From contig CAYYVW010000007.1 in assembly GCA_964473925.1 (NCBI GenBank), positions 37,205 through 101,204 of the forward strand: DNA of 64,000 bases. Direction: 5' to 3'. Each line of letters opens with the position of its first letter. Within the stretch, counting starts at the first letter, position 1. The DNA is from an uncultured Verrucomicrobiaceae bacterium. GTDB taxonomy: Bacteria > Verrucomicrobiota > Verrucomicrobiia > Methylacidiphilales > CAYYVW01. The notes under the pieces were generated by a model. It had not been told where the DNA came from. It searched no databases and was given only the letters and a program-made list of their open reading frames with translations. This document shows, piece by piece, positions 1-64,000 of this stretch. The translations under genes were made by a program, and so were the position numbers.

Positions 1-1
1 C

Positions 2-298
2 TTCGGTTCTGAAGCGGAGGATTACGCGCGTGCGCTGGAAGGGGAAGAGTACAAGTTTTTGCAGTATGGCTTTCGGATGCGCAAACAAGATCTCTCGTGT
101 TACGACGTTCATGAGCCGATGGAAACTGTGCTCGAACGCGTCGCGCACGAAGTTCGTGAATTGGACAACCCCTTTGCTTCGGTTATGTCGGGCATCGAGG
201 CAGGCTGGGAGGTGAGCCTCCTCAAGCTCATGGTGGCGATGGTGCATCGTTCGGCCGACGGCAATCGTCGGGATTTGCACAAACGCGGACTTTTGTAA
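2..298 (+). CDS. 3' end of a CDS entering from the left edge; product unknown
   Basis: Frame 2 is open from base 2 to TAA at 296-298. The ORF track starts it only at an internal Met (59). The translation FGSEAEDYARALEGEEYKFLQYGF... is non-repetitive, and I recognise no family. Confidence 0.4.
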   Translation, partial: FGSEAEDYARALEGEEYKFLQYGFRMRKQDLSCYDVHEPMETVLERVAHEVRELDNPFASVMSGIEAGWEVSLLKLMVAMVHRSADGNRRDLHKRGLL

Positions 299-312
299 AA
301 ATATCTCACTTT

Positions 313-1056
313 ATGGCGACAGAAAAAATTCGACGCGCAGTATTGCGCGCCATTGACACTACTGGCGGCCTTGCTGCCGACGCACGCGTCTTGGATATCG
401 GCCCCGGCGACGGCGCGCTGATCCGAAGACTGCGAGAGCATTACGGCGTCCAAACGGCGGCGTGCGATTACACCAAAGAGTTGATGCGAATTCCTGATCA
501 GCAAGTTGATATTGCGGATTTAAATCATGAACCGCTTCCCTATCCAGATGCCTCTTTCGATCTAATCACCTGCACCGAAGTTGCCGAGCACTTGGAAAAT
601 CACTTTGAGCTGTTGCGTGAAGTGCGACGGATCCTCAAACCGGGTGGACGGGCCATTTTCTCCACTCCCAATATTCTTAACATACGATCACGCCTCGGTT
701 ATCTGGTCTGCGGATTTGCACATCTTTTTGGTCCCATGCCTGTCGAGGGTGGCCTGCGCGAGTCACTTTCAGGCCATATCAACCCGTTGGGCGCATTTTA
801 CTTTGGACACGCAGCTTATGTTGCCGGACTGGAAGACGTCCGCATCTCAATCGACAAATGGCAGCGCGGCAGCATTCCATCGCTTGCTTTTTTGTGGCTC
901 CCTATTTGGATTTCTGCCGCTTGGTGGAAATGGCGCCAGCGTTGCGGCCGCAGAAAAGCAATCAATGCCGGAAATGAAAAACTCGTCAACGCAGTCAATT
1001 CACTCGATGTACTGCTTGGCCGAACGGTTATTCTCTCGGCACGTCGCCCAGATTAA
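313..1056 (+). CDS. Class I SAM-dependent methyltransferase
   Basis: 247-aa ORF. SAM-binding motif I-like VLDIGPGDGALIRRL, then ILKPGGRAIFSTPN (post-II/III motif). Confidence 0.75.
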   Translation: MATEKIRRAVLRAIDTTGGLAADARVLDIGPGDGALIRRLREHYGVQTAACDYTKELMRIPDQQVDIADLNHEPLPYPDASFDLITCTEVAEHLENHFELLREVRRILKPGGRAIFSTPNILNIRSRLGYLVCGFAHLFGPMPVEGGLRESLSGHINPLGAFYFGHAAYVAGLEDVRISIDKWQRGSIPSLAFLWLPIWISAAWWKWRQRCGRRKAINAGNEKLVNAVNSLDVLLGRTVILSARRPD

Positions 1057-1110
1057 ATCGGATTGCCGCCACTGCCATGCTGGGGCATCGTTTGACAACG
1101 ACGGTTTTAA

Positions 1111-1184
1111 CGGAGCGTAGCTCAGCCTGGTAGAGCACTTGGTTTGGGACCAAGACGTCGCAGGTTCAAATCCTGTCGCTCCGA
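1111..1184 (+). tRNA. tRNA-Pro (anticodon UGG)
   Basis: Hand-folded cloverleaf: acceptor CGGAGCG/CGCTCCG, D-arm GCTC-AGCCTGGTA-GAGC, anticodon stem CTTGG/CCAAG with loop TT-TGG-GA, T-arm GCAGG-TTCAAAT-CCTGT, discriminator A. CCA is not encoded. Confidence 0.9.
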
Positions 1185-1205
1185 AAATCATGTGGATTTT
1201 TTGTT

Positions 1206-1967
1206 ATGTCTTCTTCGGTTCATTTTGCAATCGCACCTGAAACATTGGAACGATTTCCCGAATGTGCAGCAGGCGGTTTTATTGTGGAAAATCTGCAGAC
1301 GGTAGTCTCTGCCCTCACTTCTGATCGAATCAATGCACTGTGGCAAGAAGCGCGAAGCGGCCTTGAGCAGGAATTTCCAACCGCTGAAGCCATTCCACAA
1401 CATCCTGCCATTGCCCCCTGGCGTCAGGCGTATGCAGCCTGCGGGCTCAAGCCTTCGAGCACTCGCAGCTCACATGAACAAGTGATCCGGCGCCTCCTTG
1501 GCGGAAAACCGATTCAAACACCGCTACCCGTCGTGGACGCTTACTGCGCGCTTTCTGCAAAATATTTAGCCCCTTTAGGAGCGACGGATCTCGATCGCAT
1601 TAGAGACGGACAAATTATGCTGCGGCCCGGGCAACCGGAAACAGATCGCTTTGAACCTCTGGGCGCTGGCGCCGATCAAATGCCCGTCACCGATCGTGTG
1701 ATCGTATATGCATGCAATAACGAAGTCCTGTGTTGGAGCTTCAATCATCGCGACTCCGCTCGCACTTGTTTAACCCCAGAAACAACCCGCGCCCTTTTTA
1801 TGAGCGAAGCCGTGAGCATTGATCGTCACGATGCGCTGCGAACAGTACTCGGCGCCCTGGCGGAATTGTTGCGCGAATGCGGAGCATCCGTGGGCTCCGT
1901 CGACGTCGCAACGGCACAAAACGGCGGTGTGATTGAATTTTCCAATCCACAATCGACGAAAGGCTAA
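1206..1967 (+). CDS. B3/B4 (PheRS-beta-related tRNA-binding) domain protein
   Basis: 253 aa. HPAIAPWRQAYAACGLKPSSTRSSHEQVIRRLLGG...PVVDAYCALSAKYLAPLGATDLDRI matches the pattern I recall for stand-alone B3/4 domain proteins. Confidence 0.6.
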   Translation: MSSSVHFAIAPETLERFPECAAGGFIVENLQTVVSALTSDRINALWQEARSGLEQEFPTAEAIPQHPAIAPWRQAYAACGLKPSSTRSSHEQVIRRLLGGKPIQTPLPVVDAYCALSAKYLAPLGATDLDRIRDGQIMLRPGQPETDRFEPLGAGADQMPVTDRVIVYACNNEVLCWSFNHRDSARTCLTPETTRALFMSEAVSIDRHDALRTVLGALAELLRECGASVGSVDVATAQNGGVIEFSNPQSTKG

Positions 1968-1981
1968 CCGCTATAGAATAT

Positions 1982-2596
1982 ATGCACGCGGCCGCTCTTC
2001 GTTATTTACGAAAATCTGATCCGACATTGGCCAAACTGATCACCCGTGTCGGCCCATGCGAATTAAAGGCCCGGAAAGATTTGCCGATCGATTTATATCT
2101 AGTGCGCGCGGTTGTCTACCAACAACTGCATGGGAAAGCAGCTGCGGCAATCTTGGGCCGGGTGATGAAAATGCTCGCCGTACCGCATGCGGAGGCAGCG
2201 AAAAAAATCTTAGGTATAAAACCCGCGCATTTACGTGCTTGCGGCCTTTCCGCGTCAAAGCTCGCAGCTATTCGCGGCCTGGCGGAAGCATCCGTTGGCG
2301 GCAAACTTCCCAACGCGCGGCGCATGTCCCGGATGACGGATGAAGCGATTATCGAAGAGCTCATCGAGCTGCGCGGTATTGGACGGTGGACGGCACAAAT
2401 GCTGCTGGTCTTCCGTCTCGGCCGGCCGGATGTGCTCGCGGAAGGCGACTACGGCCTACGCAAAGGCTTCATGCTGGCTTACAAAAAAAAGCAGCTGCCA
2501 ACGCCTAAAGAACTGCTTACGTATGGAAAACGCTGGAGCCCTTATCGCTCCGTCGCGTCGTGGTATTTATGGCGCGCTGTCGAATTACTCAACTGA
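1982..2596 (+). CDS. DNA-3-methyladenine glycosylase II-type HhH-GPD base-excision enzyme
   Basis: 204 aa. Helix-hairpin-helix LIELRGIGRWTAQMLLVF followed by the conserved Asp region RPDVLAEGDYGLRKG. Confidence 0.8.
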   Translation: MHAAALRYLRKSDPTLAKLITRVGPCELKARKDLPIDLYLVRAVVYQQLHGKAAAAILGRVMKMLAVPHAEAAKKILGIKPAHLRACGLSASKLAAIRGLAEASVGGKLPNARRMSRMTDEAIIEELIELRGIGRWTAQMLLVFRLGRPDVLAEGDYGLRKGFMLAYKKKQLPTPKELLTYGKRWSPYRSVASWYLWRAVELLN

Positions 2597-3142
2597 CGTC
2601 GACCGATTGCCGCGCAAGGTACGCACCATCGACAGGGCATAATCCTGCAACCGTCCGCAAAGCACATCCGCCATAGCCCACAGACTAGTCGCAATGAGTA
2701 TCAGAAAATTGCCTCCTAGCGCAGCCGTCACGACTCCAGAAAGCTTCATCACGACATTGGAAACTCCCACGAGAGGCTGAATGAGATCAGCCGCGCGCTT
2801 CAGGCGCTTAGATATTTTATCCTGCTGAAAGCATTGGGAAATTTTTTCCAACGGCCAGCGCAGCACGCCGACGGTCCAAGAAACTGCCATCAGCACCAAC
2901 ACAATGCGCAAGCTGGTGTTGTCGCCCAGCGTTGTTGCTGCCGCCAGCACATAATCACCGCCTGCAAATCCCAGGGCCCCGAGGGAATAACCTGCCGTGG
3001 TATGGCCCTTGCGCATAAACATCACTTCGGCAAAAAAGAAAAGCAGCGCCGCCACGACGCTGTGCACATCTCCGGCAAGAATAGGGATCAAGCTGCCAAT
3101 GAAGCTGAGGATGCCGCCGATATTTTCGGATTTAAGTTTCAT
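2585..3142 (-). CDS. Hypothetical polytopic membrane protein
   Basis: The ORF track gives 2585..3265, but that N-terminus overlaps the upstream permease. The internal ATG at 3142 (MKLKSENIGGILSFIGSLIPILAG...) gives a 185-aa hydrophobic protein 7 nt after the permease stop. No family recognised. Confidence 0.45.
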   Translation of the reverse strand: MKLKSENIGGILSFIGSLIPILAGDVHSVVAALLFFFAEVMFMRKGHTTAGYSLGALGFAGGDYVLAAATTLGDNTSLRIVLVLMAVSWTVGVLRWPLEKISQCFQQDKISKRLKRAADLIQPLVGVSNVVMKLSGVVTAALGGNFLILIATSLWAMADVLCGRLQDYALSMVRTLRGNRSTSVE

Positions 3143-3149
3143 TATTAGT

Positions 3150-4271
3150 TTATCTTCGATTGTTTTTAGGATCAAACGCATCGCGTAAACCATCACCGAC
3201 AAGGTTGTAAGCGGTGATCGTGACGAAAATCGCCATTCCGGGAAATGCCGCCTGCCACCAAGCAAAATCGATTGCTTTGCGTGCTTCGGCTAGCAGCCCA
3301 CCCCACGTCGGCACCGGTGGCGGAACCCCGAGACCCAGAAAACTCAGGGACGATTCGATTAGAATTGCCGATGCAACCCCGAACGTCGCGCTGACGACGA
3401 TGGGTCCCAGCGTATTGGGTAACAAATGACGGAGGATGATGCGTGCGTCTCCCGCACCTGTGACTCGAGCCGCGAGAATAAAAGGCTCAGCCGTCAATCG
3501 CAGCGCTTCTCCACGAACCAGGCGCGCAACTCCGGTCCATCCGGTCAGTCCAATAATTGCCATCAGAATAAATAGACTGGGCTGCATCAGTGCAATAACG
3601 GTAAGAATGAGAAAAAACGTTGGGAAGCATTCCATGACTTCCACCACGCGCGAAAGCATCCAATCGACCCGACCCCCCCAATATCCGGCCACTGCTCCTA
3701 TCAACGTGCCGAGGGTAACGCTAATTGCTGCCGCAACAAAACCAACGGAGAGCGAAACACGGCCTGCGTGCAAAAGCCGGCTAGCCAAATCTCGTCCCAA
3801 ACCATCCGTTCCCATCCAATGTAGCTGAGAAGGAGGAAGATACGATTCCGCTGCTTGTTGATACGGCCCAAAAGGAATAGGCGGTAAAATTTTAAGCTGA
3901 GAAGGCGCCGCCTCATAATCGATTGTATCTAAAAAATCGGATTGAGCAGCGCATCGAATTTCAACTCCTAGGATTACAAAAATTATTACGATAACTCCGA
4001 TGCGAAATTTTGGAACAAATCGATACCGCCAAATCAAAAATGCCAATGGAACGTAAATTAAAAAACGCCACTCAATAGAGGTAAGCGAGCGGAGTGCCGG
4101 CGCAAAAAGTACGCCGGATGCATCGATCCAAAGCAGTGGTTTATCATTAGCCAAAAGAGGCGCCGCAGCCGACAACAGGAAAAGCGCTATAATTACGCGC
4201 CAACCCCAGCGAACCCAAAGATTTTGGTCGAAAATACGTTCTACGCGATAGGACGATGACAAAGAGTTCAT
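3150..4271 (-). CDS. ABC peptide-type transporter permease (OppC/DppC-like)
   Basis: 373 aa. Binding-protein-dependent transport signature region LRLTAEPFILAARVTGAGDARIILRHLLPN, multiple TM segments. Confidence 0.85.
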   Translation of the reverse strand: MNSLSSSYRVERIFDQNLWVRWGWRVIIALFLLSAAAPLLANDKPLLWIDASGVLFAPALRSLTSIEWRFLIYVPLAFLIWRYRFVPKFRIGVIVIIFVILGVEIRCAAQSDFLDTIDYEAAPSQLKILPPIPFGPYQQAAESYLPPSQLHWMGTDGLGRDLASRLLHAGRVSLSVGFVAAAISVTLGTLIGAVAGYWGGRVDWMLSRVVEVMECFPTFFLILTVIALMQPSLFILMAIIGLTGWTGVARLVRGEALRLTAEPFILAARVTGAGDARIILRHLLPNTLGPIVVSATFGVASAILIESSLSFLGLGVPPPVPTWGGLLAEARKAIDFAWWQAAFPGMAIFVTITAYNLVGDGLRDAFDPKNNRR

Positions 4272-4286
4272 GCAAAAAAATAAAAA

Positions 4287-5276
4287 CTACCGGTAACGAA
4301 TCCGAGGATCTGCCACTGTGTATAAAATATCTGCCAAAAGAAATCCAATGAGCGTGAGCAAGCTCGTCAGTGTAAAAATACCAAGAATAACCGGGTAATC
4401 CCGCGCCAGAATTGAATCGAACGCCAACGCTCCCATGCCGGGAATCGCGAAAATGCTTTCAATAATCACGCTTCCGCCCAAAAGCGCCGGCAGTTGAAAC
4501 GCCAAGAGCGTCAGCAGCGGGATCAGCGCGTTACGCAATCCATGCCCGATCACTACGGAAAATTCCCGAAGTCCTTTGGCGCGCGCTGTGCGGATGTAAT
4601 CTTGCGAGAGCGTCTCGAGCATTGCACTGCGCATGTAGCGCGAAAGACCAGCCAAGCTTGCATACGTCAGACAAAAAATGGGCAGCACTAAATGCCACCC
4701 ACGATCGATCGCCTGGCGCCACCAGGGCCAAGCATCGGCTCCCGCACTTTGCAGGCCGTAGATGGGGAACCAGTTTAAAAAATCTCCGCCGCCAAAAAAA
4801 AGAATGAGCAGGAGCGCCACCCAAAAACTTGGTAAAGAATAGAGCATAAAAAGCGCCAACCCCGCCCCACGATCAAACGCGCCATCACGTCGGGCCGCCG
4901 AAAAAACACCAACTGGCACCGCGATTAAGTAGGCAATCAAAATGGAAGTAACGGACAATTGCAGTGAAACAGGAAGCCGTTCCATTATTTTTTTAAGCAC
5001 CGGCCTGGAATCGACATAGGAGACTCCAAAATCAAATGTTGTCAGTCGCCCAAGCCACTGAACATATCGATCCCATACGGGTCGATCGAGCTGATAACGC
5101 TGACGTAGCGCAGTGAGCGCTTCGGCGGATTGCGCATGCTGCGTTTCATCCAACCCTCGACCTCGCAAGGAAATGGGATCGCCGGGCGCGAGCTGTACCA
5201 CCAGAAAAGTAATCAGACTAATTCCCAGCAGTGTCGGAATCATCCAAAAGAGCCGCCGGACTAGATAAGTTGTCAT
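4287..5276 (-). CDS. ABC peptide-type transporter permease (OppB/DppB-like)
   Basis: Typical N-terminus MTTYLVRRLFWMIPTLLGISLITF from the ATG at 5276. EAA-loop region QDYIRTARAKGLREFSVVIGHGLRNALIP. Confidence 0.85.
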   Translation of the reverse strand: MTTYLVRRLFWMIPTLLGISLITFLVVQLAPGDPISLRGRGLDETQHAQSAEALTALRQRYQLDRPVWDRYVQWLGRLTTFDFGVSYVDSRPVLKKIMERLPVSLQLSVTSILIAYLIAVPVGVFSAARRDGAFDRGAGLALFMLYSLPSFWVALLLILFFGGGDFLNWFPIYGLQSAGADAWPWWRQAIDRGWHLVLPIFCLTYASLAGLSRYMRSAMLETLSQDYIRTARAKGLREFSVVIGHGLRNALIPLLTLLAFQLPALLGGSVIIESIFAIPGMGALAFDSILARDYPVILGIFTLTSLLTLIGFLLADILYTVADPRIRYR

Positions 5277-5317
5277 GAAAAAACTGGAATTAAAACCGCG
5301 ATCTAATCTCCACGCTC

Positions 5318-7009
5318 TCAAGGATACTTTCTCCACCCAGCCGGAACAAACCATTCGCTTACGTCATAGCTGGGTCGCACGGGATAAAGCTGGATGTTCT
5401 GCCATCGCGCGTTCACGGCCAACAAAGCTTTTGGCACCGTGAGAAAAATAACCGGCGCATCTGCAGCAATGATCGCATGCAACTGTCGATAGAGCGCATA
5501 ACGACGAACAGAATTAAATTCTCCACGCGCGGCTTCCATCAATCGGTCTGCTTCTGGATTGGCATATCCAATTGAATTTGAGCTGTCCGTTAATTTGGCC
5601 TGCGAACCGTGCCAGATTTGGTACGGATCCATATCTAGCGACAACGCCCAACTGAGCGCGACAGCATCAAACTCCCATCGTTTCATGCGCTTGAGAAAAA
5701 CGGCCCATTCGAGTTTTGCGATGCGTAGTCGAATGCCCGACCGGGCAAGCTCTTCTTGAAAAATAAGACCGATTTGTTCTGCCCGATCACTCCCTGCGGG
5801 GATCAGATAATCAAACGCGAAAGGATGGCCATCTCGATCGCGGACACCATCGCCATTGGTGTCACGCCAACCCGCTTGATCCAAAAGCGCTCGAGCTGCA
5901 ACAGGATCGAAGGGAATCGCAGCGACATCCTTATTATAACAAGGATCCTGAGGTAAAAAAGGGCCGGTTGTCTTTTGCGCCAAGCCCAAATACACCCGCT
6001 CAATGATGCGATCCCGATCCATCAGCATTGCCAACGCCTTGCGGACTCGAACGTCCAAGAAAATCGGACGCCGCAAATTCCAGCCAACATAATTGTAGCC
6101 AGGAAAATCATACGTGAATTTCTGAATGCGCGATTCAACTCCAGGAGCATCCAGCTGACGCTTCCACTGCAGTGGACTGACTCGATCATAGCAGTCAATA
6201 TCCCCCCGCTTGAGTAACTGCAACGTGACATTGCTCTCAGGCAAAATTTTAAAAACAATGCGCGTAGGCCAAGCATGCTGCCCGTGAGCAAAACCCCAAT
6301 AATTAGCATTACGCTCCAGCACAATTTCTCGTCCTGTCTGCCAATGAAGGAAGCGATAGGCGCCAGTTCCAATCGGCGCACGCCCGGCGGGATGCGCGTT
6401 GAAATCTTCTCCTTTGCCAAAAATATGCTGCGGGATAATCGCAAAGCCGAGCGTTTCGAGCGTTTTAAAATACGGACGGCGTGTGATGAAGCGAACGGTA
6501 TGAGCGTCCACAATTTCACAACCGCTGATTTCATCAAAGTAGGTTCGCAGCGAAGCCGCATCCACTTTTGGATCTTTAATGCGATCAAACGTAAATTTGA
6601 CGTCCTGCACGGTTAGCGGCTGGCCGTCATGCCACAAAACGCCCGCGCGCAGTCGGAACGTATAGACTCGCTTATCGGGGGAAATGGTGAAGGACTCGGC
6701 CAACTGAGGCTTAAACTGCAGCGTTTCTTTATCGCGAGTGATAAGGCCTTCGTAAATTCCCTCATTGATCATGCTTTCATAAGCATCCGATGCTGTCACG
6801 GGATTGAGCGTTTGAGGCTCGGCTTCTAGATTTCGCGTCAGCCAGTCCCCTACAACGGGTGTAGTACGCTCTGCTTGAGAAATAGGAGGCAAACTCGAAG
6901 AATTCGTGGTCGCTGATTTTTTGGAGCATCCTCCTATCATGCAAAATATGACAAGATGGACCGTCAGGCGCAGAAACCGCGGAAGCCTTTGATCAAAATT
7001 CCACCTCAT
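5318..7009 (-). CDS. ABC transporter substrate-binding protein, family 5 (peptide/nickel type)
   Basis: 563 aa. N-terminal signal with a Cys (MIGGCSKK, probable lipoprotein). The body resembles OppA/DppA-like SBPs (GAYRFLHWQTGREIVLERNANYWG). Confidence 0.85.
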   Translation of the reverse strand: MRWNFDQRLPRFLRLTVHLVIFCMIGGCSKKSATTNSSSLPPISQAERTTPVVGDWLTRNLEAEPQTLNPVTASDAYESMINEGIYEGLITRDKETLQFKPQLAESFTISPDKRVYTFRLRAGVLWHDGQPLTVQDVKFTFDRIKDPKVDAASLRTYFDEISGCEIVDAHTVRFITRRPYFKTLETLGFAIIPQHIFGKGEDFNAHPAGRAPIGTGAYRFLHWQTGREIVLERNANYWGFAHGQHAWPTRIVFKILPESNVTLQLLKRGDIDCYDRVSPLQWKRQLDAPGVESRIQKFTYDFPGYNYVGWNLRRPIFLDVRVRKALAMLMDRDRIIERVYLGLAQKTTGPFLPQDPCYNKDVAAIPFDPVAARALLDQAGWRDTNGDGVRDRDGHPFAFDYLIPAGSDRAEQIGLIFQEELARSGIRLRIAKLEWAVFLKRMKRWEFDAVALSWALSLDMDPYQIWHGSQAKLTDSSNSIGYANPEADRLMEAARGEFNSVRRYALYRQLHAIIAADAPVIFLTVPKALLAVNARWQNIQLYPVRPSYDVSEWFVPAGWRKYP

Positions 7010-7014
7010 AAATC

Positions 7015-7725
7015 CTACTTCCGCTTTTTATGATGAGCTACAGCAGCAGCTATAAATTCAACAAAAATTGGAGCAAACACTGGATGGCGCTCCGGGTGGT
7101 ACTGGGTTCCAAAACAATATCCGGGGAGATGTTTGCTCTCGCGCTTACCGCGGACTTGTTCGATAACAGCGTCCGGCGCGCACCATGACTCCACTTCCAA
7201 TCCCGGAGCCAAGCTATCCAGAATCTGATGATGCGCGCTATTGACGCTATCAAATAAAAGCTTGGGCCCTTTTGCGTGTCGAAGCAGCTGAAGGTTATTA
7301 AATTTACATTCGGGATCTTGGTGCCCGGCGACATCTAAATGAAGCGTTCCACCCAACGCAACATTGAGCACTTGCAGTCCACGACAAATTGCCAGCACAG
7401 GCAATCCCATCGCCAATGCGATAGGAAGCGTCGCAAATTCCCAACGATCGCGCGAGAGATTGGGCGATTCTATTTTTGCATAATCTTCAAGCGACAATGG
7501 CTGCTGCAAGAACGATGCATCGATATCTTCGCCGCCGGTTAAAAGAAGCCCATCTGCCCGCGCAATCCACTCGGGCGCCATTTTTGGATCTTCGAGAACA
7601 TTGATCACGCGCAGCGGCAGCCCTGCCGCAGCCGCTATCACCTCGGGCTTGCGCCACATAGATTCAAAGTTTGCGGCATCTTTTGCCCGCAACCAGGTAA
7701 GCAACGTGAGCGGAGCCTCCATCAC
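7015..7725 (-). CDS. Class I glutamine amidotransferase-like, peptidase C26 / gamma-glutamyl hydrolase (PuuD-like) family
   Basis: 236 aa. Nucleophile elbow AICRGLQVLNVALGGTL and GTQYHPE His/Glu motif. Confidence 0.75.
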   Translation of the reverse strand: MMEAPLTLLTWLRAKDAANFESMWRKPEVIAAAAGLPLRVINVLEDPKMAPEWIARADGLLLTGGEDIDASFLQQPLSLEDYAKIESPNLSRDRWEFATLPIALAMGLPVLAICRGLQVLNVALGGTLHLDVAGHQDPECKFNNLQLLRHAKGPKLLFDSVNSAHHQILDSLAPGLEVESWCAPDAVIEQVRGKRESKHLPGYCFGTQYHPERHPVFAPIFVEFIAAAVAHHKKRK

Positions 7726-8384
7726 GCATCAGCCTCCACAGTTACGCGGCTGGCTTCTGACTGTCGCAGATAATCTATCAGTGATTCCAACCCTTCGAAA
7801 AGCAAGTGCGGCCGGGCGGACTCCAGCTTGGCTCGCGTATCGTAACCGGTTAAGACTCCACAAGTGGTCACCCCACCGGCATGACCTGCTTCGATATCAT
7901 GAATCGTATCGCCGACAAAAAGTGTGTCTTGCGGATTGAGTTTATGCGCTTCGAGCATTCGGTGAATGGATTCTCGCTTATCCATTTGCCGCACCCACGC
8001 CGACGCAAAATACTCAGCCAGCCCTAGCCGCGACCCCTGGACACGCCAATGCTCAGAATGGATGGCGCTGAGCAGATGCATCTCAATCCCACGTTCGCGA
8101 CAAAAATCGAGCAGCTCACGGGCAAATGGTAAGGGTTGGATGCTTTCCTGAAGCATTTGGAAAGCCTCGTTGTAGTAGTTTTCAAGCTCTTCGATGGAAA
8201 TTTCAGGTAAGTGCTCCCGATAAAAATCATGATAGGGGAAGTAGAATTTTTCCCGAAATTCATCGAACGAGAACGCGGGCCGTCCGTACCGAACAAAAAG
8301 GATGTTCGCCGCCTCCACGCAAGGGCCCAAATCATCCACCAGCGTGCCAGACCAATCGAAGATGATCTGCTTGAAGGGCGCCAT
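7722..8384 (-). CDS. HAD-superfamily hydrolase (phosphatase-like)
   Basis: 220 aa. Motif I variant IIFDWSGTLVDD (Ser in place of the second Asp) and motif IV VGDTIHDIEAGHAGG. 4-nt ATGA overlap with the downstream C26 gene. Confidence 0.75.
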   Translation of the reverse strand: MAPFKQIIFDWSGTLVDDLGPCVEAANILFVRYGRPAFSFDEFREKFYFPYHDFYREHLPEISIEELENYYNEAFQMLQESIQPLPFARELLDFCRERGIEMHLLSAIHSEHWRVQGSRLGLAEYFASAWVRQMDKRESIHRMLEAHKLNPQDTLFVGDTIHDIEAGHAGGVTTCGVLTGYDTRAKLESARPHLLFEGLESLIDYLRQSEASRVTVEADA

Positions 8385-8434
8385 ATTCTGGAATAGAGTA
8401 AGGGCCCCCGTCCACCCCTTACAAGGAGATTGCC

Positions 8435-9193
8435 ATGCCCGCTACCCGTCGTGAATTCCTGCAAACAACTGCGCTTGCCGCTGTTGGTGTCGCTCTTGCC
8501 GGAGCGGCTGCTCAAAGCCTTGCCACTCCCGTGTCCAACCAGCCTGCTTCAACGGCTAAGGGAGCAGGTCTATTTGTTTTACCTTCGCTGCCCTATGCGG
8601 CGGATGCGTTGGAGCCCTACTTTGATGCAAAAACAATGCAACTTCATCATGATCAACATCATGGATCGTATGTCACCAAGCTCAATGAAGCCATTGCACA
8701 ACATCCAGCGCTTGCCCAGTACCCTATTGAGAAACTGCTGAAAAATCTCAGTGAACTCCCAGAAACGGTTGCTCCTGCAGTTCGTAATTTTGGCGGGGGA
8801 CATTACAACCATAGTCTCTGGTGGCCCATGCTGGCACTCGCAGACCGCGGAGGAGCTGAGCCGCAGGAAGATCTACGTCGGGCGCTGTTCAAAAAATTTG
8901 AATCACTTGAGGGCTTTAAGAAAGCGTTCACAGATGCGGCGGCTAAACACTTCGGAAGCGGCTGGGCCTGGCTGGTTGTGACGCAAGATAAGAAGTTAGC
9001 CCTGCAAACCACCCTTAATCAGGACAGCCCTCTTTCGCAGGGATCCACCCCAATTTTAGGCGTGGATGTATGGGAGCATGCCTATTATTTGAAATACCAA
9101 AACCGCCGCACTGAGTATCTTCAAGCCTTCTGGAACGTTGTTAACTGGAAGCATATCCAACAGCGCTACCAGGAAGCCGTAGACGCGTCTTAA
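8435..9193 (+). CDS. Fe/Mn superoxide dismutase with twin-arginine (Tat) signal peptide
   Basis: The N-terminus MPATRREFLQTTALAAVGVALAG is Tat-like. SOD motifs are HHDQHHGSYV and DVWEHAYYLKYQNRR. Confidence 0.9.
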   Translation: MPATRREFLQTTALAAVGVALAGAAAQSLATPVSNQPASTAKGAGLFVLPSLPYAADALEPYFDAKTMQLHHDQHHGSYVTKLNEAIAQHPALAQYPIEKLLKNLSELPETVAPAVRNFGGGHYNHSLWWPMLALADRGGAEPQEDLRRALFKKFESLEGFKKAFTDAAAKHFGSGWAWLVVTQDKKLALQTTLNQDSPLSQGSTPILGVDVWEHAYYLKYQNRRTEYLQAFWNVVNWKHIQQRYQEAVDAS

Positions 9194-9246
9194 AGGCTTC
9201 CTCCGACGTCTCTTCAGAGGCTTGTAGTAAATTCCTCGACACCCGA

Positions 9247-10758
9247 ATGCGCCCAGCTAAATCTCCCGCTGTGACTTCTCTCTCGGCTGTTGAAAATGCG
9301 GCGCCGCCGAAGCCACGAGATGAATGCGGCGTGTTCGCCGTCTATGGCCATCCTAAAGCGGCTGAGCTCACCTACTACGGTCTTTACGCTTTGCAGCACC
9401 GCGGTCAGGAAAGCGCGGGAATTGTTACGGCGGACGATGCAGGAACCGAATTCCACGTTCATAAGGGCATGGGGCTTGTCCCCCAGGTCTTTAACGAATC
9501 CACACTCCAATCGCTCACCGGAACCCGGGCGATTGGCCACGTCCGTTACTCGACCACTGGTTCTAGCGTTTTAAAAAATGCGCAACCCATTGTTGTCGAT
9601 TGCGCGCGCGGCCAGATTGCAGTCGCTCACAACGGCAATCTGGTAAACGCAGACGTCCTGCGAGAAGAATTGGAAGCACGCGGCTCCATTTTTCAAACAA
9701 CAGTCGATAGCGAAGTCATTTTGCATCTCATGGCGCAGCCGTTAAATGCAAACCGAGAGAATAGCTTGGTGCATGCGATTGGCCGCATTCAAGGAGCATT
9801 CTCCTTAGTTATTCTCAGCGAGCAGGAAGTGATCGGAGTTCGAGATCCTTACGGTTTTCGCCCCCTTTCCCTGGGAAAATTGGGAAGCGCCTGGATTCTC
9901 GCAAGCGAAACCTGCGCCTTCGATTTGATTGGCGCGGAGTTTGTTCGGGATTTGGAACCAGGAGAACTGGTCATTCTCGATCAAACCGGCGTTCGGTCAC
10001 TCCAACCGTTCAGTCCTCCCGCCTGCCAAGCACTTTGCATTTTTGAGTATGTTTATTTTGCGCGACCCGATAGCCAAATCGAAGGCATCAATGTTAGCCG
10101 CTCTCGCATCCGAATGGGGGCCGAGCTCGCCCGTGAACATCCGATAGAAGCCGATTTGGTAATTCCCATCCCCGATTCAGGCAACTATGCCGCTATGGGA
10201 TACAGCGAAGCCGCCGGCATTCCCTACTCTCAAGCGTTTGTGCGCAATCACTACGTGGGCCGGACCTTTCTGCAGCCCTCGCAGGTTGTGCGCGACCTCA
10301 ACGTGCGAATTAAGCTCAATTTGATTCCCGAACTCGTTACAGGCAAACGGGTGGTTATCGTCGATGACTCTATCGTGCGTGGGACCACTTCTCGCAACCG
10401 CGTCAAAACACTGCGGCAAGCCGGCGCTCAAGAAGTGCACATTCGCATTAGTTGCCCTCCTCACCGCTTCGCCTGTTTTTACGGAATTGATTTTCCGGAT
10501 CCTGCCGATTTGATCGCCAATCAAATGTCTTTGAAGAAAATTGCCGAATACTTGGGCGCCGACAGTATCGGTTATCTTTCGATTGAAGGCTTGTCTCGGG
10601 CTGTCGGCAGGCCCGATAATAAATCCTGCACGGCGTGCTTCACGGGTAATTATCCCGTACCATTTGATCCGGATGTCAGTAAGCTGATCCTCGAAAAACG
10701 CCGAGACCGAGCGTGCCAATCGTTGGTACGCGAGGAAGAAGAATTGCCACTGTTTTAA
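9247..10758 (+). CDS. purF: Amidophosphoribosyltransferase
   Basis: Ntn Cys after a propeptide (DECGVFAVYG), PRPP-binding loop VVIVDDSIVRGTTS, Cys ligands near the C-terminus. Confidence 0.95.
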   Translation: MRPAKSPAVTSLSAVENAAPPKPRDECGVFAVYGHPKAAELTYYGLYALQHRGQESAGIVTADDAGTEFHVHKGMGLVPQVFNESTLQSLTGTRAIGHVRYSTTGSSVLKNAQPIVVDCARGQIAVAHNGNLVNADVLREELEARGSIFQTTVDSEVILHLMAQPLNANRENSLVHAIGRIQGAFSLVILSEQEVIGVRDPYGFRPLSLGKLGSAWILASETCAFDLIGAEFVRDLEPGELVILDQTGVRSLQPFSPPACQALCIFEYVYFARPDSQIEGINVSRSRIRMGAELAREHPIEADLVIPIPDSGNYAAMGYSEAAGIPYSQAFVRNHYVGRTFLQPSQVVRDLNVRIKLNLIPELVTGKRVVIVDDSIVRGTTSRNRVKTLRQAGAQEVHIRISCPPHRFACFYGIDFPDPADLIANQMSLKKIAEYLGADSIGYLSIEGLSRAVGRPDNKSCTACFTGNYPVPFDPDVSKLILEKRRDRACQSLVREEEELPLF

Positions 10759-10782
10759 CCTTTAACTCTACCTGGACGTATC

Positions 10783-11961
10783 ATGTTGCGCCTCAATCCG
10801 GATGCCCGCCCCAAGCCTAAAAAAAATTCTAACCCTAAAAAAGCATATGCTTTAGCGGGTGTGGATGTCGACCTGGGCAACCAGGTAAAGCGTCAGATTG
10901 GCAAGCTGGTTCAAAAAACACGCCGCCCCGAAGTGCTGGGACAAATCGGCGGGTTTGGCGGATTATTCCGCGCACGCTTTCCTGGTTATAAGGACCCCGT
11001 ATTGGTTTCCAGCGTCGATGGCGTTGGCAGTAAACTCAAAATCGCAGCGATGACAGGCCGTCATAATACGGTCGGGCGAGATCTGGTAAACCACTGTGTA
11101 AACGATATTGCTGCTCTGGGTGCAGATCCGCTCTTCTTTTTGGATTACTTGGGCTTAGCGAAACTCAACCCCCAAGTCTTTGAGCAAATTCTCTCCGGGC
11201 TTTCCGCCGCATGCGCGGAGTGTGGCTGCGCGTTGATCGGAGGCGAAACCGCCCAAATGCCGGATGTTTATCACGGCGAAGATTACGATCTAGTCGGCAC
11301 GATCATCGGCGTGGTGGAGCGGCGAAATATTCTCGATGGCAGCGACATTCGAGCTGGAGACATCGTTATCGGACTGCCATCTAACGGACTGCACACCAAC
11401 GGTTATACACTCGCGAGAAAGCTTTTATTCGAAGAGCATGAATTTGCGCTTCATCAAAAACCTCCAGGTTTTAATGAGTCTCTGAGTCAGGCTTTGATGG
11501 CGGTCCACACTAATTACCTGCCCATTCTACAGCAGCTGCGAAAGAAAGTTTCGCTCAAGGGAATTGCCCATATTACAGGAGGAGGATTGATTGATAATTT
11601 GCCTCGGATTCTGCCAAAAGGGACAGCGGTCACGCTGGAGATCGACGCATGGCCGAGGCCACCGCTCTTTCAGCTCTTGGCCTCTTTAAGCCAATTATCA
11701 GATACAGAACTTTATCAGACGTTCAACATGGGCATCGGCATGGCAGTCGTCGTCCGCCCACAAGATGCAAAAGAAGTGTTGGCTCGAACACCAAGCTGGC
11801 AAATTGGTAAAATCGTTAAGGGTAACGGCCGCGTTCATTTCGTGCGCCAGTCTAAGCCCTCCGTCAAAAAATCAAAAAAGGCGGCTAAGTCCATTCGGGT
11901 TATTTTATCTGCCAATAAGCGCGTAAAGGCCAAGAGTAAATTGAAGAGGCGCTCTTCGTGA
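10783..11961 (+). CDS. purM: Phosphoribosylformylglycinamidine cyclo-ligase (AIR synthetase) with Lys-rich N- and C-terminal extensions
   Basis: YALAGVDVDLGN..., SVDGVGSKLKIA, LIGGETAQMP. The roughly 38-aa tail is KPSVKKSKKAAKS...KAKSKLKRRSS. Confidence 0.9.
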   Translation: MLRLNPDARPKPKKNSNPKKAYALAGVDVDLGNQVKRQIGKLVQKTRRPEVLGQIGGFGGLFRARFPGYKDPVLVSSVDGVGSKLKIAAMTGRHNTVGRDLVNHCVNDIAALGADPLFFLDYLGLAKLNPQVFEQILSGLSAACAECGCALIGGETAQMPDVYHGEDYDLVGTIIGVVERRNILDGSDIRAGDIVIGLPSNGLHTNGYTLARKLLFEEHEFALHQKPPGFNESLSQALMAVHTNYLPILQQLRKKVSLKGIAHITGGGLIDNLPRILPKGTAVTLEIDAWPRPPLFQLLASLSQLSDTELYQTFNMGIGMAVVVRPQDAKEVLARTPSWQIGKIVKGNGRVHFVRQSKPSVKKSKKAAKSIRVILSANKRVKAKSKLKRRSS

Positions 11962-12023
11962 CGCTAGCGTGTTCTATCTCCGGGCCTATGGACGCTGCCT
12001 CCTACCCTAAGAAAAATGCTGCC

Positions 12024-13610
12024 ATGCAAAAAATGGCGCTTCTTTCTGTCTCGGATAAAACCGGATTGGTCGATTTTGCAAAAGCGCTCGCAGCCGCCGG
12101 CTATTCTCTTTTGTCAACGGGGGGAACGGCGCAGCTACTGAAGGAAGCGCATATTGAAGTCGTTGAAGTGGCGGAGTGGACAGGCGCGCCTGAATTGCTC
12201 GATGGCCGACTCAAGACGCTTCACCCCAAGGTCCATGGCAGCATCCTCTGGAAACGTGATGATGCCAAACATGCCGAACAAGTGACTGAACAGGATTTTG
12301 GCTCAATTGATTTGACGGTCATCAACTTATATCCGTTTGAAAAAACTATCGCATCACCGGGTTGCACGCGCGAACAGGCGATTGAAATGATTGATATTGG
12401 CGGGCCCGCCATGATCCGTAGCGCGGCCAAAAATCATGCGCATGTGACCGTTGTCGTTGACTCTGGAGATTATGGTCGTGTTGCAGACGCATTAAATAAA
12501 AATGGAGAAGTCCCCGCAGCCCTTAGACGAGAACTTGCGACCAAGGCTTTTGAAATCACCAGTCGCTACGATGCTGCTATTGCCAATTATTTGAACAAAA
12601 ATACTAATGTGCCAACGCCGACTGTTCCCTCGTCAGATTCATTGCCAGAACACTTAACATTAAATTTGCACCGCATACAACCCCTCCGCTATGGAGAAAA
12701 TCCTCATCAACAAGCTGCGCGCTATCAAATCCTCTCACCTGACAACCGGGAACCATTTGTCCAGCTCCATGGCAAGGAGCTCTCTTATAATAACTGGCTG
12801 GATATTGCAGCCGCCGCTGGATTAATTCAAGAATTTACCGATCAACCTCCCACAGTAGGCATTTTTAAACATACCAATCCCTGCGGCGTAGGAACGAGCG
12901 CGACGCTGCTAGAAGCTTGGGAACGCGCTTTTGCAACAGATCAACAGGCTCCCTTTGGCGGGATCATTGCGGTCAATTATCCGTTAGATTTGGCAACTGC
13001 TACAGCAATCGGTGAAATCTTCTCTGAAGTCATTATCGCGCCAGAATTTCATCCGGACGCTTTGGATCGATTGCGTCTTAAAAAGAATCTTCGTTTGGTA
13101 CAAAATAAGTCAGCGGCGTCCAGGACAGTGCAAAATGAGTTTCAAGCCAGATCGATAGGATTTGATCAAATTCTCGTCCAAAATTCAGATCCCCTCATCA
13201 CCTCTAACGCTCGAATAGATTGGAAAGTAGTCACAAAACGAGCACCGACCGAACAGGAATGGCATGATCTCATGTTCGCATGGCGTATTGCCAAGCACGT
13301 CAAATCCAATGCTATTGTTTACGCACGGGATAGCCGCACGCTGGGGATTGGTGCTGGGCAAATGTCGCGGATCGACGCCTCTCGATTGGCTGTCTGGAAA
13401 GCACAAAATGCAGCGCTTTCACTTAAAAAAAGCGTTGTGGCGTCAGACGCATTTTTCCCATTTTCCGATGGCCTATTAGCAGCGGCAGAAGCGGGTGCGA
13501 TCGCTGTAATACAGCCCGGAGGCAGCGTTCGAGATTCAGAAGTCATTGAAGCCGCGGACGCAAAAGGAATGGCAATGGTTTTCACTGGTCGACGCCATTT
13601 TCGACACTAA
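12024..13610 (+). CDS. purH: Bifunctional AICAR transformylase / IMP cyclohydrolase
   Basis: The ORF is open from 11958. The ATG at 12024 precedes the conserved MGS-like start MQKMALLSVSDKTGLVDFAK. The C-terminal FTGRRHFRH is typical of PurH. Confidence 0.9.
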   Translation: MQKMALLSVSDKTGLVDFAKALAAAGYSLLSTGGTAQLLKEAHIEVVEVAEWTGAPELLDGRLKTLHPKVHGSILWKRDDAKHAEQVTEQDFGSIDLTVINLYPFEKTIASPGCTREQAIEMIDIGGPAMIRSAAKNHAHVTVVVDSGDYGRVADALNKNGEVPAALRRELATKAFEITSRYDAAIANYLNKNTNVPTPTVPSSDSLPEHLTLNLHRIQPLRYGENPHQQAARYQILSPDNREPFVQLHGKELSYNNWLDIAAAAGLIQEFTDQPPTVGIFKHTNPCGVGTSATLLEAWERAFATDQQAPFGGIIAVNYPLDLATATAIGEIFSEVIIAPEFHPDALDRLRLKKNLRLVQNKSAASRTVQNEFQARSIGFDQILVQNSDPLITSNARIDWKVVTKRAPTEQEWHDLMFAWRIAKHVKSNAIVYARDSRTLGIGAGQMSRIDASRLAVWKAQNAALSLKKSVVASDAFFPFSDGLLAAAEAGAIAVIQPGGSVRDSEVIEAADAKGMAMVFTGRRHFRH

Positions 13611-13619
13611 GTTGACGGC

Positions 13620-15413
13620 ATGGGTCGTTACACACAGGCATTTGATCAGCCGCTGCCGAAAGCCCCTCTCAATCGTCTTGCGTGGCCGGCTGTTGTGTGG
13701 CTAGCGCATTATTGGCGCGCTCATAAAAAAACCGTTCTCACCGGCGGGCTGGCGCTCATTATTTCAACCGGGTTCGGATTGGCCTTCCCCGCCCTGGCAG
13801 GGCTTTTGATTGATGCGGGGACCCAAACTGGAAGACCCGACCTGATTATTTCAATCGTTATCAAATTATTTTTAGCGCTCGCGCTGCAAGCGAGTTTTTC
13901 TTTTTTACAAACCCTCCAATTCAATCGCGCCGGAGAACGCGCCGTTGCCTCGCTCAGGTCGGATATTTTCGATCGCTTGGTGCGACTGCCCATGTCTTTT
14001 TTTGCCAAGCGCCGCGTGGGAGAGCTTGCCAACCGCCTTGCCGCCGATTTGGCGCAAATTCAAGATACTTTAATTATTACAGTACCGCACATCTCCCGTC
14101 AGCTACTGCTGCTGCTTGGATCTCTGGCACTGTTGATGACCACTTCCCTCTACTTGACCGCGCTCATGTTAGCCTGTGTGCCCTTAGCTGTGATCGCAGC
14201 CAAGTTGTTTGGAACAAAAATTAGAGCCCAATCGCGAGAAGCCCAAGATTCTTTAGCTCAGACAGCAACGGTCGTGGAAGAAGTTTTGCAAAGCATTCCA
14301 ACCGTTAAAGCCTTTGGTAATGAAAGGTATGAAAGCAGGCGATATAAGACGGAGCTGGATCGATTTGTCCAAATTGTAATCCGAGGAGCCCGGTATCGAG
14401 CGGGCTTTATTTCTTTTTTAATTTTCGTCTTATTCGGCGCGATCGTCGTGGTCCTGGGGTACGGAGCAAATTTAATGCAGCATGGCGCAATGTCAGTAGG
14501 CCAACTGACTCAATTTCTGCTTTATACAATGTTTGTTGCAGGAGCTTTGGCCTCTTTAGGAGAAGGATACGCCCAACTTCAACGTACTATTGGCGCAACT
14601 CAACGCATTCAAGAACTAGCAAACGAAACGCCCGAATCAATTGCCGCTGCAGCTACTCCCAATCCAAAACCTTTGGAACCTGAAGTGATTTTTGAAAATG
14701 TTTCTTTTGCTTATCCCAATCGCCCCACAGCCTCGGTACTACAAAACATTTCGCTTCACATAAAAGCAGGAGAAACGTTGGCGCTCGTAGGCCCAAGCGG
14801 TGCCGGCAAGAGCACGCTGATGAATCTGCTTCTGCGCTTTTATGATCCTACCTCAGGTAAAATTTTCCTAGGCAATACCCCGCTAGAGGGACTCCCTTTA
14901 GAAACAGTACGAGCACAATTTGCTATTGTTCCGCAAGAGCCGATGCTCTTTGGAGGCACTATCACCGAAAATATCGCGTACGGCCGACCAGAGGCCAGTC
15001 CCAATCAAATCGAGCAAGCAGCAAAGTCAGCGAATGTCGACGAATTTGCCCTCAAACTTCCAGAACAATATAATACGCTTTTAGGAGAACGCGGACTCCA
15101 ACTTTCTGGAGGTCAGAGACAGCGCATTGCGCTGGCGCGGGCACTTCTAAAAAATGCTCCTATTCTTATCCTGGATGAAGCAACCAGCGCGCTGGACGCA
15201 GAAAACGAACGCCTGATTCAAGAAGCCATTGGACGGATTCGCCAAGAAAGAACCGTTATTGTGATCGCTCATCGCCTTTCTACCATCCGGTCGGCTGATC
15301 GCATCGCCGTATTACAACACGGCAAGATCGTCGACATCGGCTCGCACGCCGAGCTCATGAATAAATCAGATGGCATTTACGCTAAACTCGTAAGCTTACA
15401 GCTCGAAGTTTAA
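13620..15413 (+). CDS. ABC exporter, fused TMD-NBD (ABCB/MsbA-like)
   Basis: 597 aa with six predicted TM segments. Walker A GPSGAGKST, signature LSGGQRQRIALAR, Walker B ILILDEATSALD. Confidence 0.85.
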   Translation: MGRYTQAFDQPLPKAPLNRLAWPAVVWLAHYWRAHKKTVLTGGLALIISTGFGLAFPALAGLLIDAGTQTGRPDLIISIVIKLFLALALQASFSFLQTLQFNRAGERAVASLRSDIFDRLVRLPMSFFAKRRVGELANRLAADLAQIQDTLIITVPHISRQLLLLLGSLALLMTTSLYLTALMLACVPLAVIAAKLFGTKIRAQSREAQDSLAQTATVVEEVLQSIPTVKAFGNERYESRRYKTELDRFVQIVIRGARYRAGFISFLIFVLFGAIVVVLGYGANLMQHGAMSVGQLTQFLLYTMFVAGALASLGEGYAQLQRTIGATQRIQELANETPESIAAAATPNPKPLEPEVIFENVSFAYPNRPTASVLQNISLHIKAGETLALVGPSGAGKSTLMNLLLRFYDPTSGKIFLGNTPLEGLPLETVRAQFAIVPQEPMLFGGTITENIAYGRPEASPNQIEQAAKSANVDEFALKLPEQYNTLLGERGLQLSGGQRQRIALARALLKNAPILILDEATSALDAENERLIQEAIGRIRQERTVIVIAHRLSTIRSADRIAVLQHGKIVDIGSHAELMNKSDGIYAKLVSLQLEV

Positions 15414-15414
15414 C

Positions 15415-15933
15415 CTAGGGGCCAGCCGGAAGAATAATATCCGCCAGCTTCCAAGAAAAAAGAGAGCGTCTTTTAAAAACAAATTGCACCGGATCCCGTG
15501 CATTGGTTGTCGCCGTTGCTATAAATGTTTCTAAATTTTGCCACCGTAAACCGATATCGTGACGGGGCTGCTTTTCGAGTCGCGCTCCTTGCAATCCGAA
15601 TCCACGCAAAGCTGTGCGACTGGACGAAAGCGCTTCCAATCCTTCGTTCGTTACTAGTAGCGCCGCTACTTGATCGGGCGTCCGTGTGGCTGATAGCCCG
15701 CCGATTAGTTGTGTCAGCGGGCGTCGCGGATCAGATACACGCAAAAGTGCAGCGCGCGTCTGAAGCTGTCGCGCCAAGCTTTTTTGTAATGCCGTCTTTT
15801 CAAGACAAGATTCGATCCGTGTTTGATCACTTTCTTCAACTGCCATTTGAAGACTAAGACCCGTTAAATAAGGCGAAGCGACAAACCAGCCTCCTAATCC
15901 AAGCGCCGCAATTCCGATCAAAAATCGTAGCAT
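15415..15933 (-). CDS. Hypothetical N-terminally anchored protein (DUF2939-like)
   Basis: 172 aa. TM/signal MLRFLIGIAALGLGGWFVASPY followed by a pattern I associate with DUF2939. Weak recognition. Confidence 0.4.
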   Translation of the reverse strand: MLRFLIGIAALGLGGWFVASPYLTGLSLQMAVEESDQTRIESCLEKTALQKSLARQLQTRAALLRVSDPRRPLTQLIGGLSATRTPDQVAALLVTNEGLEALSSSRTALRGFGLQGARLEKQPRHDIGLRWQNLETFIATATTNARDPVQFVFKRRSLFSWKLADIILPAGP

Positions 15934-15942
15934 TTGACGAAA

Positions 15943-16608
15943 TTAGAGATCCGTTTGGGTGCCTGTCAATGCCGCCGCTAATTGCGCCCCCAGTTTTTCA
16001 CGAACCGCTTCATCTAAATCTGCAGGGACGCACAACGGCGAACTCATCACCAAACGCAAATGTGTAAATGGCTGCGGCACGGCAAACTGATCCCAACTCG
16101 ACATGCGCCAAGCGCGCGTATACTCGAACCTCATTGGAATGATGGGAGCTTGAGTGTAGCGGGCCAATTCTAGCACCCCCCATTGCAATGCGTGCCGCGG
16201 ACCTCGAGGCCCATCAGGCGTAATCGCAAGGCTGTACTTTTGATTGCGCACCGCTCGAACCGCTTCCCGCAGAACTGACATGGGATGCTTAAAACTTGAG
16301 CCCCGCACGCTCTCTATTCCAAAACGTTCTGCAGTATCCGCAATTAATTGTCCGTCACGGCTAGGGCTAATCATTGCCTTAGCGCGTCGAGGAGCAAGGT
16401 AGCGTTGATAAACATAAGGCATGGTTCCCAGGTGCTCGTGCCAAAACGCAAAAATAACAGGCGTTTCCAAATTAAACGATAAAACACCCGCATCATCTTG
16501 CAACTCGATGCGCAATGTTCGTCCCAGTACTTTAAAAATAAGCGCAATGGCCGCTATCTGACGCCGATATAGCCATTGCCGAAGCAGAGACTTGGAAACG
16601 GCTGACAT
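15943..16608 (-). CDS. DUF374 / lysophospholipid-acyltransferase-like protein
   Basis: 221 aa. VIFAFWHEHLGTMPYV and ITPDGPRGPRH resemble the DUF374 family, which is often linked to lipid A/Kdo genes. Confidence 0.6.
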   Translation of the reverse strand: MSAVSKSLLRQWLYRRQIAAIALIFKVLGRTLRIELQDDAGVLSFNLETPVIFAFWHEHLGTMPYVYQRYLAPRRAKAMISPSRDGQLIADTAERFGIESVRGSSFKHPMSVLREAVRAVRNQKYSLAITPDGPRGPRHALQWGVLELARYTQAPIIPMRFEYTRAWRMSSWDQFAVPQPFTHLRLVMSSPLCVPADLDEAVREKLGAQLAAALTGTQTDL

Positions 16609-16652
16609 TGTATTGAAATTAAAACAGCCACTCGCACCATTTCAAGTAGGGC

Positions 16653-18107
16653 TTACATCTTCGGCTTGAGTAAAGGAAACAGAATGACATCTCGGATCGA
16701 TTCTGCGCCAGTCAACGTCATAACAAATCGATCGATACCAAAGCCAATGCCCCCCGCCGGCGGCATCCCATACTCCAGCGCCGTGAGAAAATCTTCGTCC
16801 AACATTTGAACTTCATCTCCAATTTGTTCCACGAGACGATTTCGTTGGACAATCGGATCATTCAGTTCGCTATAGCCCGTCCCCACTTCCTGGCCCGCGA
16901 TAATCAAATCAAACACATCGATTACATCCGGATCCTCCGCATTTTGCTTTGCCAATGGAATTAAATGCTTGGGTACATGCGTTACAAAAACGGGATTCAT
17001 AATCTTGGACTCCACCATTTTTTCGAAAACTTGATGTGTGACTTCATGATCCGCCATCGCTGGACTCAAGTGCACCGCCCAAGCCTCGGCTTTCGCACGA
17101 CGCGCTTCAGGAGTAAGATCAAACCAATCCGCACCTGCCACTTCTCGAACCAGATCTTTGTATCGCTGCCTGGGCCAAGGAGGCGTTAAGTCCAAAGCGG
17201 GGCGGCCAGGACTCGCTTCTGTGGCTGGTATCGCTGGAATTTTTAAGGAGCCCAAAACATTTTGAGCCACGGCACAGCTCATCGACTCCATCAAATGCGC
17301 CATGCTTTCGAAATTTTCATACGCCCAATAAATTTCGAGCATTGTGAATTCCGGATTATGACGCCTGGAAAGTCCTTCATTACGAAAATTGCGATTGAGC
17401 TCGAAGATTTTCTCAAAACCGCCCACAAGGAGTCGTTTGAGAAAAAGCTCCGGCGCAATGCGCAAGTAAAGTGGGATGTCCAACGCATTGTGATGTGTAA
17501 CAAACGGCTTGGCCGCTGCGCCTCCGGCGATCGTTTGCATCATCGGGGTCTCCACTTCGAGAAAATCCTTTTGTTCAAGGAAGCGTCGCATCTCCCAAAC
17601 AATTCGACTACGTTGCATCATGATATTGCGCGCGTCATCATTGACGATCATGTCCAGATAACGCTGCCGGTAACGCGCCTCCACATCCGCCAGTCCATAC
17701 CATTGCGTCGGAATCGGCCGGAGGGCCTTTGAAAGAATGCACTGATGAGTCACTCGAATTGTCTTCTCTCCCGTTTTGGTCATGAAAAGCGTTCCTTCAA
17801 CACCGATAAAATCACCCAGATCCAACAGTTTCCAGTCATCAAAATTTTCTCCCAATGCTTCTTTTTGAGCATAAATCTGCAACTTGCCGGTGCTATCGAG
17901 AATGTGAGCAAATACCGCTTTGCCCATGGGCCGCAGCGAAATCAGCCGGCCAGCGGCGCGAACGCTTTTCTCTTCTTGATAATCTGCAACGATCCGCGCG
18001 TTAGACTGCGTGTCCGCGAATTGTTGCCCAAAGGGATCGATGCCACGCGTGCGCCACGCCTGCAGCTTCTCACGCCGTAGCCGTAATAGTTCTGAGTCTT
18101 CTTCCAT
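16653..18107 (-). CDS. lysS: Lysine--tRNA ligase (class II)
   Basis: 484 aa. OB-fold N-domain and class II motifs (FRNEGLSRRHNPEFTMLE, GGIGFGIDRFVM). Confidence 0.95.
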   Translation of the reverse strand: MEEDSELLRLRREKLQAWRTRGIDPFGQQFADTQSNARIVADYQEEKSVRAAGRLISLRPMGKAVFAHILDSTGKLQIYAQKEALGENFDDWKLLDLGDFIGVEGTLFMTKTGEKTIRVTHQCILSKALRPIPTQWYGLADVEARYRQRYLDMIVNDDARNIMMQRSRIVWEMRRFLEQKDFLEVETPMMQTIAGGAAAKPFVTHHNALDIPLYLRIAPELFLKRLLVGGFEKIFELNRNFRNEGLSRRHNPEFTMLEIYWAYENFESMAHLMESMSCAVAQNVLGSLKIPAIPATEASPGRPALDLTPPWPRQRYKDLVREVAGADWFDLTPEARRAKAEAWAVHLSPAMADHEVTHQVFEKMVESKIMNPVFVTHVPKHLIPLAKQNAEDPDVIDVFDLIIAGQEVGTGYSELNDPIVQRNRLVEQIGDEVQMLDEDFLTALEYGMPPAGGIGFGIDRFVMTLTGAESIRDVILFPLLKPKM

Positions 18108-18217
18108 GATGGCTTCCTGAGCCAGCAGAATAAAATCCCGCCAGCGCGAAGCAATCCTATATATAACTCAAGCAACCGCTCTTGAGTATTGTATTCGCCG
18201 ATGCTACGGTGCTCACC

Positions 18218-18874
18218 ATGCAGATTTTTATCGATACGGGCAGCACTGACGAAGTTCGCGATGCCGCTGCAATGGGACTGATTGATGGCGTTACCACGAA
18301 CCCATCACTTGCAGCAAAAAGCGGAAAGCCTTTTCGTCAATTAATTGAAGAAATTACAAAAATTATTGACGGCCCGGTCAGCGCTGAGGTTATTTCGACA
18401 ACCGCGGACCAAATGATCGAAGAAGGCCGGCATGTTGCGCGCTGGCACAAGAATGTGGTGGTAAAGATTCCTTTGATCGCAGAAGGCTTGAAGGCGGTAC
18501 GCGTATTAACTGGCGAGGGCATTCGAACCAACGTCACGCTTTGTTTTTCTTCCAGCCAAGCACTCTTGGCGGCAAAAGCTGGGGCGACTTATATCAGTCC
18601 TTTTGTAGGACGGCTGGATGATATCAGCGCAGACGGCATGCAGTTGATCCGTGATATTCGTCTCATCTACGATAATTATCAAATTAAGACAAAAATTCTC
18701 ACCGCTTCCATTCGCCATCCCTTGCATTTTGTGGAAGCAGCAAAAATTGGCAGCGATGTCGTCACCGTTCCTTGGCCGGTCCTAAAAGGCTTAATTGAGC
18801 ATCCGCTCACGCAGACTGGCTTAGAAAAATTCCTGGCAGACTGGAAAAAATCTGGAGCATCCATTACCGCTTAA
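18218..18874 (+). CDS. tal: Short-form transaldolase / fructose-6-phosphate aldolase family
   Basis: The ATG at 18218 gives [31 protein letters not shown]. Schiff-base Lys region is [12 protein letters not shown]. Confidence 0.9.
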
Positions 18875-18886
18875 ACCGCTTCGCTA

Positions 18887-19765
18887 CTAGTATCGAATAA
18901 CAATACTATTGCCAACACTGACACGAGTTTGTTTGGCCGCTGAGCCGCTTGCCGTCATTAACTGCAAGTAGCCAAATTCATTGAAAATCGCACAGAGGCG
19001 ATCCGAAGGGCTTCCTCCTATATTTTTAATCAACGGTCCTACATGCGTTTGTCCGTTAATCGTAAGGCGAAGCAGTTGATCCTGATGTAATGCCCCCACC
19101 AATCCTGAAGTCAAGTTGGTCACCACGTAGCCTTGGGGGCTAATCCAAATCACCTCAGCAGTAACTGTGTTTCCCGCTACCACAGGCGGCTTCATGGAAA
19201 GGACAGCTAATTCATTTTTTCTGACGCTCGAACCCATCGTTTCAGGTCTTGTGCCAGAAGCCAATCGGGCTGCAACGGGAGCTAAAATATCACGCACAAT
19301 ATCCGAACCACCGGACTGCCCATTACGATAAAAATCAGGCTTGTTTAACCGCCATGCGCGCGCAAATCCTTCGTGCTGGGCGATCAACGCAATCACCCCG
19401 TTGTCGGGTGCCAGATAAAATTTACCGGCAGTCGTGCTCAAGAGGATAGGAGCCACGCCTTCTGCATGCTCCAGTGAAAGTCCGACTACAAAAATAGACC
19501 CTGCCGGGTATGGGGAGGCAGCGTGCAAAGCCAAATAAGCAGAAGAAGCCGCGGGCAACACTTCTGGCAAGCGCAGCACTTCAACAGCACGCGTTCCCGG
19601 TGACGTATGGTACTGAGCGCCCTCTGCTTGTGCCAATGTGGATTCATGCATGCCTGCAACCAACCAGCCCACCAGTGGTGTTTCATTGGAAGCACGGCGC
19701 ATGCATCCGATTTCCATGACGGCCAGAGCGGTACAAATGCAAAAAATCGCCCAAAATCGAGTCAT
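18887..19765 (-). CDS. Exported/anchored protein distantly resembling the SAM hydroxide adenosyltransferase (DUF62) fold
   Basis: The ORF track start (19939) would overlap divergent polX. The internal ATG at 19765 gives MTRFWAIFCICTALAVMEIGC (signal or lipoprotein-like). YLAPDNGVIALI and DIVRDILAPVAARLASG echo DUF62 motifs, but the N-terminal DFG-type motif is absent. Confidence 0.4.
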   Translation of the reverse strand: MTRFWAIFCICTALAVMEIGCMRRASNETPLVGWLVAGMHESTLAQAEGAQYHTSPGTRAVEVLRLPEVLPAASSAYLALHAASPYPAGSIFVVGLSLEHAEGVAPILLSTTAGKFYLAPDNGVIALIAQHEGFARAWRLNKPDFYRNGQSGGSDIVRDILAPVAARLASGTRPETMGSSVRKNELAVLSMKPPVVAGNTVTAEVIWISPQGYVVTNLTSGLVGALHQDQLLRLTINGQTHVGPLIKNIGGSPSDRLCAIFNEFGYLQLMTASGSAAKQTRVSVGNSIVIRY

Positions 19766-19859
19766 CTTGTCCCTTGTCATTAAATCGACCAATTCATAAT
19801 GTCGAGTCCATAGCGCGTGAACCACAATAGAACGACTGAGATAAAATGCCAATTTTACA

Positions 19860-21569
19860 ATGCTAACCCATTTACAAGCTGCTGCAATTTTCGAAGAAGT
19901 AGCCGACCTGCTGGAGCTGAATGGAGAAAATTCATTCAAAATCCGCGCTTATAAAAATGCCGCGGAAATCCTGCAGTCCCTCTCTCAGCCATTCTCAATA
20001 TGGGCTAGCACGCTTAAATCGAACCCCGTAGAAGGCATCGGACCGGGGTTAACAGAAAAAATTCAAGAGCTCGCCCAGACCGGAGCCCTGTCTTTACATC
20101 AAGAACTTCGTGCCGGTCTCCCCGTTGGATTAACAGAACTTATTGGCATTCCGGGCCTCGGCTTAAAAAAAATTCGAGTCCTTTATCAAACCCTCGAGAT
20201 CAGCAGCGTGCGAGCTCTGGAAGACGCATGCCAAACAAATCAACTTGCCCAAGTCCCTGGATTTGGTCAAAAAACTCAAGCCAATCTTTTGATCGCTCTT
20301 GCACAAAAACGTCAATACCAGGGATGGCACCGCTATTTAGAAGCTCATTCCACGGCGCTAAAATTGTCAGCTTATTTAAGACAATCTTCAGAAGTTCTAG
20401 AGGTTCAAATGGCTGGCGCACTGCGTCGTAGCTGCGAAATTGTACCTAATATTGAGTTGGTCGCCTCAACGAAAAATCCGAATGAAGTTTTTGCTTTTTT
20501 CGAAACATTTCCAGAAATCGAAAAAATCATCGCTCAAGATGCCACTAGCTTCACCGTCCAGCTCCATGGCGGCTTAGCTTGCAGTTTACACCTAGCTTTG
20601 CCGGAACAATTTATTCGAACACTTCACAGATTCACCGGTAGTTCAGAACATGTAAAAACTTTTGAAAAGCGGTTACAGTTAACGGAATTGGAAGTGCAAA
20701 ACTACACCGATGAAGAAGCGCTCTATCAAGCCGTGGGCGTTTCGTTCATTCCACCGGAATTAAGAGAGAATCAAGGCGAGTGGGAAGCAGCACAAACCCA
20801 TACACTTCCTGATTTGATCGAATACACAGATTTGAAAGGCACCTTTCACTGCCACACGACCGAGAGCGACGGCAAGAACACACTTCAAGAAATGGTCGAC
20901 GCAGCCCGCGCCTCTGGGTTGACGTATTTGGGCATTGCCGATCACTCTCGATCGCAGTTTCAAGCTCACGGACTCACGGAAGAACGGCTACTAGCTCAAA
21001 TCGATCAAATTCGAAAACTCAATCAACGGCTTGAAGGCTTTCATGTTTTTGCCGGCTGTGAGGTAGATATTTTGAAGGATGGTACGCTGGATTTTAGCGA
21101 CGATATTCTTCGACATCTCGACTATGCCGTCGCATCCGTACACAGCGCTTTCAATTTAGAAGAAGCCGCCATGACCCGACGTATCTGTCGTGCCATGGAA
21201 AACCCATACATTCGAATTCTCGGTCACGCAACCGGTCGATTGCTTTTGCAACGAGAGGGATACGCAGTAAATCTTGAGAAAATTATCGACTGCGCCGTAG
21301 AAACCGGGACCTGGATTGAGCTCAATGCCAACCCTCGCCGTCTCGATATGGACTGGCGCTGGTGGCATCGCGCACGCGACAAGGGCGTGAAATGTGCTAT
21401 CAACCCCGATGCGCACCACACTTCGGGCTTTGAGCATTTAAAACTCGGCGTTCAAATTGCCCGCAAAGGCTGGCTCAGTCCAGAAGACGTGATCAATACG
21501 TGCTCGTTCTCTGAAATCGAAAAACTATTATCTCAAAATAAAATATCACGCTCCTCTAATCAAAAATAG
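19860..21569 (+). CDS. polX: PolX-family DNA polymerase/3'-5' exonuclease with C-terminal PHP domain
   Basis: 569 aa. N-terminal HhH region (FKIRAYKNAAEIL, IPGLGLKKI) and PHP motifs (GTFHCHTTESDG, IADHS). Confidence 0.85.
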   Translation: MLTHLQAAAIFEEVADLLELNGENSFKIRAYKNAAEILQSLSQPFSIWASTLKSNPVEGIGPGLTEKIQELAQTGALSLHQELRAGLPVGLTELIGIPGLGLKKIRVLYQTLEISSVRALEDACQTNQLAQVPGFGQKTQANLLIALAQKRQYQGWHRYLEAHSTALKLSAYLRQSSEVLEVQMAGALRRSCEIVPNIELVASTKNPNEVFAFFETFPEIEKIIAQDATSFTVQLHGGLACSLHLALPEQFIRTLHRFTGSSEHVKTFEKRLQLTELEVQNYTDEEALYQAVGVSFIPPELRENQGEWEAAQTHTLPDLIEYTDLKGTFHCHTTESDGKNTLQEMVDAARASGLTYLGIADHSRSQFQAHGLTEERLLAQIDQIRKLNQRLEGFHVFAGCEVDILKDGTLDFSDDILRHLDYAVASVHSAFNLEEAAMTRRICRAMENPYIRILGHATGRLLLQREGYAVNLEKIIDCAVETGTWIELNANPRRLDMDWRWWHRARDKGVKCAINPDAHHTSGFEHLKLGVQIARKGWLSPEDVINTCSFSEIEKLLSQNKISRSSNQK

Positions 21570-21607
21570 TAGCCATTCCTGCCGCCTATTCGTATCGTGT
21601 ACAAGTT

Positions 21608-22594
21608 ATGAAAAATTCGCCTGCTGCTCCGGTTTCATCCTTTCTACGACACCACTATCGCCACTTCAATTCGGCCGCTCTCATCGATGCTGCAGACGGA
21701 TATAAAAAACATCTCGAAAACAATGGTAAAATGTTTGTGACGCTGGCAGGCGCCATGAGCACCGCCGAACTGGGTCTGTCTCTAGCTGAAATGATTCGTG
21801 CCGATAACGTTCACGGCATTTGCTGCACCGGCGCCAATTTAGAGGAAGATGTCTTTAATCTCGTCGCGCACGATCATTACGTTCGCGTCCCTCATTATCG
21901 CGATCTCACACCCGCTGATGAGCAGGCGCTGTTAGATCGACACCTCAATCGCGTCACCGATACGTGCATTCCAGAAGGCGAGGCCATGCGCCGGATTGAG
22001 ACTGCCGTGCTTGAAGAATGGGTCGCTGCCGATAAAGCTGGCGCACGTTTTTTCCCGCATGAGTTCATGTATAAGATTTTGCGTTCTGGAAAATTGAAGC
22101 CTTCTTACCAAATTGATCCGAAAGATTCATGGCTCATGGCCGCAATGGAAAAGAATTTGCCCATGTTTGTCCCAGGCTGGGAAGACGCCACGCTGGGAAA
22201 TATGTACACCGGACACGTCATCTCCGGTGAAATTAAAAATGTCCATACCGTGCGCACTGGTATCGAATACATGATGTCGCTCGCCGATTGGTATACCGAA
22301 TTAACCAAGAAACACTCGCTGGGCTTTTTCCAAATTGGCGGCGGAATCGCGGGTGATTTTCCTATCTGCGTAGTACCGATGCTTCACCAAGATCTGCAGC
22401 GTGAAGAAGTGCCCTTGTGGGGTTATTTCTGCCAAATCAGCGATTCCACGACCAGCTACGGCTCCTATTCCGGCGCTGTACCGAACGAAAAAATCACCTG
22501 GGGCAAGCTCGGCACGGACACACCGAAATATATCATCGAATCGGATGCGACGATTGTTGCGCCGCTGGTTTTTGCCTTAGTCATGGAATGGTAG
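21608..22594 (+). CDS. Deoxyhypusine synthase-like (homospermidine-synthase-type) protein
   Basis: 328 aa. MFVTLAGAMSTAELG, CCTGANLEED and FFQIGGGIAGDFP are typical of the DHS family. Confidence 0.8.
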   Translation: MKNSPAAPVSSFLRHHYRHFNSAALIDAADGYKKHLENNGKMFVTLAGAMSTAELGLSLAEMIRADNVHGICCTGANLEEDVFNLVAHDHYVRVPHYRDLTPADEQALLDRHLNRVTDTCIPEGEAMRRIETAVLEEWVAADKAGARFFPHEFMYKILRSGKLKPSYQIDPKDSWLMAAMEKNLPMFVPGWEDATLGNMYTGHVISGEIKNVHTVRTGIEYMMSLADWYTELTKKHSLGFFQIGGGIAGDFPICVVPMLHQDLQREEVPLWGYFCQISDSTTSYGSYSGAVPNEKITWGKLGTDTPKYIIESDATIVAPLVFALVMEW

Positions 22595-22631
22595 CGCATG
22601 CTCTCTGAAAGCGCGGCTTATTACGATTTAA

Positions 22632-24587
22632 ATGAACTTTCCCGTCTCTTCAAATATCGGGATTAACTACGAGCACGCGCTCAATCCGCAACAGCTCGAA
22701 GCCGTACTCGCGGCACCCAGCCCGCTATTGGTAATTGCGGGCGCGGGCAGCGGCAAGACACGCACGCTCACATATCGAGTAGCCCGACTCATCGAACAAG
22801 GCGCCCTGCCGGAGGAAATTTTACTCGTCACTTTCACTAATAAGGCAGCGCGCGAAATGCTTGCTCGCGTGCAAACTCTCATCCAAGTCGATGCAGGCCA
22901 ACTGTGGGGAGGAACTTTCCATCATATTGGGCACAAGCTGCTGCGTCGTCACGCGGATGCTGTGGGCTTATTTTCTAATTTCACGATCTTGGACCGGGAA
23001 GAAGCGGCGCATCTTGCAACTGAAACGCTTCGCGCTCTCGGCGTGAATTCGAAAGATAAAACCGCTCCCAAGGGCGATCTTTTAGTCGAAATTTTTGGCC
23101 TAGCAGCAGGCCGGCAATTACCCGTCAGTGAAACAGTTCAAAAATATTTTCCGCATTTGATCGAAATAATCGATCTGATTGAACGTGCTGGTCGTGGGTA
23201 CGCCAATCGCAAAAAAGTGAACGGACAAGTCGATTTTGATGATTTGCTGCTACTCTCGTGGCGTCTATTACATGAAAATGAAGGGCTCCGCTTGCGATAC
23301 CAGCGTCAATTTCGTCATGTTCTAGTCGACGAATATCAAGACACCAATTCCCTGCAGGCCGCGCTCGTAGATCTTTTAGCCGCCGAGCATCGCAGCCTGA
23401 CGGCCGTAGGCGATGATGCGCAATGCATCTATTCTTGGCGTGGCGCGGATTTTCGCAATATTCGCACGTTTCCCGAGCGATACACGGATGCAAAAATTAT
23501 CCGGATTGAAACCAATTATCGAAGCACGCCAGAAATTCTTGCGCTCGCGAACCATGTCATTGAAGGCAATATCAGTCAGTTTCAAAAAAATCTCCATTCC
23601 GCCCGCCCTTCGGGGAGAAACCCCAAACCCGCTTTAGTGATTCTTCCAGATGGGAACACGCAAGCCGCCTTTATTGCCAAACGAATTCTTGAATTACAAA
23701 ATGAAGAAGCGATTGCACCGGAAGAAATTGCGGTGCTCTATCGGTCGCATTTTCATGCCATGGAGCTGCAAATCGAACTGGCCCGGCACAATGTTCCTTT
23801 CGATATCACAAGCGGAGTTCGTTTTTTTGAGCAAGCACACATTCGAGACATCGCGGCGTTCCTTCGCTTGACCGCCAATCCTCAGGATGAAATGGCGTTT
23901 CGTCGCATCGCGCTGCTCTTACCCGGCGTGGGAGAGCGAACCGCAGAAAAGTGGTGGCGTATCTTTTCTGATATGAATAGTTCCAATACAGCAATTAAAG
24001 CTCCAGCAAACGCCTCCGAAAGCTGGAAACAATGCACTCAACTACTCGAACAGCTCAAAGCGCCACGCCTCGAGAATAAGCCCGCGGAGCAAATCGAATG
24101 CATTTTGAAAATGTGGTATGATGACTATCTCAAAACCACATTTCCAAATTATGAATCGCGTAAAGAAGACCTTGGGCAGCTCGCTGTCTTTGCTGAAACG
24201 TTTGATTCCACTCAAGAGTTTCTAGCGCAAATTGCTCTTCTCACGAATACAGATACTAATGAGCAAAACAAAACCACTAGCGCCCGCATTCGTCTTTCGA
24301 CAATTCATCAAGCGAAAGGCTTGGAATGGAAGGTAGTTTTTATCGTCATGCTCTGTGAAGGCCTATTCCCTTCGAGTCGGTCTATCGAGAATCCAGAAAG
24401 CCTCGAAGAAGAACGGCGCCTTTTTTATGTGGCCATCACGCGCGCCCGCGATGAGCTCTATCTTTCCTACCCAGCCGTAAGAACTACAGGTGATCGCGGT
24501 TCGTGGTGGCAAGAGCCCTCTCGATTCGTTCTGGGCCTTCCCAAAACACTTGTGAATCCATTCAAAATCGCTCGCTTAGGCGCGTAG
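22632..24587 (+). CDS. UvrD/PcrA/Rep-family ATP-dependent DNA helicase
   Basis: 651 aa. Motif I AGAGSGKTRTL, motif II VLVDEYQDTN, motif VI-like VAITRARDELYLSY. Confidence 0.9.
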   Translation: MNFPVSSNIGINYEHALNPQQLEAVLAAPSPLLVIAGAGSGKTRTLTYRVARLIEQGALPEEILLVTFTNKAAREMLARVQTLIQVDAGQLWGGTFHHIGHKLLRRHADAVGLFSNFTILDREEAAHLATETLRALGVNSKDKTAPKGDLLVEIFGLAAGRQLPVSETVQKYFPHLIEIIDLIERAGRGYANRKKVNGQVDFDDLLLLSWRLLHENEGLRLRYQRQFRHVLVDEYQDTNSLQAALVDLLAAEHRSLTAVGDDAQCIYSWRGADFRNIRTFPERYTDAKIIRIETNYRSTPEILALANHVIEGNISQFQKNLHSARPSGRNPKPALVILPDGNTQAAFIAKRILELQNEEAIAPEEIAVLYRSHFHAMELQIELARHNVPFDITSGVRFFEQAHIRDIAAFLRLTANPQDEMAFRRIALLLPGVGERTAEKWWRIFSDMNSSNTAIKAPANASESWKQCTQLLEQLKAPRLENKPAEQIECILKMWYDDYLKTTFPNYESRKEDLGQLAVFAETFDSTQEFLAQIALLTNTDTNEQNKTTSARIRLSTIHQAKGLEWKVVFIVMLCEGLFPSSRSIENPESLEEERRLFYVAITRARDELYLSYPAVRTTGDRGSWWQEPSRFVLGLPKTLVNPFKIARLGA

Positions 24588-24597
24588 ATATTATCAC

Positions 24598-25542
24598 GTG
24601 AATACTGCATCGCTATTGGTAGGAGCCTTGGTCGGCCCTACCGCCGCTGGGAAAAGTCGCCTCGCAATGGCGTGGGCAGAAAAAACAGGGGGCGCGTTAC
24701 TTTCTGTCGATGCCATGCAAGTTTACCGCGGCGCTGATGTGGGCACGGGAAAACCAACGCAAGACGAACAAAATCGCATTCACCACGGTGGCATTGATCT
24801 TATTGAAATCGGCCAGTCTTTTTCCGTCACGGACTATCTCCAGCATGCAGGAAAATTTCTGCGCGAATGCAAATCACGCCAGCAACCGGTTCTCGCGGTA
24901 GGGGGCACCGGCCTTTATTACCGCGCATTGACTCAGGGATTGAGCGCTGCTCCTCGAGGCTCCTTAGCATTACGACAAGAATTGGAAGCCTTGTCCGTCG
25001 AAGCACTTCAACAACGCATTCTTGCTCAAGATCCAGAAGGTCTCGCTGGCATAGACACAAAAAATCCACGTCGCCTGATGAGAGCGATTGAATGCTTCGA
25101 AACGTCCGGACAACCGCTACGCTGGTGGCACGCTCAGCCACGCTCTCTTGCTTTAGCGCCCAATCTGCCCACCGGTCGAGTCTCACGATCAAAATCGGAA
25201 CTCGATGCGCTTATTAATAAACGCGTCAAAAGCATGTGGGATAATGGATGGGCAGCAGAAATACGCCAGTTACTTGAAAAGCATCCCATAAACCAACCTG
25301 ATATTTTACCCGCCATCGGCTACTACCAAATTGCTCAATGGATTATCCGCGGCGCTCCTTCGATTGAGGAAAAATCACTGCTAGAAGAAATTGCCACCGC
25401 TACCCGTCAATACGCCAAGCGCCAGCTCACTTGGTTTCGACGTGAGCCTCATCTTCAATCCATTTTTTTAGATGCGAAATCCGATCTTCATTTAAAACTT
25501 CCAGATTGGTTGGCCTCCCTTTCATCCGTCCCGACAGCTTAA
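24598..25542 (+). CDS. miaA: tRNA dimethylallyltransferase
   Basis: GTG start. P-loop GPTAAGKSRLA, then SVDAMQVYRGADVGTGKP. Confidence 0.9.
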   Translation: MNTASLLVGALVGPTAAGKSRLAMAWAEKTGGALLSVDAMQVYRGADVGTGKPTQDEQNRIHHGGIDLIEIGQSFSVTDYLQHAGKFLRECKSRQQPVLAVGGTGLYYRALTQGLSAAPRGSLALRQELEALSVEALQQRILAQDPEGLAGIDTKNPRRLMRAIECFETSGQPLRWWHAQPRSLALAPNLPTGRVSRSKSELDALINKRVKSMWDNGWAAEIRQLLEKHPINQPDILPAIGYYQIAQWIIRGAPSIEEKSLLEEIATATRQYAKRQLTWFRREPHLQSIFLDAKSDLHLKLPDWLASLSSVPTA

Positions 25543-25553
25543 ATTTTATTCTC

Positions 25554-26921
25554 GTGCAATCCTCTACCTCTCACTCAACCACTGCGCTTGAAAGCGCCTT
25601 GTTGGTTGGCATTGACCGGGGAGAGTCGAAGGCCTGGACGCCTGCCGATTCGCTCGAAGAGTTAGCAGAATTGGCAAAAAGCGCTGGCGCCCAAACAACA
25701 AAAACGATTCTACAAAAACTGCGCTCCCCCACTCCGGCTTTATATATTGGACGCGGCAAGGCTCAAGCACTGGCCCAACAATGCATAACAGAAAAAATCC
25801 AACTGGTTATTTTTGACGATGAATTGACCCCCGCGCAAAATCGCAACTTATCGGGCATTTTTCAATGCAAGGTGCTGGATCGGACGCAGCTCATTTTGGA
25901 TATTTTTGCGCAACGGGCGAAATCTCGAGAAGGCAAACTACAGATTGAACTCGCACAGCTTCAATATCTCCTTCCTCGACTGACGGGAATGTGGACTCAC
26001 CTTTCCAGACAAGCAGGCGGCATTGGACTGCGCGGTCCCGGAGAAACGCAATTGGAAGTAGACCGTCGCCGGGTCCAGGAGCGCATCAGTCGATTGATCA
26101 AAGAGCTGGCAAGCGTTCGACAGCAACGATCCATTGCGCGTGAAGGCCGACGCCATCATCATTGGCCTGTTGCCTCACTTGTCGGTTATACGAACGCCGG
26201 TAAATCGACTTTGCTCAATCGACTCACGCACGCCGAGGTCTACGCGGCCGATCGTCTTTTCGCAACGCTCGATCCTACCACGCGTCAGTTAATGTTACCC
26301 AATAAGCAGAAAATGCTGCTATCCGATACCGTTGGTTTTTTACAAAGACTCCCTCACCATCTGATTGAAGCTTTTAAAGCCACGCTCGAAGAAGTACAGG
26401 AGGCAGATCTACTGCTGCATGTCGTGGACGCAAGCCACCCACAAATGGAAAATCAAATTGCCGCTGTTGACTCTGTCCTGGAAGAGTTAGGATGCGCTGG
26501 CAAGCAAACCATTTTTGTCTTTAATAAAGCAGATCAGGTTAAAAAAATGGCTTTCCTCGCTCAATGCGTGGAACGGCATTCTCCCGGAGCTGCTATTTCA
26601 GCGCTCACTGGCGTCGGGATGGAGGATCTTCTATCTGAGATCGAGCATCAGCTCCGTGCCTGGCGATTGCACATGCAACTGCGGTTGCCCAATGATCAGA
26701 CAGCTCTTGTCGCAGAGATTCACCGCATTGGCCGCGTTCTAGAAATGCGATACCGCGGCAACTGGATCCATCTCACCGCACATGTGCCCCCGCAGTTGCA
26801 AGGCCGGTTAAAGTCCTATATTGTTTCGTCCGATGACGCAGACGATTCGAGAAATGGCGCAAGACGAACGGCCACGAGAACGACTCCTGCAACACGGCGC
26901 AGCAGCACTCAAAACCAGTGA
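25554..26921 (+). CDS. hflX: GTPase HflX
   Basis: The ORF is open from 25506 (TTG inside miaA). The GTG at 25554 lies 12 nt after the miaA stop. G1 GYTNAGKSTLLN, G3 DTVGF, G4 NKAD. The last roughly 30 codons overlap radC. Confidence 0.9.
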   Translation: MQSSTSHSTTALESALLVGIDRGESKAWTPADSLEELAELAKSAGAQTTKTILQKLRSPTPALYIGRGKAQALAQQCITEKIQLVIFDDELTPAQNRNLSGIFQCKVLDRTQLILDIFAQRAKSREGKLQIELAQLQYLLPRLTGMWTHLSRQAGGIGLRGPGETQLEVDRRRVQERISRLIKELASVRQQRSIAREGRRHHHWPVASLVGYTNAGKSTLLNRLTHAEVYAADRLFATLDPTTRQLMLPNKQKMLLSDTVGFLQRLPHHLIEAFKATLEEVQEADLLLHVVDASHPQMENQIAAVDSVLEELGCAGKQTIFVFNKADQVKKMAFLAQCVERHSPGAAISALTGVGMEDLLSEIEHQLRAWRLHMQLRLPNDQTALVAEIHRIGRVLEMRYRGNWIHLTAHVPPQLQGRLKSYIVSSDDADDSRNGARRTATRTTPATRRSSTQNQ

Positions 26922-27528
26922 GCTGCTCGCCATTCTCCTGCGCACGGGAACAGCGGGCGAATCCGTTTTAAAAGTTGCAGAAACTCTACTCGCGCGCTTC
27001 GGAGATTTGGAAGCCTTGAGCCGCGCTTCTGTTCAAGAACTGGCTCAAACCAAAGGTATCGGACAAGCCAAAGGCATCGAGTTAAAAGCTGCGTTTACGT
27101 TGGGCGCCCGTCTCGCGCGCACCTTGGCAGAAAAACAGGCGATAACGTCCGCGCAAGATGTTTATGCGCTCTTGGGCGACGAGATGCGGATGCTTGAATA
27201 TGAAAGCCTGCGCATCATCTGCTTAAACACCAAAGGGCGTATTCTGGGCATTGAAGAAGTTTCACGCGGAATTCTCGACGCAACGCTCTTTCATGCACGA
27301 GAAGTCTTCCGGCACGCCATTGCACGGCAAGCCTACGGGATCATTGCTGTGCACAACCATCCTTCAGGCAATCCCACTCCTTCCACTGGAGATCATGAAA
27401 TCACTAAAAATTTACGTGACGCCGGCAAGTTGCTTGAAATCGAATTGTTCGACCATGTCATTTTAGGAGCTCCGCAATCCAACAATCAGCTTCCCTATTA
27501 CAGCTTTCGCGAAACGGGGTATTTATGA
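26833..27528 (+). CDS. radC: RadC-family JAB-domain protein
   Basis: The ATG at 26833 gives MTQTIREMAQDERPRERLLQHGAAALKTSELLAILLRTG. JAMM motif is AVHNHPSGNPTPS. Confidence 0.85.
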   Translation: MTQTIREMAQDERPRERLLQHGAAALKTSELLAILLRTGTAGESVLKVAETLLARFGDLEALSRASVQELAQTKGIGQAKGIELKAAFTLGARLARTLAEKQAITSAQDVYALLGDEMRMLEYESLRIICLNTKGRILGIEEVSRGILDATLFHAREVFRHAIARQAYGIIAVHNHPSGNPTPSTGDHEITKNLRDAGKLLEIELFDHVILGAPQSNNQLPYYSFRETGYL

Positions 27529-28346
27529 CGCCATTACACCATCCCACCGCTCAAATCGATCCTACCGCCCAACTGGGCCGCGGCGTCCGTGTCGGTCCAG
27601 GAGCCGTTATCGAAGCCAATTGCGTGATCGGAGATGATTGTGAGATTCGCGCTAATGCAATTCTTACAGGCAGCTGTATTTTAGGCTCTGCCAATCAGAT
27701 CGGTTACAGCGCTGTTATTGGAGCCGAACCACAAGACCTTTCTTACAAAAAAACACCCTCCCGCGTTGTTATGGGCAACCGCAACGTGATTCGAGAGCAC
27801 GTGACCATTCATCGTGGAACGACGGAAGGATCTGAGACGATCGTTGGCGATGATAATTTTCTCATGGCGGGCGCGCATGTCGCTCATAACTGTCAAATCG
27901 GCAACCAGGTAATTATGGCAAACAATGTGTTGCTGGCTGGCTACGTTCAGGTCGGCAATTGCGTATTTCTGAGCGGCGGCGCGGCGATGCATCAACATGT
28001 TCGCATCGGACAAATGGCCATGGTCCGCGGATTAACGCGCGTAAGCCAAGATGTCCCACCCTACACGATGGTCATTGAGGACAATCAGATTTCAGGAATT
28101 AATCGCGTCGGACTCAAGCGCGCCGGTCTTTCGACGCAATCTATCTTAGAAATCCGTCGGGCTTATCGTCTTTTATTTCGCTCAGGATTTAATACCACAC
28201 AAGGTATTGCGGAACTCGAAAAACAAAAAATAACGCCAGAAATAAACACGCTGATCGAATTTGTCCGCACCAGCAAACGCGGCATCTGTAAAGAGAAAAT
28301 GACGCGCGCTGTTAGTTTAGACGCGGATTCCACGCACGAAAATTAA
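27525..28346 (+). CDS. lpxA: Acyl-ACP--UDP-N-acetylglucosamine O-acyltransferase
   Basis: 273 aa. Left-handed beta-helix hexapeptide repeats plus a C-terminal helical domain (GINRVGLKRAG...AYRLLFRSG). ATGA overlap with radC. Confidence 0.9.
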   Translation: MTPLHHPTAQIDPTAQLGRGVRVGPGAVIEANCVIGDDCEIRANAILTGSCILGSANQIGYSAVIGAEPQDLSYKKTPSRVVMGNRNVIREHVTIHRGTTEGSETIVGDDNFLMAGAHVAHNCQIGNQVIMANNVLLAGYVQVGNCVFLSGGAAMHQHVRIGQMAMVRGLTRVSQDVPPYTMVIEDNQISGINRVGLKRAGLSTQSILEIRRAYRLLFRSGFNTTQGIAELEKQKITPEINTLIEFVRTSKRGICKEKMTRAVSLDADSTHEN

Positions 28347-30199
28347 CGAGGCTTTTTAAAACCTTGTTGATCCGCCATTTTTGCAAAAAGTCCACCACGC
28401 GCTAAAAGCTCTTGGAACGTTCCCTGCTCCACCACTTGTCCGGCTTCTAACACCAAAATCAAATCCATCGGCGCCAGCGTGGCCAAGCGATGTGCAATCG
28501 CTAAGACCGTTCGCTCTCGCGCCAATAAATCCAATGCCGCCTGCACCTCTGCCTCTGCATTGGAATCTAAGGCTGCGGTTGCTTCATCCAACACCAAAAT
28601 AGGCGCATTACGAATAAACGCCCGAGCAATCGCGAGTCGCTGACGCTGCCCTCCTGAAAGCCGAACACCGCGCTCTCCTAAAACAGTCTGATAACCTTCT
28701 GGCATTTCTTGAATAAATTCATGCGCGAAGGCTTGCCGGGCCGCTTGCTCAATTTCTTCGAAAGTGGCTTGAGGTCGCCCCAGCGCAATGTTTTCAGCCG
28801 CGGTCGTGTTAAAAAGAACGATTTCCTGGCTTACCAATGCAACTTGGCGCCTTAAATCGGCAAGTTGTAAATCTCGTAAATCCACTCCATCAAGTTTTAC
28901 CACTCCCGAAGTTGGATCGTAAAACCGAAGCAATAAATTAACGACGGTGCTTTTTCCAGAACCACTCGGACCCGCCAGACCAATGCGGCTGCCGCGCCGG
29001 AGCTCCAGAGAAAAATTTTCCAACGCGGGAATTCCGCCTGCTTCGTATTGAAACGATACCCGATCAAACACAACGGAAGAGGCGAAATTGGGAGCCGGCT
29101 TGGCATTAGAACGATTTTGAATAGAGGGCTGCATGTCAAAAAGCTCGGACAAACGCGCAACAGGCAACCGGGCTTGTGTAAAATACACATGCACGCTCAT
29201 CAATTTTTTCAACGGCGCGTAAAAAAGAGTTAATCCCACGATAAATCCCATCAGGTTCGCAACCGAACGCTGCGTCACAAAAAGGAAAATAATAACCACG
29301 CCCATTCCAAGCGCCCCTAACGTTTCGATTGCGGGATTGAGCGTGTCGCGCGTCTGTATGATTTTGAGTCCGGCCCGGCCCGCTTCCCGATTGCGCTGGG
29401 AAAATTCGTCCTGGCGTCGGCCAATTAACCCAAACGCTTGCAAGACGCGAATTCCACTCAAAGACTCGATAAGCAAGTTATCCTGTGCGATGGATGCGTT
29501 CAGATTTGCGTGGGTTGCTTGCCGAACTTTCCGACGAATAATCCGAGTGGGAAGGGCTACGAGCGGTAAAAAAACTAAAGCTAAAAGCGTCAGCTGCCAA
29601 TCCAACCACCAGAGCGTTGCGAAAACACTCAAAAGAGTAATCGGTTCTTTAATCAGATCCGACAGCCCGATTCGCAAGCAATTGAGTAATGCCGTTGTGT
29701 CTTGATTTACTCGATTGAGCAGATCCCCAGTCGTAGAGCGATTAAAGAAATCCAGCGATTGCGCGCTGAGCTTACTAAAAACATCCTGCTTTAAATCAGT
29801 AATGATCCGCTGGCTCGTCCAAGCCATACAATAGCTACTGCCATAGCCCGCCAATCCACGCAAAAGCGCCAAAATTGGCAGAAGCGAAAACCCACCAATA
29901 ATTTGCTGCCATTCCAAAGGGCGTCCGACATGCGGCAGCCACGCATCGAGCGATCCCGTTACCCACAACTTAATCGAGGCGATCCACGCCGGCATCGCAC
30001 CTGCCATCGTCACGGAAGCGGTGGATGCAGCCTCGAATTGATAGGGGATGAATCGAGAAAATAAAAATGTGCTCGCGCCCACAAAAACGCCATTGAGCAT
30101 TCCAAACAAAACACCCAGCAAGACACCGCATAAAAATCGGTGGCCGTACCGGCGCAGATAAGGCCACGCAAAACCCAAAACGACACGAAGATCCCGCAT
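28343..30199 (-). CDS. ABC exporter, fused TMD-NBD (MsbA-like lipid A/lipid flippase candidate)
   Basis: 618 aa. Walker A GPSGSGKST, signature LSGGQRQRLAIARA, Walker B ILVLDEATAALD. Convergent with lpxA. Confidence 0.85.
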   Translation of the reverse strand: MRDLRVVLGFAWPYLRRYGHRFLCGVLLGVLFGMLNGVFVGASTFLFSRFIPYQFEAASTASVTMAGAMPAWIASIKLWVTGSLDAWLPHVGRPLEWQQIIGGFSLLPILALLRGLAGYGSSYCMAWTSQRIITDLKQDVFSKLSAQSLDFFNRSTTGDLLNRVNQDTTALLNCLRIGLSDLIKEPITLLSVFATLWWLDWQLTLLALVFLPLVALPTRIIRRKVRQATHANLNASIAQDNLLIESLSGIRVLQAFGLIGRRQDEFSQRNREAGRAGLKIIQTRDTLNPAIETLGALGMGVVIIFLFVTQRSVANLMGFIVGLTLFYAPLKKLMSVHVYFTQARLPVARLSELFDMQPSIQNRSNAKPAPNFASSVVFDRVSFQYEAGGIPALENFSLELRRGSRIGLAGPSGSGKSTVVNLLLRFYDPTSGVVKLDGVDLRDLQLADLRRQVALVSQEIVLFNTTAAENIALGRPQATFEEIEQAARQAFAHEFIQEMPEGYQTVLGERGVRLSGGQRQRLAIARAFIRNAPILVLDEATAALDSNAEAEVQAALDLLARERTVLAIAHRLATLAPMDLILVLEAGQVVEQGTFQELLARGGLFAKMADQQGFKKPR

Positions 30200-30251
30200 G
30201 AATTACCCGCTTGAATTATTCAGCTCACAAGCAATCCAACAAAAATGAGCT

Positions 30252-31829
30252 CTACGTCAGCTCTTCTTCCGTCAATGCATTGATCACTTTAAACTCTTCA
30301 AAGTGAAAATTAGCGTTTGGACGAAAACTCAAGCGGCCCTGAAATCGTCGTTCCAAGTCAACTAACAGCTCCTCATCCTCTCCCTTCAAGCGCTCCAGCA
30401 CATGCGGACTCAGAATGATGCGCAGCTCGTGTACGCCCGGATGAAGGCGCATGACGCGCGTAATCGCGCGTTGAATTTCCACGCTCATCGTCTCAGCTGA
30501 TTTGATCAATCCGCGCCCCTTGCACGTCGGGCACTCCATGTAAACCGCCCGGCTGATGCTCTCCTGCACCCGCTGACGCGTCATTTCCACCAAGCCCAAG
30601 GGGGAAATCGGTAGAATGTGCGTTTTAGCTTTGTCGCGATAGCAGCATGCCTTGAGTTTGCTGTGCACCGCCTGCTGATCACGGCGCTGTCGCATATCGA
30701 TGAAGTCAATAATGACCAGACCGCCGATATTGCGCAGGCGCAACTGCCGCGCCACCTCTTCCGCCGCTTCTAAGTTGGTCTGCACAATCATGCGATCCTG
30801 ATCCCGACCCCCTTTATTGCGCCCCGTATTAACGTCAACCGCTACAAGCGCCTCGGTTTCATCGATAACTAAATAGCCGCCACAAGGCAGCCAAACCTGG
30901 CGTCGAAAAGCCGCATCGATTTGTTTAACGACGTTGAATCGCTCAAAAATGGGCACCGCTTCAACATACGTTTTAATTTTACGTACGGAGCGTGTTGAGA
31001 TTTCTCCCACAATTGCCCGAATCCGATTCGCCGCATCTGGATCATCGATTACAATTTGTTTCACATCATCGGTCAAAAAATCCCGGACGGTCCGCTCAAT
31101 CAAATCAGGCTCTTCCTGCAAAAGCGCCGGCGCGGGCTTGGATTTAAGGCTCGCTTCAATCTTGCGCCACCGCTCTAACAGAACATGCAAGTCACGCACA
31201 AAAAACCGCGCCTTCTGCCCTTCCCCCACCGTTCGAATAATCACCCCGGTGCCGTCCGGGAAATCTAAACTGGATAAAATCTTGCGCAGTCGCTGCCGTT
31301 CTTTCGGGTCTTCAATCTTACGAGAAATCCCGCACTCATCCGTGTACGGAGTAAAAACCAAGTATCGGCCGGCCAAGCTAATGTTCGTTGTCACGCGCGG
31401 ACCCTTGGTCCCAATCAGGCCCTTGGTAACCTGCAAAATAATATCCGACCCCGGCGGGTACATCCGCGGGATGTCCGCCACCGTCAACCGCCGCCGACCG
31501 CGCCCTCGGGAATTGTTTCGCTGAATCGATTCAACCGAGGCGTTATCCAGCGCTGCAGGCAAAGCATCTGAATAATGCAGGAAGGCGTTTTTATCCAAGC
31601 CGATGTCGATAAACATCGCGCTGAGGCCTGGCTCATGGTTCTTGACCCGCCCCTTGTAGATATTACCCGAGATCTGGCGGTCATTCTCGCGCTCGATCGA
31701 GAATTCTTCGAGTCGCCCACCCTCCAAAAGCGCTACGCGGCGCTCGAGTCGCTCACAGCTGATGATAATTTCTGTTTCGTCTTCCTTGCGCTTAAGGCCC
31801 AAGAAACCACGGATTGTATCTAAAATCAT
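30252..31829 (-). CDS. rng: Ribonuclease E/G family (RNase G-like)
   Basis: 525 aa. S1 domain (GNIYKGRVKNHEPGLSAMFIDIG), catalytic core (VIDETEALVAVDVNTG, GGLVIIDFIDM), Zn-link CPTCKGRG. Confidence 0.9.
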   Translation of the reverse strand: MILDTIRGFLGLKRKEDETEIIISCERLERRVALLEGGRLEEFSIERENDRQISGNIYKGRVKNHEPGLSAMFIDIGLDKNAFLHYSDALPAALDNASVESIQRNNSRGRGRRRLTVADIPRMYPPGSDIILQVTKGLIGTKGPRVTTNISLAGRYLVFTPYTDECGISRKIEDPKERQRLRKILSSLDFPDGTGVIIRTVGEGQKARFFVRDLHVLLERWRKIEASLKSKPAPALLQEEPDLIERTVRDFLTDDVKQIVIDDPDAANRIRAIVGEISTRSVRKIKTYVEAVPIFERFNVVKQIDAAFRRQVWLPCGGYLVIDETEALVAVDVNTGRNKGGRDQDRMIVQTNLEAAEEVARQLRLRNIGGLVIIDFIDMRQRRDQQAVHSKLKACCYRDKAKTHILPISPLGLVEMTRQRVQESISRAVYMECPTCKGRGLIKSAETMSVEIQRAITRVMRLHPGVHELRIILSPHVLERLKGEDEELLVDLERRFQGRLSFRPNANFHFEEFKVINALTEEELT

Positions 31830-31913
31830 AAGAAAGCTCCTCCAGGGGAATAAATTGACCCCCAGTAAATGAGTAAACGGTTGAAGATTGAAGTTTCATA
31901 AATGAAAATTGGC

Positions 31914-33059
31914 TCAGAGCCGTCGATGAACCCAGACGCTCTGCACCAATCCCATAGCTGCCATGCAGACTACAAAGAAGGTGCCTCCATAGCTAATAAA
32001 CGGCAAGGGGATTCCGGTGATGGGAACTACCTGCATGGTCATCCCAATGTTTACGAAAATATGCGTAAAAAAGAGCGCAGCCACCCCCGCACAAACTAAG
32101 ACCCCGACATCTTGGCGCGCGTAAAAGGCAGCCCGCAAACAAGAAAGGAGCGTTACCCCAAGCAATACAATCACCAATGTGCCCCCAACAAACCCATGTT
32201 CCTCACCGATCACGGAGAAAATAAAGTCGTTGTATGCAATGTTACGCGGCAAAAACCCCAGCACATTCTGCGTTCCCTGCCGCCATCCCTTGCCGTTCCA
32301 TCCGCCCGAGCCAATCGCAATAAGGGATTGGTTGATCGTCCAGCCCGCATTCTGCGGATCCAAATTCGGATTAAAGAATGTCTTGATGCGGTTGACCTGA
32401 TAAGGCTTCAGGCCAGCGTGCCAGTTGTTCTGATAAATCCCGTAATAGGCCACAAAGAATACCGCGACGCCTGCAATCACCGGCACCGCTAAGTACCGTT
32501 TGCGAACCCCTGCGATAAACATCATCACAAACGCAATCGGAAAAAAGACAGCCGCCGATCCCAAGTCCGGCTGAGGTAAAATAAGCCCGATGGGCACCAA
32601 ACAAAATATGCAAACGCGGACGAATGTACCAAAGCTCTTGATTTTCTTATCCCTACGCGCCAACCAGTCTGCCAAAAGCAAAATAAAGGCCAGCTTGCAA
32701 AGCTCACCCGGTTGAATTCCGACTCCTGCAAAACGCAGCCAACTGCGCGCACCATTGGCCAGCGTCCCCACACCGGGGATGAGAACCAGCACCAAAAGCA
32801 ATCCGATAACCCCCGCTCCAATTTGCGCCCATGAAGGAGCCCCGGAAAACCATTTTTGATAATCCACCAGAGCCAAGGTGAAAAAAATCGCCAGCCCAAT
32901 AGGGATCCAGTAAAGCTGCTGCCAGTAAATATCCCTAAATTCGTCAGAAGCAAACGTCGCCGCATCAATCGCAATGACGCTGGCAACGCACAGCGCCAGG
33001 AGCGCCGTTACCAGCCACCCGTCCAGGCGCCTAAATTTTTGCCAGAGTTCGATGAGCAC
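31914..33059 (-). CDS. rodA: Rod-shape-determining SEDS protein RodA
   Basis: 381 aa. FtsW/RodA/SpoVE family (QPGELCKLAFILLLA, LPQPDLGSA, IPLPFISYGGT). Sits in the mre/mrd cluster. Confidence 0.9.
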   Translation of the reverse strand: MLIELWQKFRRLDGWLVTALLALCVASVIAIDAATFASDEFRDIYWQQLYWIPIGLAIFFTLALVDYQKWFSGAPSWAQIGAGVIGLLLVLVLIPGVGTLANGARSWLRFAGVGIQPGELCKLAFILLLADWLARRDKKIKSFGTFVRVCIFCLVPIGLILPQPDLGSAAVFFPIAFVMMFIAGVRKRYLAVPVIAGVAVFFVAYYGIYQNNWHAGLKPYQVNRIKTFFNPNLDPQNAGWTINQSLIAIGSGGWNGKGWRQGTQNVLGFLPRNIAYNDFIFSVIGEEHGFVGGTLVIVLLGVTLLSCLRAAFYARQDVGVLVCAGVAALFFTHIFVNIGMTMQVVPITGIPLPFISYGGTFFVVCMAAMGLVQSVWVHRRL

Positions 33060-33085
33060 GTATTTTTTCTTTCCAAAAATTAAAT

Positions 33086-35209
33086 TTAGAACCGTCGCTT
33101 TGGCATGATCGCCGAAGGTTCATCTTCTTGTACAATGTCTGGCTCAGCACCAGGGACAGCATCCGCTGTAACGCCACCATCAGCACCAGGCCGACCGGCG
33201 GCATCAGGCACTCCAAGCGCCCCTGCAGCTTCTGCTGCCGCGATCTCGTCCACGCCGCGGAAATGGCCCACCGCCGGAGCCAGATAGCGCAGCTCAATCG
33301 GCTCGCCTTTTTCCACTGCAAAAATTCCTTTCACAATCGTACTGGCGATAGGCCCCGCCGTGACACCGCCCGCCACGCCGCCCTCTACGAGAACGCAAAA
33401 AGCGTAACGCGGATTTTCATAAGGCGCAAATCCATAGAACCAAGCACGCGTATCCTTGACGATTCGCCCTCCAATTCGAGTACTAAATTGTGCGGAGCCC
33501 GTTTTACCCGCTACCACCACGTCGGGTTGCGCAACGCGACGGCCCGTGCCCGATTCGACCACTGCACGCAAGGCGGCTTGCACTGCTTTTAAATCCGCCG
33601 GATTCACATCTAAGTTCCCTCGAACTCGCTTCTCTGGAACATTAATGAATGCCCGACCATCCGCATCCGTCACTTCCTGCGTCAGCCGCGGAAAATAAAC
33701 AGTCCCACCATTGGCGACAGCTGCCATGAGCATCGTCATCTGCAACGGCGTCACCGTTAAAAAACCCTGCCCGATAGAAAGATTGGCCGTATGCGCGGTC
33801 GTCCAACGCTCGCGCTTGCGATGTTGGGCCATCCATTCAGGGCCCGGCAAAATTCCGGACGCCTCAGGGCCAATTTCAATACCCGTGCGCTCACCCAGTC
33901 CTGCAATTTCGCAGAGAGCATCAATCGCCTGCGCTCCCGCTTTGATTCCTGCTTGATAGAAAAAAACGTTGGAAGATTTTTCCAACGCCGTATGCAATGA
34001 GATTGAGCCGAACCCAGATGTGTTGTGGTCTTTAAAGTATCGATTACCAATCGCGATTGCCGGCGGACAATTAAGGTACGTGCGCGGCGTGATTGCTTTT
34101 GCCTTCAGTGCAGCCAGCGCGACCGGAACTTTAAAAGTCGATCCCGGCGCATAGGCTTGCAGTGCGCGGTTTAGCAGCGGCTTGGAAGCATCCTGATTGA
34201 GCGCTCTCCATTCGCTGGGAGGAATCTGCGGCACAAATCGATTGGGATCGAAGCTGGGCACCGCGACCAACGCCAGAATATCTCCGCTATTACAGTCCAC
34301 GACCACCGCGGCTCCGCGCCCCACTCCTCGCATCGCCTGCTCGGCGACATATTGGATTTTTGCATCAAGCGTTAAATGAATCGTTTTACCCAGCGTTGGC
34401 GCTTCATACCCTTCTTCGCGATCAATGTACCCGCGATTATCAACGCGCAATATTTTGCCGCCGGGCTTGCCTTGCAGATGCGCATCGCGCACGCCTTCAA
34501 TTCCGACGCGACCAATCGTATCGTACTCGTATCCTTCCTCGCTGATCGCTTCCCGCGCCTCATCCGGCCGGCCGATGTAGCCCAGTACGTGCGCTGCCAG
34601 CGCACCATAGGGATAATGCCGAACCGGCCGCGCCACGATTTCCACACCGGGAATACCTAAATTGCGCTCAGAGAACTGCGCCAGCGTTGCAAAATTGACA
34701 TCCGCCTGCATTGCGTAGGGAATGTTGCGTCGAATCCGGAAGTGCTCCTGTAGATCCTTTGGATCAGGCAGCTGCTTCAATCCCAAGCTTTCCACAATCG
34801 GCTTGAGGCTTTCATGAACTATGCGGCCGATATCTACTGTCGTTTCCCACACCTGACGACGCTTGTTGTACACCCGCAAGCGCGGCACCCGGCCCTTGTG
34901 ATTGCGTGCGTAGGTCCGTTGTAATTGATCCAAGTATAAATCGATATCGTAGCTGGCACGATTTTCCGCCAGTGCAACGCCTGCGCGATCCACGACGAGG
35001 CCCCGCGCTGGAGAAAGTCGCACCGCTACCGTCGTCTGCGTGCGGAGGCGCTTCACATATTCCTGCCCGCGCGCCACCTGCAGTTCGTACAACCGATAAA
35101 TCAAGACTCCCAATGCGACCGCCCACAGTCCGCCCAGGATAATCAGCCGCCAATGGGCGATACGCCGTTCATCGACTAACATACGGAGCCGCCATAATCC
35201 GCGGAGCAA
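33086..35209 (-). CDS. mrdA: Penicillin-binding protein 2 (elongasome transpeptidase)
   Basis: 707 aa. SxxK (GSTFK), SxN (KSSN), KTG (GKTGSA). Ala/Gly/Pro-rich C-terminal tail. The start may be an internal Met (35182) because 35169-35209 overlaps mreD. Confidence 0.9.
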   Translation of the reverse strand: MLRGLWRLRMLVDERRIAHWRLIILGGLWAVALGVLIYRLYELQVARGQEYVKRLRTQTTVAVRLSPARGLVVDRAGVALAENRASYDIDLYLDQLQRTYARNHKGRVPRLRVYNKRRQVWETTVDIGRIVHESLKPIVESLGLKQLPDPKDLQEHFRIRRNIPYAMQADVNFATLAQFSERNLGIPGVEIVARPVRHYPYGALAAHVLGYIGRPDEAREAISEEGYEYDTIGRVGIEGVRDAHLQGKPGGKILRVDNRGYIDREEGYEAPTLGKTIHLTLDAKIQYVAEQAMRGVGRGAAVVVDCNSGDILALVAVPSFDPNRFVPQIPPSEWRALNQDASKPLLNRALQAYAPGSTFKVPVALAALKAKAITPRTYLNCPPAIAIGNRYFKDHNTSGFGSISLHTALEKSSNVFFYQAGIKAGAQAIDALCEIAGLGERTGIEIGPEASGILPGPEWMAQHRKRERWTTAHTANLSIGQGFLTVTPLQMTMLMAAVANGGTVYFPRLTQEVTDADGRAFINVPEKRVRGNLDVNPADLKAVQAALRAVVESGTGRRVAQPDVVVAGKTGSAQFSTRIGGRIVKDTRAWFYGFAPYENPRYAFCVLVEGGVAGGVTAGPIASTIVKGIFAVEKGEPIELRYLAPAVGHFRGVDEIAAAEAAGALGVPDAAGRPGADGGVTADAVPGAEPDIVQEDEPSAIMPKRRF

Positions 35210-35693
35210 AGCCCAATCGCCGCGGCAGTTGATTTAAAACCCAAAAAGCAGGAGGCGCCAGAGCAGCCGCAGCAAAAGAAGCGCTGTACACCACGACCCA
35301 CACATCCAGCGGCCAGCGCCACTGTTCCAACTGCCAATTATAAAAGACATAATCCAAAACCAGCCACAAGCACGTTCCCACGAATGCCAAGAGCGCCTGA
35401 TACCAAAGCTGCCGGATCCAATGAAAATGCCGCTGCGTCATGGCCAGCGCCGCCAATGCGCTGAGGCTCACTGCTGATGCGCCGGAAGCGCCTGGTGTCA
35501 AAAAATCCATCCCGAAACCCAACACAACCGTGACTAAAAAAATTCCATCTCCCGCCGTCCATAAAGCGCCATAGAGCACCACGATGGGCACTAGAAATAC
35601 GCTGAAGCTCACTCCGCCTACATGCAACAACGGCAGCGTCATCTGCAGCGCAATCGCCAAAAAACCGACCACTAAAAGATAAATCATCATCAT
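35169..35693 (-). CDS. mreD: Rod-shape-determining protein MreD
   Basis: 174-aa polytopic membrane protein between mreC and mrdA. Assigned by position and hydrophobicity. Confidence 0.7.
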   Translation of the reverse strand: MMMIYLLVVGFLAIALQMTLPLLHVGGVSFSVFLVPIVVLYGALWTAGDGIFLVTVVLGFGMDFLTPGASGASAVSLSALAALAMTQRHFHWIRQLWYQALLAFVGTCLWLVLDYVFYNWQLEQWRWPLDVWVVVYSASFAAAALAPPAFWVLNQLPRRLGFAPRIMAAPYVSR

Positions 35694-35712
35694 AATTTCT
35701 GTGCAAGCGTTC

Positions 35713-36540
35713 TTACTGCACTCCTACGACGATAAAAAGTTCATCCAAATGTTTGAGATCCACCGCCGGATCAAGCACCGCTTCGCGTGAAAGTCCAAAG
35801 CTCGTTCCCGCACCGGGACCCGGAACCTCCACGATGCTGCCGATTGCCAGCCCTGCCGGAAAAACTCCGCCCAAACCGCTTGTAAACACACGCTCTCCCA
35901 CTTCCAGTACTGCATTTTTAGTGACAAATTTCATGCGCGCGCGCGGCACCTGCTGCCAGCCGCCTTCGCCAACCACAATCCCTTGCTCGCGCGAACTCTC
36001 AATAATCGACGCAATTTTACAATTAGCATCAACGAGCAGCAGCACCTCGGTGGTGTGAGCGCCCACCGTTGTCGTCTTACCTACGATTCCACGCGGGCTG
36101 ACGATCGGCAAATCGGGACGCAAATCCGAATTATCCTGCCAGCCCCGATCGATGGTGATCGTGCTCCACCACGCCGCCGGATCCCGCGCCACCATTTTGC
36201 AGGGCAAGAGCCGCAGCGAAGACTGCTGCTTAAAGCCCAGCATTTCCCGGAGTCGTGCGTTCTCCGATTCTAACCGCCGCAGCACCTGATTTTCGGCGCC
36301 AAGCCGGCTGTTTTCTTCCGTCAACCGGTGCGCCTCTTTTTGCGCCTGTTCGAGCGTTTGAATATTTTCATCCACCTCCGTAAAGAACGTCCGCGTTTTA
36401 TCCGCGACTCTCACCACCGGCTTGAACAGGTCGAGCATCCCGCGTCGAAACGTCTCCCGCGACGCTGGCGCCAATGAAAGCCCCACCACCACCAAGACGA
36501 TCAGCGCGATGGCAAAAATCAAGCGACGTTGACGGATCAT
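35713..36540 (-). CDS. mreC: Rod-shape-determining protein MreC
   Basis: 275 aa. N-terminal anchor, coiled-coil (ENSRLGAENQVLRRLESENARLREML), beta-barrel domains (VFTSGLGGVFPAGLAIG). Confidence 0.85.
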   Translation of the reverse strand: MIRQRRLIFAIALIVLVVVGLSLAPASRETFRRGMLDLFKPVVRVADKTRTFFTEVDENIQTLEQAQKEAHRLTEENSRLGAENQVLRRLESENARLREMLGFKQQSSLRLLPCKMVARDPAAWWSTITIDRGWQDNSDLRPDLPIVSPRGIVGKTTTVGAHTTEVLLLVDANCKIASIIESSREQGIVVGEGGWQQVPRARMKFVTKNAVLEVGERVFTSGLGGVFPAGLAIGSIVEVPGPGAGTSFGLSREAVLDPAVDLKHLDELFIVVGVQ

Positions 36541-36636
36541 GGAAGAGAAAGCCTCAAGGGATGCCCCATCCTAACACAAAAAGGTCCGCTTGCGCCAGCG
36601 GCGGATCAAGCCACTCAAAAGCTCTGCCGGTTCTTT

Positions 36637-37677
36637 CTAAGAACTCCGCTCGGCCTCGGCAACGCGGCGCAGGTAGTTGAACTCCTGCAGAACCTTGCCG
36701 GTTCCTTCGGCAACCGCCGAAAGCGGGTCTTCCGCCACGTGAACGGGCAGCCCCGTCTCTTCAGAAAGCAACTTATCGATGCCCCGCAGGAGCGCTCCAC
36801 CGCCCGCCAGGACGATTCCACGTTCCACCAAATCAGCTGAAAGCTCCGGCGGGCAGCGCTCGAGCGTAATGCGCACCGATTCTACAATCTCGCTGATCGG
36901 CTCGCTCATCGCCTCACGCACTTCTTGCGAAGTCACCGTCAGCGTCTTGGGCAAGCCCGCGACCAAATCCCGCCCCTTCACTTCCATCGTGGTTTCTTTT
37001 TCCATCGGATAGGCAGAACCGATCTTAATCTTAATCTCTTCCGCCGTCCGCTCGCCTATCATGAGGTTATACGCGCGGCGCATGTAATTGGTGATGCTCT
37101 CATCGAGCTCATCGCCCGCCACACGCACACTCCGCGAGAAAACAATCCCTGCCAGGGAGATAATCGCCACCTCCGTTGTTCCGCCCCCGATATCGACAAT
37201 CATGTTGCCCGCTGCTTCTTGCACGGGCAGGCCAACGCCGATCGCCGCCGCCATAGGCTCCTCGATCAAATGCACTTCGCGTGCGCCCGCGTGCAACGCA
37301 GAATCTTTCACTGCGCGCTTTTCCACCTCGGTGATTCCCGTGGGCACGGCGATCACCACCCGCGGCCGGCCCCAGCGGCGCTTGCCCTGGGCCTTTTCAA
37401 TAAACGTCTTAAGCATCGCCTCGGTCACCTCGAAATCAGCGATGACGCCATCTTTCATTGGGCGAACTGCGACGATCGTCCCAGGCGTCCGGCCGAGCAT
37501 CCGCTTGGCCTCGTCGCCCACGGCGAGCACCTTGCGCGTCGCTTGATGCACCGCCACAACAGAAGGCTCGCGCAGCACAATCCCACGATCGGCGACGTAA
37601 ACGATCGTATTGGCCGTTCCCAAATCGATTCCGATATCCTTGGTAAAAAACTTAGAAAAATAATCCGTGAGGCTCAT
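36637..37677 (-). CDS. mreB: Actin-like rod-shape protein MreB
   Basis: 346 aa. [43 protein letters not shown]. Confidence 0.95.
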
Positions 37678-37814
37678 AGCGCGGTAAAAAATAATCCGCC
37701 CGCGGCTTTCAAACTGATAAGCAGCAAAGGCAGAGCCAAGCAGCGTGCCTTCCCCCCGCCCCTAACGTCAAGCTTGGAAGAAGGTCTCTCTCCGCGCGTT
37801 GGGCTTTATAGCAT

Positions 37815-37850
37815 AAAAAAGCCAGGGGGCCAGCGAACCAGCCCCCCGGC
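37815..37850 (-). terminator. Intrinsic terminator downstream of the distal flp gene
   Basis: Minus-strand RNA GCCGGGGGGCUGG-UUCG-CUGGCCCCCUGGC followed by UUUUUU. This is a roughly 13-bp stem (with G.U pairs) and a UUCG tetraloop, about 66 nt after the flp stop. Confidence 0.7.
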
Positions 37851-37916
37851 AGCGATCTGGCTTTGCGCTTTGGACCTCGAAACTTTGGCGGCCCAAATAG
37901 CAAAGCGCCCGCAGGC

Positions 37917-38111
37917 TTACGACGCGCTTTGCGCGACATCCAGCTTGCTGTTCACGGTCGAGAACACCTGCGTCACTTTCGTGCCGAGCTGTTGCAATAC
38001 GAAGATTGCGACGACCGAGATGAAGGCCAAGATCAACGCGTACTCAACCAGCGTCTGACCGGACTTCGAGCGTTGCGCGTTACGCGCATGTTTCATCTGT
38101 TTGCTCATCAT
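37917..38111 (-). CDS. flp: Flp/Fap-family type IVb (Tad) pilin, copy 1 (distal)
   Basis: 64 aa. Basic leader MMSKQMKHARNAQRSKSG, then the Flp motif G/QTLV-EY (G-x4-EY) in a hydrophobic helix LVEYALILAFISVVAIFVL. SD GGAGGTG lies 9 nt upstream. Confidence 0.85.
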   Translation of the reverse strand: MMSKQMKHARNAQRSKSGQTLVEYALILAFISVVAIFVLQQLGTKVTQVFSTVNSKLDVAQSAS

Positions 38112-38140
38112 AACTTTTTCACCTCCTTCCTTGAAAAATC
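37939..38140. repeat. Direct repeat copy A (202 bp, identical to 38321-38522)
   Basis: Base-by-base comparison with the copy offset by 382 bp. The copies are identical from codon 57 back through the start codon and 29 nt of 5' leader including the SD. Confidence 0.9.
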
Positions 38141-38255
38141 ATCTAAATCTTTTGCGGCCTTCTCCTTGTTTCTCTTTTCCATCCCATCCTATTTTAAAAA
38201 TTGGTTTTCCTAGAAACCGGGGAGCTTGCGTTTTTGGCGCCCGCCCCCCGGCTTG

Positions 38256-38298
38256 CTTCGTCAAGGAGGCTCCTCCTCAGAGGAGTTCCTTCACGAAG
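38256..38298 (-). promoter_or_regulatory. Strong imperfect hairpin abutting the stop codon of flp copy 2 (inter-pilin RNA structure)
   Basis: CTTCGTCAAGGAGGCTCCTC-CTCA-GAGGAGTTCCTTCACGAAG gives about 17-18 bp with one bulge and one mismatch. No U-tract follows, so it is not a canonical terminator. Confidence 0.45.
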
Positions 38299-38493
38299 CT
38301 AGGAAGCGCTTTGCGCCGCGTCCAGCTTGCTGTTCACGGTCGAGAACACCTGCGTCACTTTCGTGCCGAGCTGTTGCAATACGAAGATTGCGACGACCGA
38401 GATGAAGGCCAAGATCAACGCGTACTCAACCAGCGTCTGACCGGACTTCGAGCGTTGCGCGTTACGCGCATGTTTCATCTGTTTGCTCATCAT
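38299..38493 (-). CDS. flp: Flp/Fap-family type IVb (Tad) pilin, copy 2 (proximal)
   Basis: 64 aa, identical to copy 1 except V59A. Same leader, G-x4-EY motif and SD. Confidence 0.85.
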   Translation of the reverse strand: MMSKQMKHARNAQRSKSGQTLVEYALILAFISVVAIFVLQQLGTKVTQVFSTVNSKLDAAQSAS

Positions 38494-38522
38494 AACTTTT
38501 TCACCTCCTTCCTTGAAAAATC
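38321..38522. repeat. Direct repeat copy B (202 bp, identical to 37939-38140)
   Basis: See copy A. Identity stops abruptly at both ends. Confidence 0.9.
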
Positions 38523-39047
38523 TTTCGATAAATTTGTCGTATGGGTTTCTAATTGGATTACCCGTCCGAAGGAGCAGGCGCCGCGCCCATCGGCGTCGGA
38601 GACGGCGCGGGCAGGGGCCCTTGGGCTTTGCTTTCCGGACGTGAAAAAAATTGCAGCCGACGCGTCATGCGCGAAGACCGTGAAATAGAGACCGATCCCG
38701 CCCCCGGCGGAACCACACGATAGCCCGAGGGTTGCTGCCCAGAATCAGAAGTTCCAAAAGAGGACATTTGGTTGGCCTTGGTTAGTTCTGATTGAAGATC
38801 GTAACATGCAAATTAAAACTTTGCTTCTCTTCCAAAAATCCCACTCCCATAAATTCCGACCCGCCACATACCGTTGTGCGGTTAAATAAACCGTAGGCTC
38901 ACTTTAAATGAGTGCAAAGCCAATTTTTACGTAAAAGCATGAAGATTTGTTTATGATTGTAGAACTACTGCTGCTGTATCCACCTTACCTGCGGAGAGAT
39001 GCGTCGCGCTTGCAGCGCGGCCTAAAGAACGTCTAACGTCAGCCGCA

Positions 39048-42000
39048 ATGGCACAGCGGCAAGGTCTTGGAATGCGTAGCGGCCGGATGTGCGCATTGAG
39101 TGGACGTGCGGCTGAAGCATTCACCCGTAGAGACTGGACCGCCTTTCTAATCGTCGCCCTTATCAGTTTTGCGACCTATCTTTATACCCTTGCGCCCAGT
39201 GTAACCCTCGAAGATGCGGGTGAGCTCATCACCGGCGCAGTCCAATTCGGTGTCCCACACCCCCCCGGTTATCCGCTCTGGTCCCTTTTCAGCTTTTTCT
39301 TCAGCCATTGGATCTTGCCATTAGGAAATTGGGCATGGCGCATCAACGTCGTTTCGGCGGTCTTTGGCGCATTGGCCAGCGGACTAGTCGCTTTACTCGC
39401 AAGTCATTCAACCCGATGGCTTTTGGATTCTTGGATTAAGCAGCGCGAGAATTCAATTTCAGAAAGTGAAAGCAGCCCAGATTATAAGCAATTCTTTGAT
39501 TATCAATGGATTACACAAACTAGCTTTTTTGCTGCCATTGCCAGCGGCCTGATCATCGCCTGGAGTGATGTCATGTGGAGCCAATCCGTGATTGCGGAGG
39601 TCTACACGCTAAATGCCTTCTTCCTAATGTCCACGTTGACAACGTTTTATAGATGGGTTCGCTCTCCGGGCCAGACACGATGGCTCCTAGCCAGCGTCCT
39701 CGTCTTCAGCCTGGGACTGACTAATCACCATACCCTGATTATCTTGCTACCGGCCTTTGTCCTAGCCGTTGGTTGGATCCGACCGAGGCTCTTCCCCAGC
39801 TTCCTAGTCGGACTGACCCTTTTCGGACTTTCAGCCCTGACCGTCCTGACATGGTACTCTCAGTTTGATGATCCGACCAATCCAGCTCTAGAGCAAACTA
39901 CACAACGCGTTGCAGCTGCAGCTCTTATATTCATCTTAGGACTCGGAATTTGGCACTGTCGCCGCTTCTCGTTTCGAAGCGCTCTCCTGGGGGGAATTCT
40001 CGCTGCCATCGTGTGGATTGCCGGAAATTTCCTCCTAGGCGGTAATCTGGAAATCCAGACGCTGGTTGGCTGGTCTTTGTTGGGCCTTGGGATCTTGGCT
40101 CTGGGCGCGCTCTGCACCTCTCGCCTACGACTGCAATTCATCGGCCGCCTTTTCTTACTGGGATGGATCGGGCTCCTTCCGTACGCGTACATGCCATTCG
40201 CATCGAGCACCAACCCCCCGATGAACTGGGGCTTCGCTTCGAGTCGCGGTGGATTTTACAACGCCTTCAATCGCGGCCAGTACGACAACAACCTCGCCGC
40301 GACCCTCGTCAAAACAGTCGGCCGAGTGGCAGGCGCGGATCAAGGTCTGTTACCCAAAGCGGTTTCCAATACCCAGTATGGAAATTGGACGAGCGCCGTT
40401 TCTGCGATTTTTTCTTACTGGCACAGTCTGGAAGAAAATTTTTCGCTCTTGGTAATCTTGGCGATTCTTCCCGCGCTTTACCTCGGCTGGCGAGTGCGTC
40501 GCGAAGTCCGCAGCTGGCTAGTCTTCCTGCTGCTCGCGTTCCTTTCCGTAGCCTTCTTGCTGAGCTTGCTTTATCCACCTTTAGATCTGGACCGGCAACT
40601 GCTCTGGATCGGCAAGACGTTTAACCTGCAATCACACTGCCTTTTTGCGCTCGGTTTGTCGTATGGATTGGGGGCAGGGCTTTGTCTTTTGCTCGTCTAT
40701 CTCAAGGAGGGGAAAGATGACGCATCCCTCAAATTATCAAATTTCGAAGTACTCTCTCGACTAGGAGTTTGTCTGTTCCTGGCCATTAGCTTCATTCCGC
40801 TCTGCATCAACCTGAACCAATGCAGCCAACGGGGGCACTGGTTTGGATGGCGGTATGGCTATGAGCTGCTCCACAGCCGAGAGCCCGGCGCGGTCATTTT
40901 CGGCGGGACGGATGCCGGCCGGTTTATTCCCACCTACATGATTTTCTGCGAGTCGCAGCAACCCGCGCGATGGAAGCGCGACGCCAATTTTGACCGGCGG
41001 GATCTTTACATCATCACTCAAAACGCGCTCGCGAGCACCCATTACCTCAATTACATCCGTTTTCATTACGACGCCCGCTGGCGGCCGACAGAATGGAACG
41101 CGTTCGAGCGCTGGCTGGGCCGTGATCACCAGTACCCGACGCAGTCCCTCTCACTTCCTGATACCGATGACTGGACGCGCGCCCTGCAACAACTCACCGC
41201 CCAACAAAGCAGCCGGACTCAGAATGGGCAGTCCGCCTGGAGCGGGATTGAAGAAATCTTCGCTTTCAACGGCCTGCTGGCGCGGCATATTTTTGAATCC
41301 AATAAGCTCAAACACGCTTTCTACGTTGAAGAAAGCATGGCGATTCCGTGGATGTACGATTATGCCGTTCCGGCGGGCGCGCTGCTCAAGCTCACGCCTC
41401 AATTTCATCCGCCGCTCACACCGGAAATTTTTGCTAGTGACCGCGCTTATTGGACGCCGCTGATTGACGAGCTAGTTGCCGACCCGCGCTTCTCTTTGGA
41501 TCCGCCGGCTCAAGGGGCTTTTGCGAAACTCCGCCTCGCGATCGGCAATCTTTACCGCAATCGCGGTTTTTTGAAGGAAGCCGAGCACGCCTATCGAGAC
41601 GCCCTACGCCTCGACGCCGCCCATCCCGAGGCGACGCTTCAACTTTCGGAGCTGCTGCAAAATCAAAAGCGATTTGAGGAAGCGGTCGTCGTCGTCCAAA
41701 ACGCGTTGGCGCTCGACCCCAACAACCGGCATTTCCAGAATGGGCTGACAGTCCTGTTTTCAATAAAGGGACAAGCGGAACGGCTCGATTCCCTGGAAGC
41801 GGCGCTTAAGGAAAAGCCCGCGCAGGTTGATTTGCATGACCAGCGCCTTTCAATTCTCTGGAGCCTCCGTAAAGACGCCGCGTACGAACAAGCACTGAGC
41901 GAGGCTCTGGAACGCCTTGCTCCAGAAAATATTCCGGCGGAAATTTTGCGCAACTGGATCGACCACTTATTTTTGATGGGGCGGCGATCGGGCGCGCTTC

Positions 42001-42338
42001 GCATTTTATCGCGCTATCACGCGCGCGCACCCGGCAACTTGGACGTGATGTATAACCTCGGAATGCTGCAAGTGCAGGAGGGGGCTTTTTCTCGGGCCTT
42101 GCCTCTCTTGAGTCAATTTGCGCGATCCGCGCCCGAAGCCTTCGCGGATGCACTGCGACGCGATGCGCGCTGGAAAAGCTTCGGCGCAAACCCTGAATTT
42201 AGGCGGCAGTTCGCAGGGTTGCTGGCTGCGACACCACGATCGGCCGGCGGAAAAAATGAAGCGGGTGCCCGCACCAATACCACCCCCTCGTCTCAGCCTG
42301 CCGCCATCTCGTTGCCGCCGATAGTTCCGCTGCCTTAA
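39048..42338 (+). CDS. DUF2723 (TMEM260-like, GT-C fold) membrane glycosyltransferase with C-terminal TPR domain
   Basis: 1096 aa. The N-terminal signature YLYTLAPSVTLEDAGELITGAVQFGVPHPPGYPLW is characteristic of DUF2723. Many TM segments follow. C-terminal TPR-like repeats include AEHAYRDALRLDAAHPEATLQLSELLQNQKRFEEAVVVVQNALALDPNN. The start could be Met1, Met9 or Met14. Confidence 0.8.
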   Translation: MAQRQGLGMRSGRMCALSGRAAEAFTRRDWTAFLIVALISFATYLYTLAPSVTLEDAGELITGAVQFGVPHPPGYPLWSLFSFFFSHWILPLGNWAWRINVVSAVFGALASGLVALLASHSTRWLLDSWIKQRENSISESESSPDYKQFFDYQWITQTSFFAAIASGLIIAWSDVMWSQSVIAEVYTLNAFFLMSTLTTFYRWVRSPGQTRWLLASVLVFSLGLTNHHTLIILLPAFVLAVGWIRPRLFPSFLVGLTLFGLSALTVLTWYSQFDDPTNPALEQTTQRVAAAALIFILGLGIWHCRRFSFRSALLGGILAAIVWIAGNFLLGGNLEIQTLVGWSLLGLGILALGALCTSRLRLQFIGRLFLLGWIGLLPYAYMPFASSTNPPMNWGFASSRGGFYNAFNRGQYDNNLAATLVKTVGRVAGADQGLLPKAVSNTQYGNWTSAVSAIFSYWHSLEENFSLLVILAILPALYLGWRVRREVRSWLVFLLLAFLSVAFLLSLLYPPLDLDRQLLWIGKTFNLQSHCLFALGLSYGLGAGLCLLLVYLKEGKDDASLKLSNFEVLSRLGVCLFLAISFIPLCINLNQCSQRGHWFGWRYGYELLHSREPGAVIFGGTDAGRFIPTYMIFCESQQPARWKRDANFDRRDLYIITQNALASTHYLNYIRFHYDARWRPTEWNAFERWLGRDHQYPTQSLSLPDTDDWTRALQQLTAQQSSRTQNGQSAWSGIEEIFAFNGLLARHIFESNKLKHAFYVEESMAIPWMYDYAVPAGALLKLTPQFHPPLTPEIFASDRAYWTPLIDELVADPRFSLDPPAQGAFAKLRLAIGNLYRNRGFLKEAEHAYRDALRLDAAHPEATLQLSELLQNQKRFEEAVVVVQNALALDPNNRHFQNGLTVLFSIKGQAERLDSLEAALKEKPAQVDLHDQRLSILWSLRKDAAYEQALSEALERLAPENIPAEILRNWIDHLFLMGRRSGALRILSRYHARAPGNLDVMYNLGMLQVQEGAFSRALPLLSQFARSAPEAFADALRRDARWKSFGANPEFRRQFAGLLAATPRSAGGKNEAGARTNTTPSSQPAAISLPPIVPLP

Positions 42339-42435
42339 AACGTATTGAGCATCCCAGCCTCCACGGGATGTACCGCCGGAGCTTGCTCTGGCGCGAAGGC
42401 GGATGGTAGTCTGACACCCATTCCTCGATAGCGCC

Positions 42436-44037
42436 ATGAATTCAAGCCATTCGCATGAATCAATCGCTCAGGTTATCCCTGCGGTTGGCCCTATTGGCAC
42501 ATACCGCAAACGGACGATCTTCCTTCTGTTTGTCCTTCTGTTGATTCGTTTTTGGCTTAGCCAGACTTTTGAACTGACGGGGCAGGAAGCTTATTACTGG
42601 ATGATGAGTCGTCCTGACGGGCTCGATTGGGGGTATCTGGACGTTGGCGCGGTGGTTCCGTGGTTGATTCGACTGGGCACTTGGATGTTTCAGAACACTG
42701 AGATGGGGGTGCGCTGGATTGCCACAAACGCTTTCATTGGCGTGGGCTTTATTCTCTTTTACGTCGTGCGCGCCTGGTTTGGGTCGCGGGCGGGTTTTTG
42801 GACGACGGTGGCGTTTTGCGTGATGCCGCTGCACGCGTGGCACATGCTGCTCATGACGCCGGCGACACTCAGCACCGCCTGGATGGCGCTGGCGTTGCTC
42901 ACCTACCGAGAGGCAGTGCAGGGCGGGCGCGTCGGCTGGTGGATCGCGGCGGGACTCGTGTCGGCCGTCGCGGTCCTAACCTCGTGGATCAACTTTCTGT
43001 GGCCCCTGGGATTGGCGGCCTATTTGTTCTTTGAACCGTCGCAACAACATTGGCTCAAGCGGGTCTCGTTCTGGATTTTCGCGGCAATTTCTCTCGCGGC
43101 GTGGATCCCGATCGCGCTCTGGATGCAGCGGCCAGACGTGCAAGATGTGCGCCTATTGCACGATGTGGCGCTGGCGCAGGTTCATCACCCGTTTTCGCTT
43201 TTCCAGGGCGTTCATTTTCTCTGGGATCAGATTTGGCTCTGCAGCCCGCTCTTCTTTATCTTGCTCGCGTTTGCGGTCCTGCACGTGCTTCGCTCCCGCG
43301 CCAAAGCTGAGGCACACCGAATGCTCTTGTGGTTAGCAGTGCCAGCCTGGGTGCTTCAATGGGCGGCGAGCCTCTTTGGCCTGCATCAACCGGCAGCACT
43401 GGCTCCGCTTTACCTGCCGCTTTTGGTCTTAGCGGTCCATGTTGCCGTTGAATTCTTTGATCGCCACCGCCGTACCGCCTGGCTGGGCTTGGTATTACTC
43501 GCGCTGACGCTGACCCAAACTATTGCGGGGCTCATGCCCGGCGTATTTGTCCATCCCGCGTTCAACCCCGGGCTTTACCAATCCTGGTCCTGGCGCGCCG
43601 TGGCGGAAGAAGGACACCGCCTCAAGCGCGAGAAAGGCGCCACCTTCTTCCTCGCAACGGCGCCCGAAACCGCCGGCGCTCTCTCTTTCTACCTGCCGCA
43701 ACAGCCGCCGGTGTACTTGGTGCATGATAAACAGCGTGAACTCTCCCAGTTTGATTTCTGGCCCGACTACCGCGACTTCTCCAATGACGAAGCGATTTTG
43801 ATTCTACCCACACCAGAGCCTGTCCCCGCGGCGATGCATGAATTCGGCGCGGTTGAGCCCATCGTGGACGTCTTCCTGCCAGATCCAACGCGGGAACAGT
43901 GGGCCTTCTACTTTGGGCAGAACTACGGTGGCGCAGCCGATCCAGCACCGGAGGGAGCTGCAGCTGATGATTCAGATGCCGGCGCGACCGAAAAACTCCC
44001 GCATTCCAAGCACGGGAAACGCAAGCACGCTGACTAG
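42436..44037 (+). CDS. GT39/ArnT-like (PMT_2-type, GT-C fold) membrane glycosyltransferase
   Basis: 533 aa and polytopic. First-loop motif LTGQEAYYWMMSRPDGLDWGYLDVGAVVPW resembles the DEAYYW/WGY pattern of ArnT/dolichyl-phosphate-mannose transferase-like enzymes. Confidence 0.7.
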   Translation: MNSSHSHESIAQVIPAVGPIGTYRKRTIFLLFVLLLIRFWLSQTFELTGQEAYYWMMSRPDGLDWGYLDVGAVVPWLIRLGTWMFQNTEMGVRWIATNAFIGVGFILFYVVRAWFGSRAGFWTTVAFCVMPLHAWHMLLMTPATLSTAWMALALLTYREAVQGGRVGWWIAAGLVSAVAVLTSWINFLWPLGLAAYLFFEPSQQHWLKRVSFWIFAAISLAAWIPIALWMQRPDVQDVRLLHDVALAQVHHPFSLFQGVHFLWDQIWLCSPLFFILLAFAVLHVLRSRAKAEAHRMLLWLAVPAWVLQWAASLFGLHQPAALAPLYLPLLVLAVHVAVEFFDRHRRTAWLGLVLLALTLTQTIAGLMPGVFVHPAFNPGLYQSWSWRAVAEEGHRLKREKGATFFLATAPETAGALSFYLPQQPPVYLVHDKQRELSQFDFWPDYRDFSNDEAILILPTPEPVPAAMHEFGAVEPIVDVFLPDPTREQWAFYFGQNYGGAADPAPEGAAADDSDAGATEKLPHSKHGKRKHAD

Positions 44038-44058
44038 GCAAACTTACCGAAGGGCGCG

Positions 44059-45006
44059 CTATTTCTGTCGCATGTTAATATCGAAGAGCGACGAGACGGA
44101 CGTGCCGTCGTGAATCCGCTTGATCGCTTCACCGAGCATCTCGGCCACAGAGAGCACTGTCAGCTTGAGGCCGGGCACTGGCTCGAGCGGACAGGAGTTG
44201 GTCGTGATGAGCTCATCGAGCGCAGAATCCTTAAGCCGCTCGATCGCGATATCGGTCAGGATCGTGTGGCTCACGCCTGCGAAGACGCGCCGCGCGCCTT
44301 CTTCCTTCACCTTCGCCGCAGCGGCGCAAAGCGTGCCAGCTGTCTCGGTCAAGTCGTCGACGAGCAGGACGTCCTTGCCCGCCACTTCGCCCACGACAAA
44401 CTGCGCTTCGATATCCGTCGCACTCACGCGCTTTTTAGTGACGATCGCAAGGCCCGCGTTGAGCATCTGCGAGTAGGCCAGCGCCATCTTCATCCCGCCC
44501 ACGTCGGGCGAAACGACTACCAGGTTATCGAGCTTTTTCTCCGCCAGATACCGGTAGATAACCGGCGCGGCGTAGAGGTGATCAACCGGAATATCAAAGA
44601 ACCCCTGAATCTGCTGCGCGTGCAAGTCCATCGTCAGCACGCGATCAACGCCCGCAGCGACGAGTAGGTTGGCCACGAGCTTGGCCGTGATCGGAACGCG
44701 CGGCTGGTCCTTGCGATCCTGCCGGGCGTAGCCGTAGAACGGAATGACCGCCGTCGTGCGTGTCGCGCTGGCCCGCCGCGCTGCGTCGATCAGGATCAGC
44801 AGCTCCATCAAATTCTGGTTCGTCGGCGGGCACGTCGGCTGAACGATGAACACGTCCCGGCCGCGGACGTTCTCCTGGATTTGCACGCGCGTCTCGCCAT
44901 CCGGGAACGTCGCCACGTCCGCTTCGCCCAGCGGCACGCCGACGTACTTGGCGATATCCTCCGCCAGCTTGCGATGCGCCGTTCCGGTAAAAATCTTCGG
45001 CTCCAT
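44059..45006 (-). CDS. prs: Ribose-phosphate pyrophosphokinase
   Basis: 315 aa. YGYARQDRK, VVSPDVGG, PRPP loop LLVDDLTETAGT. Confidence 0.95.
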   Translation of the reverse strand: MEPKIFTGTAHRKLAEDIAKYVGVPLGEADVATFPDGETRVQIQENVRGRDVFIVQPTCPPTNQNLMELLILIDAARRASATRTTAVIPFYGYARQDRKDQPRVPITAKLVANLLVAAGVDRVLTMDLHAQQIQGFFDIPVDHLYAAPVIYRYLAEKKLDNLVVVSPDVGGMKMALAYSQMLNAGLAIVTKKRVSATDIEAQFVVGEVAGKDVLLVDDLTETAGTLCAAAAKVKEEGARRVFAGVSHTILTDIAIERLKDSALDELITTNSCPLEPVPGLKLTVLSVAEMLGEAIKRIHDGTSVSSLFDINMRQK

Positions 45007-45237
45007 GCCGGGGAGACTTTGGCAGCCTCAAGGACGAAGGCAAGGAGGAAGAACTCGCAAAGCTTTCTACCGCCTCCGGAGGCATTCGCCCCCAGCCACC
45101 GGAACGCACGCATCAGCCTGAACGTCACCGAGCAAGGCTTCGACGCCTTCCGCAAAATGGGCAAACGCACCGGCGTCGGCCATCAGCAACTCATGCGCGG
45201 AATGAGGGAAGAAACTGAAGGCGGCGTAAGCTCGCCA

Positions 45238-45561
45238 ATGGTTTGGATTTGCTTGGGCAAATTAAATTGGTACACCTTTGTTGTGAAGCACCGCACATTT
45301 TGGACGGCTCTTATTCTAACCAACCTTGTTTGTGCATGTAGTTCTGTTCCTATAACAATGGTCAAGTTACCAGACGGAAGCACCGGGTATTCAGTCGTCG
45401 CAAATAAATTTATTTATGAAGCCGGACAAAATATTTCTCCGGAAGAATTAATTAAAAAAAGAGTGCGTGATTATGGTCGATTGAAAGACCGGGAAATAGA
45501 AATCATTGAATATCATTATATCAATGATGGCATGATCGAAGCTCTAGTGAAGGCAAAATAA
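45238..45561 (+). CDS. Small AT-rich putative lipoprotein / exported protein
   Basis: ATG at 45238. An alternative GTG at 45283 gives a cleaner signal (V)KHRTFWTALILTNLVCAC-SS. The coding sequence is far more AT-rich than its flanks. It ends 1 nt before the AAA+ gene. No family recognised. Confidence 0.5.
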   Translation: MVWICLGKLNWYTFVVKHRTFWTALILTNLVCACSSVPITMVKLPDGSTGYSVVANKFIYEAGQNISPEELIKKRVRDYGRLKDREIEIIEYHYINDGMIEALVKAK

Positions 45562-45562
45562 C

Positions 45563-46876
45563 ATGCCCCAACCCCTTTTCGCCAACGCGTCGCTCTTTAC
45601 GCCGCCGGAGCCGGAGTCGCTCGAGACACTCGATATCAACCCGACGACGCTCGAGGGGATTATCCTGCGCCTGCTTCACATGAATACGACGATGGTCGCG
45701 CACGAGATCGCCGACACGGTCTGCCTCCCATTCTTTAACGTCGTCGAGCCGATCCTCAACAGCTTGCGCGAAATGCGCTACGTGGAGATCACTAAGGGGG
45801 AACTCGCCGCGGTCTCCTACCACTACACGATCAGCGACGCCGGCCGCGCCCGGGCGCTGCAGTACTTTGAGATGACCAGTTACGTGGGCCCAGCGCCGGT
45901 CTCGATTAATGCTTACAATAAGTCCGTACAGGAACAATCCTTGGCCAACATCACCGTCAACGCGCAGCGACTGCGGGAGGCGTTCGAGGGCCTCGTCTTC
46001 CACGAATCGATCCTGGACCAGATCGGCCCCGCGGTAAATTCAGGCCGGTCGATCTTCCTGTACGGCCCACCCGGGAATGGGAAAACGTCGATCTGTGAGC
46101 GGATCGTTCAGTCGTTCGGCGGCGCGATTTTTATCCCGACCTGCGTGGAGGTCTCAGGGCAAATCATCCGAATTTTCGACGAGTACAACCACAAGCCAAT
46201 CGCGCCCGGCGGCGACATGCGGCTGGAGAGCAAGTACGACCGCCGCTTCCGGCTGATCGAGCGGCCCATCATCGTCGTGGGCGGCGAGCTGACGATGGAA
46301 AGCCTGGACCTCATCTGGAATCAGGAGTCAAAGTTCTACGAGGCGCCGTTCCAGATGAAGGCCAACGGCGGCGCGTTCATGGTCGACGACTTTGGCCGGC
46401 AACGCGTCGAGCCCAAGGTGCTGCTCAACCGGTGGATCGTGCCGCTGGAAAAGCGGATCGACTTTTTGACGCTCCACACCGGCACCAAGATTGAAATCCC
46501 GTTCGACGAGCTCATCGTTTTTTCCACGAACCTCAATCCGCGCGACTTGGTGGATGAGGCGTTCCTGCGGCGCATCCGGTATAAAATTCCGATCAACGAC
46601 CCAACGCCGGAGCAGTTCCGCGAAATCTGGAAGCTCGTCAGCCGCGGTAAAAAAGTCCCGTACGCGGACGAGGTGGTCGACTACTTCATCCAGAAACATA
46701 TCGAGCCCCAGGGCCGGCCGCTGCGCGGGTGCTTGCCGCGGGACATCCTCGATCACGTCGTCGATGCGTGCCGGTTCGAGCAGAAGGAGATTACCCTCAC
46801 ACCCGCGCGGATCGACGAAGCCGCCCGCGCGTATTTTGTCAAATTCGACGACGCCGGGTATAAGCTGGTCGCTTAG
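45563..46876 (+). CDS. AAA+ ATPase with N-terminal winged-helix-like domain
   Basis: 437 aa. Walker A LYGPPGNGKTS, Walker B-like AFMVDDFGRQ (DD, no Glu), sensor-1 VFSTNLNP, Arg-finger region VDEAFLRRIRYKI. About 100 aa separate Walker A and B, which is unusually long. Confidence 0.8.
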   Translation: MPQPLFANASLFTPPEPESLETLDINPTTLEGIILRLLHMNTTMVAHEIADTVCLPFFNVVEPILNSLREMRYVEITKGELAAVSYHYTISDAGRARALQYFEMTSYVGPAPVSINAYNKSVQEQSLANITVNAQRLREAFEGLVFHESILDQIGPAVNSGRSIFLYGPPGNGKTSICERIVQSFGGAIFIPTCVEVSGQIIRIFDEYNHKPIAPGGDMRLESKYDRRFRLIERPIIVVGGELTMESLDLIWNQESKFYEAPFQMKANGGAFMVDDFGRQRVEPKVLLNRWIVPLEKRIDFLTLHTGTKIEIPFDELIVFSTNLNPRDLVDEAFLRRIRYKIPINDPTPEQFREIWKLVSRGKKVPYADEVVDYFIQKHIEPQGRPLRGCLPRDILDHVVDACRFEQKEITLTPARIDEAARAYFVKFDDAGYKLVA

Positions 46877-46942
46877 GCGGGCGGCGGCTTAAGATTAACA
46901 TTGTCGCGCTTTTGTGCGGCTGGCATACAGGCTCTCCACGCC

Positions 46943-47671
46943 GTGAAAAAATTGAATCTCTGCCGCTGCTTTTGTCTGAGCTTGGGACTGGTCTTGAGCC
47001 TTTGGGCACTGCCTGTCCGCGTCGCTGCGGCCGATTCCATCCCCCGCGAAACGATCATTATTTCCGGCGGTCCGGCGCTGCGGTATTTTGAGCGCGGCAA
47101 GCGCAACTCGCACGATAAGTCGTGGCGCAACTTTATTGTCGCCGCAGAGCTCCAAATTAAAAAACTGCAGCCGACCACCCAGGCTGGAGATCGCATCACA
47201 TGGATGGTTTTCCGCCCCGGCTACCAGACCCGCGCTCAAGAAGAACAGGACAAGGTGCTCGAGGAAATCAAAGCGAAGGCTGCCGCGCTGAAAGTCGACC
47301 TTCTCTGGTTTGATACGACCGATCAACTCGTCAACTACTTGAATAGCGGCCAGGATCGCCGCCGAATGCCGATCGGACGCTTCGATTATTTCGGCCACTC
47401 CAACCGCGCGTGTTTTCTTTTTGATTACAGCAATCATGTAGATGGCCTCTCGACCATGTACCTGCACGAGAACCAGCTCGCGCGCATCCGGCAAAACGCT
47501 TTTGCCAAGGACGCCACTGCGCAAAGCTGGGGCTGTCATTCGGGAGAATCCTACAGCGCGGCGTGGCGCAAGCGTTTCGGCACGCCAATGCTCGGCGCAA
47601 TTGGGAAGACCGATTACTCCAACGGCGCGTTGCCGACCCTGTCGAGATCCGTCGGAAGGTGGACGCAGTGA
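46943..47671 (+). CDS. Exported hypothetical protein (His...Cys dyad, possibly caspase/clan-CD-like fold)
   Basis: The ORF is open from TTG at 46901. The GTG at 46943 gives the signal peptide (V)KKLNLCRCFCLSLGLVLSLWALPVRVAAA-DS. Contains FDYFGHSN and, about 45 aa later, QSWGCHSGES. Confidence 0.55.
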   Translation: MKKLNLCRCFCLSLGLVLSLWALPVRVAAADSIPRETIIISGGPALRYFERGKRNSHDKSWRNFIVAAELQIKKLQPTTQAGDRITWMVFRPGYQTRAQEEQDKVLEEIKAKAAALKVDLLWFDTTDQLVNYLNSGQDRRRMPIGRFDYFGHSNRACFLFDYSNHVDGLSTMYLHENQLARIRQNAFAKDATAQSWGCHSGESYSAAWRKRFGTPMLGAIGKTDYSNGALPTLSRSVGRWTQ

Positions 47672-48381
47672 AGCGCTTATTCGCCGTTCTTCTGATTGTT
47701 GCGATTTCAGGCGCGGGAGCTTTCGCGCAGCAAACCAATGCGGCTGCGCCCATTCCCATCCAACCATTGGCGACTCCTTCCACCAACGCGCCGGCTCCAG
47801 CCAAGAAAGAACATAGCGCGCCCACTCAGCCGTCAACCAATGCTCCAGCTGCAATTGCGGTAAAACCTTCGACGAACGCGGCCCCCGCTGTAGCCGCAAA
47901 TCCTACGGCCTCCGCCCAGCCTTCCAAGCCGCGGCCCGAGCCGCGCGTGCCGGTAAAGCTCACACCGCCGCCGGAGTTTGCCGAGCCCGTCTACGTTGCG
48001 CATCGATACTACGAAGAAAAAGGGGCTGGCTGGGGCTGGATCAAAAAACTGAAAGAATCCTGGTCGAGCGCCAAATGGGTTGCCCTACAAGAGACCCCCG
48101 GCAAAGCGGTGGCGCCGTGGCGCCGCAGCGGCGATCGGCAATCCGATCACAATTACGAATACCGCTTCTATGGGGTTTTCGCATCCTACTTGGCTTACGA
48201 TCCGCACCGGGATGAAACGATGCCGGTTTTTATCCTAAAGGGATACGAACCGATCGGGGAGGCGCCCGCGCTCGGTCGCAAGCCCGGGCCGCCAATGCGC
48301 TTTACCCGCTCCAAGAAAAGCGGCGCTTCTTCGCGCAGCGACCGACCGGTGCTCGGCAGCGGGGATGAGGATTGGTTCTAA
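47668..48381 (+). CDS. Exported Pro/Ala-rich protein with PSTNA repeats
   Basis: The GTG at 47668 overlaps the upstream stop (GTGA). Signal (V)KRLFAVLLIVAISGAGAFA-QQ. Three PSTNA(P/A) repeats are followed by a globular Trp/Tyr-rich C-domain. Confidence 0.5.
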   Translation: MKRLFAVLLIVAISGAGAFAQQTNAAAPIPIQPLATPSTNAPAPAKKEHSAPTQPSTNAPAAIAVKPSTNAAPAVAANPTASAQPSKPRPEPRVPVKLTPPPEFAEPVYVAHRYYEEKGAGWGWIKKLKESWSSAKWVALQETPGKAVAPWRRSGDRQSDHNYEYRFYGVFASYLAYDPHRDETMPVFILKGYEPIGEAPALGRKPGPPMRFTRSKKSGASSRSDRPVLGSGDEDWF

Positions 48382-48991
48382 CGCTTTTGCTCCTGCTATG
48401 CGTCCCTTTGATCTTCTCGGTGCCATTCTCGCCGGCTGCGTGCTGGGCAGTTGTTTTTTGCCTTGGGCAAAATTCACACCCAGTTCGTCTCGTTCACCAC
48501 AAGCCGCGGTTGCATTAGCAAAGCGGATTGCCGCGGAGGAAGATCGTTCCTGGAACAGCGCGTGGCTAGGGATGTCGGCTTCCGAATTGGATGCGACGTG
48601 GCACAACCCCTGGGACGGAATGAGCGCGTGGGCGCTGGCCGAAACAGATCCCTCACACACTCATTTCAAACGCATTGAACAAAGTCAGGTCGTCGGCCAA
48701 ACGCGGACTGCCGATCGTCTACGACTTATCTACCTAGCACCCGGCGCTGCCATCTTCGCGCTGCTTTTCTTAGCGGGATGTCACGCGCGGCGCTGGCCTC
48801 TGCTTTTGCCGCTCTTTGCCTGCGGGGGAATATACGCTCTCATTAGATGGCGACTGCAAACGTCCGAGCTCGATCGCTGGACCGCCGGCCTGGAAGCGGG
48901 GATCGGTTTGTGGCTGGCGCTCTATGCGCTGCTAGCCTTGTCGATTGTTCTTTTGTTGCGCATGCTGCTTCCGGCGCGCTGGGGTGTTTAG
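48365..48991 (+). CDS. Hypothetical membrane protein (about 4 TM)
   Basis: 208 aa. Overlaps the upstream gene by 17 nt (alternative ATG at 48398). Hydrophobic segments are LLGAILAGCVLGSCFL, LIYLAPGAAIFALLFLAG, LLLPLFACGGIYALI and GIGLWLALYALLALSIVLLL. Confidence 0.5.
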   Translation: MRIGSNAFAPAMRPFDLLGAILAGCVLGSCFLPWAKFTPSSSRSPQAAVALAKRIAAEEDRSWNSAWLGMSASELDATWHNPWDGMSAWALAETDPSHTHFKRIEQSQVVGQTRTADRLRLIYLAPGAAIFALLFLAGCHARRWPLLLPLFACGGIYALIRWRLQTSELDRWTAGLEAGIGLWLALYALLALSIVLLLRMLLPARWGV

Positions 48992-49011
48992 AGGCGCTGC
49001 CTTTCCTGAAC

Positions 49012-50346
49012 ATGAGCGCTCCCTCTTTTCGCAATGTCCTACGTGAGCGCAATTTTTCCCTGCTCTGGAGCGGGCAAGTCATCTCGTCCATCGGGGACCG
49101 CCTCTACCAACTCGCACTGGTAAAAATCGCCCTCGACTTAGGCCACCGGACTGCCGTCGGCATGGAAGGAGCCCGGCTCACCTTCTTCGGGCTTTTACCA
49201 GGCCTGCTCCTTGCGCCCTGGCTCGGTTGGGTGGTGGACCGATACTCCCGCCGCCAGGTGATGATTTTCTCCGACCTTGTCCGCGCGGCATTGGCGCTCT
49301 CATTTATTCTATGCGTTGGCACACAACGACCCGAATGGGCCGTCTATCTGCTCGTGCTAGCGATGGGCGCAGCCAGCTCGCTCTTTATCCCAGCGCGTCA
49401 GGCGATTTTACCCCAGCTGGTACGCCCGCAAGATCTTGTCACCGCTAACGCACTTATCTCGTTGGTTGGAATTATTGCCCATCTTTTCGGTGCGCTCGGG
49501 GGCGGGCTGCTCATCGCGGTCTTCGGAACCACCAGCAGCTTTGTGCTCAACAGTGCTGGCTTCATCGTGTCCGCCTGCCTGATCGCTTCTATCTTACCAA
49601 CGTCCGGAAGACTTGTACCAGAAACGGAACCCTCGATGCCCCGGCAAACAGGCTTGGGAGCATGGCTGGAGGGTTGGCGTACTCTGCAGGCGCGACCGAT
49701 GCTCTTTTCGCTCACGCTTGCCAGCGGCATCTTTGCTTTCACCAGCGGCCTTTTCTTAGTGACGCTCATCGAGCAGGTCGCGCACTACGCAGACCTTTCT
49801 TTTGCAAGCGCCACCGCAACCACACTGACAACATGGCTAACGCCGTTTGCTCCAAAACCGCCGGTTATCAATATCCCGTTCTTAGCGATTGGGATGACGC
49901 TCGCCGCACTGGGCGTCGGGCTAGGGCTCGGCGTCTTGTTCTGCGGCAAGTCACGCATCTGGCCGCGGTGGAAGCCGCTCCCCATCGCCGCGCTCGTCGC
50001 CGTGGGCATTGGTATTTTTCTCTTCGGCGGATTTTCGTCCCTCTACGGAATTGTGATCGGTTCCGTCGCGCTTGGGATGCTCGGCTCGGTGATGGCGATT
50101 CCGATCGAGGCGCGGTTGCAAGAGGAAACGCCGGCGCCGGTTCTGGGCCGCGTCTTCGCGCTGCGTAATTTTATCACAACCGCCAGCTTCTTGGCCGCCA
50201 TGGCGATTAATTTAGATGGACGACTGCTCACAGCACTCGGCCCCGGTCAGATGCAGCGAGCGCTCGGCATCCTCGCCGTCGTGCTGGCCGCTCTCCTGTG
50301 GTTGCCGCGTCGCCGCGGATGGTCGGGCTTTTGGCGAAAAGATTGA
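49012..50346 (+). CDS. MFS transporter (DUF894/EntS-like subgroup)
   Basis: The ATG at 49012 gives MSAPSFRNVLRERNFSLLWSGQVISSIGDRLYQLAL, typical of this MFS subgroup. About 12 TM; motif GWVVDRYSRRQVM. Confidence 0.8.
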   Translation: MSAPSFRNVLRERNFSLLWSGQVISSIGDRLYQLALVKIALDLGHRTAVGMEGARLTFFGLLPGLLLAPWLGWVVDRYSRRQVMIFSDLVRAALALSFILCVGTQRPEWAVYLLVLAMGAASSLFIPARQAILPQLVRPQDLVTANALISLVGIIAHLFGALGGGLLIAVFGTTSSFVLNSAGFIVSACLIASILPTSGRLVPETEPSMPRQTGLGAWLEGWRTLQARPMLFSLTLASGIFAFTSGLFLVTLIEQVAHYADLSFASATATTLTTWLTPFAPKPPVINIPFLAIGMTLAALGVGLGLGVLFCGKSRIWPRWKPLPIAALVAVGIGIFLFGGFSSLYGIVIGSVALGMLGSVMAIPIEARLQEETPAPVLGRVFALRNFITTASFLAAMAINLDGRLLTALGPGQMQRALGILAVVLAALLWLPRRRGWSGFWRKD

Positions 50347-50619
50347 GAACCTATTTGGCAAAAACCACGGTGCGCGCGGCGAGCGGTTGTGGCGGCAGAC
50401 ACGGAGTAAGGGAGGGAGTGTATCCGCAGCGATACTCGACCGACCGAGCGACACCGTCTGCCGCCGCAGGCGCCGCCGCCCAAAGGGTTGCCGCTCTTTT
50501 GCCTTCCGGCTTCTTTGCTCGCGTGGTCGAAGATCGCTTCGGATATTCTCCCGCGCTCGCGCCTCGCCAGAGGGCAAAACCTCGGGCAACGCGTACAGTG
50601 GTTTTTGCCAAACAGGTTC
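50346..50619. other. 274-bp intergenic element bounded by a 23-bp inverted repeat (structured RNA or MITE-like element)
   Basis: AGAACCTATTTGGCAAAAACCAC (50346-50368) pairs with GTGGTTTTTGCCAAACAGGTTCT (50598-50620) with one A/C mismatch. An internal 12-bp hairpin pairs GTGGCGGCAGAC (about 50389-50400) with GTCTGCCGCCGC (about 50456-50467). A small TCGAAG-ATCG-CTTCGG hairpin is also present. Confidence 0.5.
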
Positions 50620-50665
50620 TAAGACGTTGTGCAGATGCTTAAAATCACGTAACATTTTCCCTCGC

Positions 50666-51769
50666 GTGAGCCAAAAAAAATCCAACGATAGCGAAGCGTT
50701 GGATCATCTCCATGTCGTGATTCTCGCCGGCGGCAGCGGCGAGCGTTTCTGGCCGCTTTCCCGCGACGTCACGCCCAAGCATCTGCTGCGCTTCTTTGAT
50801 GCAGAGCCGCTCATCGCCAAAACTGTCCGGCGGCTGGAAGGACTCGTTCCTTTCGAGCGCATTTGGATTTTAGTGCAGGAAGCACAGCTGGAAGCCACTG
50901 CGCAAGCTCTGCCGCAATTGCCGCGCTGTCAATTTATCGCGGAGCCTGCCCGCCGCGATACGGGGCCCGCCGCCGCGCTCGCCGCCGCGCTTGTGCGCGC
51001 CCGCGATCCCCATGGCATTGTCGCGTTGCTACCGGCCGATCACCTCATCGTAAATGCCGCTGCATTACGCACGCAGCTGGCCCAAGCTGCAAAGGCCGCC
51101 GCCGCTCAAGCCGCTTTTGTCACTTTTGGCATTCTTCCCACTCATCCGGCCGATGGATTTGGATACTTGAAAATTGCCGGGCCGGCAGCGGCTTCAGATT
51201 TTTTTCAAGTGGAACGATTCGTGGAAAAGCCAGACATCAAAACTGCTACAACGTATCTTAAAGAAGGCGGATACTCTTGGAATTCGGGTATGTTTGTCTG
51301 GAAGACGGAGACGTTTCTCTCCGAAGCTAAGCGCCTGCAGCCGGAGCTGGCTGCGTTTGTTGAAAAATATCCGGCAGCGCCGACTGCGGCTGAAGCGTAT
51401 GTCCGCGAGCGCTTCTCCGCGCTGCCTAAAATTTCGTTTGATTACGCGATTTTGGAAAAAGCAGCAAACGTGCTCATGCTGCCCGCCGCGTTCGATTGGG
51501 ACGACGTCGGCAGCTGGACCGCGGTCGCACGGCACGCGGCATGCGACGCAAACGGCAATGCAATCCTCTCATCGAAAAACAACACGGTCGCGCTGCACGA
51601 AGCGCAAGACAATGTCGTCGTGAACGAATGTCCGGACAAGCCGATCGCTCTTTGCGGCGTAAACAACCTCGTAGTCGTTCAGACCGCCGACGCACTGCTG
51701 ATCTGCCACAAAGAAGCAGCGCAGAAAATTAAAGCGCTGCTGGGCAGCCTGCCGGAAGAACTGCGATAA
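50666..51769 (+). CDS. manC: Mannose-1-phosphate guanylyltransferase (GDP-mannose pyrophosphorylase)
   Basis: The ORF is open from 50216, but homology begins at HVVILAGGSGERFWPLSR. The GTG at 50666 is the nearest plausible start. No C-terminal cupin/PMI domain (short form). Confidence 0.8.
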   Translation: MSQKKSNDSEALDHLHVVILAGGSGERFWPLSRDVTPKHLLRFFDAEPLIAKTVRRLEGLVPFERIWILVQEAQLEATAQALPQLPRCQFIAEPARRDTGPAAALAAALVRARDPHGIVALLPADHLIVNAAALRTQLAQAAKAAAAQAAFVTFGILPTHPADGFGYLKIAGPAAASDFFQVERFVEKPDIKTATTYLKEGGYSWNSGMFVWKTETFLSEAKRLQPELAAFVEKYPAAPTAAEAYVRERFSALPKISFDYAILEKAANVLMLPAAFDWDDVGSWTAVARHAACDANGNAILSSKNNTVALHEAQDNVVVNECPDKPIALCGVNNLVVVQTADALLICHKEAAQKIKALLGSLPEELR

Positions 51770-51777
51770 GACGCGTT

Positions 51778-53220
51778 CTATTCCAGCGGCGGCCGCCTCT
51801 TGTGCCAATCTGTTGACTGCTCGTACGCATGCGCGGCACGCAAGATGGTCGCCTCTCCGAAATGCGGCCCTAGCAACTGGAACCCGATCGGCAGATTCTC
51901 TTTCGTAAATCCGCAGGGGATTGAAATACCGCAGTTGCCCGCGAGATTAGCCGGCGCGGTAAAAATATCCTCCAAGTACATCTGCAGCGGATCTTCCACC
52001 TTATCACCCAGCTTGAACGCCGGCGCTGGAGAAGTCGGCGCGGCGATGACATCACACTTTTCAAACGCCTGCTCGAAGTCTTGCCGAATCAGCTGCCGGA
52101 CTTTCTGCGCGCGATTATAAAAAGCGTCGTGATAGCCCGAGCTGAGCACATACGTTCCCAGAATAATCCGGCGCTTCACCTCCGAACCAAATCCTTCGCC
52201 GCGCGTACGGCCGTACATCTCCAGCAAGTCATCCGTATTCTGCGCGCGATGTCCATAGCGCACACCGTCGAAGCGCGCGAGGTTGGCGGAGGCTTCAGCC
52301 GGAACGATGATGTAGTAAGTCGCAATCGCGTGCTGGGTGTGTGGCAGCGACACTTCCACCGTTTTGGCGCCCAGGGACTCCAGCTGCGCGATCGCGGCAC
52401 GGACCGCTTTCTCAACCTCAGGGTGAATGCCGTCGATGAAATATTCTTTCGCGACGCCAATGCGCAGCCCCTTCACACCTTGCGCGAGCGCCGCGCGGTA
52501 ATCAGGAACGGGCACCTGCGCCGACGTGTTGTCAGCCGGGTCATGCCCCGCCATCGCTTGCAAGAGCAGCGCCGTATCTTCCACGGTTTTGGTCAGCGGC
52601 CCAATTTGATCCAAGCTCGAAACAAACGCCACTAGGCCGTAACGCGAAATGCGGCCGTATGTCGGCTTAAATCCCACGCAGCTGACCATCCCCGCCGGCT
52701 GACGAATCGAGCCGCCGGTGTCCGACCCCAGGCCCGCGATTGCCAAATGCCCGGCAACCGCCGCCGCCGAGCCACCGCTCGAACCGCCGGGCGTGCGCGC
52801 CTGATCCCACGGATTGCGCGTGAGACCCCAGCCGGAATTCTCCGTCGAAGCCCCCATTGCAAATTCGTCCATGTTCATCCGGCCTACGAAAAACGCTCCG
52901 GCCTCCCGAAGTCGTGCGATCGCCGTCGCATCGTACGGCGCAACGTATCCCTTCAAAATCTTCGAAGCGCACGTGCACGATTGCCCAAGCACCCCAATGA
53001 CATCCTTCACCGCAATCGGAATGCCGCCCAGCGGTCCGCTTACATCGGCAGCCGCTGCGTCTGCGAGCGCCCGTTCGCGATCCAAGGCGAGGTACGCCCC
53101 CACCGAAGGGTCATGCGCATCAATCCGCTCGAAAAGCGACTGGACGATATCAACCGGAGAAATTTCTTTCGACTTTAGTTTTCCGCGAAGCGACGTGATC
53201 GTCTCAAAGGCAAGGCTCAT
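51778..53220 (-). CDS. gatA: Glu-tRNA(Gln)/Asp-tRNA(Asn) amidotransferase subunit A
   Basis: 480 aa. Amidase signature GGSSGGSAAAVA...GSDTGGSIRQPA. Confidence 0.95.
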   Translation of the reverse strand: MSLAFETITSLRGKLKSKEISPVDIVQSLFERIDAHDPSVGAYLALDRERALADAAAADVSGPLGGIPIAVKDVIGVLGQSCTCASKILKGYVAPYDATAIARLREAGAFFVGRMNMDEFAMGASTENSGWGLTRNPWDQARTPGGSSGGSAAAVAGHLAIAGLGSDTGGSIRQPAGMVSCVGFKPTYGRISRYGLVAFVSSLDQIGPLTKTVEDTALLLQAMAGHDPADNTSAQVPVPDYRAALAQGVKGLRIGVAKEYFIDGIHPEVEKAVRAAIAQLESLGAKTVEVSLPHTQHAIATYYIIVPAEASANLARFDGVRYGHRAQNTDDLLEMYGRTRGEGFGSEVKRRIILGTYVLSSGYHDAFYNRAQKVRQLIRQDFEQAFEKCDVIAAPTSPAPAFKLGDKVEDPLQMYLEDIFTAPANLAGNCGISIPCGFTKENLPIGFQLLGPHFGEATILRAAHAYEQSTDWHKRRPPLE

Positions 53221-53259
53221 AAAATAATAATCCTCTGTTCCAAACGGCGGCTCGATGCC

Positions 53260-53565
53260 CTATGCGTCCACCGATTTGGGCGCGAGAAAGAGCCCATTTT
53301 CAGTTCGCGGCGCATTAGCCAGCGCCTGCTCGGGCGTAAAGGAGGCCTGGGGTTCGTCCGCGCGCAATCTATTCACAAAATCCTCCGCCATCCCAGGAGA
53401 TTTCACGCTGGAAACATCCACCTTTTGCAGCTGTGCGACGTAGCCGACAATGTGCTGGAGCTGCGGCTGAAATTTTTTCTGCTCCTCGGGCGTCAAGTGC
53501 AAGCGCGCGAGCCCGGCAACGTACGCCACGTCAATATCGGGGGCAGCGGAATCCGCGGAAGGCAT
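53260..53565 (-). CDS. gatC: Glu-tRNA(Gln)/Asp-tRNA(Asn) amidotransferase subunit C
   Basis: 101 aa. VAGLARLHLTPEEQKKFQPQLQHIVGYVAQLQKVD is typical of GatC. Lies upstream of gatA. Confidence 0.85.
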   Translation of the reverse strand: MPSADSAAPDIDVAYVAGLARLHLTPEEQKKFQPQLQHIVGYVAQLQKVDVSSVKSPGMAEDFVNRLRADEPQASFTPEQALANAPRTENGLFLAPKSVDA

Positions 53566-53712
53566 GCCGCGTTGTTATCGGCGCAGACGCAGTCGCACAA
53601 GCCTTTTCGTCCAAGCCGCAGCGCGTATCTTTCCAAGCCAAAACGAAGTTTGCTTTTGGCACGGGCCGCGCACACAATTTTTCCGCTCTTCCACCGGACC
53701 CGCGTTTCTGCA

Positions 53713-56586
53713 ATGCCCGCTCTTTCGAAAAACTCCGTTCCTACCGCCGGCGCCGCTTCCAGCGACCAACAGACCCCTTCGCTGGAACTGGCCCGGACAT
53801 CCCGGCGGCAGTCTCGGCGCCATGCAAGCTCGCCGTCGCCTATCCCAGAACGCCGCGCGCCATCAAATACCTCTCCTGCGAAAACTCGGGGATCTGTTCA
53901 TCGGGATCTTTTCCCGCCAATCTCGGCTCCATCCGCTCAACCGGCTGCGCTCCACGACGAAACGCCTCACTCTTTCTCCAGCAGTCGTCCGGCTTTTACC
54001 CACTCACCCTCTTACTCCTCTCATCACACAGCGGCATCCATGCCCGCAGTTCTCTTGCTCGATGCGCACAACCAGATTGTCTTTGCCAACGCCGCGCTCC
54101 GCGACCGCTTGCAAGACCCGCGCGTCATTTTGACGGGGCAACCGGTTGAGACGCTTTCCACGTGGCTCGACCCGGCACTCTTGGCTGCGCTCCAATGCCC
54201 GCCGGAAGGGCATGAGCATCAACAGACGCTCTCGCTCAAAAATTCCGAGTCGGTGGACGTCACCGTTTCGCAAGAAGATGGCACGATTGAAATTACCCTA
54301 CTGCCCGCCGCGCCGCTCTCCGAGGCTTCTGCTTCTGCCAACGGCATTGATATTCTCGCCACGCACAATCCCAACGAACGAACGCTGGCAATTTGGCACG
54401 CACCCGCGACCACCTCGGAAGGCTCTCAAAATTCAAACGAAAGCTCTATTTCCGCCGCGTGGCAGCAAGCACGCGGAGCCGCGGTTTCGATGAGCCGGGA
54501 TGAATGGGCGGGCCTGTGGAGTGAAACAGTTCCTTCGGGCAACCACGCATGGCATGCGCTGGAAGCTTCGGCGCACTGGCTGCAAGCCGCGGAAAATCTA
54601 GCCGAGCTTCGCGGAAGCCTCGGCTTGCACACCGATTTTGTGGAGTTTGAACGCGATGGACGCCCGCAACTCACCGGCACTCCTGCAACCTTGCCCGCAT
54701 GGCTTGCCGCTGCAGCGCCAGATAAAAGCATTTGGGCGACCGAGTTTTGGCTACTTTCGCTCCTCAAAAAACGCCCCACGGATTGGGAAATGCTCGAACA
54801 AGTCGAAGCGCCGATGCCTTCTACAGATCTCCGGCCCGACGGAGTTGCGCCATTGCCTGACTGGCTTCGCGGCCGACGACTGCTCATCGGTCCGGGAGTT
54901 CGCTTCGGCCGGGACGCGCTGCTTGTTGTCGAGTACGCGCACTCGCTCACTGCTGAAGGAATCAATGGATTGCTGCCCATTCTTTCGGTTCGATTGATGC
55001 GACGACCGGAAGCGCCGCTGCCTCTCTCGCCCGTGCGAAATCGTCAACGCGGGGCAACGGATTCCACGACAAGCCCCACGCCGCCGCCCGTTCGCAGTTC
55101 CAAAACTCGGGAAAAGCCAACGCCCGAGCCTACGCTTCCAGCTCCTACGCCCGTTGCCGAATCTCCCGCGCCACCGCCAACTCCAGAGCCCGAGCCCGCT
55201 CCTTCTCTCGAAAGCTTCAAAAAACTCGAGCTGCTCTCCGATGCTCCGTGGGCCGAAACGTGGCGTGCGGTCGATCCGGCCGGAAATCTCCTCTGCCTTA
55301 AAATTTTCAAGCCCGGCTACGAACGACTGGCCGAAGGCCTGCGCGAGCGAGCCGCGCAATTGCAAAAGCCCCTTCATCCCCGCATTGCTTCGCTCATTCG
55401 TGTTGAAACAAAAGCCGCGCCGCGTTTCGCGCTCTACACCTATGCGCCCGGCCGGACGCTGCATTATTGGCAGCGTCAAACGCCCCTACCCATAGACGCG
55501 TCCGCGCCGCCGCTCGAGCGTCTCGCCCCAACGCTTTCCGCCACGACAGGACCAGCCCCCACTACCACGACTCATCCTTTGCCGTTGGAATGGACGCTCG
55601 ACTGGGCGCTAGAGCTCGCCGAAGCGCTCGAGGCAGCGCACCGTAGCAGGCTTTTGCATCTCGATCTCAAGCCGTCCAACATCGTGATCGGTCCAGACGG
55701 CAAGCCAACCATCGTCGGTTTCGGGCTCGCGCTCACACCCAAACACGCCGCCGACCATCCCCCCGTTGCAACGGCGTTTGCCGAGACGGTCGCCTACATG
55801 GCGCCGGAACGCGCGCGCGCGCAAGGCGGCGTCAGCGCAACGGCCGATATCTACAGCTTGGCCGCTATTGTTTACGAGTTGCTGACCGGTAAAACCCCGT
55901 TTCATCCCTCGGGCGATTTCACCGCGGATGTAGAAGCGTTGCAGGCCCATCGCCCGACCAACCCCGGCCTGCTGCGACTCGATGTACCCGATACGCTCTC
56001 GGCAGCGCTGCTCAAAGCGCTCGATTCCAAGCCCGATCGCCGTTTTGCTTCGATGAACGCCTTCGCACAAACGCTTCGCCGAATTCGTGGCCGCAACCTC
56101 TCCACTAAAAAAACAAAAGCGCCCGGTACCAAAGGCCCCCGCTTCCCCGGCCTGCGCGCGTTGCTCACGCCTCGCCCTCAGTCGGTATTTGCACAAACAG
56201 GCAAACAGCGTCGCAACCCTCGTCGCGCGTTGCTGCTCGCCGGAGTGGTCATTGTCGCAGGCTTGGTCGCGCTCTCCTTGCACCAAAGGAAAGAGCAACG
56301 TGACGCGCTCATTCCCGTTCAACCACCCACACAAGAAAACATTCAGGTCTTTCTTCCAGAATCCGCTCCCACTGTGTCAGAGCCCGTCTCGGACATCTCT
56401 CAACCGGAAGATATTTTGCCAACCACGGCCCCCACCGAACCGGCAGATTCCTCAACAAGCCCCGATGCTGCCGCTCCCATTCCCGCAGCAACTCCTGTTT
56501 CTGAAGCAGAATCCGCCGCTGGAGCATCCGAAACTTCCGGGGACTCTCAAGACGTCGGCCAAGCCATCCTTCCGGCACTGCCTTAG
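53713..56586 (+). CDS. Large membrane Ser/Thr-kinase-like protein (PAS-like N-region, Pro-rich linker, degenerate Hanks kinase domain, TM, acidic/Pro-rich tail)
   Basis: The ORF is open from 53425 but overlaps gatC. The first plausible ATG is 53713. PAS-like AVLLLDAHNQIVFANAALRDRL. Kinase motifs are LCLKIFKP, LLHLDLKPSNIVI, IVGFGLA (GFG replaces DFG) and YMAPERA. TM segment is ALLLAGVVIVAGLVALSL. Confidence 0.75.
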   Translation: MPALSKNSVPTAGAASSDQQTPSLELARTSRRQSRRHASSPSPIPERRAPSNTSPAKTRGSVHRDLFPPISAPSAQPAALHDETPHSFSSSRPAFTHSPSYSSHHTAASMPAVLLLDAHNQIVFANAALRDRLQDPRVILTGQPVETLSTWLDPALLAALQCPPEGHEHQQTLSLKNSESVDVTVSQEDGTIEITLLPAAPLSEASASANGIDILATHNPNERTLAIWHAPATTSEGSQNSNESSISAAWQQARGAAVSMSRDEWAGLWSETVPSGNHAWHALEASAHWLQAAENLAELRGSLGLHTDFVEFERDGRPQLTGTPATLPAWLAAAAPDKSIWATEFWLLSLLKKRPTDWEMLEQVEAPMPSTDLRPDGVAPLPDWLRGRRLLIGPGVRFGRDALLVVEYAHSLTAEGINGLLPILSVRLMRRPEAPLPLSPVRNRQRGATDSTTSPTPPPVRSSKTREKPTPEPTLPAPTPVAESPAPPPTPEPEPAPSLESFKKLELLSDAPWAETWRAVDPAGNLLCLKIFKPGYERLAEGLRERAAQLQKPLHPRIASLIRVETKAAPRFALYTYAPGRTLHYWQRQTPLPIDASAPPLERLAPTLSATTGPAPTTTTHPLPLEWTLDWALELAEALEAAHRSRLLHLDLKPSNIVIGPDGKPTIVGFGLALTPKHAADHPPVATAFAETVAYMAPERARAQGGVSATADIYSLAAIVYELLTGKTPFHPSGDFTADVEALQAHRPTNPGLLRLDVPDTLSAALLKALDSKPDRRFASMNAFAQTLRRIRGRNLSTKKTKAPGTKGPRFPGLRALLTPRPQSVFAQTGKQRRNPRRALLLAGVVIVAGLVALSLHQRKEQRDALIPVQPPTQENIQVFLPESAPTVSEPVSDISQPEDILPTTAPTEPADSSTSPDAAAPIPAATPVSEAESAAGASETSGDSQDVGQAILPALP

Positions 56587-57338
56587 TCTCTAGTCACCGC
56601 GGCTTTTCCCGCAGCGTGGCGAATTTTCTCCTGCAAACGTTGCTGCGCTTTTCGCGACAGCAATTCTCGCCGGGGATCTTCCCACGCGCGCTGCCAAGCA
56701 TCCCGAGCCGCCGGCCACTCCCCCGCGCGTTCATGCGCGTCGGCAGCCAGCCGCACCGCATACGCCGGAGCACCACGGAGGGCTGCCGCACGCTCATACC
56801 CCGCCGCCGCCGCCGACCAATCGCCTCGTTGCTGTCCTTCTAAAAGCGCAAGAAGTTCCAGCAATGAAAAATGTGAAGAATGACGCGCCACGCCCTCGCG
56901 CAAGATCGCGCGGCCGCGCTCAATCCATGCCCGGACTTGCATCTTGCGAATCTCAGCTGAAGCCTCCCGTTGAACATCGTCCCGCACATCGAGCGCTGCG
57001 TTCCACGCTAAATGCCAACCCGCCAATTCAAAGAAAAGCGGCTCTTCAGGCCGCAGCGCCAGCGTCCGCTCCGCATGCCGCGCAAGCGCCGGCCAATTTC
57101 GCTCCTGCCATGCTGTCGTTACTTGGAGCCACGCTGCATCCGCCGCGATTGCGCGCAGACCAAACAGGGAAGCAACGCAAGCCCCGGAATCCCCCTGCGC
57201 CACTGCGATCCGCAATGCTTCCTGCGTTCTTCCGGCCGGCAGGGAATTTTCCCATGCGATTTTCGTAAAGAGAAGGAGCGCCACTCCCACGATCAGGAGC
57301 GCGCGGTCTCTCCATTTCTTGCAACTAACCGCGTTCAC
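56583..57338 (-). CDS. N-terminally anchored helical-repeat (TPR-like) protein
   Basis: The ORF is open to 57557 but overlaps the upstream permease. The GTG at 57338 gives (V)NAVSCKKWRDRALLIVGVALLLF. The Ala/Trp/Arg-rich helical repeats are reminiscent of TPR. Weak family evidence. Confidence 0.4.
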   Translation of the reverse strand: MNAVSCKKWRDRALLIVGVALLLFTKIAWENSLPAGRTQEALRIAVAQGDSGACVASLFGLRAIAADAAWLQVTTAWQERNWPALARHAERTLALRPEEPLFFELAGWHLAWNAALDVRDDVQREASAEIRKMQVRAWIERGRAILREGVARHSSHFSLLELLALLEGQQRGDWSAAAAGYERAAALRGAPAYAVRLAADAHERAGEWPAARDAWQRAWEDPRRELLSRKAQQRLQEKIRHAAGKAAVTRD

Positions 57339-58179
57339 GGAATGAAAAAATAAAAGAAGCCGCCACGATTGCGAGCATCGCATAGAGAAGAGCGTATCCA
57401 ACCTGCAGCGCGGCTGCGTGCGCATCTGCGGGCCAGTCAAATGCACCCAAATTCGGCAGAAGCGCCCCGCACATCCAGACAAGTCCTTGCTGCCAAGTCG
57501 CTGCGTCCGCGCTGCTCCACGCTTGCCGCGCGATCGGAAAAAGATGCGCCGCGCCATAGCCCAATGCGGTTGCCGTCAGCACAAAAACGAGCGAGGAAGA
57601 GATCGCCGCGAGCACTAAGACGCCCGCCGCGATCGTCACGCCCTTGGCCCACGCAACCGCAGCAGCGCGGCCCATGGATCCGCACAGGACGCAACCTCCT
57701 CCTTCGCTCAGGCAAAAAGCGTCTGCGCTTTGTTGCAAAGATGAAAACGGTGACGAGGAAACAGGGGCTATCGAAGAAGGCACGTCTCCAAATACCATCC
57801 ACACCAAAAGCAAAATGAGCACCGCTTGCGCGAGCACAAGCGCAACGCCTGCGAGCTTCCCCATGAAAAATTCCCACGCACGCACGGGCCGTGCAAACAT
57901 CAGCTCCAGCGTGCGGCGCTGCTTTTCTTCGGCAAGCAAAGGGGCCGTCAGCGCAATCGCCAGCACCGTTGCCGCCAGCGTCAGCCCTTCAAAGAAAAAG
58001 TCGCGCGCAAAAATTGCCTGCTCGACTTGTGAAAGCTGGCTCCAAAATCCCGCCGACGCCAGCCACAGAGCCGCCGCCAGCAGCAACACCCACGCCGCGG
58101 GCTGGCGAAAAAGCCCTGCCGCCGTCACGCGCGCGATCGACACAACTCTTCGTGCGGAAAGAAAAATTGCCTGCATCAT
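57325..58179 (-). CDS. ABC-2-type transporter permease
   Basis: 284 aa, about 6 TM. The LLAEEKQRRTLELMFARPV motif is typical of ABC-2 (NosY/GldF-like) permeases. 4-nt overlap with the upstream ATPase gene. Confidence 0.6.
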   Translation of the reverse strand: MMQAIFLSARRVVSIARVTAAGLFRQPAAWVLLLAAALWLASAGFWSQLSQVEQAIFARDFFFEGLTLAATVLAIALTAPLLAEEKQRRTLELMFARPVRAWEFFMGKLAGVALVLAQAVLILLLVWMVFGDVPSSIAPVSSSPFSSLQQSADAFCLSEGGGCVLCGSMGRAAAVAWAKGVTIAAGVLVLAAISSSLVFVLTATALGYGAAHLFPIARQAWSSADAATWQQGLVWMCGALLPNLGAFDWPADAHAAALQVGYALLYAMLAIVAASFIFSFRERG

Positions 58180-58919
58180 GCTGTTCCTTTCTGTTCAAGA
58201 GCGGCGCGCACCGCTCCCGCAAGAGAAACGCCGCGTCCATCTTCATGTTTTCCTTCGCCGCACACCCGCCCACCGACCAGCGCGATCCACGCGTCGGCAA
58301 CCGCGCCCAGCTCTTCAAATTGATGCGTCGAGAGCAAAATCGCGCAGCCGCGCGCTTTGAGTGTTCCGAGGCGCCGGCAGAAATCCGTCGCTGCAGCGGG
58401 ATCCAATCCCCCGAGCGGCTCATCGAGCAGCAGCACTTTCGGCTGATGCACCAGCGCTTGCGCGAGACCGATGCGTTGCAGCATGCCGCGTGAAAACTTT
58501 GCCAGCTTGACTCCCGCCTGAGGCTCCAACCCCACCGTCTCCAAGGCCGTTTCAACCGCTCCGCGCACTGCCCGCGTTGGCACGCCCGAAAGCGTCGCCA
58601 GATGCGTCAGCATTTCGCGCGCCGTCAAAAAAGGAGAGAGCGCCGGCGCATCGGGCAAGTAACCAACGCACGACCGCGCTTCCATTGACCCGGCGGAATT
58701 CCCTAGCACAAACGCTGTGCCTGAGGTCGGTTGAACCAGCCCCGCAAAAATTTTCAGCGCCGTCGTCTTCCCCGATCCGTTGGGACCCGCCAAGACCACC
58801 ACCTCGCCCGCACCAACCGAGAGTGTCAACCCTTCGAGCGCGACCCGGGCCCGCCCCCACCCGTCGCGGTACCGCTTGCCGACGCCCCGGGCCTCCAGCG
58901 CGCAAGAATCGGCGATCAT
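58176..58919 (-). CDS. ABC transporter ATP-binding protein
   Basis: 247 aa. Walker A GPNGSGKTT, signature FSRGMLQRIGLAQA, Walker B VLLLDEPLGGLD. Confidence 0.9.
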   Translation of the reverse strand: MIADSCALEARGVGKRYRDGWGRARVALEGLTLSVGAGEVVVLAGPNGSGKTTALKIFAGLVQPTSGTAFVLGNSAGSMEARSCVGYLPDAPALSPFLTAREMLTHLATLSGVPTRAVRGAVETALETVGLEPQAGVKLAKFSRGMLQRIGLAQALVHQPKVLLLDEPLGGLDPAAATDFCRRLGTLKARGCAILLSTHQFEELGAVADAWIALVGGRVCGEGKHEDGRGVSLAGAVRAALEQKGTA

Positions 58920-59284
58920 GCCTGCATCCTGTCAGCCTTAGGTCCCAAAAAAAATCTCAAATTCCAGGTGGACTCCGCGCCCCTACTGCGGCATCTCCTC
59001 CAGGCTTATGTCAGAACGTAGAAACGCAACAGCACCAAGCCTGCGCGCTGCTGCTACCACTCAAGAAGAATTAGATGCGGGCGCTGATGGTTCGGATCCC
59101 AGTTTGGATGCCACGCCACGGCCTGGCGCTGTGGATTTGGAACCTGCAACCGCATCTTCTCCAGTAGCGCGACCTGCTCCTTCTCATGAACTGGCAACTC
59201 TTGGCGCTTTAGTAACGGCTCATCATGTTGGCCATCACAATCGTCGACGCGCGGGACGGGGCGACTTCGGCGGCGGACTTTAAT

Positions 59285-59560
59285 CTACCCAATCCCAAAC
59301 CCGCGGAAGGTGCCGGTAGCCGGCTGCCAGTCGGCTTCCACATCCTGAATGCCGGTGGCGAGCGGGCCTTGGCGGATCGCATCTAAAAACGCCTCCAGCT
59401 CCGCGCGCTCGCCCTCGACAACCAGCTCGACCCGGCCGTCGGGCAGGTTGCGCACGCTCCCGACCACGTCGTAGCCTTTCGCCAGCTGATGCGCCGTGTA
59501 GCGAAAGCCAACGCCCTGCACCCGGCCGGTAAAGTGCGCGCGCAGCTGAGTGGATGTCAT
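59285..59560 (-). CDS. acyP: Acylphosphatase
   Basis: The ATG at 59560 gives 91 aa. Motifs FTGRVQGVGFRY and VRNLPDGRVELVVEG. Confidence 0.85.
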   Translation of the reverse strand: MTSTQLRAHFTGRVQGVGFRYTAHQLAKGYDVVGSVRNLPDGRVELVVEGERAELEAFLDAIRQGPLATGIQDVEADWQPATGTFRGFGIG

Positions 59561-59579
59561 CCGCTTCGGATCCTCTCCG

Positions 59580-60065
59580 CTAATCCCGGAAATTCTGGAA
59601 CCCCAGTCCCACGCCAAAGTCCTGCCCACGCAGCGCGGCGATCACCGCCTGCAACTCGTCCCGGCTTTTGCCCGTCACACGCACTTGCCGGTCTTGGATT
59701 TGCGCCTGCAGCTTTTTGTTCGTCTCTTTGATCGCGGCGACGATCTTCTTGGCCTGCTCGGTCTCCATGCCCTGCTGGATCTTCACCTCCTGCCGCGCGC
59801 GGCCGACGGAAGAAATCTCCGCCGTCTCCGATTTGAAGTTCTTCAGGCTGACGCCGCGCTTGGCCAGCTTAGCCATCACGATCTCGTGCAGCGCCTTGAG
59901 CTTGAAGTCATTAACCGCCGTCAGCGTGATCGTCGTTTTCTCTATCGTGATCTCGGCGGCCGCATCGCGGAAATCAAACCGCGTGGTGATCTCTTTGCGC
60001 GCCTGGTCGAGCGCGTTGGTCACCTCGGCCATCGCGACCTCGCTCACCACATCGAAGGAAGGCAT
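59580..60065 (-). CDS. yajQ: YajQ-family (UPF0234) nucleotide/c-di-GMP-binding protein
   Basis: 161 aa. MPSFDVVSEV...EVTNALDQARKEITTRFDFRD is the canonical YajQ N-terminus. Confidence 0.9.
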   Translation of the reverse strand: MPSFDVVSEVAMAEVTNALDQARKEITTRFDFRDAAAEITIEKTTITLTAVNDFKLKALHEIVMAKLAKRGVSLKNFKSETAEISSVGRARQEVKIQQGMETEQAKKIVAAIKETNKKLQAQIQDRQVRVTGKSRDELQAVIAALRGQDFGVGLGFQNFRD

Positions 60066-60106
60066 ACTAAGAAAAATTGGCTGACCCGTTCGTCAGAAAA
60101 TCCGCC

Positions 60107-60403
60107 CTACCGCCGGCGATTGCCGCCGCCACGATAACCGCCCGGCTTGGGCCGGTGCGCGCCCGGAGGCAGCGGAGGCCGGGAATCGAGCCGGTAGACG
60201 ATCCGCGCCTGCGTCACGTCTTTGGGCGACATCTCCATCTTCACCCGGTCGCCCACGGTCATCCGGATAAACCGCTTGCGAATCTTGCCCGAAATATGCG
60301 CCAGCACGATATGCTTGGTCCCTTCGAGCTCGACCCGGAACATCGTGTTGGGCAGGACGCTGGTAATCGTCCCCTCTATTTCTATGACGTCGTCGGTGCT
60401 CAT
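60107..60403 (-). CDS. infA: Translation initiation factor IF-1 with Arg/Gly/Pro-rich C-terminal extension
   Basis: The ATG at 60403 gives [67 protein letters not shown], the S1-like IF-1 core, followed by a 26-aa tail [27 protein letters not shown]. Confidence 0.9.
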
Positions 60404-60511
60404 CAGCGGGCTTGTGGTAGAAGATCGAGAGCCGAAACTCAAGCTTAGAGTGGGAATTCTTTTGAAACAGCAGGTGGACGCGGACAGGTTGTTGCGGTAT
60501 GAGGATGAATT

Positions 60512-60700
60512 ATGAGCAAACCCCAAGCCTCTCCACCTTCTTCTGAACCTACAGCATCCTCAACGGAACCCAATCCAGCCACCGTTCGGCAGACGACTGG
60601 TGCAGGAGATGCTTTTGGCACAAGTCGAGGGGCTGTCGCAGGTGCTGGCGCAATAACTGCCGGCGAAATTGCCAAATGGCATAATCCCGCGCTGCAATAA
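60512..60700 (+). CDS. Possible small protein (62 aa), unknown function
   Basis: The ATG is preceded by GAGGA at about -12 to -8 (tatGAGGAtgaattATG). The sequence is Ser/Pro/Thr/Ala/Gly-rich and ends ...[13 protein letters not shown]. No family recognised; it could be non-coding. Confidence 0.3.
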
Positions 60701-60703
60701 AAT

Positions 60704-61858
60704 TCACCGCTCCACGATCGGCACAAACTTCCGGCCGACGGGCTGGCCGGTGTATTCGCTCTCCGGTCGGAACAGGCGATTGTGGCCGAGCTGCTCGAGG
60801 ATGTGCGCCGTCCAGCCGGCTGTCCGCGCGATCGCGAAGATCGGCGTGAAGAGATCCGTGGGCACGCCCAGGCTGTGGTAAACCGTCGCCGAATAAAAAT
60901 CGACGTTCGCGTACAGGCCCTTCTCCTTGAGCATATAGGCTGAAACCTTCTCGCTGATCTCAATCCACTTGGGCTCGCCGAGCTCCTGCGTCATCCGAAC
61001 CGCCATCGCCTTGAGGTGCGGCGCGCGCGGGTCGAGCGTTTTGTAGACGCGGTGGCCGATGCCCATAATCTTCTGCTTGCGCGCAAGCCGTTCCTGCACC
61101 CACGCCTCGGCGCGGTCGGGCTCCTGAATTTCCTCGAGCATGTGGATGACCGCCTCGTTCGCCCCGCCGTGCAGGGGTCCTTTGAGCGCGCCGATCGCCG
61201 AAACAACGCCCGAGTACATATCGGTCAGCGTCGAGACCGTTACGCGCGCGGCAAAAGTGGACGCGTTAAAGCCATGATCGGCGTGGAGCACATACGCCGT
61301 GTCGAGCGTCTTGGTCGCATCAATTCCGGGCTCTTTGTCCGTAAAGAGATAAAGGAAGTGCGCCGCCTCGTCCAAATCCCGCCGGATCGCCGGCAGCGGC
61401 ATCCCGTGCCGCGCACGGTGGAAGTATGCCACAATCACGCCGATTTTCGCGGTGATTGAAACGGCGCGCGACTCGTTCACCTCTGCCGATGCCGGCGAGA
61501 GACTGCCGTCGGGCTCGATCGTGTGGTCGTCGTCGTACAAGCCCAGCATCGAGACCGCCGTCCGCAACACATCCATCGGCAGCGCGGTCTTGGGCGCCGC
61601 CTTGATAAAATCAATCACCGCCGGCGGCAGCTGCCGCGCATTCTTGAACTGCTCCTTGAGCAGCGTCAGCTCGTCCGCGTTCGGCAGGCGGTCGTTCCAC
61701 AAGAGGTACGCCGCTTCCTCGAAGCAAATTTTTCCGGCCAGATCGTTGATGTCGTAGCCGCAGTAGACCAGCTGGCCCGCTTCCCCCCGCACGTCGCTGA
61801 TGCGCGTCTCGGCGGCAACCACTCCTTCAAGTCCTTTAGCCGTAACCGTCATAATCAT
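60704..61858 (-). CDS. gltA: Citrate synthase (short, dimeric type; citrate/2-methylcitrate synthase family)
   Basis: 384 aa. ADHGFNASTF, GPLHGGANE, MGIGHRVYKTLDPR, ARTAGW. Confidence 0.9.
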   Translation of the reverse strand: MIMTVTAKGLEGVVAAETRISDVRGEAGQLVYCGYDINDLAGKICFEEAAYLLWNDRLPNADELTLLKEQFKNARQLPPAVIDFIKAAPKTALPMDVLRTAVSMLGLYDDDHTIEPDGSLSPASAEVNESRAVSITAKIGVIVAYFHRARHGMPLPAIRRDLDEAAHFLYLFTDKEPGIDATKTLDTAYVLHADHGFNASTFAARVTVSTLTDMYSGVVSAIGALKGPLHGGANEAVIHMLEEIQEPDRAEAWVQERLARKQKIMGIGHRVYKTLDPRAPHLKAMAVRMTQELGEPKWIEISEKVSAYMLKEKGLYANVDFYSATVYHSLGVPTDLFTPIFAIARTAGWTAHILEQLGHNRLFRPESEYTGQPVGRKFVPIVER

Positions 61859-61953
61859 CTACAGTAATACTTTTTGCAACGCACGCAACTGGATGTTTGC
61901 TTTTGAGGCATGCGGCAAGGTATTTTTCTTCCAGATTCTCTGCCCTGTTGTTT

Positions 61954-62262
61954 ATGAGCAGTCACTGGAAAAATCTTCAGCATCGGCTTGCTCGGATGTC
62001 CCCAGCAGAAAGAATTGCCAATATTGCGATAGTTGTCAGCCAAACATCACACCCGCAAAGCTTGCTTGCTGTTGAATCGCGGCTTTTACACGAACTGTCC
62101 GGATTAACAGATGCCGACCGTTCCATTCTTCCTGCAGCCGTTGACCAAGCCGCCCAAGCATGGGATCCAAAAAGCGCTTGTCTCGTTGCGATGCTTGCTC
62201 GCCTAAGCTTGCGCAAGTCGAGCAAGCGCATGCCCGATTCTGCTTTAGAGCGCGCCGCCTAA
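61954..62262 (+). CDS. Possible hypothetical protein (102 aa)
   Basis: Only sizeable ORF in the 447-bp gap between gltA and the OMP gene. No obvious SD and no family recognised. Confidence 0.25.
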   Translation: MSSHWKNLQHRLARMSPAERIANIAIVVSQTSHPQSLLAVESRLLHELSGLTDADRSILPAAVDQAAQAWDPKSACLVAMLARLSLRKSSKRMPDSALERAA

Positions 62263-62305
62263 TCCCCGCAGCTTTGTTTTCTGCACACACCCCCTGACAT
62301 GCTAA

Positions 62306-63136
62306 TCAAAAATGATACCGCAGACCGCTGATAAAAATATGGAAGCCGTCCTTGCCAATATCGGAATTGGAATACGCGCCGCCTAGCTCTGGGTCAACCA
62401 GCCACAGGTACTTGTACTCATTAAACCAGCTGAAGTTGCCGCCCAAGTACCAGTCAAAGCCGCACAGGCCCTGCAGGTGGAACGCCACATCGCTGCCGCC
62501 GCGAATCGGGTACCGGGTGCTTCCATTGGTGACAGCCGCTCCATTTTCCACCCAGAGCGCTGTCGCGCCCATCCCGCTACCGCCATAAAATTCAAATGCA
62601 CCCACGCGCCCACGCAGCAGTCCGTTGATCGATCCGCTGAGCAAATGCTCGCGAGCTTGCAAAGTAACAGCCCTCGGGGTGGGTACCGGCGGCGGCCCGC
62701 CGGGGTCGTCAGGCGAGATAAACGCGTTGCCCCGAGCGCTCGGTTCGCACCCAATGTAAAGCAGCTCTGCCTCGACTGCGGGCGTCCATTCGATGGCGCC
62801 GCTCCACTCTTTAATGGGATCAAATCGCCGGCCGAGCTTAAGACCCACAACCGGGCAGTAGGAAAGGCGAGGGCTCTCCGTGGCAACAAAATCACCAGGG
62901 CTCGCTTCCGTCAGATCCAACAAACGACCCACATTGCCCCCGCTTCCGGCATCTGAGGCAACGCCCCCGAATGCCGCGATATACCACCGATCCTTGAGCG
63001 AGGGCGCCTTCCACTGCACATCAGGACGGGGATCAAGACCGCGCGGAGGCTCAACCGCCCGCGCCATGCTCGAGCCCCACAAGCTCAGCCCTACAATCAC
63101 TACCGCGGCAGCAAGCCCGCTGCTTGTGCAACGCAT
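62306..63136 (-). CDS. Outer-membrane beta-barrel protein (OmpA-beta/porin-like small barrel)
   Basis: The ATG at 63136 gives the signal peptide MRCTSSGLAAAVVIVGLSLWGSSMARA-VE. Alternating hydrophobic beta-strand pattern, Gly/aromatic-rich, C-terminal ...SGLRYHF (terminal Phe). The ORF track start at 63208 is probably too far upstream. Confidence 0.55.
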   Translation of the reverse strand: MRCTSSGLAAAVVIVGLSLWGSSMARAVEPPRGLDPRPDVQWKAPSLKDRWYIAAFGGVASDAGSGGNVGRLLDLTEASPGDFVATESPRLSYCPVVGLKLGRRFDPIKEWSGAIEWTPAVEAELLYIGCEPSARGNAFISPDDPGGPPPVPTPRAVTLQAREHLLSGSINGLLRGRVGAFEFYGGSGMGATALWVENGAAVTNGSTRYPIRGGSDVAFHLQGLCGFDWYLGGNFSWFNEYKYLWLVDPELGGAYSNSDIGKDGFHIFISGLRYHF

Positions 63137-63260
63137 GCCAAAGCTCTGCTTCCGGCCGAACAAACAACGCAACATCCTACGTTTACGGTACTCCTCACAT
63201 CCCCTCACAACAAGAGGGGATTATTCCACTCTTATCAGCCTTTTTAAGAGCTCAGCCAAC

Positions 63261-64000
63261 TCAGTTTTTCAAAGCTTGAATCAACGTCTCGCCCATCTGG
63301 GCAGGCGTTTTAGCTACCACAATACCAGCAGCTTCCAACGCGGCGATCTTCGCTGCCGCGGTTCCTTGTCCGCCCGAAATGATCGCGCCTGCGTGACCCA
63401 TCCGGCGCCCAGGAGGAGCCGTTGCTCCTGCAATAAATGCCGCCACCGGCTTTTTAACGTGCGCTTTAATATAGTCAGCCGCTTCTTCCTCCGCCGTGCC
63501 GCCGATTTCGCCAATCAGGATGATCGCGTCGGTATCCGGATCTTCGTTGAAAAGCCGCACCGCATCCGTCTGCGTCGTTCCATGGATGGGGTCGCCGCCG
63601 ATGCCGATGCAGGTGCTCTGCCCGTACCCACGGCTCGTCAGCTGCCAGACCGCTTCGTACGTCAGTGTTCCACTGCGCGAGACGATGCCAACGCGGCCAG
63701 GCTTGTGAATGTAGCCGGGCATAATCCCGATCTTGCACTCGCCCGGCGTGATGATGCCCGGGCAATTGGGCCCGATGAGCCGGCTGGAAGAATCCGCCAT
63801 CGCCGCCTTCACACGCATCATATCGGCAACCGGAATTCCTTCGGTGATGCAGACGACCAGCTCAATCCCCGCGTTGACCGCTTCCAGAATCGAGTCAGCC
63901 GCCGCGGGAGCAGGGACAAAAATCATCGTCGCGTTGCAGCCCGTCTGCTTGCGCGCCTCGGCCACAGTGTCAAATACGGGGATTTTCTCTTCAAACTTCT
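63261..64000 (-). CDS. sucD: Succinate--CoA ligase subunit alpha (5'-truncated by the window edge)
   Basis: [25 protein letters not shown]..., [33 protein letters not shown]. The reading frame stays open to base 64000. Confidence 0.9.

Follow-up and report, generated by a model that had tools for sequence, protein, structure and literature searches.

The proteins closest to those described here belong to several known groups. The classical AAA+ ATPases, among them CDC48/p97, PAN, Vps4 and spastin, carry a GPPGxGKT Walker A motif, a Walker B motif ending in DE, a sensor-1 Asn, an LLRPGRFD arginine-finger segment followed by a helical lid, and usually an aromatic residue in the pore loop. MoxR ATPases occur with vWA partners (BatA-type), and IetA (IteA) is the A component of IetAS-like anti-phage or plasmid-stability systems, in which it is partnered by the subtilase-like protease IetS. 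The clan CD peptidases (caspase, legumain, metacaspase type) are α/β sandwiches having a His and then a Cys after hydrophobic strands, and the MFS_3/DHA3 exporters include EntS, Mef and LplT-like proteins.

Six plus-strand open reading frames, g1 to g6, lie at positions 45238-45561, 45563-46876, 46943-47671, 47668-48381, 48365-48991 and 49012-50346 of a 64,000-nucleotide window (the whole stretch of DNA analysed) from an uncultured Verrucomicrobiaceae bacterium. The first two are 1 nt apart and the second and third 66 nt; g4 overlaps g3 by GTGA, g5 overlaps g4 by 17 nt, and 20 nt separate g5 from g6. This layout reproduced that of an earlier, sequence-only reading, which had joined all six genes into one candidate undescribed envelope system built of a lipoprotein, a cytoplasmic ATPase, two exported proteins and two membrane proteins. 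Tight same-strand spacing is frequent in bacteria and is by itself no sign of a system, and it was this spacing alone that led the first reading astray. Comparison with related loci indicates that the block is, most probably, a side-by-side placing of three independent units: g1, g2, and the four genes g3-g4-g5-g6. The block is closed, as had been read, by an inverted-repeat element (50346-50620) whose 104-nt arms, at 50346-50449 and 50517-50620, are 72% complementary and whose RNA fold has a free energy of -158.6 kcal/mol (z = -10.25). The element is single-copy within the window, was absent from all related loci, and is a separate feature, no part of the cassette in relatives.

The first of the six, g1 (45238-45561, plus strand, 107 codons), belongs to no conserved unit. 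Its proposed AT-richness was confirmed, with a GC content of 38% against about 59% in the neighbouring genes, but whether it is a gene at all, or a lipoprotein, is doubtful. A search of 5.8 billion protein clusters returned its own 67-aa gene call and nothing else; plasmid and phage sequences gave no match, and no homologue was found at any of 87 AAA+ loci or of the 83 g3 loci tested for g1. The codon score is -0.13 bits/codon, with codon usage atypical of the host, and 4% of random sequences of matched composition yield an open frame as long (p≈0.04). The only lipobox candidate, V-C-A-C34, is marginal, having a Cys at -2 that is atypical of the [LVI][ASTVI][GAS]C consensus, and the start codon is ambiguous (GTG 45283 and ATG 45358 are other possible starts). 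The ORF may be either a recently acquired, genome-specific small gene or plain AT-rich non-coding spacer.

The second gene, g2 (45563-46876, plus strand), encodes a cytoplasmic wHTH-AAA+ ATPase (437 aa) that stands alone and belongs to a widely conserved unnamed family. Its predicted features agreed well with what had been read from the sequence. The N-terminal domain (aa 11-110, 45593-45892; AlphaFold2 pLDDT 65-93) is a MarR-like winged helix, for which Foldseek retrieved MarR-family regulators from the PDB (probability about 1.0; E as low as 1e-3), and which superposes on 2obp over 82 columns (TM 0.71, rmsd 2.9 Å). The Walker A motif GPPGNGKT (aa 168-175, 46064-46087) is invariant or nearly so in alignments A1 and A4. 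Walker B, AFMVDD (aa 271-276, 46373-46390), lies 101 aa further on (K174 to D275) within the signature DDFGRQ, and all 36 homologues aligned, the most distant at 35% identity, keep D275, D276, G278, R279 and Q280 unchanged. T322 and the sensor-1 N323 (STN323) are nearly invariant and R336/R337 invariant, at classical-AAA spacing; this segment aligns with the corresponding region of VAT, Msp1 and Vps4, and FLRRIRY of g2 occupies the place of LLRPGRFD, with a helical lid following. Of the marks of the classical clade, Walker A, sensor-1 and the arginine fingers were present, whereas the catalytic Glu of hhhhDE was replaced by Asp. The protein differs from classical members also in its MarR-like N-domain, in an insertion of about 45 aa, and in the VGGE loop after it, in which the usual aromatic pore residue is missing.

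In the PDB and NCBIfam, g2 matches classical-clade proteins best, but only over about 30-60 residues near Walker A and the sensor/Arg region. Pfam matches are confined to the Walker A region, PF00004 scoring 22.3 bits against a cut-off of 21.2 across 34 residues only, and no specific or full-length Pfam or NCBIfam model and no solved structure was found for the family. In the AlphaFold2 model the lid (aa 350-425) is built with good confidence and the core poorly, pLDDT being below 50 across most of aa 126-345 except at about 210-230. More than 8000 homologues were retrieved. The best 120 hits stand at 60-76% identity, and the few sources named for them are verrucomicrobial; sequences from Chloroflexota, Myxococcota, Armatimonadota and Acidobacteriota stand at 43-49%. 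N-terminal fusions to FHA or HDOD domains occur in g2 relatives, which suggests signal-regulated activity. The protein is most likely an oligomeric ATP-dependent remodeller or switch acting on a cytoplasmic target, a classical-clade AAA+ in which about 45 extra residues are inserted between the two Walker motifs.

Neither of two named arrangements fits g2. As had been read, the ATPase falls outside MoxR layouts: its weak bpMoxR/Mg_chelatase likeness is at the P-loop, bpMoxR scored 19.7 bits against 27 and AAA_5 13.3 against 22, and no vWA partner was found among the genes of the window, in the verrucomicrobial AAA+ loci annotated with Pfam, or among recurrent neighbours at other loci. IetA/IteA was the top PADLOC and NCBIfam match (E 1e-8 to 2.5e-8), which would make g2 the A component of an IetAS-like system. 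That identity is extremely unlikely, since NF042959 scored 33.5 bits against a cut-off of 510 and PADLOC IetA 32.5 bits, no protease or IetS subtilase-like partner lies in the flanks here or at the Pfam-annotated verrucomicrobial orthologue loci, and g2 is of core type, conserved as a single copy across phyla, and not a patchy island gene.

Conservation of the gene neighbourhood of the AAA+ orthologues had been set beforehand as the test of the six-gene proposal, and the neighbours proved to be unrelated. HMM profile searches of 87 AAA+ loci (1.08 Mb; from five other verrucomicrobial genomes and from Chloroflexota, Myxococcota and others) revealed no homologue of g1, g3, g4, g5 or g6, and the AAA+ gene was found at none of 85 g3 loci. 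The orthologues of the five verrucomicrobial genomes (LW23, Tous-C9LFEB and three metagenomic contigs), at 72-76% identity, have neighbours that differ on both sides from those in the window and from one another: Clp_N and a PAS kinase; MgtC and Poly_export; YchF; proteins of CCG/Fer4 and ankyrin type; YchF and Poly_export. Outside the Verrucomicrobia, in phyla such as Chloroflexota and Myxococcota, the neighbours are lineage-specific. The contigs of the nearest relatives (85% and 76% identity) end before the downstream genes.

It is thus very improbable that the six genes together make up a single envelope system powered by the ATPase, with the AAA+ protein energising or regulating a lipoprotein, an exported pair, a 4-TM protein and an MFS transporter. 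Such a system would agree with the close packing of six ORFs on one strand and with the g2-g3 interval, where no recognisable terminator was detected. Against this, besides the separation seen at the 87 AAA+ and 85 g3 loci, the AAA+ and g3 genes lie on separate contigs in two genomes (Tous-C9LFEB and LW23), the AAA+ family is common in phyla in which 80 AAA+ loci were scanned and no g3-g5 homologue was found, and g1 has no homologue at all. The 66-nt gap between g2 and g3 holds only a weak hairpin; neither terminator nor promoter was detected in it, nor a σ70-like promoter across the whole region scanned, so read-through co-transcription of g2 and g3 in this genome is possible. With g2 read as a unit of its own, it would be a housekeeping or regulatory gene of monocistronic type, working independently of the genes downstream.

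What remained of the proposed envelope system is the block g3-g4-g5-g6, which recurs in four other contigs. In these products the signals for export and membrane insertion were recovered as predicted (signal peptides on g3 and g4, 3-4 TM helices in g5, and the MFS fold in g6), and the earlier statement that g3, g4 and g5 match no recognised family was borne out by searches of Pfam, NCBIfam, PADLOC and PHROG. The first cassette gene, g3 (46943-47671, plus strand), encodes an exported α/β protein of 242 aa with a signal peptide. It has 453 homologues, nearly all of whose given source names are verrucomicrobial, and 35 invariant positions, grouped after β-strands, that include H57, D58, H152, S153, N154, D161, S163, C198, H199, E202, T223 and D224 (alignment A2). 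The AlphaFold2 model is confident (pLDDT 86.9, pTM 0.82), and because the invariant positions cluster after β-strands in it, g3 looks like an enzyme. It would be a periplasmic enzyme on a Rossmann-like α/β scaffold, with an active site formed at the strand ends by H152-S153-N154, C198-H199, E202 and D224. Foldseek found no structural neighbour for g3 in the PDB (best TM 0.37, to Rossmann-type enzymes, and no hit with E<0.001), and neither a sequence nor a structural precedent for a catalytic role was found.

The order of the presumed catalytic residues also invites comparison with clan CD. Within an α/β sandwich, a His precedes a Cys, each following a hydrophobic β-strand (FDYFG-H152 and SWG-C198-HSG) as in the clan CD dyad, CHSG resembles the metacaspase CHSG motif, and the C-terminal tails of g4 are conserved; g3 might then be a clan-CD-like cysteine hydrolase or transpeptidase that processes the Ser/Arg-rich, acidic-aromatic tail of g4. 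The resemblance is one of motif only, and the identification is unlikely: the top 50 Foldseek hits (best TM 0.37) include no caspase fold, hhalign against caspase-3 gave a probability of 1%, a profile search of all PDB sequences came back empty, and 32 members showed no Peptidase_C13, C14 or CHAT signal in Pfam.

The product of g4 (47668-48381, plus strand, 237 aa) is an exported protein and putative partner of g3. It consists of a signal peptide, a Pro/Ala-rich linker, a conserved GWGW domain (about aa 109-215) and a Ser/Arg-rich tail ending in an acidic-aromatic motif, and homologues back the GTG start at 47668 against a shorter public gene call at 47947. It matched no family in Pfam, NCBIfam or PADLOC and no PDB sequence. 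An Fe/Mn superoxide dismutase C-domain was considered and rejected, as only 12 residues around GSGWGW align (probability 4%) and the DxWEH metal ligands are missing. In most of the 23 of 85 g3 loci where a g4 homologue follows directly downstream, its start overlaps the g3 stop or lies within about 10 nt of it, and g4 is proposed to be a translationally coupled periplasmic partner or substrate of g3.

Downstream, g5 (48365-48991, plus strand) encodes a small inner-membrane protein with 3-4 TM helices by hydropathy. Its start is probably ATG 48398, which is that of the public gene call and the point where homologue N-termini align by eye; this would leave a 16-nt gap after g4 in place of the 17-nt overlap. 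Homologues with 28-34% identity directly follow g4 in contigs L087, L089, L090, L173 and L174, and the protein may serve as a membrane adaptor. The last gene, g6 (49012-50346, plus strand), encodes an MFS transporter of MFS_3/DHA3-like type, with 10 hydrophobic segments detected (about 10-12 TM) and Pfam scores above gathering for PF07690 (MFS_1; 84.6 bits against 33.4) and PF05977 (MFS_3; 57.9 against 27). All NCBIfam equivalog cut-offs were missed (TIGR00900, the best, 138.5 against 319.6; LplT 63.8 against 297; EntS 62.6 against 324), and identity with LplT, EntS or Mef was rejected. The transporter would carry a small molecule, either a substrate or a product, across the inner membrane.

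Orthologues of g6 (47-48% identity) follow g5 in L087, L090, L173 and L174, and in these verrucomicrobial contigs the order g3, g4, g5, MFS_3 and the tight spacing are kept, with junctions of 2-40 nt or overlaps. The flanks vary from glucokinase/FAA_hydrolase to LysM-amidase/TatA to, in the window, AAA+/ManC. The recurrence of the four genes in order, together with the finding of no described family for g3 to g5, indicates that an uncharacterised envelope-targeted cassette exists. The linkage is seen directly; the biochemical roles we infer. The association may be less tight than that of a true operon: across the 85 g3 loci g4 is adjacent in 23, g5 in 5 and MFS in 4, g5 and MFS join the g3-g4 pair in the closest clade alone, and the majority of g3 homologues sit singly amid housekeeping genes. 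These counts would also suit a functional link limited to g3 and g4, with g5 and the transporter as lineage neighbours kept by recent common descent, as would the arrangements in Methylacidiphilum (g3-g4 alone) and LW23 (g3-g4-g4'-g5, with no MFS) and the rapid divergence of g5. Such a restriction is rather unlikely, however, as the four-gene order survives while both flanks change and the junctions remain so short or overlapping.

In summary, the recognisable parts of this block, the AAA+ and MFS proteins, are divergent forms of known kinds, and for the rest lack of an assignment is not the same as newness. Separating g2 from the genes around it prevents the cataloguing of what had looked like a "new ATPase-powered envelope machine". 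Two leads are left in its place: a highly conserved wHTH-AAA+ family with an invariant DDFGRQ signature, whose FHA/HDOD fusions hint at a signalling-controlled remodeller, and a cassette of which three products, all but the MFS protein, have no family and one, g3, no structural neighbour in the PDB. Tentatively, and with low confidence, the cassette may be an undescribed Verrucomicrobia-specific envelope module in which the Cys/His enzyme g3 acts on or with g4, perhaps processing its C-terminal tail, and a small membrane protein couples the pair to an MFS exporter, the wHTH-AAA+ proteins separately forming an unnamed family of signal-regulated remodelling ATPases that spans phyla. As verrucomicrobial envelopes are poorly understood, the cassette is a clear-cut target for genetic work in a cultured carrier such as Methylacidiphilum.

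The six plus-strand reading frames that the sequence-only reading had proposed as a candidate undescribed envelope system are all present: an AT-rich ORF (g1, 45238-45561), an AAA+ ATPase (g2, 45563-46876), two exported proteins (g3, 46943-47671, and g4, 47668-48381), a small transmembrane protein (g5, 48365-48991) and an MFS transporter (g6, 49012-50346). Their junctions are also as described, with gaps of 1 nt (g1/g2) and 66 nt (g2/g3), a GTGA overlap (g3/g4), a 17-nt overlap (g4/g5) and a 20-nt gap (g5/g6). Public gene calls on a Logan contig of the same genome (100% identical) are concordant for g2, g3 and g6, and shorter for g1 (67 aa), g4 (144 aa, starting at 47947) and g5 (197 aa). Because all 22 of 22 g4 homologues begin at the g3 stop codon with an N-terminal signal peptide, the 237-aa reading of g4 from GTG 47668 is upheld as the correct one, and homologues favour ATG 48398 as the start of g5. 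The minus-strand ORF of 334 codons at 46895-47899, antisense to g3 and to the first part of g4, is an artefact of high GC content that longest-ORF heuristics preferred to the real gene, here and in related loci. Genes in the compared loci were therefore found by HMM searches across all ORFs, replacing longest-ORF calling and its antisense picks in high-GC DNA. The block stands in a glycan or envelope context, with two large PMT_2/DUF2723-type glycosyltransferase-like membrane proteins upstream (39048-44037), one having an apparent TPR-like C-terminal region, and a mannose-1-phosphate guanylyltransferase (ManC) downstream (50666-51769).

The proposal that the six genes constitute one conserved system does not hold. 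Synteny around the AAA+ gene is not conserved, and its orthologues have unrelated neighbours, the outcome that the sequence-only reading had itself named as refuting. Orthologues at 72-76% identity were compared in five other verrucomicrobial genomes or contigs, and on both sides the AAA+ gene has neighbours unrelated to those in the window and unrelated from one genome to the next. Homologues of g1 and g3-g6 were absent from all ORFs of 87 AAA+ loci (1.08 Mb), as searched with profile HMMs for g3, g4 and g5 and with phmmer for g1 and g6. In the genomes Tous-C9LFEB and LW23, the AAA+ gene and the g3 homologue are found on separate contigs. The 66 nt between g2 and g3 yielded neither a terminator nor a promoter, and read-through transcription is possible in this genome; even if real, it would not turn g2 and the downstream genes into one system.

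A search for a conserved AAA+ partner in other phyla (80 loci) turned up lineage-specific synteny only. In a large subset (35 loci) of the Chloroflexota loci, which are mainly from Anaerolineae, the AAA+ gene is followed on the same strand and within a few nt by an apparent glycerophosphodiester phosphodiesterase (GDPD) gene and then by a ~940-aa membrane-anchored GH3-like protein, with a divergent GT2 glycosyltransferase upstream (identities assigned by eye; examples are L018 7932-12922 and L025 7980-12844, among loci L005-L084). For that class alone, the arrangement is a hint of a connection with the envelope; the neighbours differ in Chloroflexia, Myxococcota and Armatimonadota. Only in LW23 (locus L003, 6697-17317), among the genomes compared, does the orthologue have a proteostasis neighbourhood, made up of ClpC, a McsB-type arginine kinase and three Clp_N-domain proteins.

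A different picture of linkage was obtained for the exported proteins. Searches with g3 returned 453 homologues, nearly all of them verrucomicrobial where source names are given. With those added by a metagenome scan, 83 g3 loci were available for comparison, 69 of which have at least 700 nt downstream, and iterative HMM searches over all ORFs placed g4 immediately 3' of g3 in 21 of the 83, g5 in three and the MFS gene in two, with the AAA+ gene and g1 in none. The g4 start overlaps the g3 stop or falls within ~10 nt of it in most cases. More distant g3 homologues are solitary, among genes read as lysA, bioB and nadD. On the strength of this survey g3-g4 is the firm unit, to which the window's closest clade adds g5 and an MFS_3 transporter. 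Tous-C9LFEB has the order g3-g4-g5-MFS as well, with no AAA+ gene there, and so do two further close relatives (L173, L174), with gaps or overlaps of 2-18 nt and different flanks; Methylacidiphilum caldifontis has g3-g4 only, and LW23 has g3-g4-g4'-g5. The g4 gene is tandemly duplicated in LW23 (L089, 7787-9042), with two ~200-aa paralogues between g3 and g5.

The signal peptides attributed to g3 and g4 were borne out, that of g3 being of type I. The g3 model is a confident one of a Rossmann-like α/β sandwich (pLDDT 86.9, pTM 0.82), and 35 invariant positions, mostly at β-strand ends, include H57-D58, H152-S153-N154, D161, S163, C198-H199, E202 and T223-D224. A Foldseek search of the PDB returned nothing at E < 0.001 (TM at most 0.37), no match came from a PDB-sequence profile search or from Pfam on 32 members, and the window's own copy has none in NCBIfam, PADLOC or PHROGs. 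There is a resemblance to clan-CD peptidases in the placing of His before Cys and in a 'CHSG' motif; a caspase or clan-CD identity is unsupported by Foldseek, by hhalign against caspase-3, and by the same PDB profile and Pfam searches. The g4 protein consists of a signal peptide, a variable Pro/Ala-rich linker (missing in L173 and L174), a conserved GWGW-motif domain and a Ser/Arg-rich tail. A SOD-like C-domain, its sole PDB resemblance, was rejected, as just the 12-residue GWGW motif aligns. In the clade with g5 and MFS, g4 has an acidic-aromatic C-terminus (DEDWF, DGDSF, DEDYY, DDDSF; window 48300-48381 and contigs L087, L090, L173 and L174) that could be a recognition tail; in the clade without them, g4 ends in DPGVD. 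Four transmembrane segments had been claimed for g5, and three to four were found. The MFS fold of g6 was confirmed, the protein passing the MFS_1 and MFS_3 thresholds and reaching no NCBIfam equivalog cut-off.

The AAA+ protein belongs to a large and strongly conserved family, with more than 8000 matches and 789 cluster representatives (50% identity) under E = 1e-30, for which neither Pfam nor NCBIfam holds a specific model. The best 120 matches, verrucomicrobial in the few cases where a source is named, are 60-76% identical, and members from Chloroflexota, Myxococcota, Armatimonadota and Acidobacteriota 43-49%. The organism is a verrucomicrobium; for g2 and g3 alike, the few named sources of the best matches are verrucomicrobial, mostly MAGs of Methylacidiphilales type. 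A literature search on the AAA+ and cassette protein families found nothing. The motifs read earlier are correct: Walker A is GPPGNGKT (aa 168-175), and Walker B is DD rather than DE (AFMVDD, aa 271-276, 101 residues past K174), with D275, D276, G278, R279 and Q280 invariant across 36 homologues at identities as low as 35%. Sensor-1 (STN323) and R336/R337 lie at classical-AAA spacing, and matches in the PDB and NCBIfam to CDC48, PAN, Vps4 and spastin are confined to the P-loop and the sensor/Arg region. AlphaFold modelled the core poorly (mean pLDDT 56) and aa 11-110 confidently, the latter a segment that Foldseek matched to MarR-type winged helices, in agreement with the winged-helix-like N-terminal domain originally described. 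Identities as MoxR or IetA/IteA were rejected, with scores far below cut-offs and the expected partner genes absent. Some longer homologues carry N-terminal signalling domains (FHA in P0138 and P0143, HDOD in P0146), and these fusions suggest that the activity of the family is under phospho- or second-messenger regulation.

Two features border these genes. The g1 ORF is best treated as an unverified gene: among 5.8 billion protein clusters it matches nothing but its own shortened gene call, its codon usage differs from the host's, and simulating the segment with a first-order Markov model gave open frames of 107 codons or more in 4% of cases. This segment (45200-45560; 38-41% GC, g1 itself 38%) is the most AT-rich 300-nt stretch in the 64 kb, as would fit an insertion of foreign or non-coding DNA between prs and the AAA+ gene. 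A phage or plasmid origin was rejected, since searches of plasmids, phages and PHROGs all came back empty. The DNA upstream of AAA+ orthologues, compared by eye without alignment, is ordinary, apparently unrelated intergenic sequence and shows no evident conserved 5' leader; no Rfam match falls upstream of the gene, the sole match in 44000-52000 being sub-threshold at 49533-49602. The inverted repeat taken as the end of the block (275 nt, 50346-50620) does lie directly 3' of it, right after the MFS stop codon. It has 104-nt arms that are 72% complementary, near-perfect 22-nt termini (GAACCTrTTTGGCAAAAACCAC), and a Y-shaped RNA fold (-158.6 kcal/mol, z = -10.25). It occurs once in the window and in none of the related loci, and could be either a MITE-like element or a large hairpin serving as terminator or stabiliser.

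The AAA+ protein is unrelated to the g3-g4-g5-MFS cassette. It is probably an oligomeric cytoplasmic remodeller or switch, with slow hydrolysis predicted from its DD Walker B and regulatory input predicted from the wHTH, FHA and HDOD domains. Within the cassette, where the linkage of the genes is established, g3 probably acts as a periplasmic enzyme, with g4 as its co-translated partner or substrate; g5 would serve as a membrane adaptor, and the MFS protein would export or import a small-molecule substrate or product.

Follow-up and report, generated by a model that had tools for sequence, protein, structure and literature searches.

What is the long palindrome that occupies the spacer between an MFS gene and manC in this bacterium? 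The locus lies in a stretch of 64,000 nucleotides, analysed here as a whole and referred to as the window. The upstream gene (ORF 48847-50346, 499 aa, Pfam MFS_1) ends with a TGA codon at 50344-50346, and the palindrome begins on the last base of this stop codon, as recognised in an earlier note on the same DNA. It measures 275 nt (50346-50620) and extends one base beyond the end at 50619 proposed in that note. The downstream neighbour, manC (mannose-1-phosphate guanylyltransferase; 50666-51769, + strand; Pfam NTP_transferase and ManC_GMP_beta-helix), lies outside the element; its GTG start at 50666 is located 45 nt past base 50620, and its 367-aa product is also called, in exactly the same form, in a Logan contig. 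The earlier note had offered two readings: a non-autonomous mobile element with terminal inverted repeats, or a structured RNA, be it a manC leader, an operon insulator or an independent transcript. The data presented below uphold the former and speak against the latter as the primary identity of the element.

The palindrome is closed by a 23-bp terminal inverted repeat with a single mismatch (A opposite C), formed by AGAACCTATTTGGCAAAAACCAC at 50346-50368 on the + strand and its partner at 50598-50620 on the - strand. None of 100 dinucleotide-preserving shuffles yielded a comparable 23-bp pair. The enclosed stretch, estimated in the earlier note at about 229 nt, is exactly 229 nt long (50369-50597) and contains the GC-rich hairpin described there, GTGGCGGCAGAC/GTCTGCCGCCGC, with one G-T position. 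Alignment of the window element with 33 full-length homologues (see below) showed that the bases of columns 4-33 are complementary to those of columns 259-288 and that compensatory changes occur among them. The closing helix so defined consists, on the + strand of the window, of a left terminal inverted repeat at 50346-50375, including the 23-mer, and a right terminal inverted repeat at 50591-50620, including GTGGTTTTTGCCAAACAGGTTCT. Inside it, the fold and the family consensus structure delimit a first arm at approximately 50376-50478 (+ strand), a long hairpin with GTGGCGGCAGAC/GTCTGCCGCCGC as its lower stem. The upper part of this arm has GG/CC pairs alternating with tandem G-A mismatches and ends in the apex GUAUC-CGCAGC-GAUAC. 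The conserved apex motif, or block B (GGGAGTGTATCCGCAGCGATACTCGACC, 50414-50441, + strand), was the query that retrieved the family from metagenomes. A central mini-hairpin, CCC-AAA-GGG (50479-50487, + strand), stands at the junction of the two arms; relatives have CCC-NNNN-GGG at this place, the CCC and GGG columns being invariant. The second arm (approximately 50488-50590, + strand) is a copy of the first, inverted and diverged, and bears the second copy of the apex motif, GGGAGAATATCCGAAGCGATCTTCGACC, at 50525-50552 on the - strand. The left half of the element aligns without gaps to the reverse complement of the right half (67% identity). The window element is an inverted duplication of a unit of ~137 nt, each unit a long hairpin, and the asymmetric shape attributed to it earlier does not hold.

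The element is small (273-285 nt across the family) and does not itself encode a protein. A single ORF has been called across it, in a Logan contig; this ORF is 147 aa long, has no Pfam match and runs antisense to the 3' end of the MFS gene, and the presence of the element explains the call. Look-ups with GatA and ManC led back to this locus in two Logan runs, SRR13608702 and SRR13608705, where the element is 100% identical. The 499-aa MFS ORF has no exact protein record, owing to a different start codon.

When metagenome contigs were scanned with the apex motif, at least 120 loci were obtained. A family profile confirmed the element at about 98 loci among the matches listed, from soil, sludge and peat, and matched the window at 50345-50622 (nhmmer, E = 5e-52). 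Full-length members measure 275-285 nt, have the four-way architecture in common and can be aligned with the window copy over its whole length. Their terminal repeats are ~30 bp long, and similarity ceases exactly at the ends of the repeats, the flanks being unrelated. Among the matches listed, the terminal repeats form at least seven related subfamilies. One-arm derivatives with repeats and a duplication of their own (L182, L106) were found alongside truncated and rearranged copies (L099, L105, L192). Some contigs carry two or three copies, with up to three in a contig of 7-15 kb, and in 51 of the 98 listed loci the element is cut by the end of the locus or contig. Both the contigs with several copies and the many assemblies that break within the element lend further support to the mobile-element reading; the element probably adds to the fragmentation of Verrucomicrobia assemblies from soil and sludge, half of the listed loci being cut within it. 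No second copy is present across the 64 kb of the window, in agreement with the earlier note.

No gene family recurs beside the element: none, neither MFS nor manC, did so among 139 flanking ORFs, and clustering of 211 flanking ORFs gave no multi-copy protein cluster. The neighbours are housekeeping genes, and the relatives flank genes for ADH, AcrB, GcvT/H, TilS, a peptidase, an ECF sigma factor and pilin-like proteins, among others. A cis-regulatory RNA of manC was considered and rejected, the relatives of the element having no conserved link to that gene. The many different neighbours, together with the lack of an Rfam match and of a strand that folds better (see below), leave a manC-regulatory RNA unsupported as the primary identity. 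Annotators should be wary of inferring a manC riboswitch or leader here. Protein matches indicate that the hosts of the family are Verrucomicrobia. The closest relatives of the window ManC are 51-55% identical, and those few for which an organism is given belong to Verrucomicrobia (Methylacidiphilales, Verrucomicrobiae, Opitutaceae); a GcvT protein encoded beside a soil copy is 96% identical to GcvT of a Verrucomicrobia MAG. A scan of GTDB representative genomes, a set that does not include the source genome, with the terminal-repeat 19-mer CCTNTTTGGCAAAAACCAC returned 74 matches, none real: they are confined to 19-22 nt of the pattern and scattered over unrelated taxa, and are therefore ascribed to chance. 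The window's own repeat variant did not occur elsewhere in the representatives scanned. Viral contigs gave two chance matches to the repeat pattern and none to the apex motif, and BLAST of plasmids and phages with the window element or the L166 copy gave no match.

The flanks of the element are those of an insertion at a TA-centred target. In the GGGTC-like and AGAGCC types, the same triplet is found on both sides, TTA...TTA or TAA...TAA, in 14 of 14 intact index copies (binomial p = 1e-4); two further copies, found independently, agree (TTA/TTA in L166, TAA/TAA in L106), bringing the total to 16/16. The GTGTGG and GCAGCC types are arranged as C-TA-[element]-TA-G, i.e. within CTAG, and in the GTGGTC subfamily the triplets are identical in only 3 of 6 copies. 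Either the matching TTA/TAA flanks or the CTAG setting points to a TA-centred target-site duplication in the family. The earlier note had seen no target-site duplication at the window locus; what is present there is a degenerate, one-mismatch version of the family's 3-bp T-W-A duplication. The left copy is the TGA of the MFS stop codon (50344-50346, + strand), where relatives have TTA or TAA, and the right copy is TAA (50620-50622, + strand). The body of the element, GAACC...GGTTC, accordingly spans 273 nt (50347-50619, + strand), and the palindrome is this body plus one base of each T-N-A flank. Relatives of locus L172 that do not carry the element (L200-L203), reached through GcvT, are 94% identical to it over 2.5 kb, but the two cease to be collinear 200 nt short of the insertion. 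Insertions show a preferred orientation with respect to stop codons: the arm-1 end adjoins the stop codon of an upstream ORF of at least 100 codons in 22/73 cases, as opposed to 4/39 for the arm-2 end (p = 0.019).

Could the palindromic DNA be a mere by-product of a functional structured RNA, such as a manC leader, an independent small RNA or an element of the MFS 3'-UTR? In favour of this, the stability of the fold is extreme. The earlier note had envisaged a comparison with shuffled controls, and the minimum free energy lies far beyond them: -157.5 kcal/mol for the + strand RNA against -108.9 +/- 4.8 for the shuffles (z = -10.0), and -146.7 kcal/mol for the - strand (z = -7.6). In the family alignment, compensatory changes are seen at 68 of the 87 consensus pairs, and in one half copy the G-A loops are replaced by Watson-Crick pairs, GGGTGGGC/GCCCACCC, with the helix kept. 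The arm apexes, conserved across subfamilies, and the orientation bias at stop codons would also suit an RNA. Nevertheless, neither strand folds consistently better (the + strand is favoured in 15 of 34 members, with a mean difference of 0.1 kcal/mol), and a palindrome in DNA can likewise be expected to covary, through the co-evolution of transposase sites and through template-switch repair of quasi-palindromes, so that the compensatory changes are no proof of an RNA. A hand count of the pair table gave roughly 72 G-U against 42 A-C cells, a mild excess only, in cells that are not independent. No known RNA family was recognised: at the Rfam 15 gathering thresholds, tRNAs elsewhere were the only matches in the whole window, and a permissive scan of 50200-50800 gave, as best matches in the region, eukaryotic miRNA and snoRNA models with E ~1-9. 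The loci of 10 relatives, scanned likewise against Rfam, yielded nothing relevant. No intrinsic terminator-like site was detected within 50346-50620, and no promoter-like (sigma-70 included) or terminator-like site in or adjoining the element. Gene context is not conserved, and terminal repeats and target-site duplications are features of transposons. An RNA as the primary identity is thus improbable. Other candidates were discarded as well: an integron attC site (the element has no GTTRRRY), a sigma-54 promoter (the spacing is wrong) and a ribozyme of the hairpin or hammerhead type (no Rfam signal). A putative likeness of one subfamily's repeat to 5S rRNA was set aside too.

A repeat of the REP/REPIN kind, spread by a RAYT (HUH tyrosine transposase) or by another system that recognises single-stranded hairpins, would account for some of the same features, with the apexes as recognition sites. 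Two hairpin units in inverted order make up the element, and conservation is highest at their apexes. A C-GNA-G triloop together with tandem G-A pairs can be read from the apex sequence, and such structures are stable in single-stranded DNA; the gene-orientation bias could then reflect a replication-strand bias. REPINs and IS200/IS605-type elements, however, make no target duplication, and the 3-bp flanks of this family match within each copy yet vary between copies (TTA or TAA), which is the mark of a staggered cut with duplication. Moreover, the units are 137 nt long rather than 20-40 nt and have no conserved GTAG or CGTC head, and no neighbouring gene recurs, making this explanation very unlikely. 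As for a chance palindrome or local inverted duplication unique to the locus, it would fit the single copy in 64 kb and the failure to find the exact terminal repeat elsewhere, but shuffles reproduce neither the repeat nor the fold, and the homologous loci (~98 among the matches listed) have already refuted it; its probability is negligible.

[quoted passage not shown] Literature searches found no text match for the core motif, as DNA or as RNA, and no paper on MITEs of this type in Verrucomicrobia; on our best reading, the family is previously undescribed. PHIS transposons, i.e. PIF/Harbinger and the IS5-family groups, produce duplications of 0, 2 or 3 bp (PMC12730594), and the family shows the 2-3 bp T-W-A or TA duplication of this type. 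It was probably moved by a transposase of the IS5/PIF-Harbinger type (or the IS630 type), as judged from the type of duplication only. No autonomous partner with matching repeats is present in the 64-kb window, and Pfam searches of neighbours revealed no transposase beside truncated copies. Likewise, no transposase family was seen twice or more among the 139 flanking ORFs, in a survey displaying the 25 commonest of 157 families, single matches not being visible. The missing partner is weak evidence, since the search space comprised only ~0.5 Mb of contigs.

In the transposition proposed here, the repeats and duplications are those seen in the sequences and the nature of the enzyme is suggested by the duplication type. 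A transposase encoded elsewhere would bind the ~30-bp terminal inverted repeats and excise the element, which would then enter a target centred on TA (TTA/TAA or CTAG) and leave 2-4 bases of it duplicated. TAA and TAG being both targets and stop codons, the duplication would restore the stop, and insertions would consequently be harmless and accumulate; the enrichment at stop codons is observed, and this would be its explanation. If correct, the element would have an easy way of spreading neutrally in genomes rich in GC. At the present locus the element would have landed on the MFS stop codon, 45 nt upstream of manC, and would probably be co-transcribed with the MFS gene thereafter. For either strand, as DNA or RNA, two folds are predicted: a single long hairpin, or a four-way junction made up of the closing helix, the mini-hairpin and two arms of ~45 bp each. 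Correia and ERIC elements are reported to affect the processing or stability of mRNA (PMC2229807), and by analogy a secondary role at RNA 3' ends, as stabiliser, processing site or insulator, is conceivable.

Several observations run counter to a MITE: the lack of a partner, the TGA and TAA flanks of the window copy, the 3/6 score of the GTGGTC subfamily, the single copy in 64 kb, the absence of the window's repeat variant from the representative genomes scanned, the failure of the L172 relatives to yield a clean pair of filled and empty sites, and the size of this 275-nt branched element, which exceeds that of classical bacterial MITEs (100-200 nt). Conservation is also higher in the arm apexes (majority identity 0.72-0.89) than in the terminal repeats (0.55-0.58), although the value of 0.89 is inflated by the use of that very motif to retrieve the loci. 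Such a pattern is unusual for a purely selfish MITE. The conserved, G-A-rich arms, together with the preferred orientation at stop codons, hint at a secondary function, and may leave room for one at the RNA or DNA level. We put forward, as a rather doubtful extension, that the two hairpin apexes, each with a (GGGA)n/(CCGA)n tandem G-A helix and a C-GNA-G triloop, constitute a functional module that outlives the turnover of the terminal repeats. The module may be a recognition structure for a hairpin-binding mobilisation or accessory protein; alternatively, it may be an RNA module co-opted at the 3' ends of Verrucomicrobia mRNAs, where, positioned exactly at stop codons, it would serve as a stabiliser, processing site or insulator whose action depends on orientation. 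In either case the family would go beyond a selfish MITE.

Among known systems, REP, BIME and REPIN sequences share with the family an organisation in inverted doublets of hairpin-forming units, an intergenic location and a high copy number. REPs are defined as palindromic units of 20-40 bp with a GTAG or CGTC tag and no target-site duplication (PMC3733652). In contrast, the present family has 137-nt units without such a tag, real target-site duplications and long terminal repeats, and no RAYT gene was seen nearby. The 3-bp T-W-A duplication is shared with Tourist-like MITEs, with PIF-Harbinger transposons and with the bacterial IS5 family (IS5, IS427, IS1031, ISL2), which together belong to the PHIS superfamily. 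As to the ends, terminal repeats of the G-G/A-G-N-C-Y-G-T...AAAA type appear to resemble those of IS5/PIF. Some subfamilies have a 2-bp TA or 4-bp CTAG duplication, and for two of them IS630/Tc1-mariner elements (TA duplication, CTAG target) fit equally well. No transposase of the superfamily with matching ends was found, and the link is through the duplication type only. With its T-W-A duplication, the family would make a clear bacterial counterpart of the plant Tourist-type MITEs.

The likeness extends to the Correia (NEMIS) elements of Neisseria and to bacterial MITEs such as RUP, ERIC/IRU and MITEAba12, which are non-coding, have terminal inverted repeats of ~24-30 bp and a TA-centred target duplication, and are dispersed near gene ends, with transcripts predicted to form long, stable stem-loops. 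Ends of the TAGTGG...CAAAAACC type, which may resemble those of Correia, provide a lead only. Bacterial MITEs typically have terminal repeats, TA at their termini and highly paired transcripts (PMC2229807). The family described here differs from them in being about twice as long (275-285 vs 100-200 nt), in folding not into one stem-loop but into a branched four-way structure, built from a pair of inverted hairpin units, and in combining a Verrucomicrobiota host and a mostly 3-bp duplication (TTA/TAA) with apexes that are better conserved than the ends.

The region between the MFS transporter gene and manC contains a palindromic element bounded by AGAACCTATTTGGCAAAAACCAC at 50346-50368 and its inverted partner at 50598-50620. 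The 23-bp inverted repeat with a single mismatch, reported in an earlier note, was confirmed by the sequence, and a terminal pair of this kind arose in 0 of 100 shuffles of the window. The span proposed there, 50346-50619, starts correctly but ends one base short of 50620; the 229 nt enclosed by the repeat and a GC-rich hairpin within them were both found. As also described, the left end overlaps the stop codon (TGA) of the MFS transporter ORF. The manC gene starts with a GTG at 50666, and its reading frame is open from 50216 on, through the whole element. A public gene call of 147 aa, with no Pfam hit, lies antisense over the whole element and the MFS 3' end (50212-50655, minus strand; 9547-9990 in L003; L-numbers designate metagenome loci). 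This ORF is almost certainly spurious, created by the GC-rich palindrome.

Folded as RNA, the 275 nt reached -157.5 kcal/mol on the plus strand (z = -10.0, 200 dinucleotide shuffles) and -146.7 kcal/mol on the minus strand (z = -7.6), making the element far more stable than the shuffled controls against which the earlier note had proposed to check it. The branched, asymmetric shape ascribed to it did not hold: the element is an inverted duplication, in which the left half and the right half (reverse-complemented) align over ~137 nt with 67% identity and no gap. Two blocks are near-identical between the halves, the terminal 23-mer and a 28-nt motif, GGGAGnnTATCCGnAGCGATnnTCGACC, at the tip of a long hairpin in each (50414-50441, plus strand; 50525-50552, minus strand). 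Between these blocks the two halves have stems of different sequence, with pairing kept in both. The predicted fold is a four-way junction in which the two ends pair as a closing helix of ~30 bp, followed by arm 1 (left), a CCC-AAA-GGG mini-hairpin and arm 2 (right). In its upper part, arm 1 has GG/CC pairs in alternation with tandem G-A mismatches, with a (GGGA)/(CCGA) period, and it is capped by a C-GNA-G triloop. The arms being inverted copies, the halves could alternatively pair together in one long imperfect hairpin with 104-nt arms, 72% complementary.

The window derives from a deep-branching Verrucomicrobiota MAG. Its ManC was matched at 100% in NCBI and Logan records, all other matches showing only 51-55% identity; the few of the latter named by organism were Methylacidiphilales, Verrucomicrobiae, Verrucomicrobiales and Opitutaceae MAGs. 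The Logan assemblies of SRR13608702 and SRR13608705 contain this locus too, with an identical element. With the terminal-repeat 19-mer as query, GTDB representative genomes gave chance matches only. When metagenome contigs were scanned with the apex motif at the arm tips, TATCCGNAGCGATNNTCGACC, at least 120 matches were returned, and about 95 among the 120 matches listed showed clear homology continuing on either side. A profile built from full-length members placed the element in at least 98 loci and matched the window once only, in agreement with the remark that it holds no second copy. Full-length members (275-285 nt) align end to end with the window copy and share the closing helix, arm 1, a CCC-NNNN-GGG centre and arm 2. 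Among their terminal repeats, at least seven types can be told apart, all of them related (GGGTCCGTCAAGAAAT, GGGTCTGTGCAAAAAT, GTGGTCTATTTCATAAA, GTGTGGTGTCTCCGAAA, GCAGCCTGTTGAAGAAT, AGAGCCTGTTTGAAAAT and CTGACCAGACGG..., whose sequence continues), besides which that of the window copy, GAACCTATTTGGCAAAAACC, is a further type. The GcvT gene adjoining a soil copy is 96% identical to a Verrucomicrobia MAG GcvT and about 70% to that of Pedosphaera; the family therefore spans Verrucomicrobia of soil, activated sludge and peat.

Similarity within the family stops exactly at the inverted repeats, the flanks being unrelated. In the GGGTC-like subfamilies, named like the others by terminal-repeat sequence, an identical triplet stood on both flanks in 14/14 intact index copies (binomial p = 1e-4), TTA in some and TAA in others, never mixed within a copy. 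Two copies not picked by the apex motif agreed (TTA/TTA in L166; in L106 TAA/TAA, around a one-arm element). CTAG is the insertion site of the GTGTGG and GCAGCC types, as C-TA-[element]-TA-G, and the flanks of the GTGGTC type are less clean (identical in 3/6). The flanking triplets behave as target-site duplications. The earlier note saw no such duplication at the window copy, but its flanks (left TGA, right TAA) are a one-mismatch form of the family's matching triplets, and those of L193 (TGA/TTA) present the same sort of decay.

Several single contigs carry two or three copies. Among the matches listed, the element was cut by the end of the locus or contig in 51 of 98 loci, as expected because dispersed repeats break short-read assemblies. 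One-arm derivatives consist of arm 1 closed directly by its own terminal repeats (L182, 1021-1200) or of arm 2 flanked by TAA/TAA and with a repeat of its own, GGCAACGGCAAAAAATAACTGTTACAAGT (L106, 6084-6201), so the arms behave as separable modules. Others have an internal deletion (L192), small insertions (L113, L193, L199) or a rearrangement (L099).

The arm-1 end abuts the stop codon of an ORF reading into the element in 22 of 73 cases (30%), the window copy among them, versus 4 of 39 (10%) for the arm-2 end (Fisher p = 0.019; same after flank clustering). These counts refer to independent ends whose flank measures 300 nt or more and to crudely called ORFs of at least 100 codons; at a cut-off of at least 150 codons they were 19 and 3 (p = 0.024). 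The enrichment may arise because the target sequence is contained in TAA and TAG, so that duplication at insertion would restore the stop codon and the event would be harmless in a GC-rich genome with scarce T-W-A sites. The modest orientation bias is not due to target choice, since the two element ends are symmetric.

Two readings had been offered in the earlier note, a structured RNA serving as manC leader or operon insulator and a non-autonomous mobile element with terminal inverted repeats. Consistent with its statement that no signature of RNase P RNA, tmRNA, SRP RNA or the TPP or cobalamin riboswitches was visible, Rfam 15 at gathering thresholds detected only a tRNA in the window (1111-1184), noise in the element region (E about 1-9, eukaryotic miRNA and snoRNA models) and nothing but a tRNA in ten relatives' loci covering all subfamilies. 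RNAalifold on the family alignment recovered the four-way junction with compensatory changes in 68 of 87 pairs. The covariation that the note had suggested looking for in relatives was thus found, but alone it is no proof of RNA, because one transposase binds both terminal repeats, forcing them to co-vary, and also because template switching perfects DNA quasi-palindromes. Neither strand folded better across the family, the plus strand being favoured in 15 of 34 members (mean difference 0.1 kcal/mol), and a hand count of the pair table gave roughly 72 G-U versus 42 A-C cells, a mild excess among related sequences; neither result favoured the RNA reading. No terminator-like or sigma-70 promoter-like site was seen in or beside the element. 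The neighbours of family copies are ordinary (Fe-ADH, AcrB/HlyD, T2SSE, GcvT/GcvH, TilS, M28 peptidase, an ECF sigma factor, prepilin-like proteins). Considering the 25 commonest of 157 families among 139 flanking ORFs, N_methyl (4) was the sole one seen more than twice and no transposase family recurred; no multi-copy protein emerged among 211 clustered ORFs, and the window's gene content was housekeeping only. This gene context excludes a regulatory element specific to manC or to the MFS gene. The neighbourhood fits a non-autonomous element with a transposase encoded elsewhere, and it is this mobile-element reading that the duplications and dispersed relatives bear out.

Across 11 subfamily representatives, majority identity rose from 0.55-0.58 (terminal repeats) through 0.60-0.63 (lower stems) and 0.72 (arm-2 apex) to 0.89 (arm-1 apex). 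The last value is inflated, since that same motif had served to retrieve the loci. Independently found copies keep GGCGAGGCGCGA, TATCC and GAGCAACGAAGCC and vary elsewhere. In the half copy of L186 (12090-12216), a perfect helix, GGGTGGGC/GCCCACCC, takes the place of the internal G-A-rich loops in arm 1, and the apex, GTGTATCC...GATACTCGAC, is kept. This replacement suggests that selection or a templated mechanism keeps the upper arm helical. A function of the conserved arms beyond selfish spread seems unlikely.

No partner transposase emerged in the window or among the 25 commonest protein families of the flanking ORFs. The duplications point to the PHIS (PIF/Harbinger-IS5) superfamily, for which a length of 3 bp (T-W-A), or in variants 2 bp (TA) or 4 bp (CTAG), is characteristic. 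IS630/Tc1-mariner elements duplicate TA and often target CTAG, and fit two of the subfamilies equally well. Canonical Harbinger elements duplicate 3 bp and their relatives 0, 2 or 3 bp, and the PHIS tree includes the IS5-family groups IS5, IS427, IS1031, IS903 and ISL2 (PMC12730594); RUP has been attributed to IS630-Spn1 (PMC2229807). Drawn from the duplication alone, the superfamily assignment has about an even chance of being right.

Some further features were recorded. In L106, a truncated copy is adjoined by an ORF (3398-4681) that has a Macro domain and the C-terminal part of DarT and resembles a DarT-DarG toxin-antitoxin, fused or adjacent. Two 94%-identical Verrucomicrobia contigs, L172 (reverse strand) and L200 (3680-3735), lose collinearity at another GC-rich palindrome, GGGCAGGCTTCCAGCCTGCC...GGCGGCATCCCTGCCGCC, about 200-280 nt before the L172 element. 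This palindrome may represent another type of repeat, or else a hot spot of recombination. Window G+C steps near 34000-38000 from about 0.49-0.53 (first 32 kb; purine synthesis, AsnS/LysS-type tRNA synthetase, UvrD, PBP2/MreC/MreB) to about 0.58-0.62 (last 28 kb; PRPP synthetase, GatCA, citrate synthase), and both parts contain housekeeping genes; the Logan contig confirming the element locus covers the high-GC part only. Just upstream of the MFS gene lie long, overlapping ORFs on both strands without Pfam match (46895-47899, minus; 46901-47671 and 48365-48991, plus), where the Logan annotation has three small genes with no known domains. A large Ser/Thr protein kinase ORF beside gatCA (53425-56586, plus) has an uncertain N-terminal extent, 1053 aa from a TTG start versus 848 aa in the Logan contig.

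The element is very probably a miniature inverted-repeat transposable element (MITE), inserted once, at the stop codon of the MFS gene and upstream of manC. Its family, which appears to be large and unnamed in Verrucomicrobiota, has a few unusual and testable features. The element matched no Rfam family and its core motif no literature text; the literature covered yielded no relevant paper on Verrucomicrobia MITEs, and "undescribed" is provisional. An identity with REP/REPIN was rejected, these being 20-40-bp units tagged GTAG/CGTC, without duplication (PMC3733652). The element conforms to the structural definition of a bacterial MITE, namely terminal repeats, duplication, terminal TA, no coding capacity and highly paired transcripts (PMC2229807). 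It departs from the classical bacterial MITE families in a length about double theirs, a branched architecture of two arms derived from an inverted duplication, a different host phylum and a mostly 3-bp T-W-A duplication, in which it resembles the Tourist elements of plants.
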